Of a stretch of 51,957 bases of DNA, positions 1 through 51,957 are shown one piece after another. The notes below the pieces were generated by a model. It ran no database searches. It saw nothing but the letters and a program-made list of their open reading frames with translations, and was not told where the DNA came from. Made by a program: the position numbers and the translations under genes. The stretch covers positions 1-51,957 of the forward strand of contig LCKS01000003.1 in NCBI GenBank assembly GCA_001001555.1. The letters are read 5' to 3'. This DNA comes from Candidatus Amesbacteria bacterium GW2011_GWC2_45_19 (GTDB lineage Bacteria; Patescibacteriota; Microgenomatia; CAZETR01; Amesbacteraceae). Every line of letters starts with the position of its first letter. The first letter of the stretch is position 1.

Positions 1-927
1 GGGGAATTTAACTTGAGTGGCATTATTCACCCCATTGGCGGTGACCGTAAATGAAGCGCCAGAGGTAATACAGGCCGGAAAGGTTACCCCGCTGCAGGTG
101 GGAGGAGGTGCAACACAGGTAATAGTTTTGGGACTCCCGCTAAGAAGCTTGTCGCTTCCTCCCTCAATGTTAATCGCATATGCATAAATATCACCGGAAG
201 TGCCGGCAGGAAGAGTAGAATTAAACCCATGGTTACGGTTACCTCCACAATTATCGCCAACGGCCTCTTCACGCGTAATATTGGCGGTTGTCTCGCCTAC
301 ATAATTCGTCCTATTTATATTAGTGTAAAACTTAACAGTTAAAGCTGTACTATAGTTATCGGCATCACAGGTCCAGCCCCCTGTGGTACAACTTGGGTTA
401 TCTGTACCATCATGCCAGCCGATAGGATCATTTCCCCCGCCGCCGCATGACCCGTCCGCTTGTTTGCACAAACCGCCGATACAATAGCCTCCGGAAGAGC
501 CGCAGCAATCCGCGTTCGTTGTGCAGGGACCCGAGCCGCAATTGTTTATCGTGCATCCGGGGGCAGGGGTAGGGGTTGGGGTAGGAATGGGGGCAGATAG
601 ACATGAATAAGTCATAGTCCTACTTTCTTCGCAGTAGTTACGACCATAACATTTATTGTTTCCCCAAAAATAAGTAGTACTGGTACTAGAACACGCAGCA
701 GCACTCGACGCCGCACATACACCATAGGAAACCCAAGAATATTGAGAACAACTTGAACAGATAAAACATCCAGGTTGTGATGGGTTTGGCTTGCAACCAG
801 TAGTATTTACTCCATAGTTAGTCCAAGAATAATAATTACAAATATAAGCTTTAATCTTATTTGGATAACTAAAAAATACAGACGCAAAAATCAACAAAGG
901 CAACATTAACCTACGCCAACTATTCAT
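1..927 (-). CDS. Cys-rich secreted/surface protein, N-terminal part (runs off the window)
   Basis: Not in the ORF track. Manual translation from ATG 927 is open to base 1: MNSWRRLMLPLLIFASVFF (signal-like), many Cys, PTPTPTP linker, then NDPIGWHDG...GWTCDAD...NHGF...YAYAIN module. Confidence 0.8.
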   Translation of the reverse strand, partial: MNSWRRLMLPLLIFASVFFSYPNKIKAYICNYYSWTNYGVNTTGCKPNPSQPGCFICSSCSQYSWVSYGVCAASSAAACSSTSTTYFWGNNKCYGRNYCEESRTMTYSCLSAPIPTPTPTPAPGCTINNCGSGPCTTNADCCGSSGGYCIGGLCKQADGSCGGGGNDPIGWHDGTDNPSCTTGGWTCDADNYSTALTVKFYTNINRTNYVGETTANITREEAVGDNCGGNRNHGFNSTLPAGTSGDIYAYAINIEGGSDKLLSGSPKTITCVAPPPTCSGVTFPACITSGASFTVTANGVNNATQVKFP

Positions 928-1531
928 ACGATAACTCCACTATCCAACGTTTTCTGTCAGCCATCTTTCTAAACTCATTGATTACTTTTTCCCTCCACTC
1001 TAAGCTTCTCTCTCCTTCTGTTTTCTGTAGATATTTAGCCGCTTTTATTAAACGCATGTTTATTGTCGAATTTAATATTTCCAGATTCTGCTTCTGTGAA
1101 TAACCCAAGCCCAAGCCCAAAATGGATATTTGAAGAGTATTACCTGATATTGTTACGGCGTAACCATCCGCAAGATGAGCTTGACCAAACGTGGGTTCAT
1201 CAACAAACTGCACTCCCTTTGGCTCAGAAAGAATTATTTGAATCCTATCGGGCACAAGCAAACCCTGATTAGCTTCCACAGGCAATAAACTTGTATCAAT
1301 TGACTTTAAAATATTTCCTTTACTATCAAACCACAATCTCTCCAAACCTTTGGTGTCTACTTTAGTCAGCGACAAACCCGGTATTTCAGAAGTTACATAA
1401 ATTTCTCTATTGCCTAATTTTTCGAGAGCAGGCTTTTCTTTTCCAAGAAAGTATAAATATCCAAATATAAAACTTACGACTAGAAAAAAGGAAACAGCTA
1501 CCACAATTACAACAAGTGTCTTCCGTGTCAT
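920..1531 (-). CDS. hypothetical protein with N-terminal membrane anchor
   Basis: Long ORF with hydrophobic N-terminus; stop overlaps next start; ATG 1531 preferred over track start 1549. Confidence 0.7.
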   Translation of the reverse strand: MTRKTLVVIVVAVSFFLVVSFIFGYLYFLGKEKPALEKLGNREIYVTSEIPGLSLTKVDTKGLERLWFDSKGNILKSIDTSLLPVEANQGLLVPDRIQIILSEPKGVQFVDEPTFGQAHLADGYAVTISGNTLQISILGLGLGYSQKQNLEILNSTINMRLIKAAKYLQKTEGERSLEWREKVINEFRKMADRKRWIVELSYE

Positions 1532-1600
1532 TAAGTTTATAATACACACCCCTTAGGTCAAATTCAAATACTTACCTTCCATAGAGAGAAAGCGTGAAGA

Positions 1601-2785
1601 TTATTTTGCAAAGAGTATATGCTGACTATTTATATATTTCCAGGCGACAGGACCAAACTTTTGAATCACCCAGCCTCGCACCAGGTCTACCGGCCACATG
1701 GTTTTACCTTCAATTTCATCGGCTTGTTTTGAATTGGCTGCAGTTATCAATAAATGTGATATAACCCCGGGAAGCTTTTGTTCGATCCTCTGCCACGCAG
1801 TGGTAGCCAAAATTCGATTTTCAACAGGCGCTAAACCAAAAATTCTATTTCTTAAATCAGGAGTATTAACTCCATTGTAGTAAGTAGGAGAATAGAGCGG
1901 TTGAGATGTCTTATCAGGATATTCTTTGCCATTACCTGTTGCCACCTCAACCGCTGCAAATCCTGCCGTTCCTTCATCCGAACCGGCGCTCCAGGACGGA
2001 AAGGGAAGTGCGTGCCATAACTCATGGCCAAGTTGACGTCGTAATTCTCCTTCTCCCATGGAGGCCGTGGCCGCCACAGCAACGTTATTGGGTGGTAAAA
2101 ATCCCGGTGCCCCAGAAACTATCTCAATATCACCTTTATCACGCAAAAATCTGAATATGTTAGTGTCTCCGCCGGCAAAATACAAAAACCTATTTAAAAC
2201 TCTGTTGACTACTGCTCGCATCGTTTCGTGACCCACAGAATCTTTTTCATCATAAAGTAATACACTTTTCACTACTGGAGGGGAATCAAATCCCCTTATC
2301 AGGAGAACGCCTCCTTGATCTGAAGTGTGTCGAAGGCCTTCCCAAGTAAGAGCTCGAGAAACTGTCTCAACAGGAATGCCATAACTTTTAGATATTACTA
2401 CGTCGGTATCGCCTTTTTTAATCTGGTGTCTGATAATTTTTGGTTCTGGAAGATAGGACATAGGGAGTTTTGCGTATGCTGGTATATTTAGGGTGTCCCC
2501 GGGGTGTATTGTACTTTCTTCACTAAGTCCATTGGCTTCATAGATAAGGTCTATATACGTATGAAACACATCTGCGAACCACTGCATGCTGGTACCACTA
2601 AAAACACCCATGTGCAAAACGGGAATCTTTCCATCGGGAAGTTGATAGGTGTTTTCATCGAAAAGAAAACCAGAGGGAACTGCTTCTACTGGATGGGGCC
2701 ATCTGGGTAGTGCCAACCCGGCAAGAGTGGCCACTGATACTTTCAAAAAATCTCTTCGGATAAATGGTGTAAACGGCTCGCTCAT
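1601..2785 (-). CDS. LysM-domain, gluzincin-like Zn metallopeptidase with twin-arginine-like signal
   Basis: IRRDFLK N-terminus; LysM-like IYEANGL...IHPGDTLNIP and HQIKKGDT; HELWH followed by DEGTA. Confidence 0.65.
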   Translation of the reverse strand: MSEPFTPFIRRDFLKVSVATLAGLALPRWPHPVEAVPSGFLFDENTYQLPDGKIPVLHMGVFSGTSMQWFADVFHTYIDLIYEANGLSEESTIHPGDTLNIPAYAKLPMSYLPEPKIIRHQIKKGDTDVVISKSYGIPVETVSRALTWEGLRHTSDQGGVLLIRGFDSPPVVKSVLLYDEKDSVGHETMRAVVNRVLNRFLYFAGGDTNIFRFLRDKGDIEIVSGAPGFLPPNNVAVAATASMGEGELRRQLGHELWHALPFPSWSAGSDEGTAGFAAVEVATGNGKEYPDKTSQPLYSPTYYNGVNTPDLRNRIFGLAPVENRILATTAWQRIEQKLPGVISHLLITAANSKQADEIEGKTMWPVDLVRGWVIQKFGPVAWKYINSQHILFAK

Positions 2786-2791
2786 AAAAAA

Positions 2792-3436
2792 TTACCTTCG
2801 TGGCGGCCCTGGGTTTTTCAAAAAAGTTCCTTCATGGCCACGATTTACAGCGCTAAAAACCGTTCCGCCCATTGGCTTTAAACCGCTTCCACTATCCCTT
2901 TCCCATCTATTAAACATACAAATTTGTCCAAAAAAACCACAATTTTCGGTTGAAGGCATTATTTTATGAGTATGTTTGCCTATTATTTTACCGTCTGGAT
3001 TAAACATTGAGTCAGCAAAATTGCCCAAGGGAAGATTTGTTTCTGTCAACCCAGCATAATATTGATAATCATCCGGCGAACCTTGAAAATCGCATGCCAC
3101 CTCAAGTTCCCATCTTTTCATCGGGTTTCCTTCAGAGGCTCTTTTTTCGATTTCTCCAACATGTGTGAGACTTAATTGGCAACCTACAGCCTTAGCAGCA
3201 TTTTGGGCTTCTGTATTAGATGAAAACGTACCATCCGGGTTTGGTGTGGACTCGAGAGTGGGGGTTGGGATGGGGGTAGCGGTGGGGGTGAGAGTTTCAA
3301 TGATCTGATCTCTGTTATTCCGGCCTACAATGGCCAAAGCGGCTACCGCCAAAAGGATGAGTACCAACTCCAATTTTCTGGCCGCCTCGTGCTCAAGCGG
3401 CAGAAGGTAACCCAATCCTCTTTTTATGTCCTTCAT
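2792..3436 (-). CDS. hypothetical membrane-anchored protein with PT linker
   Basis: TM segment then TPTATPIPTPT; ATG 3436 follows TATACT. Confidence 0.65.
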   Translation of the reverse strand: MKDIKRGLGYLLPLEHEAARKLELVLILLAVAALAIVGRNNRDQIIETLTPTATPIPTPTLESTPNPDGTFSSNTEAQNAAKAVGCQLSLTHVGEIEKRASEGNPMKRWELEVACDFQGSPDDYQYYAGLTETNLPLGNFADSMFNPDGKIIGKHTHKIMPSTENCGFFGQICMFNRWERDSGSGLKPMGGTVFSAVNRGHEGTFLKNPGPPRR

Positions 3437-3626
3437 CTGACTTTGAGTATACCAAACCAAGTCAAGAATTGCAAATTATAGGTCTAGGTGAGATACGGAG
3501 GATTTTATGAAGTCTTTGACTTTATCCCAAGTAAGGCTAAGGCGACAACCCATTACGTGTAGATTTACACTGACGATAACGATCGTGGTGGTCAGTGTAA
3601 AAATTAGAGAGTAAAGTGAGCGGAAG

Positions 3627-3801
3627 TTAGAGGTGGAGGCGGGATTTGGCCAGACGGAGGGATTCGCGTTCAAAAAAAGGCTTTAACCGACTCCCAGGTT
3701 TTTTCCCAGGGGATATCGTTGAGCATTCGGGGTGTTTTGTCGTCTGCGGAATCGGCATCCCAGAAGTAGCGTTTGAACTCGGGGGGAAGTTTGGCAGACA
3801 T
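3627..3801 (-). pseudogene. short or frameshifted ORF (LPPEFKRYFWD motif, DUF6922-like)
   Basis: ATG 3801 lies 7 nt after TGnTAAAAT; stops at 3670 right after a T7 run; a shifted frame continues to 3627. Confidence 0.35.
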
Positions 3802-3842
3802 GATATTGATTTTAACATTTTTAGCAGTCATAATACATAGGT

Positions 3843-4817
3843 ATGCCTGACCTGCCCAAGATCGGAATTGATATCGGCAGCACCTCAATAAAACTGGCGG
3901 AGCTGGTGCCCGCCGGTAAACAATGGAAGTTGATATCCGCCGCTTCCGCTCCTGTGGGAACCGCGATCGCGGCCATAGTAAAGGAAGCGGGAATGAAAAG
4001 CCGGCGGGCGGTGGTGGCTCTGCCGGAGGAGCAAGTATCAACACACATAGTGGAGTTGCCGATGATGAAAGACGGAGAAATTGAACAAGCCTTGGAGTGG
4101 CAGGTGGAACAATATATTCCCATTCCTAAAAATGAGGCGGTGTGGAGCTGGGAGACGATACGGCGAGGCGAAGCGGGCGGAGGGGTGGAGATATTGCTGG
4201 TGGCGGCAGCCAAAACTTTGGTGGAATCGTACCGCAAGACGGTGGAAGCCGCGGGATTGGAACTGGTGGCGGTGGAGACGGAGCTGAACGCTACGGCCAG
4301 AGCGGAAATCAAACCCGGGTCTCCCCTGTCTGTAGTTGTAGATATAGGGGCCAAAAGCACGGACATGGGAATTGTCCGGGAGGGCCAGCTGATATTTGCC
4401 CGGACGATTCCGACTGCCGGAGACGCGTTTACCCGGGCTATTGAGACTGGATTGGGGCTGGATCGGACCCAGGCTGAACAATACAAAAATACTTACGGCA
4501 TGAACGACAAACAATTGGAGGGGAAATTGGCGGAAGCGATGAAGCCGGTGTTGACAGTAGTGGCTGGGGAGATCAGGAAAACCATTGATTTTTATGTGAC
4601 TAAACACCAGGGGGAAGCGGTGAAAATGGTAGTCTTGTCCGGAGGGGCGGCAAGCATGCCGGAGATGGTGGGGCAATTATCGGCCATCTTGGGACTGGAA
4701 GTAGTGATGGGTGATCCGTTTACGGGATTAGTGATGGACGAGGCGCAAAAGAAGGCCTTCGCCAATACCGGACCGTATTACGCGGTGGCTATTGGGCTGG
4801 CCGAAAAGCGGATATGA
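3843..4817 (+). CDS. pilM: type IV pilus assembly protein PilM
   Basis: IGIDIGSTSIK, VVDIGAKST and VVLSGGAA actin-like motifs; C-terminal YAVAIGLA. Confidence 0.92.
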   Translation: MPDLPKIGIDIGSTSIKLAELVPAGKQWKLISAASAPVGTAIAAIVKEAGMKSRRAVVALPEEQVSTHIVELPMMKDGEIEQALEWQVEQYIPIPKNEAVWSWETIRRGEAGGGVEILLVAAAKTLVESYRKTVEAAGLELVAVETELNATARAEIKPGSPLSVVVDIGAKSTDMGIVREGQLIFARTIPTAGDAFTRAIETGLGLDRTQAEQYKNTYGMNDKQLEGKLAEAMKPVLTVVAGEIRKTIDFYVTKHQGEAVKMVVLSGGAASMPEMVGQLSAILGLEVVMGDPFTGLVMDEAQKKAFANTGPYYAVAIGLAEKRI

Positions 4818-5287
4818 TTAACCTTCTGGTGCGCGATAAAGGGTTGGCAGAGATAGAGCAGAAATACAAGGGCCGGGTGCAGGCGGTGACAGTGGCGGTG
4901 GCGGTCGTATATTTATTAGCTGTGGCAGCGTCCGCGGGTTGGTGGGTATGGGTGACTGGCCGGAATGTTAAAGCGGTGAAGGAAAGAGATAAACTGATAC
5001 AACAGCTGGGACAGCAAGCGGCTACGGAAGCTGTGGTGCGGCAAGCGGCGGCCCGGGTGGAGATAGTAGAGTCCGCTTTGGCTGGTCCAAAGTGGGGGCC
5101 GGTACTGGCCCGGGCTTTGCAAGAAGCACAAAAACAGGGATTGGAAATAGTGGGTTGGCAAGAGAGAGTAGTAACAGTGCGGGGAACAAATCTACAGACG
5201 CTGGAAAGTTTTGCAAACGGCCTGGAAGTAAAATCCGTGACTAAAAAATCGGATGGGGTGTGGGTGCAGGAGGTAGTATGGAAGTAA
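4814..5287 (+). CDS. PilN-like pilus assembly protein
   Basis: MINLL start motif, TM helix, coiled coil; overlaps pilM stop. Confidence 0.7.
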   Translation: MINLLVRDKGLAEIEQKYKGRVQAVTVAVAVVYLLAVAASAGWWVWVTGRNVKAVKERDKLIQQLGQQAATEAVVRQAAARVEIVESALAGPKWGPVLARALQEAQKQGLEIVGWQERVVTVRGTNLQTLESFANGLEVKSVTKKSDGVWVQEVVWK

Positions 5288-5928
5288 AAAAGTGGAGTTG
5301 GTTGGCGTTTCCGCTATTGGTGGGGGTGATGACGGTGGTTTCTTTCGGTAAGTTGGTGGCCGGGCCTGACCAGATATGGCGAAAATTGCGGTTGAACGAA
5401 GGGAAGGCAAAGGCAACCGAAATTGAGGTAGTGAAATTAAAAAGTAAATTAGATAGACTAAACCGAGTAGATACCGCTGAGCAAGGGAAGGTATTATCCG
5501 AACTGGGGAAAGCGGTCCCTAGTCAAATACAGCCGATGCTGCTGATTGGGGAGATGAATCAAGCCGCGTCCGAGTCCGGAGTGGCAGTAGAAAAATATAG
5601 GATTGACAATAGTGAAACGCGGCAAGCGTTGCAGGTGTCCATCCTGACGGAGGATGCGGGAAAACTGATAGATTGGGTAAATAATATGGAGGGATGGTTA
5701 CCGCTGGCGAGGATCGTTGGCATCAGTTATGAAAATGACCGGGCTGAAGTGACGGTAGAACAAGTGTGGAAGGAATCAGCGGCTTCGGGGACCAAACCGG
5801 AAGATGAATTGCCGGAGACGGGTGAGAGGGTGAAGAGCTTACTAAGTAAGCTGGGGGATTTTAGAGAAATAGGGACTAGCTCTGCTCAGACGAAGGATGA
5901 TGGGGCGGTGAATCCGAATCCGTTTTGA
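5278..5928 (+). CDS. PilO-like pilus assembly protein
   Basis: TM + coiled coil, AVPS...QAASESGV pattern, C-terminal NPF; third gene after pilM. Confidence 0.65.
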   Translation: MEVKKWSWLAFPLLVGVMTVVSFGKLVAGPDQIWRKLRLNEGKAKATEIEVVKLKSKLDRLNRVDTAEQGKVLSELGKAVPSQIQPMLLIGEMNQAASESGVAVEKYRIDNSETRQALQVSILTEDAGKLIDWVNNMEGWLPLARIVGISYENDRAEVTVEQVWKESAASGTKPEDELPETGERVKSLLSKLGDFREIGTSSAQTKDDGAVNPNPF

Positions 5929-6139
5929 GAACAAGATTGGCATGGGGTAGACGATTGAGGGTGCAATAGGTGCGCAGCAAAGTGCGCAGAGCAGAGATGA
6001 TTATTCCGTGTTTGCCGATGACCCGGCCGGTGTCAACGTCGGATACGGTCAGATAAACGGCAGACCGGGTTTCGGAAACAGACAACTCGTTTGGTTTGGT
6101 AAGAAGGGGGGAAATGAGGAATTTCAGGAAATCTTGCAT
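5876..6139 (-). CDS. khpA: KH-domain RNA-binding protein KhpA
   Basis: DTGRVIGKHG motif; directly downstream of rpsP. Confidence 0.85.
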   Translation of the reverse strand: MQDFLKFLISPLLTKPNELSVSETRSAVYLTVSDVDTGRVIGKHGIIISALRTLLRTYCTLNRLPHANLVLKTDSDSPPHHPSSEQS

Positions 6140-6330
6140 AGCTGCCTGATTTTAAGTGAAGGCTGCGCGCCTTTTTTGATCCAATCGGCAAGAGCCACGG
6201 CGTCATAATGATCGGGTGTGCCTAAAAACGCGACGGGGGCGCCGGTGAGCTTAGAGCGGGCGGGGGCGACCACAATCCGATATTTGATATTTTTCTTTTT
6301 GCCGAAGGGTGTAAGACGAATGGCTAACAT
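6124..6330 (-). CDS. rpsP: 30S ribosomal protein S16 (short)
   Basis: MLAIRLTPFGKK...YRIVVA...WIKKGAQPS; start ATG 6330. Confidence 0.9.
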   Translation of the reverse strand: MLAIRLTPFGKKKNIKYRIVVAPARSKLTGAPVAFLGTPDHYDAVALADWIKKGAQPSLKIRQLCKIS

Positions 6331-6395
6331 AAGTAGGGAAATTATATCACGTCCAAAGCGGCGGCGTGCGCTCCGTGTTATATAATGCTCTCTGT

Positions 6396-6902
6396 ATGGC
6401 GGAAAAATTAGCTCCATTAGCCAGAAGGGCTTTAGATACTAGAATTGCGGTTGTTTCTCAAAAAGCCGAGGAGCTTGCCCTTTCGTATGGAAAGATCGTT
6501 TCAGACGGAGGTGGAGATAGTTATGACGATGAGTTTGCTCGTCTCATTGAACAGGAAAAACTGATGGCTCAAGGAGCTGAATACACGGCCAGAGCTCTTC
6601 TCGCGTTGGAAATACTTACCCCCCCTACACAGTTTGAAGTTGTTGAAGTAGGTCATCGGGTAACGGTTAAATTTGAAGGAGATTCTGAATTAGGCGAGGC
6701 GGGAGTAACCGTATTAACTCCTGCTAATGTTATGCTATTAAAGGATTTATTTAATCAAAAAGATGAAATTATTGTGTCCGACCGAAGCCCTCTTGGTTCG
6801 GCTCTATTGAATAAGAGAGTTGGGGTTACGTTAAAATATACTCCCACATTATTTGCGAAGATACTCGAAATTAGTGTCAACGCCGAAATTTTTTTTGATT
6901 AA
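6396..6902 (+). CDS. GreA/GreB-family elongation factor-like protein
   Basis: VEVGHRVTV and IVSDRSPLGSALLNKRVG C-terminal Gre motifs; acidic coiled-coil tip. Confidence 0.75.
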   Translation: MAEKLAPLARRALDTRIAVVSQKAEELALSYGKIVSDGGGDSYDDEFARLIEQEKLMAQGAEYTARALLALEILTPPTQFEVVEVGHRVTVKFEGDSELGEAGVTVLTPANVMLLKDLFNQKDEIIVSDRSPLGSALLNKRVGVTLKYTPTLFAKILEISVNAEIFFD

Positions 6903-7420
6903 GACAGTTCTCTTGACGACATCCAATCGAGAAAAGCACAATTTATGGCCTCTTTGAAAGCTTGTTCTCGAGATACTAATAATGAAACAACTTTATTTTC
7001 GTAAGGATTTTTATTTTGGTATGCAGCGAATTCTCGTATTATTTGGCTGAATTGATTTCCTCTGCTTATTTTTTCTGACACTTCAGCTGGTAAACGAAGT
7101 TTACTACTTATTCCAACAAACTCCTTCTTATCTTGATCGATTATTACTGCCGCACATACTAGAAAATATCCCAGATTTTCTATAAAGACGAGACCTCCCT
7201 CGAGACCTATTCCAATTTCCATATTCTCTTTTGCCTTCTTAGCAGCTATTGCCCTATTTCTCGCGCCATTTAAGGTGGTGACTTCATCTAACGGTTGGTT
7301 GGTTATACCTGATTTCACTGAAAAACTTATAATCTTTGCTTCTATTTTCAAGTCAGTCAAAACTGATTTCAAAATACGCCTTTTATCTTCAGATGTAGTT
7401 CCTAATGCAATTTTAGTCAT
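6899..7420 (-). CDS. yjjX: inosine/xanthosine triphosphatase (YjjX/DUF84)
   Basis: LGTTSEDK, SGITNQP, GARNRA and GIGLEGG motifs. Confidence 0.85.
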   Translation of the reverse strand: MTKIALGTTSEDKRRILKSVLTDLKIEAKIISFSVKSGITNQPLDEVTTLNGARNRAIAAKKAKENMEIGIGLEGGLVFIENLGYFLVCAAVIIDQDKKEFVGISSKLRLPAEVSEKISRGNQFSQIIREFAAYQNKNPYENKVVSLLVSREQAFKEAINCAFLDWMSSRELS

Positions 7421-7425
7421 CGGAT

Positions 7426-8694
7426 TTATACATAATCTAACTTGTGACCCATGCGTCGTTTTTTTGTTTCTAAGTATTTCTTATTATGTTTTGTTGGTTG
7501 AATTTCCAGAACTTCAACGCTTTCAACAGGAACACCTAGGTCAATCAATTTGTTAATTTTGTCTGGGTTATTAGTTATTAATTTTATACTTCTAATACCT
7601 AGGTCATTTAATATGTCTCTGACTGCTTCGTAATTTCTTAGTTCAGCTGGGAAACCCAGTTTCTCGTTGGCATCTATCGTATCGAAACCGTCATCTTGTA
7701 GTCGATAAGCATTTATTTTATTAATAATATTTATTCCCCTTCCTTCCTGGAACAGATATATAAGTACTCCTTCGTTTTCATTATTAATTCTCTTCAAGGC
7801 TTTATGTAATTGGTTTCCACAATCACATCTTAAAGACGAAAACACATCCCCAGTAATGCACGAGGAATGAACCCGAACCATTACTCTAGTTTTGCCTTTA
7901 ACTTCTCCTCTTATTAAAGCTAAATGATATGAATAGTCAATTTGGGACTGAAATGAAAGCAGTACAAATTCTCCATACTTTGTTTGGAGTTTAGTGGCTG
8001 ATTTTTGACGATAAATCGGTAGCCCCTCTCTCGTGTTGCTCTTAATTTTCATTAGCATATTTGATGCGACTATCATCTCCGAATCATCTCCGTTCACACT
8101 AAAATAGTTTTCCGCTGACTGTTTAAGATTGTCAAAAACGGGCGTTATCTCGTTTAAATATTGTTGGTAGTCTTTTCTAACTAACTCTTTATCTATTTTT
8201 TCCGATTTTAGTGTAGACTTGTCTCTAGGACACATTCGCGATTGGGAATACAATGAGTCAGGGTCATAAGTTCTCCCGCATGTCCTACACAGTAACCTTT
8301 TTCTTAATCTAGAAACAATTGATTCTAGAGAAGTATTCACTTTGATTATGGCTTTAATTTTTAGATCATACTTTTTTACAATCTCGATCAACTTATCGGC
8401 CTCTTCCGTTCTTCTTGGAAACCCGTCTATCACTATTCCTTTACCCCCTTGCTTTAGCAGAAAACGACGTAATTTATCCTCGATTGCTCCAGCGATTAAA
8501 ACAGATTTTGTTTTATTATCAACCCTCTCGTTAACAATTTCGGAATACTCCTTGGGAAATTGTTTTTTGAATCTCTTGCTTCTTAAGAGTTTTCCCCATG
8601 AAATGTGTTGTAGTTTTAGATGTTCCGAAAGGACGACACCTTGCGTTGTCTTACCGCTTCCAGGTGCTCCCAGTATTAGATAAATATCAGTCAT
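7426..8694 (-). CDS. adenylate-kinase-like domain fused to GTP cyclohydrolase II (RibA-like)
   Basis: N-terminal GAPGSGKTT, IDGFPR and CxxC lid; C-terminal RVHSSCITGD...RCDC, QEGRGI, LITNNPDK. Confidence 0.9.
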   Translation of the reverse strand: MTDIYLILGAPGSGKTTQGVVLSEHLKLQHISWGKLLRSKRFKKQFPKEYSEIVNERVDNKTKSVLIAGAIEDKLRRFLLKQGGKGIVIDGFPRRTEEADKLIEIVKKYDLKIKAIIKVNTSLESIVSRLRKRLLCRTCGRTYDPDSLYSQSRMCPRDKSTLKSEKIDKELVRKDYQQYLNEITPVFDNLKQSAENYFSVNGDDSEMIVASNMLMKIKSNTREGLPIYRQKSATKLQTKYGEFVLLSFQSQIDYSYHLALIRGEVKGKTRVMVRVHSSCITGDVFSSLRCDCGNQLHKALKRINNENEGVLIYLFQEGRGINIINKINAYRLQDDGFDTIDANEKLGFPAELRNYEAVRDILNDLGIRSIKLITNNPDKINKLIDLGVPVESVEVLEIQPTKHNKKYLETKKRRMGHKLDYV

Positions 8695-8703
8695 GGAGTA
8701 ATT

Positions 8704-9816
8704 TTACTTACTATGAGATAAAATTTCAAGAAATGTGTCTAGTTGGCTTGATGAAAAATCATGATTTAGGGAGATGGCCAGAATTTTTGATTTTAGATTG
8801 CGAGCGTCTTTGTATTTATTCCATTTTACATATTTATGAAGATAGCTCCAGAATGGTTGTATATGTTTTAACCCTTTTTGGTAACCGATATCAGCCACTT
8901 TGCTGGAATTATAAACCAAAATAGGGAAGTTTAACGGTACAACGTTTTTTTCCAAAACGCTCTTAATTATTAGATTAGGGTAGTAGCAATTAAAGAGCTC
9001 AAGTAAAAGAAGAAAGCGTTTACGACGAACAGCTGCAATGTCAGAAAAACTTATTCTACTAACTAAAAATTTTGCAATATTTGAAATTGACAACTTGTAA
9101 CCTCCCTCCTTAGAAAGACGAGGACCGTGCTGTGAAGGTAAGGATGCGCCCACGCTAGAGTAAATGTCTGATATGGGGGTAGATGGCGGGAAAAGGTTCT
9201 GCAACATACCGAGATATAAAAAGAGGTCGAATGACGAAGCTTGATTGGACGGTGGTTGGAATTGAGGGGGAGGAATTTCGGGAGAATTTATTAATAACGC
9301 TCCACCATGAGGTATTGGTAGAAATTTCCTAAGGCTGAATATGGATGCGTGACCAAACGTGCCCAAAGGCTGGTCGTTGAGTTTTCCTCCCAAAGCTTGG
9401 GCGCAGTCTTCTATTAGAAATAAGTTGTTTGCTTCGCATAGTTTTTTAATTTGGGAAGTGTTTGATTGGGGGAAGCCAAAATAATGAGTGATAAGTATTG
9501 CGCTAGTTTTGGAAGTGATACATCGTTCTAGGTCGTGTGGATCTATTTCTAAATTGGAATGGACTGGATAAGTTATTGAGGTAAATCCAGCTTTAATAAG
9601 ACTCTCTATCTCATCTCCACATGAGTATGATGGCACGAGTATCTCTCTTTTTTGTGGCCAATATTTAATGATTTGTAGTGATATGCCATGTAGAGCGTTT
9701 CTTCCATATAGAGTAAAGATTGCTTTGGGGGTAGATAGTGGTTGGGGAAGTTGGGTATAAAAGTTTTTGGGAATGCAACTAGCCAAATCCGATTCAAGTT
9801 GAAAATCTAGGTTCAT
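8704..9816 (-). CDS. DegT/DnrJ/EryC1/StrS-family PLP aminotransferase
   Basis: ITHYFG, LIEDCAQALG, FSLRKFLPIPHGG (PLP lysine). Confidence 0.88.
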   Translation of the reverse strand: MNLDFQLESDLASCIPKNFYTQLPQPLSTPKAIFTLYGRNALHGISLQIIKYWPQKREILVPSYSCGDEIESLIKAGFTSITYPVHSNLEIDPHDLERCITSKTSAILITHYFGFPQSNTSQIKKLCEANNLFLIEDCAQALGGKLNDQPLGTFGHASIFSLRKFLPIPHGGALLINSPEIPPPQFQPPSNQASSFDLFLYLGMLQNLFPPSTPISDIYSSVGASLPSQHGPRLSKEGGYKLSISNIAKFLVSRISFSDIAAVRRKRFLLLLELFNCYYPNLIIKSVLEKNVVPLNFPILVYNSSKVADIGYQKGLKHIQPFWSYLHKYVKWNKYKDARNLKSKILAISLNHDFSSSQLDTFLEILSHSK

Positions 9817-10796
9817 ATGCTTAATTCTACATCGAAGGACTGCAAATACCTTACTGGGTGAAATCTAAGTTTATGTTGGCGGGTTCCAAACTCTGATCCT
9901 AACTCTCCATCATTGACAAATTTGGCTCCGAGTTTTTTTAACTGAGAAAAAATATGTAGGTATGTAGCATCCGATGCGCCTCTGATACCCCCTTCCTCAG
10001 ACCGGTTAATGCCTTTGAGCATATAGATAATGCCGTATTGCAAAAATTGGGGGTGCAAAAAAAAGATACTTAGGCTACAGGTAAACGACCCCACCTTTCC
10101 CAGGAGAAGATTAAGTTCAGGATGGGTATACGAGAAACTTACAAGTTTTTCCAATACAAATTTCTCTTTATCCATTTTATTTTTAGAGTACTTGTATCCT
10201 TGGACTGAATTCCAGTGTTCTATTAACTTAAAACCTACGTGTAGGTTAGAATTGTTTATTTTTTCGAAGCAAACTTTATTTGAAGTTAGTAAACGGTTTC
10301 TAGTTTGTCGAAGATGGTTAAAAGCTTGACTAGGCAGAGAAGTAAGGAGATCTAAGTCATAAATTACTTCCTCTTTAGATCTGGAAAGCACACTCACAAG
10401 AGAAAACGTCTTATGGAGAAGCATAAGATTTTTATCAAGCCAAGATTGGCTGATATTTAAAACATCAAAGCTGTGCAGATTTAAACTTGACGCAAATTGT
10501 TTGAAGTTTAGAAAAAAGGTTGGATTTTGGATATCAGCCGTAAAAAGATGGAGTTTATTATCGCGGAATATCAGTACGCTTTGCCCATGAGGGCTGTAAA
10601 TGGAGTAAATATTCGATTTAAACTTAAGATAAGATAATATATGGATCCAATTTTGCTCGAAAATTGGGTCTGGTTCGCGTGCGAATAAGTGGGATATAAA
10701 ATCAACAGTTTCCTGAGAAGGTTGGTTTAATTCAGTAAGTAAAAAGTCATTTCTGTTCGCCATGCTACTCATATAATTAAAGTTTAGATTATCCAT
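9813..10796 (-). CDS. DUF2156 / LPG-synthase C-terminal-like (aminoacyl-tRNA-dependent transferase fold) protein
   Basis: VIYDLDLLTSL...LRQTRNRL and FVNDGELGSEFGTRQHKLRFHP resemble the DUF2156 pattern (YIY...L..L.G...RN..N.F; YINREEDLG..GLRKAKLSYHP); ATG 10796 overlaps upstream stop. Confidence 0.65.
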   Translation of the reverse strand: MDNLNFNYMSSMANRNDFLLTELNQPSQETVDFISHLFAREPDPIFEQNWIHILSYLKFKSNIYSIYSPHGQSVLIFRDNKLHLFTADIQNPTFFLNFKQFASSLNLHSFDVLNISQSWLDKNLMLLHKTFSLVSVLSRSKEEVIYDLDLLTSLPSQAFNHLRQTRNRLLTSNKVCFEKINNSNLHVGFKLIEHWNSVQGYKYSKNKMDKEKFVLEKLVSFSYTHPELNLLLGKVGSFTCSLSIFFLHPQFLQYGIIYMLKGINRSEEGGIRGASDATYLHIFSQLKKLGAKFVNDGELGSEFGTRQHKLRFHPVRYLQSFDVELSI

Positions 10797-11709
10797 TTTT
10801 AATTGGATAAATAATTGGTAAGGGGTTTTGTTGATCCATACCACTATACATTCGTCCTCGCTCATAAGCACTTTCGGTCCAATACATTAATCCAGACTTG
10901 TGGAGTATTCGAAAGGTATTGCCCATAAATGCATAACTTGCAGCTAAAATTTTTGTTCGTGTAGCTACTTGATCTTCTGACCAACCTAGGTTTTCTTTAT
11001 AAAATACTAGATTTCTTAGATAAACAGCGCGGCAAATATCGGCGGGAATGGGGGGATTATCTGCGATTAAACCAAATTCGCCGATTTTGTCTGTAAACGC
11101 TTGAACTTCTGATAGCAGTTTGGTTTCAATTATTCCTTGGGAGTTTTGTGATTCGAAGATTTGTTGGAAGTCTGAATAGTTACTGGCCAGATCAGAACGG
11201 TATGCCGTATTTTTAAGGAGATTGTAGTTTTCCAAAAGGAGATCGCTGAAATAAGCAATCCCATGTGTCGGAATTATTTCGTTTGAAGCGTGGATGAAAG
11301 TTGATATTTCAGATACCATTTTTTTGGTATGACTACCAGTGGTTCCGACGTATCCAATCTCTCCGACACCTTTCTTGTATGATGGGCAAAAAACTGAGTA
11401 AACCAATAAGGGGTGGCCGGATAAAACGACATCTATTATTACTTGCTGAATTTTCTTGGAAGTAAATTTATCCCTGAATTCTAAGGAACTAGTTTTGTTT
11501 AAGAACCTCCACCATTTAAGAAGTTTACAAAGTATGGCTATGTTGGATTCGGAATAACTTGTCTTTTGATAACTGATTGGAGTTCCAACCTTTCGTTGCC
11601 GTGCAATATTAACAAGCTGACCAATCTCAGGGATTGAAACCGAATTTGAGTTTGGAAGGCAGAGTTCTACGATTTCTTTCCAGCTGAATGTATTTTTTTG
11701 ACTTAACAT
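10789..11709 (-). CDS. unknown enzyme, possibly Rossmann/HUP-like
   Basis: ORF coupled in the operon; LLVYSVFCPSY and GIAYFSDLL strand-loop motifs; ATG 11709 chosen because track start 11742 lies within the tRNA-like gene. Confidence 0.6.
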   Translation of the reverse strand: MLSQKNTFSWKEIVELCLPNSNSVSIPEIGQLVNIARQRKVGTPISYQKTSYSESNIAILCKLLKWWRFLNKTSSLEFRDKFTSKKIQQVIIDVVLSGHPLLVYSVFCPSYKKGVGEIGYVGTTGSHTKKMVSEISTFIHASNEIIPTHGIAYFSDLLLENYNLLKNTAYRSDLASNYSDFQQIFESQNSQGIIETKLLSEVQAFTDKIGEFGLIADNPPIPADICRAVYLRNLVFYKENLGWSEDQVATRTKILAASYAFMGNTFRILHKSGLMYWTESAYERGRMYSGMDQQNPLPIIYPIKNG

Positions 11710-11718
11710 AAGTTCAGG

Positions 11719-11791
11719 AGCCCGGGGGTGGACTTGAACCATCGTCCTCTTGTAAACGAAACAAGCGCTCTCTCTGCTGAGCTACCCGGGC
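11719..11791 (-). tRNA. atypical tRNA-Thr(CGT)-like gene
   Basis: Cloverleaf GCCCGGG TA GCTC AGCAGAGA GAGC G CTTGT TTCGTTT ACAAG AGGAC GATGG TTCAAGT CCACC CCCGGGC T; no G18G19, U37/U38, A50-C64 mismatch, CCA not encoded. Confidence 0.8.
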
Positions 11792-12459
11792 TTATTTGAA
11801 TTGAATCTAAAAATGGTTGATAGTTGGTCTGCTATTTTGTCTTGACTCTGCAATCCATCTATTTCTACCACATCTGATACTAGGTTGCGAAGAATAGGGA
11901 GAGTTTGGCTCATGTAGTCGTCAAAATCGTGGAAGCGTCTACTTAAAACTTCTGGAGAGTCATCTTCTCTTTGGGTTAATTTAATTAAACAATTTGGACA
12001 AGTGGGGCAAGAGAGAGATTTGCTGTCATGCATAGAAAATGTTTTCTGGCAATGGGGGCAAATTCGTCTACTCTCAGCGCGTTTTACGGCTTCATCAAGT
12101 GTGATACTAATAATAGCCACAGATCCGAGTTTAAGCCTGTGTTCCCTCGCAAGTTTTTCGAAGCTGTGTGCTTCACGGCCATATTTAGGATATCCGTCAA
12201 GAACGGCGATTGATGTGTTTGTTGTTAGTATGTGGGTTCGCAAAGTTTGGGTGATAAGTTCGGGCGGATATTCTTTAATTGCTTCAAGATAACTTTTAAG
12301 TTGTAAGCCCAGAGCTGAACCGCTGTTGATTTCATTTCGAGTAATATTTCCCACCGAAATGTAAGTCACGTCAGATTTATTAGCTAAATGTTGCATTGCT
12401 TCAGTTTTACCGCTGCATGGTCTACCGTAGATGAAGTGGAAAATTGTCTTCCTTTCCAT
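11782..12459 (-). CDS. adenylate/nucleoside monophosphate kinase family protein
   Basis: GRPCSGKT P-loop, LDGYPK, Zn lid CPHC...CPTC, QREDD. Confidence 0.85.
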   Translation of the reverse strand: MERKTIFHFIYGRPCSGKTEAMQHLANKSDVTYISVGNITRNEINSGSALGLQLKSYLEAIKEYPPELITQTLRTHILTTNTSIAVLDGYPKYGREAHSFEKLAREHRLKLGSVAIISITLDEAVKRAESRRICPHCQKTFSMHDSKSLSCPTCPNCLIKLTQREDDSPEVLSRRFHDFDDYMSQTLPILRNLVSDVVEIDGLQSQDKIADQLSTIFRFNSNKPG

Positions 12460-12504
12460 AGATAAGTTTTGCTATATAGCAAGTTGGGATTACAGTTACG
12501 GACA

Positions 12505-13143
12505 TTATATTACATTCAAAGCGGAAGCGGCGGCGGCGGATTCGGCCCGCTGTTTGCTATTCCCCTGGCCAGAGGCCAGCTTGCGGGAGCCAATAAAGAC
12601 GGCCACGGTAAACTCCCGCGCATGATCCGGGCCGCTGGTAGTGATGGTTTTGTATCGGGGAGTAGCGAATCCTTTGGCCTGGGCTTTTTCTTGAAGGAGG
12701 GATTTGGGATCTTTGACTTGGGAGGGAGACATGTTTAAAAGCTCGGGGTCGGGAAAAATTTCGGTCAGATATTTTTCGCAGGTCGATAGGCCTTTTTCCA
12801 GATACAGGGCGCCGAGAACGGCTTCGAAAGTATTGGCTAAGAGACTGGTGTTGGTGCGGCCTCCGGATTGTTCCTCGCCGGTACTTAATAACAATTTTTG
12901 GTCCAATTTAAGTTCTTTGGCTTTGGTGGCCAATGTCGAAGTTTGGACTAAAAACGAGCGGCGGGCAGTGAGCTGGCCCTCGGGCAAATCCGGCAGCAGC
13001 TGGTACAACCGGCTGGAGATGATAAGAGAGAGAATGGAATCCCCCAAGAATTCCAGGCGTTCATTGGAGGCGGCGCCGGGATGTTCGTTGACGTATGAGC
13101 GGTGGACGAAAGCTTGTTTAGAAGGGGGCATCATCTTCTTCAA
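12505..13143 (-). CDS. rnc: ribonuclease III
   Basis: NERLEFLGDSIL, FEAVLGALY, DPKSLLQE dsRBD. Confidence 0.95.
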   Translation of the reverse strand: MKKMMPPSKQAFVHRSYVNEHPGAASNERLEFLGDSILSLIISSRLYQLLPDLPEGQLTARRSFLVQTSTLATKAKELKLDQKLLLSTGEEQSGGRTNTSLLANTFEAVLGALYLEKGLSTCEKYLTEIFPDPELLNMSPSQVKDPKSLLQEKAQAKGFATPRYKTITTSGPDHAREFTVAVFIGSRKLASGQGNSKQRAESAAAASALNVI

Positions 13144-13357
13144 AGAGTTCTAATAAATTGCCGATAGTGGCGATGGCGGGCACTTTATCTTCAGGAAGAA
13201 TCACACCCAGAGATTCCTGGAGACGCTGGAGAAGATCCGTCAGTTGTTCGGCAGTTAGCCCCAGATCCGTGGTGAAACTGGTATCTGGATTGAGGTGGTC
13301 CGGGTCCAGCTGGAATTCATTGGCTAGGAACTGGATGATGGCGGGAGCGACTTGCAT
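13118..13357 (-). CDS. acyl carrier protein-like protein lacking the DSL serine
   Basis: Acidic 79 aa, DTSFTTDLGL...ESLGVILPED...IATIGNL; located between nusB and rnc. Confidence 0.75.
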   Translation of the reverse strand: MQVAPAIIQFLANEFQLDPDHLNPDTSFTTDLGLTAEQLTDLLQRLQESLGVILPEDKVPAIATIGNLLELFEEDDAPF

Positions 13358-13668
13358 ATAGTGCCGAGGACGCCGTTAACAAAGCCGGGACTAGCTGAAC
13401 CTCCGAATTGCTTAGCCAATTCCACAGCTTCGTCTATAATAACCTTGAGAGGGGCCTTTTTGTCAACAGTCAATTCCCACATAGCCAGGCGAAGAATAGC
13501 CAGGTCGATGGCGTTTAGTTTTTCCAGTGGCCACTCGGGGGCGGCGGCGGCAATGAGATGATCAGAGCTTTTAAATTTGGCGGGAACTTTGTTGCGAAAT
13601 GAAGCGGTAAATAACTGCTGCACTAACTTCTCTCTCTTTCTGTGCCGGGGGTCAAACGCGGTTTTCAT
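13324..13668 (-). CDS. nusB: transcription antitermination factor NusB
   Basis: IDLAILRLA, IDEAVELAKQFG, FVNGVL. Confidence 0.93.
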   Translation of the reverse strand: MKTAFDPRHRKREKLVQQLFTASFRNKVPAKFKSSDHLIAAAAPEWPLEKLNAIDLAILRLAMWELTVDKKAPLKVIIDEAVELAKQFGGSASPGFVNGVLGTICKSLPPSSSS

Positions 13669-13787
13669 AAAGAGAGTATATCAGGTTTGATCGGTGTTCC
13701 ACTAAACACCGAAACTTTAGCCTCAAAAATAACGTTAATCCCATTTTCCCGCGGCCGCGAAAAAAGCGGATTAACACAACACCACTA

Positions 13788-13958
13788 TCATTTGATCTTT
13801 TTACTCTTGTAGAAGCCGCAGTGGGGGCAGACGATGTGGGGGCGGGTGGGCTGGTGACAATTGGAACAGGAGATCAGTTGAGGCAGAACCAGCCGGTGGG
13901 TGGCCCGGCGTTTGCCCTGGCGGCGGGTAGAATGGCGGCGTTTTTGTAAGGGAGTCAT
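13788..13958 (-). CDS. rpmF: 50S ribosomal protein L32
   Basis: Below track cut-off; MTPLQKRRHSTRRQGKRR...CSNC...PHIVCPHCGFY. Confidence 0.92.
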   Translation of the reverse strand: MTPLQKRRHSTRRQGKRRATHRLVLPQLISCSNCHQPTRPHIVCPHCGFYKSKKIK

Positions 13959-15883
13959 GCAGGAATAATTTTATCTTTTTCTACCAGCTCTTTCAATAAG
14001 GGAAGTTTATCCAGGTCAGGCAGGAGCTTTTCGGCGGCGGCGCGGGCGGCGGGAATGAGGGAAAAATCCTCATACTTGGCGATTTTAAAATTGGTCAGGC
14101 CGTGCTGGGAAGTGCCGTAGATATCACCGGCTCCGCGTAATTTAAGATCGATTTCGGCCAGTTCGGCGCCCGAGTGGTGAGTTTCCAGGGCCTTGAGGCG
14201 GGGCGAGGGAATGTCTGAAAATAATAGGCAGTATGATTGGACATTACTTCTGCCCACCCGGCCCCGCAGCTGGTGCAGCTGGGCCAGACCGAAACGTTCG
14301 GCGCCTTCGATGACCATAATAGTCGCGGTGGGAATGTCCAGGCCTACTTCGACTACCGGAGTGGCCACTAAAATGCCATACTCCCCTGCCCTGAACTTGG
14401 CTATAACCTGCTCTTTGTCTTTGGGTTTTAGTTTGCCGTGAAGTAAACCTAGTTTGGAATCCGAAAATATTTTTTCTAATTTAGTAAATTCTGCTTTGGC
14501 AGCTTTGACCGTAGTTAAAGATTCACTTTCCTCTATGAACGGACAAACTACAAAGATTTGAGATTTGAGATTTGAGATTTGAGATTTTATCCAGTTGTAA
14601 GCCGCTTCCCGCTTGGATTCGGGGACGACCCAGGTTTTGACGGGAATGCGGCCGGGGACGGAGTCCAAGATAGACAGGTCTAAGTCGCCATAGAGAGTGA
14701 GGGCGACGGTGCGGGGAATAGGGGTGGCGGTCATGGTTAATATGTGGGGAGAGTCGCCTTTGGCAGCAGCCAGGGCGCGTTGAGCCACGCCGAAGCGATG
14801 CTGCTCGTCGATAACAACTAGACCAACTTTATCTAATTGAAGTTTGTCTGACAGAAGAGCATGTGTCCCCACTAAAATTTTAAATTTTAAATTTGAAATT
14901 TTAAATTGTGAGGTTACGAGACCGATGTCAACGCCAAAAGGTTTGAAAAGAGATGATAAAGTCTGATGATGCTGGGAAGCTAGTATCTGGGTAGGGGCCA
15001 AAAGAAGAGTTTGCAAGCCGTTGAGATGAGCGATATAAGCGGCGATGGCGGCCACCACTGTTTTACCAGATCCCACGTCACCCTCTAGAAGCCGGTTCAT
15101 GGGATGCGTTTCGGATAGATCGGATAATATTTCTTTGATAGCTTGATTTTGGGAGGAAGTGAGGGTAAAAGGCAGGTTGGCTATAAACTGCAGGACTTTT
15201 TCTTGGTCCACGGTAAAAGGGTGAGACAGCTGGGTAGATTGCCATTCCTGTTTGTGTTTGAGGGCTGACAGTTGCAGTAAAAACAGCTCATCAAAAGCCA
15301 AATTTTTTTTAGCAGGCTCCACCAGTTCCGGTGAATAGGGGAGATGAACTTGATGGAGAGCGGCCGAATGCAGAGGGGAAATATCAGGAAGAGAAGTCAG
15401 GACGTTTTGGATTTTGGCCCGCAGCCATTTGGATGACAATCCGGCGGTTTCCGGATAAATTGGCACAAGCCCGGCCGAACTTTCTCCAATTTCATACTCC
15501 GGGGAGATTAAGGCGGGTTTGCGGTTAAAAAAATCTACCTTGCCGTATAAAGTAACTTGATCACCATCAGAAAAAACCTGGGACAAATACATCTGGTTGA
15601 ACCAGATGACGGGTAAGGTTCCGGAGCTGTCGGTAACTGTGGCGGTCTGCAGGCGCTTGCCGTTTTTGGTAAAAACATTGATGACCCGGCTGATGCGGCC
15701 AATGATGGTTAAGGTCTCCCCTACTTGGACGGCCGCGGCGGGACTGATTAAGCGGCGGTCTTGGTAACGGAAAGGCAGGTGATACAGCAGATCGAAGACA
15801 GTATAGATATCTAGCTTGGCCAATTTTTTGGCCATGATAGTGCCCACGCCGGTGATTGATGTGACGGGTGAGGTGAGGTTCAT
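13955..15883 (-). CDS. recG: ATP-dependent DNA helicase RecG
   Basis: EGDVGSGKT, DEQHRFG, MTATPIPRT, QLRGRVGR. Confidence 0.96.
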   Translation of the reverse strand: MNLTSPVTSITGVGTIMAKKLAKLDIYTVFDLLYHLPFRYQDRRLISPAAAVQVGETLTIIGRISRVINVFTKNGKRLQTATVTDSSGTLPVIWFNQMYLSQVFSDGDQVTLYGKVDFFNRKPALISPEYEIGESSAGLVPIYPETAGLSSKWLRAKIQNVLTSLPDISPLHSAALHQVHLPYSPELVEPAKKNLAFDELFLLQLSALKHKQEWQSTQLSHPFTVDQEKVLQFIANLPFTLTSSQNQAIKEILSDLSETHPMNRLLEGDVGSGKTVVAAIAAYIAHLNGLQTLLLAPTQILASQHHQTLSSLFKPFGVDIGLVTSQFKISNLKFKILVGTHALLSDKLQLDKVGLVVIDEQHRFGVAQRALAAAKGDSPHILTMTATPIPRTVALTLYGDLDLSILDSVPGRIPVKTWVVPESKREAAYNWIKSQISNLKSQIFVVCPFIEESESLTTVKAAKAEFTKLEKIFSDSKLGLLHGKLKPKDKEQVIAKFRAGEYGILVATPVVEVGLDIPTATIMVIEGAERFGLAQLHQLRGRVGRSNVQSYCLLFSDIPSPRLKALETHHSGAELAEIDLKLRGAGDIYGTSQHGLTNFKIAKYEDFSLIPAARAAAEKLLPDLDKLPLLKELVEKDKIIPA

Positions 15884-15981
15884 CTGATGATATACGGCAA
15901 TATTGTTCCCAAAATGAGAGCCAGAGACGAGATGATGATCAGAATGGTCCAGATTTTTCTTTGTTTGCGGTTTAAGATCAT
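15880..15981 (-). CDS. 33-aa single-TM small protein
   Basis: MILNRKQRKIWTILIIISSLALILGTILPYIIR; ATGA overlap with recG; TATAAT 7 nt upstream. Confidence 0.65.
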   Translation of the reverse strand: MILNRKQRKIWTILIIISSLALILGTILPYIIR

Positions 15982-15998
15982 ATAGAATATTATAGCTT
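15982..15998. promoter_or_regulatory. back-to-back -10 boxes in a 17-bp divergent gap
   Basis: TAGAAT 15983-15988 (+) and TATAAT 15989-15994 (-). Confidence 0.55.
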
Positions 15999-18230
15999 AT
16001 GATGTTGAGGCGGGTGAGAGGGTGGAGGTCGCGGGTGGGGGTGACGCTGGCAGGCTTGGTTTTTGCAGGAGTAGTGATGGGAATGGTCGGGATCTTGGGG
16101 CTATTTGCTTATTACGCTAAAGATTTGCCAAACCCGGACAAGATCGTGCGGCGGGAGGGATTTGCCACCAAGATTTACGATAGAAATGGGAAACTGTTGT
16201 ATGATGTGTTTTCCGGAGCCAGGCGCAACCCGGTGGATATTAATCAGGTGCCGCTGACGGTCAAACAGGCCACGATTGCCATTGAAGACAAGAATTTTTA
16301 TAAACACGGCGGGTTTGACGTGGGAGGAATTTTGCGGGGGGCCTTCAGAAGTATATTTTTGGGCAGACTTCAAGGAGGATCGACGTTGACCCAACAATTA
16401 GTAAAGAACGTTTTATTGACGCGGCAAAGAACTATCACCCGCAAACTGAAAGAATTTATTTTGACGGTCCAGGTGGAACGCAAATACACCAAAGACCAGA
16501 TATTGCAGATGTATTTGAATGAGGCGCCTTACGGAGGGACGGCCTGGGGAATTGCCACGGCGGCGGATATGTATTTTGGCAAATCTGTAGATCAGTTGTC
16601 CTTACCGGAGGCGGTGATTCTGGCGGGATTGCCCCAATCGCCCAGCCGGTATTCGCCGGACGCGGGAACGCTGTACGTGGACCGAGGCAAGGAAGTGTTG
16701 CGGCGGATGCGGGAGGACGAATATATTACCAGGAGTCAGGAGTTAGAAGTTAGTAGTCAGTTGGTAAAAGTGCAGTTTGCCACCCAGTCAGGACTGCTTA
16801 AAGCTCCGCATTTTGTGTTTTACGTAAAAGACCAGTTAATTGCCAGATATGGGGAAAAGCAGGTGGAGGAAGGAGGATTGCGGGTGACAACGACTTTGGA
16901 CTTGGGATTGCAGGAAACTGCCCAGGCGGCGGTGACGGAAGAAGTAGGTAAAGTAAAAAATCTGAAAATTTCTAACGGGGTAGCCGTGGTTATTGATCCT
17001 AAAACGGGGCAAATTCTGGCCATGGTAGGCAGCAAAGGCTGGAGCGATCCCACTTATGACGGGAAGTTTAACGTGACGACGGCTAGCCGCCAGCCGGGAT
17101 CGGCTATCAAACCGGTGGTGTATTTGACGGGATTGCGCAAGGGCTATACGGCGTCCACGTTGCTCATGGATACGAAAACTTCTTTTCCGGGGGGAGATAA
17201 ACCGGAATATGTGCCGGAAAATTATGACGGGAAATTCAGAGGACCGATATTGGTAAGAGAAGCCTTGGGAAATTCCATTAACGTGCCGGCGGTCAAGATG
17301 CTGTCGCTGGTAGGAATAAAAGACATGCTGGAAGTGGCCTATGACATGGGGTTGACGACGCTTAAACCCACGGCGGAGACTTTGGCCCGGGTAGGATTGT
17401 CCGTAGCTTTGGGTGGAGGGGAGGTAAAGCCGCTGGAACTGGTGAGTGCGTATAGCGCTTTTGCCAACGGCGGCCAGCGGGTGGAGCCGGTGGCCATTTT
17501 GCAGGTGACGGACGGACAGGGGCGGGTGCTGGAAGAATGGAGGGATGGGTTTCATCGACAGGTGGCCATGCCTGAAGAAGCCTTTATTATTTCCTCGATT
17601 TTGTCTGATTCGAAAGCCCGGGACATCACATTTGGTCCCCGGTCGCTCATTAATATTCCCGGGCGGACGATTGCGGTCAAAACCGGAACGACCAATGACA
17701 AGCGGGACAACTGGACCGTCGGTTGGACGCCGTCGGTGGTGGTGGGGGTGTGGGTGGGGAACAACGATAATTCGTCGATGAAAGAAGTGGCCAGCGGCGT
17801 AACCGGGGCGGCGCCTATTTGGCGCAGAATAATTTTGCAGGCTTTGAAAGATAAGGGGGATGAACCGTTTGCTGTTCCTGGTGGAATAGTGGCTTTAGAA
17901 GTGGACAAGATTTCAGGTTACCGGGCCCATGACGGCTTTGAGGCTAAACAGGAATATTTTATTAAGGGCACGGAGCCGACGGCGGACGATCCAATACACA
18001 AAAAGGTTAAGAATTGCGCCGGGGAAGAAAAAGAATATTACTTTTTCAAAGAAGAAGACCCCAAGTGGCAAGAGGGAATACTAAATTGGTTAAAAGACCA
18101 AGGTGATGAGAAATATCATCCGCCGACCGAACCCTGCCCGTCCCCTACTCCAACTCCCCAGCCTTCGCCTACGGCTACGGCGGGCACAGCGACGCCCACA
18201 CCGGAACCAACACCGTCTCCCACTCCATAA
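15999..18230 (+). CDS. class A penicillin-binding protein (PBP1A family)
   Basis: EDKNFY, GGSTLTQQLVKN, SAIK, SIN, KTGT; PT-rich tail. Confidence 0.95.
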   Translation: MMLRRVRGWRSRVGVTLAGLVFAGVVMGMVGILGLFAYYAKDLPNPDKIVRREGFATKIYDRNGKLLYDVFSGARRNPVDINQVPLTVKQATIAIEDKNFYKHGGFDVGGILRGAFRSIFLGRLQGGSTLTQQLVKNVLLTRQRTITRKLKEFILTVQVERKYTKDQILQMYLNEAPYGGTAWGIATAADMYFGKSVDQLSLPEAVILAGLPQSPSRYSPDAGTLYVDRGKEVLRRMREDEYITRSQELEVSSQLVKVQFATQSGLLKAPHFVFYVKDQLIARYGEKQVEEGGLRVTTTLDLGLQETAQAAVTEEVGKVKNLKISNGVAVVIDPKTGQILAMVGSKGWSDPTYDGKFNVTTASRQPGSAIKPVVYLTGLRKGYTASTLLMDTKTSFPGGDKPEYVPENYDGKFRGPILVREALGNSINVPAVKMLSLVGIKDMLEVAYDMGLTTLKPTAETLARVGLSVALGGGEVKPLELVSAYSAFANGGQRVEPVAILQVTDGQGRVLEEWRDGFHRQVAMPEEAFIISSILSDSKARDITFGPRSLINIPGRTIAVKTGTTNDKRDNWTVGWTPSVVVGVWVGNNDNSSMKEVASGVTGAAPIWRRIILQALKDKGDEPFAVPGGIVALEVDKISGYRAHDGFEAKQEYFIKGTEPTADDPIHKKVKNCAGEEKEYYFFKEEDPKWQEGILNWLKDQGDEKYHPPTEPCPSPTPTPQPSPTATAGTATPTPEPTPSPTP

Positions 18231-18256
18231 TTGACAAGGTTGTTACAATGGATTGA

Positions 18257-18574
18257 GTGACAAGGAGACAATTTCCCACTGCTGGCACCGCGGGCGGCTT
18301 GCATCACGAGCGGGCAAGTTTCAGGTCGGGGTGGGGCAAAGCGGGAGAATTAATCAAGAGCAGAGTGTATCACGGAGATATGCCGGCGGAAGATGCCCTC
18401 CTTTTAATTAGATGGTATTCTATTAGAACGGCTCTGTTTTGGGAAGGAGACAGGGATGAATTTAAGCAAAAGGAGAAGGAGTTTAACGCAGCTATTCCCG
18501 AGAATGCCTCGAATGAGTTGTTTAATGCTTTGAGATTGATTACGGGGTACATGAACCGGAATGGCACTAAATGA
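18257..18574 (+). CDS. hypothetical protein
   Basis: Fills the gap; GTG start 7 nt after TGnTACAAT. Confidence 0.5.
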   Translation: MTRRQFPTAGTAGGLHHERASFRSGWGKAGELIKSRVYHGDMPAEDALLLIRWYSIRTALFWEGDRDEFKQKEKEFNAAIPENASNELFNALRLITGYMNRNGTK

Positions 18575-20366
18575 GGGATTCTAGTTTTTGACGGATAGGA
18601 GCGATGTCTGTGGAAGAAAGTTGTTTTTTAGGATCGTGGTAAGTGAGGCGGAGGGTAAGTTTGTTTTCAAACTTATCTATAAGTTCGATTTGATTAATTA
18701 AACTGCTGATTTTTTTGATGCGGGCGACGATGGCGGCATAATTGCCGGTATAGGCCACATTGATATCTTCGATGATGGGGGGAAATTGAGAGATAATCGA
18801 GTAGGGATTGGTAAAACGCGGGAGCTGGGGTAAGAGTTGATCGACATTAATTTCTGCGCAAAAGATATTTTTCTGGGCAGTAATTTGAGGTTTAAGAGCG
18901 GTTCCTAAAAGCGCGGCTAGTTTTTGTATAACTCCGGTGAGGTCCTGAAGACGGACTTTGAGACTAGCGACACCAATCCCAAGCATCAAGCTTTCGGAGA
19001 ATTTGCTTTTGGATTTGCAGAAAACCTTGCCGATTTCAAAGATGGCTACCCGCGGTTGGTTGAAATTGAGCCAGCGGGTGGCGTATTGGGATAGCCCGGG
19101 CATAAGGCTGGTGCGCAGAACAGCGGCATCCGGGTCCGGGGGGTTGACGAGCCTAGCTGACGCGGGCGTGGCGAAACGGTTGCTAATGATAGGTAAGGTA
19201 ATAACCTCATTTAGACCGAGGGAGATAAGATGACGGCGCAGTTTTTCCTGGATAGAATATGAAGGGTAGGTTTGAGGAGCGGGGATGGCGCCGGAGAGCG
19301 GAGTTGAAGGAATGCGGTCGTATCCGTGAAGGCGCAAAACTTCTTCGACTAAATCTGCCGATTGTTCAATATCGGTGCGGAAAGAAGGGACGGTAACTTT
19401 GGGCAAAGCCACCTGGAATTCCAGACGGGCGAGAATGCCGGAAATTTCTGACGGGGGGATGTTGATTCCTCCTAGACGGACAACTTCTGCCGGGTCAAAA
19501 TTGATGACGACTTGACTTGGGGTTTGAGGATAGTAATCGGAAACTAAGCTGGTGGATTTGGCAGAGGCCAGTTCTTGAAGTAAGTAATAAGCCCTTTCTA
19601 AAGCCCAGATGACTTGAGCGGGGTGTAATAATTTTTCGTGGCGGGTGGAAGCGTCGGTAGTGATCTTTAGGCGGCGGGCGCAGCGGCGGCAATTGGCTTG
19701 ATTATAAACTGCCGATTCTAGGAGAATTTCGGTAGTGTGGTCAGTAACTTTGGAATGCAGGCCGCCGATCATGGTTAAAGCTTGGGGTTTTTCGGCGTCG
19801 CAGATAACTAAATCCTCTGATGTTAAATAAAGAACCTGGCCTTGGTGGATGGTGTGAAACTTTTCGCCTTTTTTGGCCCGGCGCAAAATGAGCCGGCGGC
19901 CTGACAGCTGGTCCAGGGCAAAGGCGTGCAGAGGCTGTCCAGTTTCGATCATGACATAGTTGGTAATATCTACGACATTATTGATGGCGGGCACGCCCCA
20001 GGCGGCTAAACGTTCGACCAGCCATGACGGAGAGGGTCTGACCTTAACCGCCAGGGTAAATCCGGTGTAACGAGTGACCAAGTCAGAGGCGGATTGGTCT
20101 ACGTTGACCAGAGGCGATTTTTTGTCTGTTTTTGGCAATGGAGTTGTGGGTGGAGACTGGAGACGGGTGTTAAAAATGGCCGCTACTTCGCGGGCCACAC
20201 CCACCAACCCCAGCATATCCGGCCTGTTGCCCCTAAGTTCCAGATCGATGCCGTTGGCGATAGTCTTGTCCAACATGTGCCCGACGGAAGTCAGTTTGTC
20301 CGTCAAATCGGAGACACGGGTGGGCAATTTGACGTACTCGGATAACCATTTGAGAGGAACAATCAT
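18567..20366 (-). CDS. pheT: phenylalanyl-tRNA synthetase beta subunit (compact)
   Basis: NRPDMLGLVGVARE, NNVVDITNY, DLVEEVLRLHGY. Confidence 0.95.
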   Translation of the reverse strand: MIVPLKWLSEYVKLPTRVSDLTDKLTSVGHMLDKTIANGIDLELRGNRPDMLGLVGVAREVAAIFNTRLQSPPTTPLPKTDKKSPLVNVDQSASDLVTRYTGFTLAVKVRPSPSWLVERLAAWGVPAINNVVDITNYVMIETGQPLHAFALDQLSGRRLILRRAKKGEKFHTIHQGQVLYLTSEDLVICDAEKPQALTMIGGLHSKVTDHTTEILLESAVYNQANCRRCARRLKITTDASTRHEKLLHPAQVIWALERAYYLLQELASAKSTSLVSDYYPQTPSQVVINFDPAEVVRLGGINIPPSEISGILARLEFQVALPKVTVPSFRTDIEQSADLVEEVLRLHGYDRIPSTPLSGAIPAPQTYPSYSIQEKLRRHLISLGLNEVITLPIISNRFATPASARLVNPPDPDAAVLRTSLMPGLSQYATRWLNFNQPRVAIFEIGKVFCKSKSKFSESLMLGIGVASLKVRLQDLTGVIQKLAALLGTALKPQITAQKNIFCAEINVDQLLPQLPRFTNPYSIISQFPPIIEDINVAYTGNYAAIVARIKKISSLINQIELIDKFENKLTLRLTYHDPKKQLSSTDIAPIRQKLESLI

Positions 20367-21361
20367 ATTTTATATATGAGATCGCCGTTGTATAAAGCCC
20401 GGATGTCTCTCAGACCATAACGGGTCATGACAATGCGGTCCAGACCCATACCCCAGGCAAATCCGGAATATTTACGTGGGTCAAGGCCGACTTTTTTGAA
20501 CATGTTAGGGTGAATCATGCCGGCCCCTAACATTTCGATCCAGCCGCGGTTTTTGCAGACGGCGCACCCCCGGCCTTTGCAGAATTCGCAATCGGTGTCT
20601 ACACCGACTCCCGGTTCGACTTCGGGGTAATACTTGCAGCGGAAGCGGGTTTTTCGATTAGGTCCGAAAAACTTTTTGACAAAAGTGTCTAGAGTCCACT
20701 TGAGATTGGCCAGGGTGATCCCCTCTCCGACAGCGACTCCTTGGTATTGATAAAACATCATGTGGTTGCTGGCGTTGACGTTTTCGTAGCGGTATGACTT
20801 GCCGGGAAAGACGAAACGGTAGGGAGGCTGGTGGTCGGCTAGAATATGGGCTTCGACAGAACTGGTGTGAGTGCGCAAAAGCACATCCGGTTCGCGCAGA
20901 TATAGGGAATCCTGAAGATTACGGGCCGGATGATCGGGAGGAAGATTCAGCCGGTTGTAGTTGAATTCGTCATTCTCAATTTCCGGACCATCCGCTACGG
21001 AAAAGCCCAGAGACTGAAAGATGTCATTCATTTCTTCAGCCACAGCGGAGATGGGATGGGGCAAACCGACGGCGATGGGAGTGCCCGGAAGAGTGAGGTC
21101 CTCCTTAATTTCTAATTTCAAATTTCTAATTTCTAATTTCGAATTTAGAGCATCGGTAATGGCGGTTTTGGCGTCGTTGAACAGCTGGCCGATTTCAGAG
21201 CGTTCTTCCGGAGTTAATTTTGGCAGCTCTTTGGCTGCTTCTGCCAGCGCTCCCTTTTTGCCCAGATAGTGAGTGCGCAGGTTTTCTAGCTCTTCGGGAT
21301 TAGTGGCCTGAATAATCTGGGCCAGGGCCTCATTTTTTAAATTCTGGAGTTTCTCCCGCAT
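20363..21361 (-). CDS. pheS: phenylalanyl-tRNA synthetase alpha subunit
   Basis: HPAR, LLRTHTS, GFAWGMGLDR. Confidence 0.96.
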   Translation of the reverse strand: MREKLQNLKNEALAQIIQATNPEELENLRTHYLGKKGALAEAAKELPKLTPEERSEIGQLFNDAKTAITDALNSKLEIRNLKLEIKEDLTLPGTPIAVGLPHPISAVAEEMNDIFQSLGFSVADGPEIENDEFNYNRLNLPPDHPARNLQDSLYLREPDVLLRTHTSSVEAHILADHQPPYRFVFPGKSYRYENVNASNHMMFYQYQGVAVGEGITLANLKWTLDTFVKKFFGPNRKTRFRCKYYPEVEPGVGVDTDCEFCKGRGCAVCKNRGWIEMLGAGMIHPNMFKKVGLDPRKYSGFAWGMGLDRIVMTRYGLRDIRALYNGDLIYKI

Positions 21362-21375
21362 GAAGAGATTATACT

Positions 21376-21669
21376 TTAAGCGGCGGCTGCTCCAAAAGTA
21401 GCAATTTCAAGTTTTTCGATGCGGTCCGTGCGATCGCTCATTTGGCCGGAAAGGACTGTTTGTTCCTCGTCGAACTTTTTGAATTGACCGGCGATGTCTG
21501 TTAGTTGGGTAATAACCGTGTCAACCTTTTGTTCTAAACCGTCAAATCTTTGTTCTAAACCGTCAAATCTTTGTTCTAAACCGTCAAATCTTTGTTCTAA
21601 AGGCTCAAGTGCGGAATGGATTTCTTCTTTAACAACGTCTCTAATGATTTGGCGAGTGATGGAGGGCAT
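21376..21669 (-). CDS. coiled-coil heptad-repeat protein
   Basis: (LEQRFDG)x3. Confidence 0.7.
   Translation of the reverse strand: MPSITRQIIRDVVKEEIHSALEPLEQRFDGLEQRFDGLEQRFDGLEQKVDTVITQLTDIAGQFKKFDEEQTVLSGQMSDRTDRIEKLEIATFGAAAA
21528..21601. repeat. 21-bp tandem repeat x3.5
   Basis: TTTGTTCTAAACCGTCAAATC repeated exactly. Confidence 0.9.
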
Positions 21670-21678
21670 GGATTTACT

Positions 21679-22017
21679 CTAAACTTTGAGTTTAACCTTG
21701 TCAACGATCTGTTTAAAGGTTTCGGGTTGGCGGACGGCCAGGTCAGCCAGAATTTTGCGGTCCAGGCCGGTTTTAGCAAGGTGAGGCATGAATTTGGAAT
21801 AAGTTAGTCCAAGAGCCCGGAGGGCGGCGTTGAGGCGAATGATCCAGGTGCGGCGGAGATCGCGGCGGCGCAGGCGGCGGCCAAAGAAAGCGTATTGGCC
21901 GGCGTGGATGGTCGCTTCGTGAGCGACCTTGTACAGCCGGTGTTTAGTCATGCGGTAACCCTTGGCTAATTTAAGAACCTTATTATGCCGTTGGCGGCGG
22001 GGGGATTTGACACGCAT
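21679..22017 (-). CDS. rplT: 50S ribosomal protein L20
   Basis: [23 protein letters not shown]. Confidence 0.95.
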
Positions 22018-22018
22018 A

Positions 22019-22213
22019 TTATTTACCTAAAATTAACTTAATTTTACGAGCTCGAACTACGGGAAGTAACTTAACTTTTTTGTAGCGGCGGCGCGCTTGG
22101 GCTGATTTGTGGGAGCGCAGATGGCCGCGGAAAGAACTGCGGTGCAGAACTTTGCCGCGGGCGGTAACGCGAAAACGCTTGGAAATAGATTTTTTAGTTT
22201 TTAGTTTTGGCAT
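22019..22213 (-). CDS. rpmI: 50S ribosomal protein L35
   Basis: [17 protein letters not shown]. Confidence 0.95.
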
Positions 22214-22724
22214 TTTTGATGGGTGATAAGGTAGCTATATATTGGCGGCCGAACCATTTGGGTTGCTGGTCGACGGCGGAAATATCGGAAAGCAACTGGA
22301 AAGCGCGCTGCATGATTTTATCGCCAAATTCTTTGTGGCCTAATTGGCGGCCGACGAATTTGACAGCGACGCGCAGTTTGTGGCCGTCTGTAAGAAATTC
22401 ACGTCCCCGGTTAATTTTAACCGAAAAATCGTTTTCGGCCATGAATGGGGTAAGGCGGATTTCTTTGAGATCGACCTTTTTTTGGGTAGATTTAGCGGCC
22501 CGTTCTTTCTTGGACAGCTGGTATTGAAATTTTTTGTAATCAATCAGCTTAACTACGGGAGGGACCGCTAGAGGCGCGATTTCAACCGCGTCTACCCCAG
22601 CTGTTTTGGCTTGGGAAAGTGCTTCTTCGCGAGCGACAACTCCGACTTGGGTTCCGTCTTCCCGCAGCAGGCGCACCTCCTTGGCTTGGATTTGGGCGTT
22701 AGTGCGGTAATGTGTCGTACTCAC
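22194..22724 (-). CDS. infC: translation initiation factor IF-3
   Basis: PPVVKLIDYKKF, KEIRL, VKFVGRQ. Confidence 0.95.
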   Translation of the reverse strand: MSTTHYRTNAQIQAKEVRLLREDGTQVGVVAREEALSQAKTAGVDAVEIAPLAVPPVVKLIDYKKFQYQLSKKERAAKSTQKKVDLKEIRLTPFMAENDFSVKINRGREFLTDGHKLRVAVKFVGRQLGHKEFGDKIMQRAFQLLSDISAVDQQPKWFGRQYIATLSPIKNAKTKN

Positions 22725-24436
22725 TAGACTTTGGCTATTATATCAGCTGTGACGCCCGAAATAAACTCTGCAATAGGTTTAGTGACGTTTTCTTTGTCCC
22801 CGCGGTGACGGATTGAGATTAATCCAGCCTCGGCCTCGCGGTTACCGACGACCAGGATATAGGGAATTTTTTGCATTTCGGCGTCCCGCACTCGCGCCGG
22901 TAGCGGCTCGTTCCGCAAAACTAATTCACAACGAATGTTAGCTAATTTCAACGAATCCAAAACCTTTTGGGCGTAATCGGCGTGTTTGTCGGAAATGGGC
23001 AGAATGACGGCCTGAACCGGCGCCAGCCAAAGCGGAAATGCCCCGCCGTAGTGTTCGATTAATATGCCAATGAACCTTTCTAATGATCCGTAAATGACTC
23101 TGTGAATGGTTACTGGAGTTTTTTGAGTTCCATCTGCAGCCGTATATTGGAGTTTGAATCGGCGGGGTTGTTGAAAGTCTAGCTGAACTGTTCCCATTTG
23201 CCACTCCCGTCCCAACGAATCCTTCATTAAAATGTCTACTTTTGGTCCGTAGAAAGCTCCGTCACCGTCAAGAATGGAATACTCTTTGCCGCTGTCTTCT
23301 AGGATCTTCTTTAAAGTAGCTTCGGCTTTGTCCCAAGTAGCTACGTTACCCATGAAATTCTCAGGATTCCTGGTGCCTAATCTGAAGGAATATTTAAGGT
23401 TAAAAACGGAGTAGAAACGTTCGACGATATCGAAGACCTCTTTGTATTCTGATTTAATTTGATCTTTTGAAACATAGATGTGGGCATCATCTTGGCGAAA
23501 TTCCCGAACTCGAAAAAGCCCGTTCAAGACACCCGATCTTTCATAGCGGTGCAATGAGTCTGTGTCGGAAAGCCTTAAAGGCAAATCTCTGTAACTTCTG
23601 GTTTTGGAGCCAAAAACCACATGTGCATTGGGGCAGTTCATAGCTTTGACGCCATATTCCCCTTCGTCATCTGTTTTAGCAACAAACATCTCGCTCCAGT
23701 AGTGATCGTAGTGACCTGAAGTGATATAGAGCTCTTTTTTGTTCAGAATAGGCGAAACTATTTCCTGATAACCTCTACTTTTGTGCTCCCGGCGCCAGAA
23801 ATTGACTAATTCATTGTAAATTATGACGCCTTTCGGAAGCCAATATGGCATGCCCGGGGCTGTTTCGTGGAACATAAAAAGTTCCAGAGCGGGGCCAAGT
23901 TTTTTGTGATCTCTCTTTTTGGATTCTTCCAACATAGTCAGATATTCGTCTAATTCTTTCCGGGTGGAGAAGGCAGTGCCGTAAATGCGGGAGAGCATCT
24001 TATTCTTCTCATTGCCACGCCAATAAGCCCCAGCTATAGATAGAAGCCTGAAATGTTTGAGTTCTTTAGATGGATGTTCACAATGACCGCCGCGGCATAA
24101 ATCGGTAAAGCTGCCGCTTTGGTAAATAGTTATTGGTTCATGGTTCTTAGTCAGATCAGCGATAAGCTCCAGCTTGTAGGAGTTATGGCTAAATTGTTGC
24201 ATGGCCTTCTGATCGTTGACTTCGATTTTTTTGAATTCACTCCATGATTTGACTAGTTCGTGCATTTTGGTTTCAATGCGGGGCAGATCTTCTCCGGAAA
24301 TTTTCAGATTATCGAAGTCGTAGTAAAAGCCGTTGTCGATAGCCGGGCCGATAGTAGGTAGAGCCTTGGGATAGAGATCCAATACAGCCGCCGCTAGCAG
24401 ATGGGCGCATGAGTGACGGAGGTTGTCGTAGTTCAC
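22724..24436 (-). CDS. thrS: threonyl-tRNA synthetase (no N-terminal TGS domain)
   Basis: RHSCAHLLA, DLCRGGH, KAMNCP, GAFYGPK, GSLERF. Confidence 0.96.
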   Translation of the reverse strand: MNYDNLRHSCAHLLAAAVLDLYPKALPTIGPAIDNGFYYDFDNLKISGEDLPRIETKMHELVKSWSEFKKIEVNDQKAMQQFSHNSYKLELIADLTKNHEPITIYQSGSFTDLCRGGHCEHPSKELKHFRLLSIAGAYWRGNEKNKMLSRIYGTAFSTRKELDEYLTMLEESKKRDHKKLGPALELFMFHETAPGMPYWLPKGVIIYNELVNFWRREHKSRGYQEIVSPILNKKELYITSGHYDHYWSEMFVAKTDDEGEYGVKAMNCPNAHVVFGSKTRSYRDLPLRLSDTDSLHRYERSGVLNGLFRVREFRQDDAHIYVSKDQIKSEYKEVFDIVERFYSVFNLKYSFRLGTRNPENFMGNVATWDKAEATLKKILEDSGKEYSILDGDGAFYGPKVDILMKDSLGREWQMGTVQLDFQQPRRFKLQYTAADGTQKTPVTIHRVIYGSLERFIGILIEHYGGAFPLWLAPVQAVILPISDKHADYAQKVLDSLKLANIRCELVLRNEPLPARVRDAEMQKIPYILVVGNREAEAGLISIRHRGDKENVTKPIAEFISGVTADIIAKV

Positions 24437-24451
24437 GATATCTATTTTATA

Positions 24452-24802
24452 TCAATTTGCGGCGGAAATGCCAACTGCATCTTCAAGTCTTTTAATTTTG
24501 CCTCTAAGTTCGATTTCAACACTAGTGACTGCCAGGATAATGCTGTTTTCGGAACCCTCGATCATTTGTTTGATTTCCACTCGGGTAGCGAATTGCTTGA
24601 GGTCGTCTTTGGTAGCGTATTTAGCATCCTGGCGTTTTTCCATGGCAACGAGTTTGCTGTCAACCCGTTTTTCCATGGTGGATAGATCATTTTTAGTAAC
24701 GTATTTAGCATCCTGGCGTTTTTCCATGGCAACGAGGTCGTCTTTGGTGGCGAAAACTGACTTGAGGAGTTTGATATCGTCTTGATTAAGCGTTGCAGAC
24801 AT
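24452..24802 (-). CDS. repeat-containing coiled-coil protein (ATKDDL type)
   Basis: ATKDDL / MEKRQDAKY repeats; 37-bp exact repeat at 24616-24652 and 24700-24736. Confidence 0.7.
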   Translation of the reverse strand: MSATLNQDDIKLLKSVFATKDDLVAMEKRQDAKYVTKNDLSTMEKRVDSKLVAMEKRQDAKYATKDDLKQFATRVEIKQMIEGSENSIILAVTSVEIELRGKIKRLEDAVGISAAN

Positions 24803-24838
24803 GTGTTTATGATAACACCTTTATTGGCGTGTCAAGAC

Positions 24839-24915
24839 TGGTGGACTGTGGAGGACTCGGACCTCCGGCCTTTCGAATGTGAATCGAACGCTCTAGCCAA
24901 CTGAGCTAACAGTCC
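24839..24915 (-). tRNA. tRNA-Val(CAC)
   Basis: GGACTGT acceptor, TTCGA-TTCACAT-TCGAA anticodon arm, CCA encoded; T-loop TCCGAGT. Confidence 0.92.
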
Positions 24916-24919
24916 GTCT

Positions 24920-26236
24920 TTATATTTTATCAGAAGAGAAGAAGTGGTGACTGAAAGCCAAGCCTTTTTTAATTAGGTCAAGGCGGAAGTTTTCGTTGGC
25001 TCCATGCATATTACAATCTTCGTTTCCAAAGGGAACAGAAATGGTGTCGGTGCCAAAAGTTGCTTTGACATCCGAGATAAAAGGGATGGCTCCTCCTACA
25101 TATTTGAGGAGCGGTTTTTGGCCATAAACCCGAGTAAGGATGTCGGCGACGGACTTGAAAATCGGCTGGGACGTATTAAGCTTTACCGGATTGTGTATGC
25201 CGGCGGATGTAATTTCGTATTTTACGTATTTGGGGGTGTGCTGGGCGACGAATTTTTTGAACAAGGCGAGAATGTCTTTTGGCCTTTGGGAAGCAACGAT
25301 ACGAAAGTTGATTCTGGCTTCGGCTGTAGCAGGAACAATATTGGCATAGCCGGCGTCGATATACCCAGATTTGAGACCGGTAATTTGCAAGGTGGGCCGC
25401 AAACCGGTCTGGGTGTAGACGTTGAGGCCAGGTTCCATGAGCAGTTTTTTGACACCAAAGATTTCAAGAGGGTTGGCTGAGATTTTAAGCAGCTGCCGGT
25501 TGTTGGCTTTTTGGGCCGAGGTAATAGGATCCACATCTTGATATAGCCTGGTGAATTTTGGCAGGGTGGACAGGAAGCGGGAGAGCTCAAGAGCAGCATT
25601 GGGAACGGCTCCTCCGGCCAGGCCGGAATGAAGATTATTGGCGGCGGTGGTGTATTTGAGAGTGAGGTTAAATCCTCCCCGGAGCGACGATTCGATTACG
25701 GGACTGTCGCCGACAAGCTCGCCGTCCGAAACTAAAACGTAATCGGATTTTAGTTTTGTTTTGTTTTTACGCATGATACCCGGCAGGTCGGGGTTGGAGG
25801 TTTCCTCATTACCCTCAATCAGAAATTTGACGTTCAAGGCGAGTTTTTGCTGTTTGATTAATTGAAGAACAGAAAAAATATGAATTAAGACTTGGCCCTT
25901 GTTGTCGAGCACTCCCCTGCCCCACAACCGGCCTGCTTTGGAAACAAGACTGAAGGGGTCGGAATTCCAGCTGTCGGATCGGTCGGCGGGCTGGACGTCG
26001 TAGTGGCCGTAGACGAGGACGGTAGGTAGTGAGTTGTGGGTGGTGAGATGAGCTAAGACGATGGGATTACAGGATGGGCCGTTAAAAGTTTCGACATCAA
26101 AGCCGTGTTGGGTGAACAACTGCTTTAACCAATTAACTGTTTTAGTGATTTCCGGCGCGAAAGCCGGATCGGTGGAAATACTCTTGCAGGCAACGAATTG
26201 CGTCAGCAGTTTTTTAAATTCGTCCACTGTTTGCAT
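24920..26236 (-). CDS. M20-family dipeptidase
   Basis: YGHYDVQP, GRGVLDNKG, EGNEE, HSG, HGANE. Confidence 0.92.
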   Translation of the reverse strand: MQTVDEFKKLLTQFVACKSISTDPAFAPEITKTVNWLKQLFTQHGFDVETFNGPSCNPIVLAHLTTHNSLPTVLVYGHYDVQPADRSDSWNSDPFSLVSKAGRLWGRGVLDNKGQVLIHIFSVLQLIKQQKLALNVKFLIEGNEETSNPDLPGIMRKNKTKLKSDYVLVSDGELVGDSPVIESSLRGGFNLTLKYTTAANNLHSGLAGGAVPNAALELSRFLSTLPKFTRLYQDVDPITSAQKANNRQLLKISANPLEIFGVKKLLMEPGLNVYTQTGLRPTLQITGLKSGYIDAGYANIVPATAEARINFRIVASQRPKDILALFKKFVAQHTPKYVKYEITSAGIHNPVKLNTSQPIFKSVADILTRVYGQKPLLKYVGGAIPFISDVKATFGTDTISVPFGNEDCNMHGANENFRLDLIKKGLAFSHHFFSSDKI

Positions 26237-26951
26237 ATTCTTTTGATGGACTGATTTTAACAGGTAATGGGGTGAGTTTTACGACTTTATATTCGACTAG
26301 TTTTTTGAAGAGAATTTCGCACTCCGATTCAGCTTGGGCAGCCTTTTCTTGGTCGGTTCTTTTATCGTGCTTAACGTAACCAAGCTCAGCTTCTTTAACT
26401 CTTGCACCTGCGAGATAAGCGTCGATGAGGACACCAATAGTGACGTATCTATTCCCGATTTTTTCGGGAAATATAAATTCTCGCCTGATAGCAAAAAGTC
26501 CTGATAGAGGTTGAGATAGTTTGCTAAGTTCTGGAATAAATCTGCGCAGGAGTGGCCTAACTAAATACTCGGTGATTCTACCAAAGTTTTCGAACCCTCC
26601 CATTACGAGATCGGCGTAATCGTCGACAATCGGATTGATAAGGTTTGAGATCATTTCAGGTTGAGCGGATTCGATATCTGCGTCGAAAAAAACTAGAATT
26701 GGGCTATTGGAGTTTCTGATACCGGTCTTCCAGGCATTTCCTTGGCCTAAGTTTTGAGAGTGTGAGATGCATTTGACTCGAGAGTCTTTTGTGGAGAGTG
26801 CAATTTTTCTAGTATTGTCTGTTGAGCCATCGTCTATGACAACAATTTCCTTTGCTTGGGTTTGAAGTAACACGTCAAGTACATGTCCAATAGTCTTGGC
26901 CTCGTTGTGGGCAGGTACGATGATGGAGAAATTTTGACGGAGATCAGCCAT
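26214..26951 (-). CDS. GT2 glycosyltransferase (glucosyl-3-phosphoglycerate synthase-like)
   Basis: VPAHNEA, DDGSTD, FFDAD, GRITEYLVRPLL, QPLSG. Confidence 0.85.
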   Translation of the reverse strand: MADLRQNFSIIVPAHNEAKTIGHVLDVLLQTQAKEIVVIDDGSTDNTRKIALSTKDSRVKCISHSQNLGQGNAWKTGIRNSNSPILVFFDADIESAQPEMISNLINPIVDDYADLVMGGFENFGRITEYLVRPLLRRFIPELSKLSQPLSGLFAIRREFIFPEKIGNRYVTIGVLIDAYLAGARVKEAELGYVKHDKRTDQEKAAQAESECEILFKKLVEYKVVKLTPLPVKISPSKEYANSGRI

Positions 26952-27611
26952 AGAAAATGTCGGTAATTTTAAAGGCTTCTGCGTAGTCGCCCTTTTTGTA
27001 CATCACTCCACGAAAACGATTGAGACCTAAAAAGGCGTCTACCAGGGGCTTACGCTGTATTTGGGATCCGTACGAAAGAAATATTTTTTCTTTGCTTCAA
27101 TTACGTCTGATATGTCTTCGCTGTGATTAGGATCAGCCATGGGCTTGTCTCCTTCAGCTTCCCAAAGCTGCTTGACTTTGTGAGATTGTCCACATTGGGG
27201 AAAGGCGGCCCTGCCAGAATGCCAGATAGCTCTTTTTACAATTCTAGCTATGAGAGTGTGTTCTGAATGGTAATCGGCTTCTTGAAGAATTATCACGACG
27301 TCAGGTTTGAACTCTCTAATTTCTTTGACACAAGGTAGAACAGTTTCATACGACAACTGAGGATAGTGTGGAAAATTGAGATACGACCATTTAGCCTTAA
27401 GTTTTTTGGCTGCAGTCCTGAATTCTTTGAGCCGAGTATCCCTTTCTGTTTCTCCCGAGAATTCAAATCTAGGTTCATAAGGATCGACACACAACACTAA
27501 CTTGACGGTTCCGCCGTTTTTTACAGTCTTGATTAAATACCCTCCAGCTCCGGCGATTTCATCGTCTGGATGAGCTGAAAAAAACATAACTTTTTGATGT
27601 TTTGTGATCAT
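26944..27611 (-). pseudogene. PIG-L/LmbE-family deacetylase with a frameshift
   Basis: AHPDDE and HSEH motifs; after the A6 run at 27084-27089 the -1 frame gives SYGSQ...RFRG...YAEAF and ends at TGA overlapping the GT2 start. Confidence 0.8.
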
Positions 27612-28606
27612 AGAACTTGGTAATTTAGCAAGGGGTTAAGATCGCCGCCTAGAATTGATTGAGAAATGGTGGTGGGTCGGCCTGCCCAATACCTTTGAGC
27701 ACCCTCTACTTCTTCCCATCGAATATCAACTGTTTGGTGTTTGGCAAGCTTACTTTGAGCAAACTCATTTACTAGTTGCGGAAGGGGTTCTGGCGAAAGT
27801 GACCAGACAAACGAGATTTGCAGCAATTTAAGCATTAGTCCAGGCACATACTGATCTCTAAGCTCGATTTGCTTGTCTAAGTATCCAAGCCCTGTATATG
27901 CAAGTACAAATCCTTGTGCGCACAGCTCGAGAACTAACGCTTTGCCCTTTGGTACCACAACTCCATCAGGGTGCCGGGAGTATTCGTGTCTGTGGCCCCG
28001 GTTGTCAATTGACCAATAGCGATGCTTTCCCAACTCATTTATAAGAAGCGGAGGATTATTTGAGAAAAAATCTACCAAACTTTGATGACGGTCGATTCCG
28101 TGAGCGTGGCCCATAGATCGATAAATGTCATCAATGGTATGGCAACTCTGGAGGGCATCGATCCATTGGTTAGCCCTATAGTCAGACTCTTTGGCTATCC
28201 CGAGGATAGCGCCTACTGTTCTGGCCCAATTGGCCTCGCGAATAAGAAGATCTTTTACAAGACTTGCTAAGTGGTAATTTTGCCTTTCTGAATGTATGGT
28301 TTGAGAAGTATTTGGACCTGTCAGATGCGATAGCCCACTAGGAGCTTTATGAAAACTCCTGACGTTCCCAATTTCTACTCCCGGGACGGAAGGGGACCAT
28401 GGATTTTTTGAGGCAAGACTCCAATAATCAGTCCAGCCGTTTTTTGTGGAGGGGGTTGAACTCCCGTTTTGTTTCCATGGAGCGTCTGCGTCTTGAACAA
28501 GATATATATATGGGAGGCCCGCGGCGGCAACCGCCTGCATTCTAAGCCATCCCCCGGTCCAAGGGGATTGATCTCCTAAGATTATTCTGTTTTCGGTATT
28601 TGTCAT
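27608..28606 (-). CDS. unknown protein, weak BshC/WbqC-like N-terminal motif
   Basis: 332-aa ORF with ATGA coupling to the deacetylase; IILGDQSPWTGG...YLVQDAD. Confidence 0.6.
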   Translation of the reverse strand: MTNTENRIILGDQSPWTGGWLRMQAVAAAGLPYIYLVQDADAPWKQNGSSTPSTKNGWTDYWSLASKNPWSPSVPGVEIGNVRSFHKAPSGLSHLTGPNTSQTIHSERQNYHLASLVKDLLIREANWARTVGAILGIAKESDYRANQWIDALQSCHTIDDIYRSMGHAHGIDRHQSLVDFFSNNPPLLINELGKHRYWSIDNRGHRHEYSRHPDGVVVPKGKALVLELCAQGFVLAYTGLGYLDKQIELRDQYVPGLMLKLLQISFVWSLSPEPLPQLVNEFAQSKLAKHQTVDIRWEEVEGAQRYWAGRPTTISQSILGGDLNPLLNYQVL

Positions 28607-28609
28607 AAC

Positions 28610-28635
28610 AAAAAACCTCCCCTTTTTGGGGAGGT
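28610..28635 (-). terminator. intrinsic terminator immediately before the operon start (attenuator)
   Basis: ACCTCCCC-AAAAA-GGGGAGG-TTTTTT, 3 nt before ATG 28606. Confidence 0.75.
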
Positions 28636-28659
28636 GTACTTTGAAAATTTAAGTTAAGT

Positions 28660-28740
28660 TTAGGCTTGAGTACCTCCCACAACGCTAGCGCCCCAAGTAA
28701 AGAGGACGCAGAGCATAATGGGGAGATACAAGGAATTCAT
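28660..28740 (-). CDS. putative leader peptide (26 aa)
   Basis: MNSLYLPIMLCVLFTWGASVVGGTQA; its 3' end GGGAGGTACT can pair with AGTACACCTCCC overlapping the terminator. Confidence 0.5.
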   Translation of the reverse strand: MNSLYLPIMLCVLFTWGASVVGGTQA

Positions 28741-28741
28741 A

Positions 28742-29287
28742 CTATCCAGTAGATGTTACCATATAACGCTCGGATGACAAGAGGTATTTTGAACCGGAGG
28801 CGCCGACCTGGCCCCAGTAGTAACTGCGTTTGGAGGCGCGCTGACTGTGGGTAGCTAACCAATGGCGGGATTGTTCAACTTTGGCCCGGATAGTCTTGAT
28901 GAAAGTGCGCAGTTGTCCGAAGAAAGAGCGGTGATAGGCGCCGGGGTTGACTACGGCTTGCATGGTGGCCACTTGGACTTCGTGGGCCATCAGGCCGGTG
29001 GATTTGGCCAAGACTTGGATTTCTTGGAGAAGGGAGGCGATTTGTTGTTTGGTTTCGGTTTCTGAACGTAAATACAGCAGGCGCTCTTCTTGGAAGCGGT
29101 TGTTAAACCTAACCTCGGTTTTGTGCAGAGATTCTAAGGAGACGGGTTGATTGGGTTGGAGATCGCCGGTAATCTGAATTTTGGCCTCAGAAATCACTCC
29201 CTTGCCCAATTCCTGCAGGGCTTCAAGAAAACTGTCGGGCGCCCGGACAGGGCGGCGCGCGCTCTTAAGGTTTGAGTCGGCGGCCAT
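28742..29287 (-). CDS. conserved hypothetical protein (DUF5660-like)
   Basis: NPGAYHRSFF...YWGQ...YLLSSER pattern recalled from CPR proteins. Confidence 0.55.
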   Translation of the reverse strand: MAADSNLKSARRPVRAPDSFLEALQELGKGVISEAKIQITGDLQPNQPVSLESLHKTEVRFNNRFQEERLLYLRSETETKQQIASLLQEIQVLAKSTGLMAHEVQVATMQAVVNPGAYHRSFFGQLRTFIKTIRAKVEQSRHWLATHSQRASKRSYYWGQVGASGSKYLLSSERYMVTSTG

Positions 29288-29816
29288 GTTGAGATTGTAT
29301 TATACCTTGTTTGACTTCAGTTGCAAGTTTGGCTCTCAAGCTTTCCGGAGTCAATTTTTTCGCAGCCAGGTACTTATCTACCGTTATGCCCAAGCCGGAC
29401 AGGTTTTCCGCCAGAGTTGCCAGGCGGTGATCAGTTTGCAATTCTACCAACAGATCGGGAATTTGATGAACGGTGGGAGCTTCGCAGGTGATGGCCGTAA
29501 ACACCCAATCTTCTCCCTCTTTGCCAGAAACGATCTTGATTTGGGGATGAAGAATGGGTTTGAGGGAATGTTCCTTGACGGCGGCGGCATAAACTTTGGG
29601 GAGTAAATGTCCCAGGGCCTGACTTAGAATCCGGGTTTTGTTCAGTTTGGCCTCCACTAATTCACGCGGGGCTTTGCCCTTTCTAAATCCCGGGAGTTCG
29701 GCTTCAGCGACGTAGGCCTGCTGGATTTGGGTCCAGGAAATAGTCAAAGTCAACTCTAAATTGCCGTTTAAGGGTCTATTTAGAGAGGATGGTGGTGGAA
29801 AGGATGCGGTTACCAA
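29265..29816 (-). CDS. tig: truncated trigger-factor-like protein (ribosome-binding domain)
   Basis: LPGFRKGKAP signature; no FKBP domain; start uncertain. Confidence 0.75.
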   Translation of the reverse strand: MVTASFPPPSSLNRPLNGNLELTLTISWTQIQQAYVAEAELPGFRKGKAPRELVEAKLNKTRILSQALGHLLPKVYAAAVKEHSLKPILHPQIKIVSGKEGEDWVFTAITCEAPTVHQIPDLLVELQTDHRLATLAENLSGLGITVDKYLAAKKLTPESLRAKLATEVKQGIIQSQHGRRLKP

Positions 29817-30372
29817 CAGAAAGCTTGTTTACCGTGTCCATTCCGGATACTACACGGCCAAAGTAAGTGTATTCACCGTTTAGAAACTGGCTGTCTTTTT
29901 TGACGATGAAAAATTGGGAGTCGTTGCTGACTTCTTTAGGAAAATCCTTGCGGGCGACCCCCACACTACCCACTACAAACGACTCACCCGATGTCTCCGT
30001 GGGCAGATTTGACTGGCCGCCGTTGCCGTTGCCGGCCGGATCACAACCCTGGACAACCCAGTCTTCTATCCGGTGCCAGGTAAGATTATCACAGTAACCG
30101 GAATTGAATTTGGCTAAAAAGTTGGTGACGGTTTTGGGAGCTACGTCGGGACGCAGTTCAATGGTAAAATCGCCCTTAGAAGTAGAAATTAAGATTTGGG
30201 GCTTGGTTTTGAGAGGTTGTTGCAGAGTGCCGGATTCGCCGGCGGTGGGAGTGGCTTGGGTGATTTTTCCGGTGCTCAAGGTTTTTCTGTAATTCCGGCT
30301 AATAACTAATCCTACAATAATGGCGGCAATGACGACAATGGCGGCAATCAGGCTATTGCGGTTCATGTACAC
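29776..30372 (-). CDS. membrane-anchored cyclophilin-type PPIase
   Basis: APKTVTNF, WHR...VQGCDP, SQFFI, YTYFGRVVSGM. Confidence 0.9.
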   Translation of the reverse strand: MYMNRNSLIAAIVVIAAIIVGLVISRNYRKTLSTGKITQATPTAGESGTLQQPLKTKPQILISTSKGDFTIELRPDVAPKTVTNFLAKFNSGYCDNLTWHRIEDWVVQGCDPAGNGNGGQSNLPTETSGESFVVGSVGVARKDFPKEVSNDSQFFIVKKDSQFLNGEYTYFGRVVSGMDTVNKLSVGNRILSTTILSK

Positions 30373-30381
30373 CGGAGTATA

Positions 30382-30786
30382 TCACATTAGGGGTCTGAAT
30401 TTGTAGCCGTAGACGATTATGCGTCTGTCGTTTCTTTCTATCAAAGGTTTGTCTAATCGTCTTGTGACCATTTCTACCGGCATTCCGATTTGCGCCTTCC
30501 CGTTGTCGATGTCTGTTAGTTGAGCTGTAACCAGGGGACCCTCCTCCGATCTGATTAGGGCAGCGGTGTAAGGAGCGAGCCCTTCAAAATCTTCGGGGGC
30601 GTCGTAGACGGTAGTGTATGAATAAACATTGCCCTTGCCGGAAAACCGATATGGGGTTTTGGCTTGTTCGCCACAATTTGGACAGACGTCTCGGGGAGGG
30701 AATATTTTTTCTTCACATCGTCCACATTCCTCTCCGATGAGGCCGTAACGTGCATGCTGGAGGCGCCAATGGCGGGCTATTTCCAT
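30382..30786 (-). CDS. DUF35 Zn-ribbon/OB-fold protein
   Basis: CGRC...FPPRDVCPNC, GNVYSYT, YGYKFRP. Confidence 0.88.
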   Translation of the reverse strand: MEIARHWRLQHARYGLIGEECGRCEEKIFPPRDVCPNCGEQAKTPYRFSGKGNVYSYTTVYDAPEDFEGLAPYTAALIRSEEGPLVTAQLTDIDNGKAQIGMPVEMVTRRLDKPLIERNDRRIIVYGYKFRPLM

Positions 30787-30821
30787 AAAGAGTTAGACGC
30801 AAACGGCGCCAAAACTACTTG

Positions 30822-30850
30822 TTGACAAAGAACTTTTGATTGTGTATCAT
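30822..30850 (+). promoter_or_regulatory. sigma70-type promoter
   Basis: TTGACA-17 bp-TATCAT. Confidence 0.75.
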
Positions 30851-30856
30851 TCGCAT

Positions 30857-30932
30857 ACTCTCGCAAGAGAGTCGGGATGAGCCGCAAGGCGAGTCTTGTT
30901 GAAAAGCCCTGGTCGCAAGACTGGGGTTTTTC
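30857..30932 (+). ncRNA. candidate small RNA with three GCAA-capped hairpins
   Basis: Follows a consensus promoter; no ORF; third hairpin followed by a U run. Confidence 0.65.
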
Positions 30933-30936
30933 TTTT

Positions 30937-31188
30937 CTACTCCTCCGGAATATCTAAATTACGGTCAAAAGAGGGAGCGGTTAGCTGGGGATCGTCCAGG
31001 CGGAAAGAGCGGATTTCATCAACAATGAGTTGAAGCTGGGTGGGGGCGTTAGAAACCGAGGCTGGAGGCTGAAGGCTGGAAGTTGGAGAGGGACTGGCCG
31101 TGACGGTGACTGGACGGGGGCGGGGAAGACGGGAGACAAAGAAAACCAGCAAGGCGGCAAAGGCGATAACGGGAATGAGAATTTTCAT
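30937..31188 (-). CDS. small membrane-anchored protein
   Basis: Hydrophobic N-terminus, P/S/T linker; ATGA overlap. Confidence 0.65.
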   Translation of the reverse strand: MKILIPVIAFAALLVFFVSRLPRPRPVTVTASPSPTSSLQPPASVSNAPTQLQLIVDEIRSFRLDDPQLTAPSFDRNLDIPEE

Positions 31189-31727
31189 GGCAATTGCAGA
31201 AGGAGATTGGCAGCCTCAAGTAATAATTGGTAGCGTTGTTTGAGATCTGTGGTGAGGACCCCAAGTTTTTGTTTGGCCAGATCCAGAGTCGATGATGGTG
31301 ATGCTTGGTCTATAAACGGTTGGAGGCGGGAGGCGAGCTGGTCCAGGCGGTAGGAAAGGATTTGTTGGCGGGCGGAGGCGGCTAACTGATTGGATTTGTA
31401 TAAATGGGATTCCCAGGCTTTGGATAACTGTTTGGCCTGGGAGAGAGAAGTGAGTTGGGAAAATTCAGCGGTTTGGGCGTCTAAGTAATTGATTTCGGTT
31501 TCCAGATTGGTATCGCCGGCCAGTTGGCCACGCAGATTTTGCAGGTATGTTTTCCACAAAAGATTACGGGCGGTTAAAACCTGGCGGGTAGCGGTGACGG
31601 CTGTGAGTCTGGTAGATTCGGTTTTGTACTGTTGAAACTGGTTTTTGGCCAGCAGATACTGCTGGTAGGCCGCCCGGTAATCCGAACCGAGAGCGAACAA
31701 AGAGGCGACCAGAATCACGGGCAGCAT
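31185..31727 (-). CDS. secreted helical hypothetical protein
   Basis: Signal-like N-terminus; TACAAT 6 nt upstream. Confidence 0.65.
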   Translation of the reverse strand: MLPVILVASLFALGSDYRAAYQQYLLAKNQFQQYKTESTRLTAVTATRQVLTARNLLWKTYLQNLRGQLAGDTNLETEINYLDAQTAEFSQLTSLSQAKQLSKAWESHLYKSNQLAASARQQILSYRLDQLASRLQPFIDQASPSSTLDLAKQKLGVLTTDLKQRYQLLLEAANLLLQLP

Positions 31728-31764
31728 AGATTCATTGTAGCATGTGGGCCGGAGAGGATTTGAA

Positions 31765-31807
31765 CCCTGCCTGCCGGCAGGCAGGTATTTTTTGCGCGCG
31801 CGATTTT
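31765..31807. repeat. 43-bp direct repeat A containing the palindrome CCTGCCTGCCGGCAGGCAGG
   Basis: Identical to 32294-32336. Confidence 0.9.
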
Positions 31808-31826
31808 ATGCTCGCTTCGCGAGCAC

Positions 31827-32078
31827 TTAAACCTCTCTTATCGTTGTTCCCTCGTTTAAGGTAACACAAACTCTCGGTGTTTTGCCATCGGCTTGCTTAG
31901 GAGCACCTGGTGCTTTACACCAAACTACAACCTGATCTGTATCCTGTCCGTTTGCTTCTACACGAAGACGATACGGCTGCAAACACCACTCACCAAAAAG
32001 AGCCTGCCCATTTGCTTTACAATGTTGATCACAATCAACTTGCGTTTTTGCAACTATTTGAAATTCTCTCTCAGCCAT
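31827..32078 (-). CDS. small Cys-containing hypothetical protein
   Basis: 83 aa; AGAGGAGG SD upstream. Confidence 0.6.
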   Translation of the reverse strand: MAEREFQIVAKTQVDCDQHCKANGQALFGEWCLQPYRLRVEANGQDTDQVVVWCKAPGAPKQADGKTPRVCVTLNEGTTIREV

Positions 32079-32265
32079 TTAGTTATACACCTCCTCTGGA
32101 CAGATAATTGGCCATATTATATCAAGAAGTTATTGCAATTTCCACAAAAATTTTCTAGACTAATATTGTACCTAACATTTTCGATCTCTTTTTTGATGGC
32201 CGCATTGGACAACTTGAGAGATCGAGTTGGGTACAACCAGTGCGGCCTTTAAAGTTTAAGAGGTA

Positions 32266-32336
32266 TTGTTCTTTAAAAATTTTCGCGCTTTTTCCCTGCC
32301 TGCCGGCAGGCAGGTATTTTTTGCGCGCGCGATTTT
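32266..32336. repeat. repeat B (32266-32294) joined to repeat A (32294-32336)
   Basis: B recurs at 32973-33001 with one mismatch. Confidence 0.85.
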
Positions 32337-32422
32337 GTGCTTTTCGCCACCACGAAAAGCAATTCTAATTTAATAAATTTTACGGAATTTGTCATTAAAC
32401 AAACGAAAATATTTATTTGTTT

Positions 32423-32710
32423 TCATAACTCTAACTTTCCAGAACATGAATCAGAACTAACAGATGCAAAGCCCCTCCCTCTATTGCCTTTTTGTAAAAC
32501 GAATTGGTTATGCAATGACCTAACGTCCTTATCAATATGATGTTGTCTACAAGCTTTAATAAGGGGAGATTCGACAACTGATAGATCATTGATTTCAATT
32601 GTGAGTTGTCCAGTTGTATGCCAATTACAACTACCAGTCCGACATTGTGCAGTTACGCCTCCAATATCTCTATATTCAAACTCAAATAATCCTGGTTCTT
32701 TTTCAGGCAT
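32423..32710 (-). CDS. small hypothetical protein
   Basis: 95 aa, CxxxxC...HH...H pattern. Confidence 0.55.
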   Translation of the reverse strand: MPEKEPGLFEFEYRDIGGVTAQCRTGSCNWHTTGQLTIEINDLSVVESPLIKACRQHHIDKDVRSLHNQFVLQKGNRGRGFASVSSDSCSGKLEL

Positions 32711-32794
32711 AAGTGAATAATATCAATAAGCCATAGTTATTACAAGTATTGACACGCACCGGAAAGTTAGTTAAAGTTATTAATAGTTAACACT

Positions 32795-32971
32795 ATGGAA
32801 GAATATTTAACAACGCAAGAAATTGCAAGTTTATTGAAAGTAAACGAAATTACAGTTAGGCGATGGATTTTGCGCGGTTGGTTGCCTGCAATAAGATTTG
32901 GGAAAGTTTTTCGAATTAAAAAAGAGAATTTGGAAAAATACGGTAAATTTAACAAAAAGAAAAGAAAGTAA
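32795..32971 (+). CDS. excisionase-like helix-turn-helix protein
   Basis: Below track cut-off; MEEYLTTQEIASLLKVNEITVRRWILRGWLPAIRFGKVFRI. Confidence 0.85.
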   Translation: MEEYLTTQEIASLLKVNEITVRRWILRGWLPAIRFGKVFRIKKENLEKYGKFNKKKRK

Positions 32972-33088
32972 TTTGTTCTTTAAAAATTTTCGCACTTTTT
33001 CTTTGGCTGCTTACGCAGCCAATTCGAGCCGACTTTTTCGGAGGCGCGGCTGCCGCCGCACTCCGCTGATGGAAATTATGTGGTGAAG

Positions 33089-33307
33089 CTACTTTCTAAA
33101 TAGATCTATCGATAATTGAGATTGGCGGACAATGCTGCGCAAAGTGCCCATTGCTAGACCTTTCGAATGAAACGGCACTGTGGTGTGAGATTTTGTTGTT
33201 GGATTAAAGTATTGTTTGTGGCTACTCTTGCTAACATTTACCATAAAGCCGTTATTCAAGAGTATTTTTTCTACCTCGCGAGGCTTAAGAGGTATTAACC
33301 TGGGCAT
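33089..33307 (-). CDS. hicA: HicA-family toxin
   Basis: LLNNGF...SSHKQY...TTVPFH...GTLRSIVRQ. Confidence 0.88.
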   Translation of the reverse strand: MPRLIPLKPREVEKILLNNGFMVNVSKSSHKQYFNPTTKSHTTVPFHSKGLAMGTLRSIVRQSQLSIDLFRK

Positions 33308-33308
33308 A

Positions 33309-33566
33309 CTAATAGGCAAATTTTGGAGCTCTAGATACAGTCACTTCGGTTTGGCTGAGATAAAACTCCCCCGTGTCAGGCCGAGGCACTTCACTACTAG
33401 TTTTGATCAAACCTTCTATATGACAGGCAATTGCTTTGTGTACGTGTCTTTTAGCAAAATCAACTGTAGCGCCAAAGTCGGAAATACCTAACGTAGGCGC
33501 ATAGGCCACAAAATATCTTCCCTCTTTACGGATAATAACATTGTATTTAAGTACGTTTGTTTGCAT
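33309..33566 (-). CDS. hicB: HicB-family antitoxin
   Basis: FVAYAPTLGISDFGAT...AIACHIEGL; ATG 33566 with AGAGGAG SD. Confidence 0.85.
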   Translation of the reverse strand: MQTNVLKYNVIIRKEGRYFVAYAPTLGISDFGATVDFAKRHVHKAIACHIEGLIKTSSEVPRPDTGEFYLSQTEVTVSRAPKFAY

Positions 33567-33590
33567 GCTCCTCTTTAAGTATACCATTTG

Positions 33591-33672
33591 TGGGCCGGAA
33601 AGGACTCGAACCTTCACCCCTTGCGGGACAGGTTCCTAAAACCTGCGTGTATACCAGTTTCACCACCGGCCC
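33591..33672 (-). tRNA. tRNA-Leu(TAG)
   Basis: CAGGT-TTTAGGA-ACCTG anticodon arm; long variable arm; TATAAT upstream. Confidence 0.93.
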
Positions 33673-33706
33673 GTGGGTGTAATTATACAATTATCTATGT
33701 TCCATT

Positions 33707-33787
33707 AAAAAAGCCCCGGCTCCTGCCCGATGCCGAGGCTTTTTTAAGAATCCTACCGTACGACTGTTAAGCCGAACCGTAGGACCT
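33707..33787 (-). ncRNA. candidate small RNA (hairpin + terminator)
   Basis: TTGACA(33818-33823)-17 bp-TAGACT(33795-33800); TCCTAC..CGGCT-TAAC-AGTCG..GTAGGA hairpin; then GC hairpin with U6. Confidence 0.5.
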
Positions 33788-33819
33788 GTGGATAAGTCTA
33801 CTATAGGTCCCGACGAATG

Positions 33820-34548
33820 TCAAATTTTTAATGCCAATATAAAAATGCTGGGGCCGAAGTAGATACTAGATAAGAGAAATTGGGAGATGGATTCCAGGCC
33901 TAAAAGAATTGGTAAAGGAATTATTTTTTTGAGAAACGGCGAACGGAAGTTGGAGACGGAGAGAGTTTTTACTGGAGAGAAGCCACAGACTGATAAAGCT
34001 TTGAGAATAGATTGAGGGTGGTGGTTGACGAAGGGAATCGATCCCCGGCGGATGTTAGATGCGCGGCGGCGCTCAAGAGGCAGGGTAGAAATGGGATGAC
34101 CGGCGATGAAGCTGGCAATTCTGGATTTTATATTTAGGGAGTTGGCAAATTCGAGAAGCAATAGTCCATCGGGTTTGAGGAGGCGGTGGGCCTCTTGGAG
34201 AGCGGATTGAGGGTTGGGGAGATGATGCAGGACGCGGATGATGGAGACAAAATCGAAGCTGGAAGCTGGAAGTCCGGTTGAGTCAGAAGTTCCAACGACA
34301 ATTTTTACGTCCGCGAGGACGAACCGGCGTTGTTTTGAGGATGGTTCGACTAAAGTTAGCTGATCGCAAAATTGGAGCAGGGTCGAGGCCAGGCGGCCGT
34401 AGCCGCCGCCGATGTCTACTCCTGAAGGAAAATGGCGTTTTCCCAGCAAGCGGCGGATGGCCATAACTTCGGCTGCGTGTTCGTAAGCCCTTCCTTGCCA
34501 ATATTTGGGATACGAAAACTCGGGGTCGTTATAATAATTCGATTTCAT
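33820..34548 (-). CDS. class I SAM-dependent methyltransferase
   Basis: VDIGGGYGR, SFDFV, RVLHH, LKPDG. Confidence 0.88.
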   Translation of the reverse strand: MKSNYYNDPEFSYPKYWQGRAYEHAAEVMAIRRLLGKRHFPSGVDIGGGYGRLASTLLQFCDQLTLVEPSSKQRRFVLADVKIVVGTSDSTGLPASSFDFVSIIRVLHHLPNPQSALQEAHRLLKPDGLLLLEFANSLNIKSRIASFIAGHPISTLPLERRRASNIRRGSIPFVNHHPQSILKALSVCGFSPVKTLSVSNFRSPFLKKIIPLPILLGLESISQFLLSSIYFGPSIFILALKI

Positions 34549-35104
34549 TCAGAAATTGGTTGATGCCTTTGGCCCAGGAACCCCCTTTTTCCGGAGATGA
34601 GGGGGTGTATTTAACCATGATTTCTTCGGGGCTGGTCAAGCCTGCGTCGATGTAATTTTTTTTCAGGCCGCGGGCCACGGCGTCGATAGCCTCTTCGTAT
34701 GAACCGAACTTAGTAACTTTGTCTCCATAAATGCCATAGCCCCAACAATTATAGGAAGAAGGGATAATTTTTTTGCACAGGTTAGACTCTTGCTGGGCGA
34801 TGGCGACTAATAGGCGGTAGTCTAGAGAATACCGGTCGGCAATAGTGACTAGATAATTGGCCAGGGGGACTAATGGCGATTTGTAGCGGTTTAAATACTT
34901 GTGTAAGACAGCGGGGCGGGCGTCGGCAGCAAAAACGGCGGAGCTGATTGAGGGAAAGGCAGGTGTGGAGGCGGAGAGGATGCGGGGGGCAGGCGGGGGG
35001 GCGGCCGTGGGAGCGGGAGAAAAAGTAAAAAACAGCAGGATAGCCGCGGTCAGGGTGCTGGGAACACCGACAGCGAAAGAAACGAGCCACAAGACACGGT
35101 TCAT
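34529..35104 (-). CDS. membrane-anchored lysozyme-like/glucosaminidase-domain protein
   Basis: LLVAIAQQES...YNCWGYG...F.SYEEAI...KYTP. Confidence 0.75.
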   Translation of the reverse strand: MNRVLWLVSFAVGVPSTLTAAILLFFTFSPAPTAAPPPAPRILSASTPAFPSISSAVFAADARPAVLHKYLNRYKSPLVPLANYLVTIADRYSLDYRLLVAIAQQESNLCKKIIPSSYNCWGYGIYGDKVTKFGSYEEAIDAVARGLKKNYIDAGLTSPEEIMVKYTPSSPEKGGSWAKGINQFLNEIELL

Positions 35105-35183
35105 TATTTTGATTTTGCAGGAAAGGGGTAGAAGAATCAAGTTTTTTGAAGTATAATCCAAGAGAGAATCGAGGCAAAGACTT

Positions 35184-35669
35184 ATGAGTAGCCTATCTGA
35201 ACATGAACGGAACCGAGCTTTTAAAAGGGAATTTTACGCCCGGCAAGCGGCAGAAGAAGCTGCCCGAAAATTGAAAGCTGAACGGGCAAACGCAACTCAT
35301 GGTGAGGTTAGGGAACAAAACGAGGCCTTTGCTCATGCTATGGGCGTTACAAGAGAAGAGTTTCATAAAACATTAAGTACTCACGCAGCTTTAGGACTTG
35401 AGGCGCTTCATTTAATGGGACAAGATCCGAAGGTTACTACGGTTAAGGAAGCGATCCGAATTTTATATGAAGAAGCAGGTCACAAAGCGAACAAATTGGT
35501 TAGTGGATTACAAGCATTAGGTAGCGAGAGGAAACTAACAAAAACAAGAAGAAAAAAACGAAAGACTAAGGGTCGTATCATTGAGATGGCTAACCGGCGG
35601 AGGCAAGAAAAAGAAAGACAAAAAGCTGCTGACTCGGCATTTGAAGCACTTGTGCGAGAGCAAAAATAA
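35184..35669 (+). CDS. basic helical hypothetical protein
   Basis: 161-aa ORF with TATAAT and GAGG upstream. Confidence 0.6.
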   Translation: MSSLSEHERNRAFKREFYARQAAEEAARKLKAERANATHGEVREQNEAFAHAMGVTREEFHKTLSTHAALGLEALHLMGQDPKVTTVKEAIRILYEEAGHKANKLVSGLQALGSERKLTKTRRKKRKTKGRIIEMANRRRQEKERQKAADSAFEALVREQK

Positions 35670-35737
35670 AGATCTAATCGTTCTTCCTTAACAAACACTT
35701 GGTCGGCGGAGCTTTGGTTAAAGCAAAGCCTTCTTGT

Positions 35738-36326
35738 TTAGCGCTGGTGTTTGGGGCTGACGCTGGTAAATAGGTTTGGGTTATTGGTGGCAGCTTGGCC
35801 GCGGAGCCAAAGGTCCAGATCGTGCAGGACGAATCTGAATTTATGTAGGTGGTTGGGGAGGAGCGACGGCAAATTTCCCAAGGTCTGGCGGAATTGTTCG
35901 GCCGTGGCTCGGCCCCGGTTTTCGGTAAAGAGGAGAATTTCCGTGTTGTCGCTAGAAGCAGATATTTCGGTTAAAAAAGCAGAAGCGAATTTGGTGAAAG
36001 CGGTAAAATTGTCGGGTTTGGTGAGCCAGTTGCGAGGGTCAATGCCGGCGGGGACCCAATTTTCTCCCAGATAATTTAAGCCGATCATTGCTCTGACCCC
36101 CTGTTTTTTAAGTTCTGCAAGGACTTCTTTGACAGCGTTTATTTCTTTGGGGTCGAGCTGGCCGTTGGCGTCTGGCTGAAGATAATACCAGGGGAGGACG
36201 AGCCAGATGGTATTAAGCCCGGCGTCTTTGATATGGGGAATATCTTTGGGGAGGGTGGCTAATAGTTCCGATTCCGGCGAGTTTGAGAAAACCCCGCCTG
36301 GATATCTCTGGTGATTCTGTATCCAT
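35738..36326 (-). pseudogene. disrupted clan-A glycoside hydrolase-like gene with twin-arginine-like signal
   Basis: ATG 36326 gives MDTESPEISRRGFLK; another frame then gives IKDAGLNTIWLVLPW..LQP and runs into track ORF 35738-36088. Confidence 0.6.
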
Positions 36327-36328
36327 GT

Positions 36329-36403
36329 TGGTCGGAGACCAGGGAATTGAACCCTGCACCTCCCGGTCCCAAACCGGGCGTTCTACCGATGAACTAGTCT
36401 CCG
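36329..36403 (-). tRNA. tRNA-Pro(TGG)
   Basis: CGGAGAC acceptor, CCCGG-TTTGGGA-CCGGG, CCA encoded. Confidence 0.93.
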
Positions 36404-36524
36404 GTGCTGTATTCTAAAGATAGTTCGAACGCATTTCGCCGCCTGCGGTGGCGAGGAGCCAGCGTAGCAAATCGCGGCTCCGCCGCGCCGATGACAATTT
36501 CAAGTTTTTCTTTGGCGGCAAATT

Positions 36525-37175
36525 CTATTTTAGAAATTTAAAAGTCGAAAGTATTTTATGAAAAACTGCTTTACTTTCAGAAACAACAGGTTGAAGTTCA
36601 AATGTTACTACTCCACCGTCAGGATGAGGAATCCAAACACTTGCTTTAATCTGCATGTTTTGTACTTCTTTCCCTTCTTTCGTAATCCTTGTAAATGGAA
36701 CGGCGATACCCCAATCAATCATCGAATTAACTCCACCTATCTCGGAGGATTCGCACCTCGGAACATCGTTCGGATAGGCACCGCAATAGGTAATCCCCAT
36801 TACATTCAATTGAGCTTGAGGGATATAACCAAGTGTTATCCAAAATGTTTTGTCTGCAGATTTAGCAATAAGTGGATCGTTTCTATATTCTTCCTTTATT
36901 GGATATCCAACAACAAAAGTTGTATCGCCTTCCATTCGCGAAGGCTCCAATGGGTCTGGTGGATACAGAAACTCATATCTAAGCGTGGAGTCTCTCTGTG
37001 TTTTCCAAGTCGCAATTTCGTCAGACTGTATGGACACCTGAGACTGTTTATTTATTTGATTTTGAGTAGTGGTTGGATCCGATCTCTTTGTCACAAAGAG
37101 ATAACCAATTATACCAGCGAACAAAACAATAATTACAACCAACGCTATTATATTTATAATCTTCTTTTGATTCAT
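36525..37175 (-). CDS. membrane-anchored PsbP-like hypothetical protein (cargo)
   Basis: N-terminal TM; WKT....YEFLYP and terminal ILSTFKF motifs. Confidence 0.7.
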   Translation of the reverse strand: MNQKKIINIIALVVIIVLFAGIIGYLFVTKRSDPTTTQNQINKQSQVSIQSDEIATWKTQRDSTLRYEFLYPPDPLEPSRMEGDTTFVVGYPIKEEYRNDPLIAKSADKTFWITLGYIPQAQLNVMGITYCGAYPNDVPRCESSEIGGVNSMIDWGIAVPFTRITKEGKEVQNMQIKASVWIPHPDGGVVTFELQPVVSESKAVFHKILSTFKFLK

Positions 37176-37191
37176 ATGTTTGATACCATTA

Positions 37192-37445
37192 TGATTAAAA
37201 AATTTTCTTTTCCCAAAATATGGTTCGAGCCGATGTTTTTAACAGGTTCTTTGGCAGTTTTTATCGGCGCGGCGGAGCCGCGATTTGCTACGCTGGCTCC
37301 TCGCCACCGCAGGCGGCGAAATGCGTTCGAACTATCTTTAGAATACAGCACCAGTAAGGAATTTGCAAGCGGTTTCGGTTCGCCTCGCTTTGCTCGGCGA
37401 CCAAATTGTAAGGAATTTTGGGCGAAAAAATCAGTTGGCGATTTC
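37192..37445. repeat. mosaic of five inverted copies of other parts of the element
   Basis: 37192-37215 / 37450-37473; 37215-37242 / 38814-38841; 37243-37262 / 37618-37637; 37263-37352 / 36403-36492; 37348-37445 / 38844-38941. Confidence 0.9.
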
Positions 37446-37480
37446 ATTCTGGGAAAAGAAAATTTTTTAATCAAATCAAT

Positions 37481-39043
37481 ATGAAATACTTTATTTATGC
37501 TCGCAAGAGCACAGAAGAAGATGACCGTCAGGTCTTATCCATTGAAGCTCAACTTGTTGAGCTCAAAGAATTTGCCGCCAAAGAAAAACTTGAAATTGTC
37601 GCATCGCTTTGCGAGGCAAAAACTGCCAAAGAACCTGGACGAATAAAATTCGCAGAAATGTTGTCAATGATTGAAAAAGGCAAGGCAGACGGAATAATTT
37701 CGTGGCACCCCGACAGATTAGCAAGGAATAGCGTAGATGGCGGAAAGATAATCTATTTTGTAGATTGCGGCTTGATTAAGTCCCTCAAATTTCCCACTTT
37801 TTGGTTTGAGCCAACGCCGCAAGGACTTTTTATGCTCAACATCGCTTTTGGCCAATCAAAATATTTTGTAGATAATTTGCGAGAGAATGTAAAAAGGGGT
37901 TTGAGGCAGAAAATCAGAAATGGCGTTTGGCCCGGCTGGGCGCCAGTAGGTTATCTCAACAATCCTAAAACTCGCTTAATTGATATTGACCGAGAAAAAT
38001 CGGGTAAGGTAAGAAAACTTTTCGAGCTTTATTCCACCGGCGGATATACTCTAAAATCTCTCGCAAATTGGTGCAAAGAAAAAGGGTTGCGTGGAAATCT
38101 TGGAAAGGAAATCGCGATCGGCAACATTCAAAAGATTCTACAAAATATTTTCTACATTGGTTTGATGAAATATCGTAGGGAAATTTTTGAGGGACAACAC
38201 GAACCGTTAATTTTAAAGAAACTTTTTGATAAATGCCAAGAAGTGATGAGTAAACGCGGCAAAGTGCAAGAAGTGAGAAAACACCACTTCGCTTTTCTTG
38301 GCTTACTCAAATGTCCTTCCTGCGGTTGTTCAATCACTGGAGAGAGGCAGAAAGGGCATAACTATTATCGTTGCACCAAAAAGAAAGGGCCATGCCAAGA
38401 AAAGCACTATTTGAGAGAAGAAGCACTAACAGAGCAAATTAAAACATTCCTTCAAAAAGTTTCTTTGTCGAGCCAAGACACCGAGAAAGTTTTGGCGGCG
38501 TTAGACGCAGAACAGGAAAAAGCGAGAGAGGACGCGCAAAACGAGGTGGTAAATCTCAAAGAGGAATTAGCGAGTGTAGAAACGAAGTTAGCAAGGCTCC
38601 TCGATATTTATTTGGCAGACGCTTTATCCACAGAAGAATACGCCGCCAAAAAACAAAGTTTACTTTCACAAAAAGTGTCGTTGAGTGAAAAAATAACCGA
38701 CTTTGAGACAAAAGGTCTGTCTTGGCTCGAACCGGCTCGTGGGTTCGTAAAATCCTTAAATCAAGCCGCTAATCTCATTCAAACAGATACTCTTTCCGAA
38801 TTGCCAACATTTCTTAAAAACATCGGCTCGAACCATATTTTACGAAATCGCCAACTGATTTTTTCGCCCAAAATTCCTTACAATTTGGTCGCCGAGCAAA
38901 GCGAGGCGAACCGAAACCGCTTGCAAATTCCTTACTGGTGCCGGGAGCGAGACTCGAACTCGCACAGTCCAATGGACTGCGGGCTCTTAAGGCCCGTGTG
39001 TCTGCCATTCCACCACCCCGGCTGGTGCAATTGTTTGAACTAG
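37481..39043 (+). CDS. large serine recombinase
   Basis: YARKS, DRLARN, recombinase domain HEPLI, Zn ribbon CPSCG...YYRC, coiled coil; ATG 37481. Confidence 0.95.
   Translation: MKYFIYARKSTEEDDRQVLSIEAQLVELKEFAAKEKLEIVASLCEAKTAKEPGRIKFAEMLSMIEKGKADGIISWHPDRLARNSVDGGKIIYFVDCGLIKSLKFPTFWFEPTPQGLFMLNIAFGQSKYFVDNLRENVKRGLRQKIRNGVWPGWAPVGYLNNPKTRLIDIDREKSGKVRKLFELYSTGGYTLKSLANWCKEKGLRGNLGKEIAIGNIQKILQNIFYIGLMKYRREIFEGQHEPLILKKLFDKCQEVMSKRGKVQEVRKHHFAFLGLLKCPSCGCSITGERQKGHNYYRCTKKKGPCQEKHYLREEALTEQIKTFLQKVSLSSQDTEKVLAALDAEQEKAREDAQNEVVNLKEELASVETKLARLLDIYLADALSTEEYAAKKQSLLSQKVSLSEKITDFETKGLSWLEPARGFVKSLNQAANLIQTDTLSELPTFLKNIGSNHILRNRQLIFSPKIPYNLVAEQSEANRNRLQIPYWCRERDSNSHSPMDCGLLRPVCLPFHHPGWCNCLN
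38936..39022 (-). tRNA. tRNA-Leu(TAA)
   Basis: CGGGC-CTTAAGA-GCCCG anticodon arm; long variable arm; CCA encoded. Confidence 0.93.
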
Positions 39044-39210
39044 CTCGGACCTATTTTACCAGTAATTTTTAGAAATTATTTTTACCGGGACAAAAAAGGG
39101 GTCAAAAGTGTATTTTCGTGAAGTCGATTAATTCTACTTAGTGTTCCAAATTGGAATTTATCCTATATTTGTAGTAGAATATAAAATGTCGTAAGAAGTA
39201 CTAGTATTGT

Positions 39211-39954
39211 ATGTCCAATTTTTCTGAAATTGCTGAGGTTGATCCAACTGCTGATTATGGATATGCTTACGGACCGAGAGAATTAGAAATACTATCAGTA
39301 GAAAATACCGTTGCTAAGCTGAGAGAGAAAGTTGCTCCTTTTCGATTTAGACTTGCTGCAAGAGATATTTCAAGGGAATTAGGACTGCAAGGTGGAGAAA
39401 GAATTTTGGAGTTAGGAAGCGGCCTTGGGCTTCTTGGCAAAGCGATGAAAGAAGAGGTTCATGGAGATCTAGAATACTATGGTGTAGAGCTTGCTTTTAA
39501 ACCTGCGACGAAAAGTAAAGAAAACTTAATTTTACCCATACAGGCCGATGTTGTAAAGCTACCGTTCGTGAACGAATCTTTCGATGCTGTAGTTTCAACT
39601 GACGTCCTGGAACATATTGCCAACGCCGATGGAGCAGTTGAAGAAATAAAAAGGGTTCTTAAGCCGGACGGTAAAGCATTTATTGTAATCGCCGATCCCT
39701 CCGAAGCGAGATTTCAAAATGTCACGGGGCATATAGCCAGGTCCAATAAAGGCCCCGATATATTTTTTTGGGAAGATTTGTTTAAAGCACATGGATTTCT
39801 AGTTTTAGAAAAAGAATCAAAAAAATACAGTGCACGAGACTGGAGAAGAATTTTTAATCTCCCTTTCTTAGTCAAACTGAAAAATAAACCAGGATTTGCT
39901 TGTGCTTTTAACCCCGTAAATCGTCCGGGAACATACATTCTCAAGAAAACTTAG
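39211..39954 (+). CDS. class I SAM-dependent methyltransferase
   Basis: ILELGSGLG, SFDAVVSTDVLEHI, RVLKPDG. Confidence 0.9.
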   Translation: MSNFSEIAEVDPTADYGYAYGPRELEILSVENTVAKLREKVAPFRFRLAARDISRELGLQGGERILELGSGLGLLGKAMKEEVHGDLEYYGVELAFKPATKSKENLILPIQADVVKLPFVNESFDAVVSTDVLEHIANADGAVEEIKRVLKPDGKAFIVIADPSEARFQNVTGHIARSNKGPDIFFWEDLFKAHGFLVLEKESKKYSARDWRRIFNLPFLVKLKNKPGFACAFNPVNRPGTYILKKT

Positions 39955-39979
39955 TCTACTGGCTTGTTCGAAATTTTTG

Positions 39980-40053
39980 TGGACGCTGAGGGACTCGAAC
40001 CCCCGGCCCCCGCTGTGTAAAAGCGATGCTCTGGCCAGCTGAGCTAAGCGTCC
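39980..40053 (-). tRNA. tRNA-Val(TAC)
   Basis: GGACGCT acceptor; anticodon loop TTTACAC. Confidence 0.92.
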
Positions 40054-40298
40054 AATACATTAATTATAGCTTGTTTAATCTTCTTTCCAAAACCCATTTT
40101 ATAAAAACTTTCTCTTTTTCGAGCATCTGCTTCGCAAAGATAATCTTCATGATAAATAAGTTTAAACGGCCCATTTGATTTAGTCCAAGTATTGGAACCA
40201 CTATTGTGTTCATCCAACCTGATTCTTGGATCTTTCGAAGTGAACCCAACGTAAACTTTATTATTGTTTACACTTCTTAAAAAATATACGTGATACAT
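40044..40298 (-). CDS. small GIY-YIG nuclease
   Basis: YHVYFL...VYVGFT...RLDEHN...ARKRE. Confidence 0.9.
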   Translation of the reverse strand: MYHVYFLRSVNNNKVYVGFTSKDPRIRLDEHNSGSNTWTKSNGPFKLIYHEDYLCEADARKRESFYKMGFGKKIKQAIINVLDA

Positions 40299-40300
40299 AA

Positions 40301-40351
40301 GCCAGCTGCCAGCCAGAGGCTGGTCGTCCTCTGGACGAAGCTAAGCGTCCA
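40301..40351. repeat. duplicated tRNA-Val 5' end split by a 30-bp double hairpin
   Basis: 40301-40308 plus 40339-40351 equal 40034-40054; insert CCAGCC-AGA-GGCTGG-TCGTCC-TCT-GGACGA. Confidence 0.85.
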
Positions 40352-40354
40352 GTG

Positions 40355-40438
40355 TGCCGAGAAGAGGACTCGAACCTCCACGCCATTTCTGGCACATGTC
40401 CCTCAAACATGCCTGTCTACCAGTTCCAGCATCCCGGC
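40355..40438 (-). tRNA. tRNA-Leu(GAG)
   Basis: CATGT-TTGAGGG-ACATG anticodon arm; variable arm. Confidence 0.93.
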
Positions 40439-41059
40439 TCGTCTTCTGATTATACCTAACGCACGCTTAATTTTGAACCTTTTGCGCTTAAGGTAGATAT
40501 TGTTGTTGCCCTGATATATTTTACTGACCAGGGAAATAGAACTTTTTTTTGCGTACATAAGATGGTATGTCGATTTTCCTGAATATTTAATAGCTCCATG
40601 AATATTGTACAAAGACTCTACCTTTTCTTTGATCCATTCTAAGTGCCTTTTACTTGCGGATAAAAAACCCGTGTAAAACATAAAACTTGATTTCCACCGT
40701 TTGTCCCAATATGAATATGTGTATCCATCCCCATCTAGATGGCCTCTTAAAAAATGGGAGAAATACTTGTCTGGAATAATTAATTCTTGGAGTGACTTAG
40801 TTTTATTCGGGTGTAATCCAACTGATATAAGAAATTTGTAAAGTTTGACGTTGCTAAATTGAACAAAATAGTACTTTTTGATTCCAGTGTAGGAACTTGC
40901 CCTTTTATTAATTTTGCTATTTATCTTTATGGAATGTAGAAAATTTTGGATTTGATCTAAATCCTTAGATACGAGTGATAGGTGCCTGCCATCTTTAGAT
41001 AAATTTCCATCTGTGGTAATTAAACCTACTGCGTAGGCAAGATTTTTAGACCAATGCAT
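40403..41059 (-). CDS. free-standing LAGLIDADG homing-endonuclease-like protein
   Basis: LAYAVGLITTDG and FLRGHLDGDG motifs. Confidence 0.88.
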   Translation of the reverse strand: MHWSKNLAYAVGLITTDGNLSKDGRHLSLVSKDLDQIQNFLHSIKINSKINKRASSYTGIKKYYFVQFSNVKLYKFLISVGLHPNKTKSLQELIIPDKYFSHFLRGHLDGDGYTYSYWDKRWKSSFMFYTGFLSASKRHLEWIKEKVESLYNIHGAIKYSGKSTYHLMYAKKSSISLVSKIYQGNNNIYLKRKRFKIKRALGIIRRRAGMLELVDRHV

Positions 41060-41110
41060 ACTATAATTATCTCAAGTGTATACCGTATACTTTTGGAAGC
41101 AAAATACGTG

Positions 41111-41194
41111 TGCCCAAAGGGAGACTCGGACTCCCACAGCCTTGCGGCCACATGCTCCTGAAGCATGCGCGTCTGCCAATTCCGCCATCTGGGC
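41111..41194 (-). tRNA. tRNA-Leu(CAG)
   Basis: CATGC-TTCAGGA-GCATG anticodon arm; T-loop TCCGAGT. Confidence 0.92.
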
Positions 41195-41222
41195 ACTAAG
41201 GTATTATATAATAGTCTCACTG

Positions 41223-41295
41223 GCCGAGGTAGCCAAGATGGTCAAGGCACCTGTCTGAAGAACAGGCTATGTCAGTTCGAGTCTGACCCTCGGCA
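41223..41295 (+). tRNA. tRNA-Phe(GAA)
   Basis: CCTGT-CTGAAGA-ACAGG anticodon arm; TATAAT upstream. Confidence 0.92.
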
Positions 41296-41300
41296 CCCAA

Positions 41301-41371
41301 GCGGCTATGGTTCATCGGTAGAATATCTCCTTGCCAAGGAGAAGAGACGGGTTCAATTCCCGTTAGCCGCT
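41301..41371 (+). tRNA. tRNA-Gly(GCC)
   Basis: TCTCC-TTGCCAA-GGAGA anticodon arm; U73. Confidence 0.92.
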
Positions 41372-41409
41372 CACGAGAGGTAATGCGGTTTGACTGTTCT
41401 GGTTAAGTT

Positions 41410-42750
41410 CTATTCGTAGAACCAATCCCAGCCCGGGTTTTCTACTTCTATAATCTTGCTTTTGAGCATTTTGTAAACTCCGGCTTCTTTGATTGTTTGC
41501 CAGGTCCCTTCGTAAAAGTGCATCTCTGCTTCCCCGTCCACCCAATTTTTAGTCGAGAATTTCACAAAAGCCGTATCTTTGCTATTTTCGTATCTTTCGG
41601 ATTTAATAACGTCAACGTCCAGAATATCGGTAAACCGGTTTGTCCATTCTTCATAATTTGTCTTTTGGAGATACTCCTTGCTTAGTAAATTAAATCCATC
41701 CCGCATTCTTCTGGCTTTGAGATAAGTATAAAAGGCTTTTACCGCCTCGGCTGGAGAAACTGAAGGATCAACTTCTATTTTTGTAATATTCTGGTCTGTA
41801 AAACCCGGAGCCATGGTTTTGGCTTGATCGGCGGCGATAAACATCGACAGTCCGGCCAGACCCATCGTGTTGATACCCACGACGTTTCCGCACTGGTCCG
41901 CCAACGGGCCTCCACTCATTCCCGGAACCAGACTAAGATTTGTTTGGAGATAAACAACGGGGTTCTTATTGGATTTTCGAAAATCAATAAAATTACCTCT
42001 GACAACAGTCGCTTTTCCCACCAAATCTGTTCCCAGCGCATAGCCTGTCGATATTAACGGCTCATCTCCGCGGAGCATTACTTTGTCCGGAAGTGGTAAC
42101 ACTTTCTCCGGAAACTTCTTGTCAGTAAAAAGAACTGCCAAATCAACATCTTTATTTCCTAATATTTTATTTGGGGTGACAAAGCTACCGTCGGGAAAAA
42201 TAATCTTGGGGCTGGGTTCATCGGCAATAACATGGAAGTTGGTAATCACTTGATTGGGGGCAATGAAAAATCCCGTACCCTCTGAAAAACCGCCAACTAC
42301 ACGAACGACCGAACCAATCATTTTATCCCTTACCCCGAATGAACAAAGGAACTTGCCGACGTAACCATATTGATTAGTCAAATAATCGGCAATCACAAAA
42401 AGCGAAGCGGCTAGGTAAATGAAAATTCCGAGAATAAAAATTGACTTCAGAAAGTTTTTCAGGCTCTTGAAGGGGAAAATAAGCGTTTCAAAAATTAGTC
42501 CTATGAAGGCAAAAATAAATTTGATTAAAAACTTGACGAAATAGTAGGCAGTGTAGGTAACAAGTTTAATCGGGAAAAGATACAAAGGAAAAAGCAGGCG
42601 CTTAAAATAAGCGCCCAGCCCTTTAAGAAGGGAGCCCGCTCTCTCCTTAATATTTTTTATGGTGAGCTTGTCGAACCCATTCGCCAACCTACTTGTCCAT
42701 CGTAGCTTTAGCGAAGTTGGATCAAATTGTCTTTCAAGTATATTTATCAT
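41410..42750 (-). CDS. membrane-anchored trypsin-like serine protease
   Basis: GTGFF, TNFHV, DLAVL, GMSGGP; start uncertain. Confidence 0.85.
   Translation of the reverse strand: MINILERQFDPTSLKLRWTSRLANGFDKLTIKNIKERAGSLLKGLGAYFKRLLFPLYLFPIKLVTYTAYYFVKFLIKFIFAFIGLIFETLIFPFKSLKNFLKSIFILGIFIYLAASLFVIADYLTNQYGYVGKFLCSFGVRDKMIGSVVRVVGGFSEGTGFFIAPNQVITNFHVIADEPSPKIIFPDGSFVTPNKILGNKDVDLAVLFTDKKFPEKVLPLPDKVMLRGDEPLISTGYALGTDLVGKATVVRGNFIDFRKSNKNPVVYLQTNLSLVPGMSGGPLADQCGNVVGINTMGLAGLSMFIAADQAKTMAPGFTDQNITKIEVDPSVSPAEAVKAFYTYLKARRMRDGFNLLSKEYLQKTNYEEWTNRFTDILDVDVIKSERYENSKDTAFVKFSTKNWVDGEAEMHFYEGTWQTIKEAGVYKMLKSKIIEVENPGWDWFYE
42720..42750. repeat. 31-bp direct repeat
   Basis: GATCAAATTGTCTTTCAAGTATATTTATCAT also at 44782-44812. 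Confidence 0.9.
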
Positions 42751-43757
42751 GCTTTTTTTGTCCTCATTTTTCTCGCCCTTAACAATTTTTTGATTTCTCT
42801 ATCAAAGTCGGATATGTAATTTTTATCTTGTTCCGCACGATATTTTTTATATTCTCCCAACGCTTTATCTCCAGCTTGCCTAGCGCTGACTTTGCCAGCC
42901 GAGTGCAATAATTTCTTTTCAGAAATAGTCAAAAATTCATCAAGCTTCCTAATCCAATCTTGCATTTTCATCAAACGGCCGCTGGCGGCTTGCAATTCTG
43001 CAAAATCAATATAAAGAGAAACAATCAGATTTAACTGATTTATTTCTGATTCGGTCAAATAGTTTTTTGCGATGACAATATCGTTTACTGTGATGTAGTC
43101 GCTTTTGAAACTAGTAAGCCCCATCAATGGCTTTTTGCTGTTGGCACGTAGAGTGATTATTTCAGCCGCGGTACATCCATGAACGGCGTAATGCATTTTA
43201 TTTTGCACCGTGGCAAAAAACTTTTGCGTCAGCTCTGTATCAACCTTGTAATCAATACTCGTCGCGTAAATATCAGTCACTTTCTGATAAAACATGCGTT
43301 CGCTGCTGCGAATGTCCCGCACGCGCTGGAGAAGTTCCTGGAAATACCGCGCTCTGCCGCCGGCCTGCTTGAGTCGCTCATCATCGAGAGTAAAACCCTT
43401 TATAAGGTACTCTCTTAATCTTTCGGTTGCCCATTTGCGGAATTGCGTTCCTTGGGCAGAATGTACGCGGTAACCCACAGCGAGAATCGCCTCGAGATTG
43501 TAGTGTTTTGTATTATAGTTTTTCCCATCATCCGCAGTTATCCGGAAATTCCGGATAACTGAATTTTTGTCCAGTTCTCCTTCTTTAATTATGTTAACGA
43601 TATGTTCATTTATAGTCCTCACGTCTACACTAAAAAGTTCGGCAATCATTTTTTGCGAGAGCCATACATTTTCATCTTCAATTCTGACGCGAATTTTTTG
43701 CCTATCGCCAAGAGTTTGATATATGACAATTTGCGGTTTTGTAGTTTCTTTTTTCAT
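42747..43757 (-). CDS. RhuM-family protein
   Basis: WLSQKMIAELF, YNLEAILAVGYRV, FRKWAT, FFATVQNKMH. Confidence 0.92.
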   Translation of the reverse strand: MKKETTKPQIVIYQTLGDRQKIRVRIEDENVWLSQKMIAELFSVDVRTINEHIVNIIKEGELDKNSVIRNFRITADDGKNYNTKHYNLEAILAVGYRVHSAQGTQFRKWATERLREYLIKGFTLDDERLKQAGGRARYFQELLQRVRDIRSSERMFYQKVTDIYATSIDYKVDTELTQKFFATVQNKMHYAVHGCTAAEIITLRANSKKPLMGLTSFKSDYITVNDIVIAKNYLTESEINQLNLIVSLYIDFAELQAASGRLMKMQDWIRKLDEFLTISEKKLLHSAGKVSARQAGDKALGEYKKYRAEQDKNYISDFDREIKKLLRARKMRTKKA

Positions 43758-43769
43758 AGTTCTATATTC

Positions 43770-43919
43770 TCATATATTTTCTATCTTGTTTGGTTTTGAA
43801 TTTTGGTTGCTAACATCTATCACTTTTATACCAAAGTGTTCAAACATCTCTGTCAGTATATCTCTTTTCCCCGGTTTGAATTTTACCGTTTCAATCCGTA
43901 CCTTTTTCACTTTAGCCAT
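43770..43919 (-). CDS. 49-aa hypothetical protein
   Basis: MAKVKKVRIETVKFKPGKRDILTEMFEHFGIKVIDV..., co-oriented with neighbours. Confidence 0.35.
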   Translation of the reverse strand: MAKVKKVRIETVKFKPGKRDILTEMFEHFGIKVIDVSNQNSKPNKIENI

Positions 43920-44063
43920 ACACTAAACATATACCGAACACTACCCGAAGTCAATAGTTATATCCATATCTCTTGTTTCTCTCTTCGATTTTGGGAATTC
44001 TTTCTTCTAAGTTAGAAAAATCGGCCATATGCTCATATTACCATCAATTTGGGCAGTAGCTTT

Positions 44064-44261
44064 TTAAAAAAGTAAAATTAAAGTTAATAATGTCAAAATT
44101 ATAGTAAGAAAAACCAACCATCTTGAATAGAAAGTGGTGCTCTTTTCCAATTTATCAATAGAATATTTCAATCTACTCATCATTTCAACCAATGCCCCTT
44201 GTCCTCGAAGACCCATATCAGCTTGGTTAGCCAACTCTTGATCGCTAAATTTCTTCATCAT
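44064..44261 (-). CDS. small protein with C-terminal TM helix
   Basis: Overlap-coupled to the upstream gene. Confidence 0.6.
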   Translation of the reverse strand: MMKKFSDQELANQADMGLRGQGALVEMMSRLKYSIDKLEKSTTFYSRWLVFLTIILTLLTLILLF

Positions 44262-44701
44262 CGGTCTTTCTTAGCCCGAAAAGATTTAAGGTTCTTTTGG
44301 TAAGAATTAGAAAGTCCAATCATTTCTGCGGCTTCTATAATTATATTCAAATAACACACAGTAGGTAAAAGATTATTGTTAATTCTATTAGAGTCAGCTA
44401 GGTATGTAACCACTTCTGTAACTTTCCCATCTATCAATGTATTAATTGGCTTACTGCGGTGATAACCTTTCTCGAAACAGTCCAATAATTCAAACTTGTC
44501 TTCTGTCAGTTCAAAAACAACCCCTTCAACTATTGAATTTTTAGCAATTTCAATATTTGCTTTTCCACTTCCATCTACGCTTTTCTTGTTAAATTTTAGA
44601 GCAAATCCGTTAAGAGTAGCTTTCCCGATAATTTTAAAATTACCAACTCTACATTTAGTCTGACAAATATCCATATTTGAACCGTATGCAAAATAGTACA
44701 T
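44258..44701 (-). CDS. gamma-glutamylcyclotransferase (AIG2-like) family protein
   Basis: YFAYGSNM, VEGVVFEL, LDCFE. Confidence 0.88.
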   Translation of the reverse strand: MYYFAYGSNMDICQTKCRVGNFKIIGKATLNGFALKFNKKSVDGSGKANIEIAKNSIVEGVVFELTEDKFELLDCFEKGYHRSKPINTLIDGKVTEVVTYLADSNRINNNLLPTVCYLNIIIEAAEMIGLSNSYQKNLKSFRAKKDR

Positions 44702-44814
44702 ATGAAATCTATAAATCTTTTCGGGCAGTTTTAATTAACTCCAGTGTTGACGCCTGCCCGCCCCTGCCTTGCCGGCAGGCAGATCAAATTGTCTTTCAAG
44801 TATATTTATCATTC

Positions 44815-45708
44815 TTAATTTTTGGGTGGCAACATAATTTGCAAGTCCTTATATATGCGGCCTGATAAATTTTGATCGAAATTGTAAACGTTGCCAACAA
44901 AAAAGGTTGTATGTGCCATTGGGAAATCAGTCTTAAAACCCGTGAGACAAGACAACCAATAAAGTATTAGACAGGGCTCGTAATCGCATATTTTTCTAAT
45001 CATAGGTAGGTTGTCTTGAGCAAATTGGCTAAGCGTAGCATTTAGAAAAGTTAGAGCCGATTGTTCATCTTTGCTATCGAGGATCAAGTCATCGCCTAAT
45101 ATGACTTGTTCAAGTGATAAAGCCATGGTGGATATGCTGCCACCATTTCGCGTTTTTCTTAGTTGTTTTAAGGCTTTTCTAATATGCCTCTCAAGAGATT
45201 TTGGTGAATAAGGTCTTTTGCACTCGATGTTATAAGTAAAGTTATCAGTTAGTAGTTGTAAATCTGGATTCGGACTACCGAGTTTAACTCGTAAATTTCT
45301 GGCGTAAAAAAAAGAAAACAAACTAAGTTCAAAAGTTGTATCCCTGGCTTGTGTATTATTGATATTCTCCTCTGAAAGTAAGTAGGTTCCCTTAGCCAAA
45401 TGTGTTAGTTTCTCTTTTAGGATATTCCCATCTAGCTTGGTATTCTGAAGGGCATCGATGATCTTGCATATCTCAAGTACATAGAATTGACTATAGTAAT
45501 ATTTCGCTTTATTTTTCTGGATCAACGCACGAAACTTATCTTTATCTAAAGTTCTCGATTTTTCAATTTCACCCAGATATTTAAAATATTTGCTTATTCG
45601 ATTAGACTCATCGAAATTTAGTCCAAGCTTGCAATACAAATCCTTGATTTTCTTCTTATATAATAAGAGGTCTGAGTATTTATATTTATTCATAGTTTGG
45701 GTTTTCAA
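44815..45708 (-). CDS. hypothetical protein with PD-(D/E)xK-like motif
   Basis: FEL...NPDLQL...IECKR. Confidence 0.6.
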   Translation of the reverse strand: MKTQTMNKYKYSDLLLYKKKIKDLYCKLGLNFDESNRISKYFKYLGEIEKSRTLDKDKFRALIQKNKAKYYYSQFYVLEICKIIDALQNTKLDGNILKEKLTHLAKGTYLLSEENINNTQARDTTFELSLFSFFYARNLRVKLGSPNPDLQLLTDNFTYNIECKRPYSPKSLERHIRKALKQLRKTRNGGSISTMALSLEQVILGDDLILDSKDEQSALTFLNATLSQFAQDNLPMIRKICDYEPCLILYWLSCLTGFKTDFPMAHTTFFVGNVYNFDQNLSGRIYKDLQIMLPPKN

Positions 45709-46418
45709 TCGTTTTTCCAGTTTTTTAAAACATCAAATAATTGTTCTAGATCAGAAAAGTATTGATTCAAGTCATCAGCCATACCTTTTACTGCACTATC
45801 TGGCAATGGTTTCCCGTCTCTTATAAATCCTTCGTAAAGTAACCCAAAATAAAAATAAAAATCGCTGAAGGTTCTCCGTAGTTTTAGTAACTTTCCCAAA
45901 ACGTGTGGTGGGAGAAATTCTTTATATAAGAGCAAGTTTTCAGATAAAGACGGTTTGATGAACATAAGGTCAAGTTGTAAATGTTGCCACCCGTCTTTGT
46001 TTAATCCAGAAAGTAATTTTGCCTTATCTCGATTTTTAATATCTTGAAGAATAAGTCCCAAAACCTCCGTGCTCCAAGCCTCCACATCTTTATCCCCCCT
46101 TTCATAATTAAAAACGGTGATTTTAAAGGGAGCGGCCATATAGGAAACCATCATATTTGCAAGCTGAGTTAAATCACTCTTTGCAGTATCATGTGCCTCG
46201 CTGAATTCTAATTTTTTTCTGTGATCAAGAATGACGTCGATCACAAATAAGGTTCCGATGAGTGTTGCCGATCCGGCGGACAAGTTAATCCAAAAATCCC
46301 CAAGTTCGATCATGTTTTTAAGCCCTAGCCATAAAAGTAATATCGTCACGATGAGTAAAACGATGAGCAATCCTTGAAACTTATGAATTTTATTTAAAAA
46401 ATCCTTCATACTAGACAA
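45705..46418 (-). CDS. two-TM hypothetical protein
   Basis: Two N-terminal hydrophobic helices; overlap-coupled. Confidence 0.65.
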   Translation of the reverse strand: MSSMKDFLNKIHKFQGLLIVLLIVTILLLWLGLKNMIELGDFWINLSAGSATLIGTLFVIDVILDHRKKLEFSEAHDTAKSDLTQLANMMVSYMAAPFKITVFNYERGDKDVEAWSTEVLGLILQDIKNRDKAKLLSGLNKDGWQHLQLDLMFIKPSLSENLLLYKEFLPPHVLGKLLKLRRTFSDFYFYFGLLYEGFIRDGKPLPDSAVKGMADDLNQYFSDLEQLFDVLKNWKND

Positions 46419-47061
46419 TTACCCCTTTTACAAAATCACTAATTTGCTTTACATCTTTCGACAGCTCACTACTAATTGATAAGCCATCGCTTGAATAAAC
46501 CATTTCGTCCTCAACATCAGGATATTTTAGTAATGAATATTTATTGATAGCCTCTAGTTGTGTCCTAAAACTATTGAAGTTCTTATTGTCTTTGACGCAC
46601 TCGTTAAGTATTTTTATGAGGTCGTGGCTAAGCTTTCTAAATTCAACTAAGACCTGTTTTCCGGATAAGCTGGGATAGTGTTGTGGCGCGTTCCAGAATA
46701 AAAAGGCTTTTAGATATTTCTCTACTGCTTGGGCACAAAGAAAAGCGGCTTGATTCATAAAATCATAATCTCTGTCTTGGATGTTGAATAAGATAACTGC
46801 CGCCTCATAGTCTATATCTCCATATTCAATAAACTTATTTGCGTAATTGATATTCGGTGGTTTATCTCCTCGCTTATACTTTTCGTGAGTTCCTCCGGTT
46901 TTTCTTAATCCAATCATCTCACTTACTTTTATGGTTTCTTTAAGATTGATTTCGATAAAATTATGGCCGCAAGAAAGAAGGCTTCTGACCCCTTTGTCTA
47001 TAGGGCTTGATTTGACAACTTCTTTTTCTTCTTTACAGATTGAGCAAAATTTTTTAGTCAT
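46411..47061 (-). CDS. HEPN-domain protein with N-terminal Zn ribbon
   Basis: CSIC...CGH; AAFLCAQAVEKYLKA, RKLSHDL, LKYP. Confidence 0.8.
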   Translation of the reverse strand: MTKKFCSICKEEKEVVKSSPIDKGVRSLLSCGHNFIEINLKETIKVSEMIGLRKTGGTHEKYKRGDKPPNINYANKFIEYGDIDYEAAVILFNIQDRDYDFMNQAAFLCAQAVEKYLKAFLFWNAPQHYPSLSGKQVLVEFRKLSHDLIKILNECVKDNKNFNSFRTQLEAINKYSLLKYPDVEDEMVYSSDGLSISSELSKDVKQISDFVKGVIV

Positions 47062-47106
47062 AAATTTAGTTTTTGTTTAACCTAAACATTACCTTTCAAT
47101 TTTTAT

Positions 47107-47796
47107 CTAATCACAACTATTAACTTCGCCGTCCAATAACTTAATAGATGTGTATGATTTTCTAGGATTTAGTAAAATAAATTCTTTGCGGTACTCGTGG
47201 CCTTGAGCAAGAACCATCACACAAACTCGGTATTTTTTTTCGCTACCAATTTCAAATTCAGGTTTCGACCATAAAGTGTCATATGGTAAATTGTATTCCG
47301 GATAATATAAGTAGCTTTCATTATTAAAACCAAATACGCTTTCGGATTTATCCGTTTTTATAACTACTGCAAGGGAGGCAGATTCACCAACTGGGATACT
47401 CTCTCTGGAGAGTACGAGTATAGAACTCCAATCGGGCCGACCAAAGTCATTTATTGGCTGTTTAGTTGATGCCCATCTTGCGCTCACTTTTACTATTTCG
47501 GAACTAGAATCGTAGTCCCTATAAGAAATCCATGCCCTTATGTTTTCTGCCGCTACATTTCCCCAAAGCCAGCTTTGCCACCATGGTCTAGCGCTGTTTT
47601 CTACGATTAGGTTAATAAATTTCCATTTGTAGTCTTTTCCTTTGATGTTTCTTTGACCTTCGTTTGGTGATTCTTCGATAGAAAAGACGAGGTTTGGTTT
47701 TCTAACCCACTCGTAAATCGCCGCCACTACTAAGGCAGTAAAAAAACCAACTAACCCCCCGACAGATAATTCTGGCCAATTTATATTTTCTAGCAT
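47107..47796 (-). CDS. membrane-anchored hypothetical protein
   Basis: N-terminal TM then beta-rich region. Confidence 0.65.
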   Translation of the reverse strand: MLENINWPELSVGGLVGFFTALVVAAIYEWVRKPNLVFSIEESPNEGQRNIKGKDYKWKFINLIVENSARPWWQSWLWGNVAAENIRAWISYRDYDSSSEIVKVSARWASTKQPINDFGRPDWSSILVLSRESIPVGESASLAVVIKTDKSESVFGFNNESYLYYPEYNLPYDTLWSKPEFEIGSEKKYRVCVMVLAQGHEYRKEFILLNPRKSYTSIKLLDGEVNSCD

Positions 47797-47804
47797 GTCT
47801 TGAA

Positions 47805-48110
47805 TTATTTTTTAAACTTTGCTTCAATGCTGGAACCAAGAATATAACCAGCAACCAAAGAAATTACAGGCATTGCCGCTTCCGAGCTAACTTTAGACTC
47901 GATCATTAAAGCGACTAACGAAAGGATGACAAAAAGACCGATGGCAACCTGTCCGTATGTCCTCATCATTTCAGAGAAGGATTGAGACACACTCGCGGGA
48001 TCACCCGAGCCAGGAAACAAGTTTTTTATACCAAAGTGGCTAATGTAAGCAATAATGCCAAACAACACTATTGCAAAAACTACAAGGCCCACAAAATATA
48101 AACTTATCAT
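47805..48110 (-). CDS. small three-TM protein
   Basis: Hydrophobic 101 aa; start overlaps the R-M stop. Confidence 0.65.
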   Translation of the reverse strand: MISLYFVGLVVFAIVLFGIIAYISHFGIKNLFPGSGDPASVSQSFSEMMRTYGQVAIGLFVILSLVALMIESKVSSEAAMPVISLVAGYILGSSIEAKFKK

Positions 48111-51100
48111 TATTTTTCACCTCCTTCGACAATAGCTATCTCCTCCGGCGTGAGGCCGTAGAGTTTATAAACTAATTGGTCAATTTTCTTTTCTAATTCA
48201 TATACCTTAAAATTCTCATTATCTATTTTAGTTGCGTTAATTATTTGGTCAACAACATTTGTTATCTCTTTTTGTTCTGATTGAGAGGGTTCTAAAATCG
48301 GGAGATCAATAATTGGTTCTTTATCTATCTGATAATTGTTTCCTTGCCTTTTTCCTTTATGCCTTAACCAAAAAGCGATCAAATTCGAATTTAATAGTCC
48401 CGTCAAATATTTCTGGCTCATTCTTTCTGTTTTAATTACATAAAACGTTGCTGATACATACGTATCAAAATCAGTATAGGTAAATGTGGGCTCTGTACAT
48501 TTCCTCAATGCAATAACTTTTTCTCCCATGAAAAAATGTTCGACTCTAGCTCGATGAAGCCCATATGGTTTATTATCGGAAGTAATGACTTTCTTGAATT
48601 GGTCAAGATGTGTCTTAATGCTTGGGTAATCTTCAACCTTTTTCTTGTCTCGAAAACTTGAATTAGTGTAAATTATCCATTTTCTATTTTCAGGATCCCC
48701 ATACCATCTTTGAAGTTCGTTAGTCGTATAATAAGGTTTTATGAGCTCCAATTCTTTCTCTGAAAGTCTAATAGTTTTGACCTCATTATCTGATAAAACA
48801 AATATTCCATCCCCAATTTTAAAATTGTCTCCTAGAACTTCTAGGCTAGACTTAATTACGTAATCTTGAGGACAGACTATGCCTTGAGCAACTTCCTTCA
48901 CTGGATCTAGGTGGAAATTTGCAGCTGATCTAATTTTTTCGAGTATCAATTCTGTACCCGAATTGCTGAAGGTAAGTGTCTTATCAATAAAACTTGCTCT
49001 ACTAATCTTGGGATTGAGATATTCAGCATTGTTATTACTGCTTTTACTCAAAAGAGCAAGGATATCATCGAGTACTAAATCGTTGCCTTGAAGCCTTCTA
49101 TAATCAAAAGAGTAGTTTTCTAATGAAACATCTTTTTTAAACACCATAACCATTGTCTGTATTCCTGCCTCAAAAATCTTGTATTCACCAAAATCTATAA
49201 GGCTAAGAATTTGTGCATCAGAGATTACTTTATCTCTCATCCTTGAGGCACCGTAACTTGTGACCCAATTATTCTGCGCAATAAAACACAAAACTCCACT
49301 TCGCTTCAGTAAGTCTAGCCCTCTGCAAACAAACACATACCAAAGATCCATTTTGCCCTGATAATAAGGCGATGTCCTAAGACCATTAAAAGCAGATTTA
49401 TTAACGTACTCTTTGACATACGGTGGATTGGCGATGACCACATCAAACCCGCCGTTCTTAAATACTTCATTAAAATTGAGATGCCATTCGAAGTGATCTG
49501 TAACAGAAACATCTTTCAATTTATCAAGCTCATCTAATTTTTTGGATAATTTCTTTTCTATATCTCCAAATGACGGCTGGATTGGGGCATCCTCAAATAT
49601 TTTTGTTTGTCCTTGATATCCTAGAAGTCGATGCCAAATTCTATCTTTCTCTATTTTTTGATCGTAATTGACTAAAATTTGCACTAAAGAATTGATTTTT
49701 TCTCGTAATTTTCTTTTTTGATCCATATCAAAAGCCGTGGAGTAATCTGCCTTCGTTATATTCAGTTCTTCAATGAGTTTATTTCGGTCCTGATCTGCGG
49801 TTCTTGACAATAGCGTCGTATTTAGAAGCTCTATCAGACTATTTCCTACCATAATTTTGTAGTCTAGGTTTGGCAAAGGTTCTATTTCAGGTAAGTTATA
49901 GTCAACAACAAGGGACAACCACAAACGAAGTTTAGCAATCTCAACAGCACCAGGATCAATGTCAACTCCGTAAAGACTATCCTGAATAGCCTCCTTCTTA
50001 AGTTGATATTCTGATTTATTTCTACCCAGCTCCCTATTAAGACTTAGTCGGGCGTTAATAACTTCGTGGAGCATACCAACCAAGAAAGCGCCAGAGCCAC
50101 AGGCAGGGTCTAAAACCTTAATATCAGCTAATTTTTCGTCTATTTCCTTTGCTTTCTCTCGTATAACAGAACTTAAAGTCTCCTTCTTTTCTAGGGACTG
50201 CTCACGATCCAAGAAATTCCTTATCACATCTTGATCTAGGCTAACTTCGGAAGCCAGATAGTTTATAAGGCTTTCATGGCACATATAGTGGACTATTTCT
50301 CGCGGTGTGTAGTAAGTACCTTTACCCTTGCGTAAATTCTCTTCAAGAAGATTCTCAAATACTTTACCCAACATTTCAGGGTCAATGGCAACCTCTTTTT
50401 CCAGCGGTTCATCTTCTTTTACAGTAAAGTTGTATTTTTCAAAAACCGAGAAAACTTGCTCGAATGAATCGTTATCGATGAGGACAATTTCCGAAGGATC
50501 ATTGTACTTGTAATCTGGCTCAAATAATCCTCCGTTTAAGAATGGAATTCTACCGCCAAACTGTGTCGCTTGGTCTGGTTTATCGCGGCGGGGATTATTG
50601 AGAGTGTCAAAAAAAAGCGGTTCGAGATAATCCTTAAAATAGTTTTTCTTATCTTTCTTCGCCTCCTGAAACTTGTTATAGAGGAATTTTTTATCACCGC
50701 TACCCCAACCATCAAAACAGTTAAGCCAACCTCTCTTTTGTATAAAGTAGAGGAACATTAAGCGACCAAGTAGAATTTTGACAAAGTTTTCTATAGAACC
50801 ATCTCTGGAAAAAAGCGTAAATTTTAGGTGTTTATTTTGTCTCGTAACTTCTCTTACTAATCTTTCAAAAACTTCCCGATATTCGGTAAAGAACTTCTTA
50901 GTAACTTTCTCAACACTAAAGGTGCTTTGAAATAATTTATAAACATCAACAGGGTTTTTAGTTTCACTAGAAAGAGCAAGACTCGTTAGTATTTCTTTGT
51001 CCGTATGGTAGGGTTGAGCGCTGTCAATGACAAGTTTTGTCAATTTGCGTTTGAACTCTCCGGGTCCCTCACGGACTTTTTCAACCAGAGTAAAAATGTA

Positions 51101-51415
51101 AGTCTTAAAATCTGGGGTAAAGATAATGAAAGGGAAGTCTACCTCGCGTAATATCTTCTCCGGTATGGTACGGATTGCTTCTTTGTTTTCCTCTTTGAGT
51201 TTAAATAAAAGAATCTGAAAACGGCGGTCATAATTTGAAACTGCATAAATCTTCTCAACTAATGCGGCTTCTTTGGCCGGTAAGTTATAAACTGACGGGT
51301 TTGTCTTGAGGTGAGAATCGAGTACCTTAAAACCAAGAGATTCGAAAAGCTGATACACCTTGTCCGGTGTATCCATTGTCGGTATAAATTCATCTAAGTC
51401 TAATTGAGTTCTCAT
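48110..51415 (-). CDS. type IIG (Eco57I/TaqI-like) N6-adenine methyltransferase/R-M protein
   Basis: LNGGLF, GTYYTP, LDPACGSGAF, NPPY, C-terminal TRD ending YKLYGLTPEEI. Confidence 0.92.
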   Translation of the reverse strand: MRTQLDLDEFIPTMDTPDKVYQLFESLGFKVLDSHLKTNPSVYNLPAKEAALVEKIYAVSNYDRRFQILLFKLKEENKEAIRTIPEKILREVDFPFIIFTPDFKTYIFTLVEKVREGPGEFKRKLTKLVIDSAQPYHTDKEILTSLALSSETKNPVDVYKLFQSTFSVEKVTKKFFTEYREVFERLVREVTRQNKHLKFTLFSRDGSIENFVKILLGRLMFLYFIQKRGWLNCFDGWGSGDKKFLYNKFQEAKKDKKNYFKDYLEPLFFDTLNNPRRDKPDQATQFGGRIPFLNGGLFEPDYKYNDPSEIVLIDNDSFEQVFSVFEKYNFTVKEDEPLEKEVAIDPEMLGKVFENLLEENLRKGKGTYYTPREIVHYMCHESLINYLASEVSLDQDVIRNFLDREQSLEKKETLSSVIREKAKEIDEKLADIKVLDPACGSGAFLVGMLHEVINARLSLNRELGRNKSEYQLKKEAIQDSLYGVDIDPGAVEIAKLRLWLSLVVDYNLPEIEPLPNLDYKIMVGNSLIELLNTTLLSRTADQDRNKLIEELNITKADYSTAFDMDQKRKLREKINSLVQILVNYDQKIEKDRIWHRLLGYQGQTKIFEDAPIQPSFGDIEKKLSKKLDELDKLKDVSVTDHFEWHLNFNEVFKNGGFDVVIANPPYVKEYVNKSAFNGLRTSPYYQGKMDLWYVFVCRGLDLLKRSGVLCFIAQNNWVTSYGASRMRDKVISDAQILSLIDFGEYKIFEAGIQTMVMVFKKDVSLENYSFDYRRLQGNDLVLDDILALLSKSSNNNAEYLNPKISRASFIDKTLTFSNSGTELILEKIRSAANFHLDPVKEVAQGIVCPQDYVIKSSLEVLGDNFKIGDGIFVLSDNEVKTIRLSEKELELIKPYYTTNELQRWYGDPENRKWIIYTNSSFRDKKKVEDYPSIKTHLDQFKKVITSDNKPYGLHRARVEHFFMGEKVIALRKCTEPTFTYTDFDTYVSATFYVIKTERMSQKYLTGLLNSNLIAFWLRHKGKRQGNNYQIDKEPIIDLPILEPSQSEQKEITNVVDQIINATKIDNENFKVYELEKKIDQLVYKLYGLTPEEIAIVEGGEK

Positions 51416-51418
51416 AGC

Positions 51419-51955
51419 TCATGAAATATAGTCAACGCAAATAAGTTTTAACTTTTTCTCGTTGAATTCTTCAATAACTTCTGTCGGCGTCTCGACTTTA
51501 TCCGATAAAAAGTCGCTAATCTCCGATACTAATTTTCGCCAGCTCTTGTGCGTTTTTTTATAAGCGTTCCATGATCGTCTTAGATACTGTAAACGCTTTT
51601 TAGTAAAGTTCACTTCGTTAATCTTGAGGATAATTTCTTCTATTTTTGTTCTTTCCTTTTGATCTTCTTCAAACAAAACCTCTGTTTTTATATGTTCCAA
51701 TTCATCCCGCATATCAATTAAAAACTTTTCTTTCTTACCGGACGGAGTACGCATTTCAACTTCAAACCTTGTTTCGTTAAAAAGCTCTGCGATACGATTT
51801 TTTACTTCATCGTGAGCTGAATAAACATCGTAATCTTCGGGGACAACTCGACGCTCAACTTGCTTGCAGGCTATAAAGTCTAAAATTTCTGTTTTGTTGG
51901 TCTTAAACTCTTTGTCAATTAAATCGTACAGGTACCAGAAGTGATACTCCTCTGC
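51419..51955 (-). CDS. C-terminus of a larger protein (possibly an R-M-associated helicase), partial
   Basis: Frame is open to the window edge, beyond track start 51754; helicase identity inferred only from context. Confidence 0.5.
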   Translation of the reverse strand, partial: AEEYHFWYLYDLIDKEFKTNKTEILDFIACKQVERRVVPEDYDVYSAHDEVKNRIAELFNETRFEVEMRTPSGKKEKFLIDMRDELEHIKTEVLFEEDQKERTKIEEIILKINEVNFTKKRLQYLRRSWNAYKKTHKSWRKLVSEISDFLSDKVETPTEVIEEFNEKKLKLICVDYIS

Positions 51956-51957
51956 AT

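Follow-up and report, generated by a model that had tools for sequence, protein, structure and literature searches.

The 51,957-nucleotide stretch of DNA analyzed here (the window), from Candidatus Amesbacteria bacterium GW2011_GWC2_45_19, contains an AT-rich island of ∼6.2 kb that sits between rpsP (S16) and rnc, and GC content across positions 6600–12400 is 0.33–0.43 compared with 0.48–0.57 in both flanks (Table 1). The genes follow the order ADK-like kinase (ADK1), tRNA, UNK317, DUF2156 transferase, DegT-like PLP enzyme, ADK-GTP cyclohydrolase II fusion, and DUF84 NTPase, and all six ORFs are on the minus strand with overlaps or gaps of ≤9 nt, which bears out the coordinates, tight coupling, and AT-richness given in a first-pass annotation. 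The same annotation had placed the insert between rnc and a greA-like gene; the rnc border stands, but the greA-like gene is part of the insert, whose other border is rpsP. In 7/7 same-genus or same-family genomes examined, rnc directly adjoins rpsP and the island is absent. The GreA-like gene is counted to the insert because it is also missing from this empty site and because its homologues lie beside the cassette in 11 further loci. Direct repeats flanking the island were looked for, and none were found.

Table 1. Coordinates of the island and its features within the window.
Feature	Position	Strand	Evidence
Island	6331..12504	no strand	GC drop; empty site in 7/7 relatives
Divergent GreA/Rnk-like secondary-channel factor	6366..6902	+	PF01272 24.6 bits; NF004548
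DUF84 (YjjX/Mj0226-type) non-canonical NTPase	6899..7420	-	PF01931 E=1.3e-26, 93.8 bits
ADK-like domain (residues 1-215) + GTP cyclohydrolase II (residues 230-420) fusion	7426..8694	-	PF00406 E=1.9e-20; PF00925 E=2.3e-61
DegT/DnrJ/EryC1-like PLP enzyme	8704..9816	-	PF01041 E=1.6e-22, residues 27-181
DUF2156 / LPG_synthase_C-type aminoacyl-tRNA transferase homologue	9813..10796	-	PF09924 in homologues; fold model
UNK317, new family, 306 aa	10789..11709	-	AF2 model, Foldseek, VIA-align; fusions
tRNA, Thr identity type, anticodon CGU	11719..11791 (ARAGORN 11717-11791)	-	ARAGORN tRNA-Thr(cgt); Rfam
ADK1, adenylate-kinase-family NMP kinase, Cys-rich lid	11782..12459	-	PF00406 E=1.2e-17

The tRNA-like gene proposed earlier is real according to both ARAGORN and Rfam, with an Rfam score of 53.9 bits (gathering score, 29). 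It lies within the transcription unit, where the ADK1 stop codon TAG forms tRNA positions 8–10 and UNK317 starts 4–23 nt past the tRNA end, and the ADK1 stop is found inside or just beyond the tRNA in 17/17 loci where the frame runs on. The island copy is a second tRNA-Thr(CGU) in addition to the canonical one on contig C2, and a GCC start together with U73 occurs in 4/45 tRNAs of the genome, namely the three host tRNA-Thr and the island copy; one ThrRS is encoded. The three host tRNA-Thr have U33, A37, and GG, and the operon tRNA has the anticodon loop UUCGUUU (U37) and the D-loop AGCAGAGA, which lacks GG. Over 20 distinct tRNA sequences from related loci, 98.6% of the alignment cells pair and 10 pairs have changed on both sides, with covariation in 5/5 pairs of the anticodon stem (observed score reached by 0/500 shuffles). 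By our reading of the alignment rows, N-G-U stands at the center of the anticodon loop in 20/20 variants; the loop is 8–9 nt long in 3/20, and the 17 seven-nt loops include four with A33 and 10 with U37. The D-loop AG[C/A]AGAGA without GG is likewise present in 20/20, where the D-arm and T-loop of 19 metagenome tRNAs were set by the search pattern and the independent test consists of the seven protein-seeded loci only. The covarying cloverleaf, the Thr-type acceptor end, and G35-U36 are kept across the variants, and U33, purine-37, the 7-nt loop, and G18G19 are not, traits expected of a donor excluded from translation and in line with the aminoacyl-donor role suggested at first pass. In our reading, the operon tRNA looks unfit for protein synthesis and is probably a non-decoding aminoacyl carrier.

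The complete cassette order recurs in 6/9 protein-seeded loci on genome contigs, and in a further one (L003) it is kept up to the DegT-like gene, where the contig ends. The tRNA occupies the same slot in 7/7 protein-seeded loci that hold the kinase/UNK317 junction, and a second search, run independently with the tRNA body as seed, returned 21 metagenome stretches, 19 of which place it between ADK1 and UNK317 homologues, so that neither a lack of co-conservation nor a loss of the tRNA from the kinase/UNK317 junction, the outcomes that would have spoken against the first reading, was encountered. Eight parts co-travel, comprising the ADK-like kinase, tRNA, UNK317, DUF2156, DegT-like, ADK-GTP cyclohydrolase II, DUF84, and GreA-like components, in records assigned to Saccharibacteria, Paceibacterota, Taylorbacteria, and one Nanoarchaeota MAG; several of the loci are near-duplicates of one another, and the cassette proteins of different loci are only 30–50% identical. 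Among 401 sampled genomes of the phylum, a DUF2156 homologue occurs in one, the source genome itself (G000). Variant loci also exist: L019 contains the tRNA, UNK317, ADK-GTP cyclohydrolase II, and DUF84 with DUF2156 and DegT missing within 13 kb, and L002 and L006 contain DUF2156 and GTP cyclohydrolase II without UNK317 or the cassette tRNA, which indicates that the tRNA tracks UNK317/ADK1 more closely than DUF2156. Wherever the contig extends far enough, every DUF2156 homologue has GTP cyclohydrolase II as a neighbor, L002 and L006 included, and the cyclohydrolase together with DUF84 is the most constant partner across loci. No exporter or further conserved neighbors were found at the cassette loci, and no description of such a cassette was found in the literature.

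The ORF of unassigned function noted at first pass is present, but its start is not at 11742, as the first 11 codons of that longer frame belong to the 3' portion of the tRNA and the true start is the ATG at 11709. The encoded protein, UNK317, has no match in Pfam (PF16715 and PF05141 included), NCBIfam, or PDB sequences or to any aaRS family by sequence, and hhalign against four Patescibacteria CDPSs gives a probability of 0.1. Its AF2 model (pLDDT 92.4) matches PIsnA (4.7e-05), PvcA, and TyrRS in Foldseek, and VIA-align gives Z 13.1 for PvcA, 12.3 for TyrRS over 206 residues, and 8.4–10.9 for CDPS; as modeled, the fold is a class-I aaRS/cyclodipeptide-synthase/PvcA-like Rossmann fold. Conserved motifs include FCPSY, FSDLLLEN, and ESAYERG, with a Gly-rich, phosphate-loop-like FCPSYKKGxGxxGYxG after strand 1; neither HIGH nor KMSKS is present, and 15 homologues share no invariant His. 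UNK317 is fused to DUF2156 in L004, L005, P0081, P0083, P0085, P0088, and P0090, to ADK in P0097, P0099, and P0115, and to NDK (NDK-UNK317) in P0122. This fold and these fusions, along with the co-travel of the GreA-like gene, had been missed at first pass. The fold and the context suggest that UNK317 may use aminoacyl-tRNA. The DUF2156 protein of the window has no direct Pfam match above threshold; PF09924 is found in 14/18 of its database homologues, and its AF2 model (pLDDT 92.9) is a DUF2156/FemX-type tandem GNAT with Foldseek matches to 2hqy (2.3e-13), L-PGS, Sbb17/Sba18, MprF, and FemX, in agreement with the DUF2156-like assignment made from the letters; a different fold, the third outcome that would have spoken against the first reading, did not appear either.

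The remaining parts largely follow the first assignments. The DegT claim is supported by a PF01041 match to the N-terminal half only, and across 11 homologues the PLP-binding residues D137 (IEDCA) and K164 (FSLRK) do not vary. The claimed kinase-GTP cyclohydrolase II fusion has both Pfam domains, and its cyclohydrolase part scores 225 bits for TIGR00505 (cut-off 205.85); the best ten other GTP cyclohydrolase II loci in the phylum sample are all without the ADK part. Riboflavin genes had been reported absent from the window, and this extends to the 95.7%-complete genome, which has no riboflavin pathway and in which neither lumazine synthase nor RibD_C was found. The YjjX-type NTPase was likewise recovered (Table 1). 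ADK1 matches TIGR01351 at E=1e-33, under its cut-off; a weaker ADK-family match on contig C4 is the presumed housekeeping adk. The GreA-like gene, convergent with DUF84 with a 4-nt overlap, scores below the PF01272 cut-off of 26.9 and matches NF004548 (Rnk) at E=2.1e-5, and its acidic tip is kept, with the tip Asp invariant in 12 sequences; the canonical GreA of the genome is on contig C1 (84 bits).

A Thr-type tRNA that looks unfit for translation, accompanied by an enzyme that opens the GTP ring and by two proteins whose folds are of tRNA-handling type, points to an undescribed tRNA-dependent pathway, and we give about even odds (∼0.5) that a self-contained cassette for tRNA-dependent nucleotide tailoring was acquired here by horizontal transfer; the observation of the first pass is confirmed and its interpretation supported in part. 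In the proposed scheme, the tRNA would be excised from the polycistronic RNA and charged by the single ThrRS of the host, as G1-C72, C2-G71, C3-G70, U73, and G35-U36 are kept. Thr identity is set by pairs of the acceptor stem together with nucleotides of the anticodon (PMC9976931, in part), and charging of an enlarged-loop tRNA by a ThrRS is possible (PMC4756836, in part); threonine would then be the cargo amino acid. Exclusion from translation is proposed because the anticodon loop and D-loop no longer fit ribosomal requirements, and UNK317 and DUF2156, which would act as a pair and are a single polypeptide in some organisms, would use the tRNA as their private threonyl carrier. The acceptor may be a GTP cyclohydrolase II product or an amino sugar; if GTP-derived, the kinase domains would supply GTP cyclohydrolase II, and free amines would be available on the diaminopyrimidine nucleotide that results from its ring opening; our best guess for the product of the pathway is a threonylated derivative of what GTP cyclohydrolase II makes. 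The PLP enzyme could then remodel the aminoacyl or sugar part, for example by a transamination after which the ring could close to give something pteridine-like, or the outcome could be a purine nucleotide substituted at position 8, with the phosphorylation state set by DUF84 and the kinases.

The charging step could also be assigned to UNK317 itself, which would be a highly divergent synthetase-like enzyme that attaches threonine or a non-proteinogenic acid to the private tRNA before DUF2156 passes the group on, a split or fused aaRS and DUF2156 pair like LysX or ErdS with N-G-U as the recognition mark of UNK317 and not of ThrRS. The class-I aaRS catalytic fold seen in the TyrRS alignment, the phosphate-loop-like motif, the UNK317 start just after the tRNA, and the ADK and NDK fusions, which suggest nucleotide use, are in its favor, as is the N-terminal position of UNK317 relative to DUF2156 in L004, L005, and five database proteins, which parallels the AspRS-DUF2156 enzyme ErdS (PMC7334510, PMC8913301, both in part), and a cargo harmful in proteins would best explain a non-decoding tRNA. 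However, the missing HIGH/KMSKS motifs, invariant His, and aaRS-family match, and an acceptor end and discriminator identical to host tRNA-Thr, for which ThrRS recognition is the simpler account, make this assignment rather unlikely. Less probable again is that the tRNA is a scaffold for rebuilding an amino acid, much as in the selenocysteine pathway and the Sep-tRNA-to-Cys pathway; here a kinase would phosphorylate Thr-tRNA, the PLP enzyme would make a non-proteinogenic residue, UNK317/DUF2156 would deliver it, and the degeneracy of the anticodon loop would prevent incorporation of the altered residue into proteins. This would explain why ordinary Thr-tRNA is insufficient, and the P-loop kinase, fold-type-I PLP enzyme with its invariant Lys, and private non-decoding tRNA form the same component set as PSTK/SepSecS; however, both kinases align with the whole of adenylate kinase, its NMP-binding and lid regions included, and not with a PSTK-type family, the most constant partners (GTP cyclohydrolase II and DUF84) are given no role, and L019 keeps the tRNA without the PLP enzyme. 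An incidental tRNA, acting as an RNA-processing or stability element or as a decaying passenger isoacceptor among nucleotide salvage or house-cleaning genes and an unrelated lipid-aminoacylating DUF2156, would fit the dependence of CPR genomes on salvage, the salvage or house-cleaning families DUF84, ADK, and NDK, and an ADK1 stop inside the tRNA, which could mean that the tRNA is mainly a processing site, but is very improbable, as a decaying passenger would not keep such pairing with compensatory changes across proteins so divergent, the acceptor end, D-arm, and G35-U36 are invariant, the DUF2156 proteins have UNK317 and not a flippase as fusion partner and contain no membrane domain, and the rarity of the cassette is unlike core salvage.

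The preferred reading, a private threonyl carrier serving nucleotide tailoring, has partial parallels in known systems. Mycobacterial LysX is an aaRS-DUF2156 fusion enzyme. In the fungal ErdS (AspRS + DUF2156), a synthetase-fold domain is joined to DUF2156 in the same layout as in the UNK317-DUF2156 fusions (PMC7334510, in part). Unlike in ErdS and LysX, UNK317 is not a recognizable aaRS, and the cassette has no membrane or lipid context; its partners are nucleotide enzymes, and it includes a tRNA gene of its own. CDPSs, which use aminoacyl-tRNAs as substrates (PMC3105412, in part), and the PvcA/IsnA isonitrile synthases share the Rossmann core of UNK317, which differs in its conserved motif set. 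Sbb17/Sba18 (streptothricin-type), PacB, and AcmF (ascamycin) transfer from an aminoacyl-tRNA donor onto a small-molecule amine, as proposed here, and the top Foldseek matches of the DUF2156 model include structures of Sbb17/Sba18; tRNA-dependent steps in nucleoside and amino-sugar antibiotics have been reviewed, and the terms "cyclohydrolase," "tRNA gene," and "DUF2156" are absent from the passages searched of that review (PMC12945691, in part). Unlike those systems, the cassette is not actinomycete and has no exporter or other conserved neighbors. Its cyclohydrolase is a bona fide GTP cyclohydrolase II, above the equivalog-domain cut-off, but unlike the riboflavin/toxoflavin enzymes it is fused to an ADK-like kinase in a genome without RibD_C or lumazine synthase. 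The non-proteogenic tRNA-Gly of Staphylococcus (FmhB/FemA/FemB) are, like the cassette tRNA, extra isoacceptors beside normal ones, and the FmhB/FemA/FemB transferase fold family is among the Foldseek matches of the DUF2156 model. According to the paper on the staphylococcal tRNA-Gly, S. aureus and S. epidermidis were until then the only species in which such tRNAs had been found. The cassette tRNA differs in being encoded in a biosynthetic operon with which it moves between distant lineages, in an anticodon loop degenerate in size and at positions 33 and 37, unreported for the staphylococcal tRNAs, and in a proposed acceptor other than peptidoglycan. A PADLOC defense-system search gave no real match. 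The cassette is rare, patchy, and horizontally transferred, and its hosts are tiny groundwater bacteria, in which it may have a toxin, signal, or defense role, and the GreA-like factor, in a protective or co-factor role, could connect the product with RNA polymerase.

Six minus-strand open reading frames, which overlap or are separated by gaps of no more than 9 nt, fill positions 6899-12459 of the window, which is the entire contig C3 of the host genome (0.81 Mb in 21 contigs, 95.7% complete), and the GC content of this cassette is 0.33-0.43 versus 0.48-0.57 on both sides. The ADK-type kinase, the DegT enzyme, the kinase-GTP cyclohydrolase II fusion and the YjjX protein proposed in the first-pass annotation are all upheld by Pfam and NCBIfam, and direct searches of Pfam, NCBIfam and PDB sequences gave no match for the two remaining frames, UNK317 and the DUF2156 protein. 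The DegT-like protein matches PF01041 at 80.7 bits (cut-off 19.8), and K164 (FSLRK) and D137 (IEDCA), which we take to be the PLP lysine and the aspartate at the pyridine nitrogen, are invariant in 11 of 11 sequences. The GTP cyclohydrolase II (GCHII) domain scores 206.6 bits with PF00925, 225.1 with TIGR00505 (cut-off 205.85) and 240.4 with NF001591 (cut-off 148). Lumazine synthase and RibD_C are absent from the 95.7%-complete host genome, both searches being positive in 14/14 control genomes, which argues that GCHII serves no riboflavin synthesis in this host. Of 401 genomes sampled across the phylum, 38 have GCHII, and the best 10 loci all lack the ADK part. ADK1, the first kinase of the cassette, was rejected as the housekeeping adk since a separate and weaker ADK-family match, presumably that gene, lies on contig C4. 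Promoter and terminator scans gave nothing above shuffle expectation, and the sequence is contained in 19 DNA sequencing runs of groundwater and soil metagenomes, with no RNA runs among those listed.

Coordinates of the cassette genes and the evidence for their assignment
Feature	Coordinates	Strand	Evidence
ADK1	11782-12459	-	adenylate-kinase family, Pfam/NCBIfam
tRNA-Thr(cgt)	11717-11791		ARAGORN; Rfam 53.9 bits vs gathering score 29
UNK317	10789-11709	-	
DUF2156 protein	9813-10796	-	
DegT-like PLP enzyme	8704-9816	-	PF01041, match limited to N-terminal half
ADK-GTP cyclohydrolase II fusion	7426-8694	-	TIGR00505 above cut-off
DUF84/YjjX NTPase	6899-7420	-	Pfam/NCBIfam
Gre-like protein	6366-6902	+	

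The cassette is inherited as a unit in other genomes. A homologue search with the 327-aa DUF2156 frame returned 18 proteins (PF09924 in 14/18), and a profile built from them was run on 185,579 species genomes. It retrieved nine loci, the gene content of which was read by tblastn and ARAGORN. The complete order ADK1 - tRNA - UNK317 - DUF2156 - DegT - ADK-GCHII - DUF84 is found in six of the nine (L001, L004, L005, L007, L008, and L009), in agreement with the co-conservation that the first-pass annotation had supposed, and in L003 it is intact up to DegT, where the contig ends. L002 is rearranged (GCHII - DUF84 - DUF2156 - DegT, without ADK1 and UNK317) and L006 retains only DUF2156 and a GCHII-containing protein, both without the cassette tRNA, and L019, a metagenome stretch recovered through its tRNA, carries ADK1 - tRNA - UNK317 - ADK-GCHII - DUF84 with no DUF2156 or DegT within the 13 kb present. 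As a result of these variants, the tRNA can be seen to follow UNK317 and ADK1 more tightly than DUF2156, and GCHII is a partner in every form of the cassette, including L002 and L006. The latter two loci share an unannotated 385-391-aa protein beside DUF2156 (L002:4678-5835, L006:6769-7944), for which a protein-atlas search gave weak unnamed or NTP_transf_2 leads only, and L006 also encodes a 543-aa protein (5141-6772) with an N-terminal GCHII domain and a C-terminal half without annotation. The records of the loci are labeled Saccharibacteria, Paceibacterota, Taylorbacteria, WWE3, and one Nanoarchaeota MAG; the copy on the contig labeled Nanoarchaeota archaeon (L003/L013) reflects either transfer between domains or an error of binning. 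When 401 genomes, sampled evenly across the phylum, were examined, the DUF2156 homologue occurred in the host genome only.

A GreA_GreB-C protein adjoins the cassette in 12 loci, either after DUF84 (the window, L004, L005, L007, L008, L028, and L031) or before ADK1 (L001, L009, L019, L029, and L015). The protein of the window scores 24.6-24.7 bits, below the Pfam cut-off of 26.9, its cassette-linked homologues 38-58 bits, and the canonical GreA of the host, on contig C1, 84 bits; the acidic tip is kept, with an invariant tip Asp and D-L-P-E-N or HDE motifs that align with DLSEN of the host GreA. In three genomes of the same genus and four of the same family, rnc lies directly beside rpsP-KH with neither the cassette nor a Gre-like gene between them, and because this junction is empty in the relatives the insert spans approximately 6331-12504 and includes the Gre-like gene, which had initially been taken for a flank. 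The search of the island ends revealed neither terminal direct repeats nor an integrase. The tRNA was rejected as the mark of an integration site, since in every locus it lies within the cassette and since the empty site of the relatives has none. A PADLOC search gave two marginal matches, to Cas10 (E=0.007) and to mad8 (E=5e-4, on the P-loop), both rejected as meaningless, and by this search the cassette is not a member of a known defense system.

In each of the seven protein-seeded loci with a junction of ADK1 and UNK317, a tRNA occupies that slot, and no junction-bearing locus lacking it, which would have spoken against the tRNA as a part of the operon, was encountered. ARAGORN called five of the seven as tRNA-Thr (UGU or CGU) and one as "Glu(ttc)," a call that is due to the 9-nt anticodon loop of this copy, and missed that of L009, an evident copy of the same tRNA. 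In the reverse direction, a pattern of the tRNA D-arm and T-loop only retrieved 21 stretches from a metagenome collection, 19 of which place the tRNA between ADK1 and UNK317 homologues where the contig reaches; as the D-arm and T-loop of these 19 copies are fixed by the search pattern, the independent test of these elements is provided by the protein-seeded loci, which agree. The tRNA of the other two (L012 and L026) is not the same one, being GC-rich and unlike it in the acceptor stem; these tRNA-like sequences (L012:2340-2416 and L026) show the same unusual D-arm GTAGCTCAGCAGAGAGAGC with a different anticodon arm, and no cassette genes are nearby. The pattern of the tRNA body had no matches in a viral collection.

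An alignment of 20 distinct sequences of this tRNA (A4) supports a cloverleaf in which 98.6% of cells pair, with changes on both sides in 10 of 21 pairs, including all five anticodon-stem pairs; the covariation score was reached by 0 of 500 shuffles, and slid registers pair at 31-50%. G1-C72, C2-G71, C3-G70, U73, the entire D-stem and most of the T-arm are invariant. The D-loop reads AG[C/A]AGAGA in 20/20, with no G18G19. The center of the anticodon loop is N-G-U in all 20, with C, U, or A at position 34, and the loop has 8-9 nt in three of the 20; among the 17 loops of 7 nt, A33 occurs in four and U37 in 10, and the copy of the window (UU-CGU-UU) is of the U37 type. The three ordinary tRNA-Thr of the host, one of which, on contig C2, is a canonical second tRNA-Thr(CGU), have U33, A37, and a D-loop GG. 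The cassette tRNA is an extra isoacceptor beside them and lies between ADK1 and UNK317/DUF2156 in every junction-bearing locus. A GCC start combined with U73 is found among the 45 host tRNAs only in these three and in the island tRNA, and the host genome encodes a single ThrRS. One report places threonine identity in acceptor-stem pairs and anticodon nucleotides (PMC9976931), and another describes an 8-nt anticodon loop tolerated by a ThrRS (PMC4756836). Judged from these sequence features, the cassette tRNA appears to have retained what the synthetase requires and lost what the ribosome requires. The non-proteogenic tRNA-Gly of staphylococci comes nearest as a precedent; its authors state that such dedicated non-translating tRNAs, which serve cell-wall synthesis, had so far been known in just two species, S. 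aureus and S. epidermidis (PMC7826273).

Some further features were observed in the tRNAs of the cassette and the host. In L009, L016, and L021, a C-to-A change in the D-loop (AGAAGAGA) is paired with C56-to-A (TTAAAGT) and an altered T-stem (columns 16 and 58 of A4, respectively, for the two loops), and L022 has the D-loop change without that of the T-loop; this co-change may reflect a tertiary D/T-loop contact replacing G19-C56. The ThrRS gene lies in the window itself (22745-24418, minus strand), ~10 kb from the island, which is probably a coincidence. Six tRNA genes (Leu-taa, Val-tac, Leu-gag, Leu-cag, Phe, and Gly) are gathered in 2.5 kb at 38936-41372, and outside the window, at 8526-8600 of contig C16, ARAGORN calls a UAA-reading, suppressor-like "tRNA-Stop(tta)" between tRNA-Gln(ttg) and tRNA-Lys(ctt).

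The tRNA is packed tightly against both of its neighbors. In all 17 loci in which the ADK1 frame runs on, its stop falls within the tRNA or shortly after it, the commonest stop, found also in the window (11782-11791), being U8-A9-G10 of the tRNA, and UNK317 starts 4-23 nt downstream of the discriminator. The first 11 codons of the 317-aa frame are the T-arm and acceptor strand of the tRNA, and its true start is therefore the ATG at 11709. The tRNA would presumably have to be released from a polycistronic RNA, and cutting it out would leave an ADK1 message without a stop and a nearly leaderless UNK317 message, and tRNA excision is thus a possible switch between expression of the kinase and of the tRNA.

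UNK317, the family encoded directly behind the tRNA, is in its predicted structure (pLDDT 92.4) a class-I aaRS Rossmann core. Foldseek retrieved the PIsnA/PvcA isonitrile synthases (4.7e-05) and TyrRS (E=1.8e-04), and VIA-align, which is independent of Foldseek, gave Z scores of 13.1 for PvcA, 11.2-12.3 for TyrRS, and 8.1-9.4 for TrpRS, and for CDPS 10.9 (5ocd), 10.2 (5mlq and 6y4b), and 9.8 (9j61) over 184-205 residues; as the fold scores are effectively tied (PvcA and TyrRS within ~1 Z unit), the subfamily is indistinguishable. An alignment of 15 homologues (A2) has 28 invariant columns, among which there is no HIGH, KMSKS, or invariant His, and its motifs are a FCPSYKKGxGxxGYxG loop after strand 1, FSDLLLEN, and ESAYERG. 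C108-P109 are invariant and S110 nearly so, immediately past strand 1, where the catalytic Ser of a CDPS would follow. None of the 15 members matches any Pfam family at E<=1, including PF16715 (CDPS) and DIT1_PvcA, UNK317 has no aaRS match in Pfam or PDB sequences, the host genome has no PF16715 protein, and hhalign of A2 with four CDPSs of Patescibacteria (A5) gave a probability of 0.1, i.e., no relation. A protein-atlas search gave no usable match, and larger collections hold 64 clusters of the family in 5.8 billion proteins, for which "hypothetical protein" is the one name given, and 105 representatives in 1.84 billion proteins, with a Pfam match over the domain in 0 of 20 scanned. UNK317 and DUF2156 form a single frame in L004 and L005 and in the database proteins P0083, P0085, P0088, P0090, and P0081, and UNK317 is also fused to ADK (P0097, P0099, and P0115) and to NDK (P0122); these fusions link it both to an aminoacyl-tRNA transferase and to nucleotide phosphorylation.

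The model of the DUF2156 protein (pLDDT 92.9) has the tandem GNAT (FemX-like) fold that had been expected of it, with the DUF2156 structure 2hqy as the best Foldseek match (E=2.3e-13, TM 0.75/0.82), followed by L-PGS, Sbb17/Sba18, which are aminoacyl-tRNA-dependent peptide synthases, MprF, and FemX. The protein of the window has no Pfam match at E<=0.01, and its fused relatives match PF09924 at 25-36 bits. PDB sequence searches with UNK317 and DUF2156 gave chance-level matches only, except for 2hqy with the DUF2156 family profile (E=0.011).

The joint inheritance of the genes, their folds, the features of the tRNA, the fusions, and the lack of riboflavin genes are observed, whereas the charging enzyme, amino acid, acceptor, product, and biological role of the cassette are inferred. 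A private threonyl carrier tRNA that feeds nucleotide tailoring by the cassette enzymes has, in our estimate, about an even chance (roughly 0.5) of being correct. The tRNA would be loaded by ThrRS and excluded from translation, and UNK317 and DUF2156 would draw on Thr-tRNA to attach the aminoacyl group to an amine of the ring-opened compound made from guanine nucleotides by ADK-GCHII. The PLP enzyme could then remodel the aminoacyl adduct, the kinases and DUF84 would fix its phosphate state, and the Gre-like factor might tie the product to RNA polymerase. Alternatively, UNK317 itself may charge the tRNA, following an aaRS-DUF2156 logic like that of ErdS; its aaRS-like core and its fusions to DUF2156 are consistent with this, the invariant columns without HIGH and KMSKS and the ThrRS-type acceptor end of the tRNA are less so, and we regard it as unlikely. 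Remodeling of the amino acid while on the tRNA, as in the selenocysteine route, would also give the PLP enzyme a role, and, with L019 keeping the tRNA where no DegT is present, is a still more doubtful explanation. That the tRNA is incidental is highly improbable given its near-complete pairing with compensatory changes and its invariant acceptor end.

The private threonyl carrier may, more tentatively, be part of a portable module in which a tRNA serves as a cofactor, loaded by ThrRS, unreadable by the ribosome, and moved horizontally with UNK317 and DUF2156 across CPR and possibly DPANN lineages. Such a module might build a class of aminoacylated nucleotides, as yet undescribed, derived from ring-opened GTP (e.g., pteridine-like or an 8-substituted purine), with RNA polymerase as target or safeguard via the Gre-like factor. 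Small-molecule biosynthesis that depends on tRNA is already known. The full texts searched, among them passages from a 2026 review on aminoacyl-tRNA-dependent enzymes (PMC12945691), describe neither this cassette nor a tRNA gene in a cluster of this kind, and they draw no connection with GTP cyclohydrolase II. A biosynthetic operon that encodes and carries its own tRNA would be new, as would an anticodon loop released from decoding with the synthetase identity marks retained, the coupling of a tRNA to an unannotated protein family of aaRS/CDPS fold, and the joining of aminoacyl-tRNA to GTP cyclohydrolase II chemistry outside riboflavin synthesis. The operon-borne, apparently non-decoding tRNA and the new aaRS-fold family, both without precedent in the texts searched, would leave room for categorically new chemistry. 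Most of the metabolism of CPR bacteria is unknown, and the cassette may offer a natural, testable model for a tRNA leaving translation and is also a place where new nucleotide chemistry of these organisms might be found.
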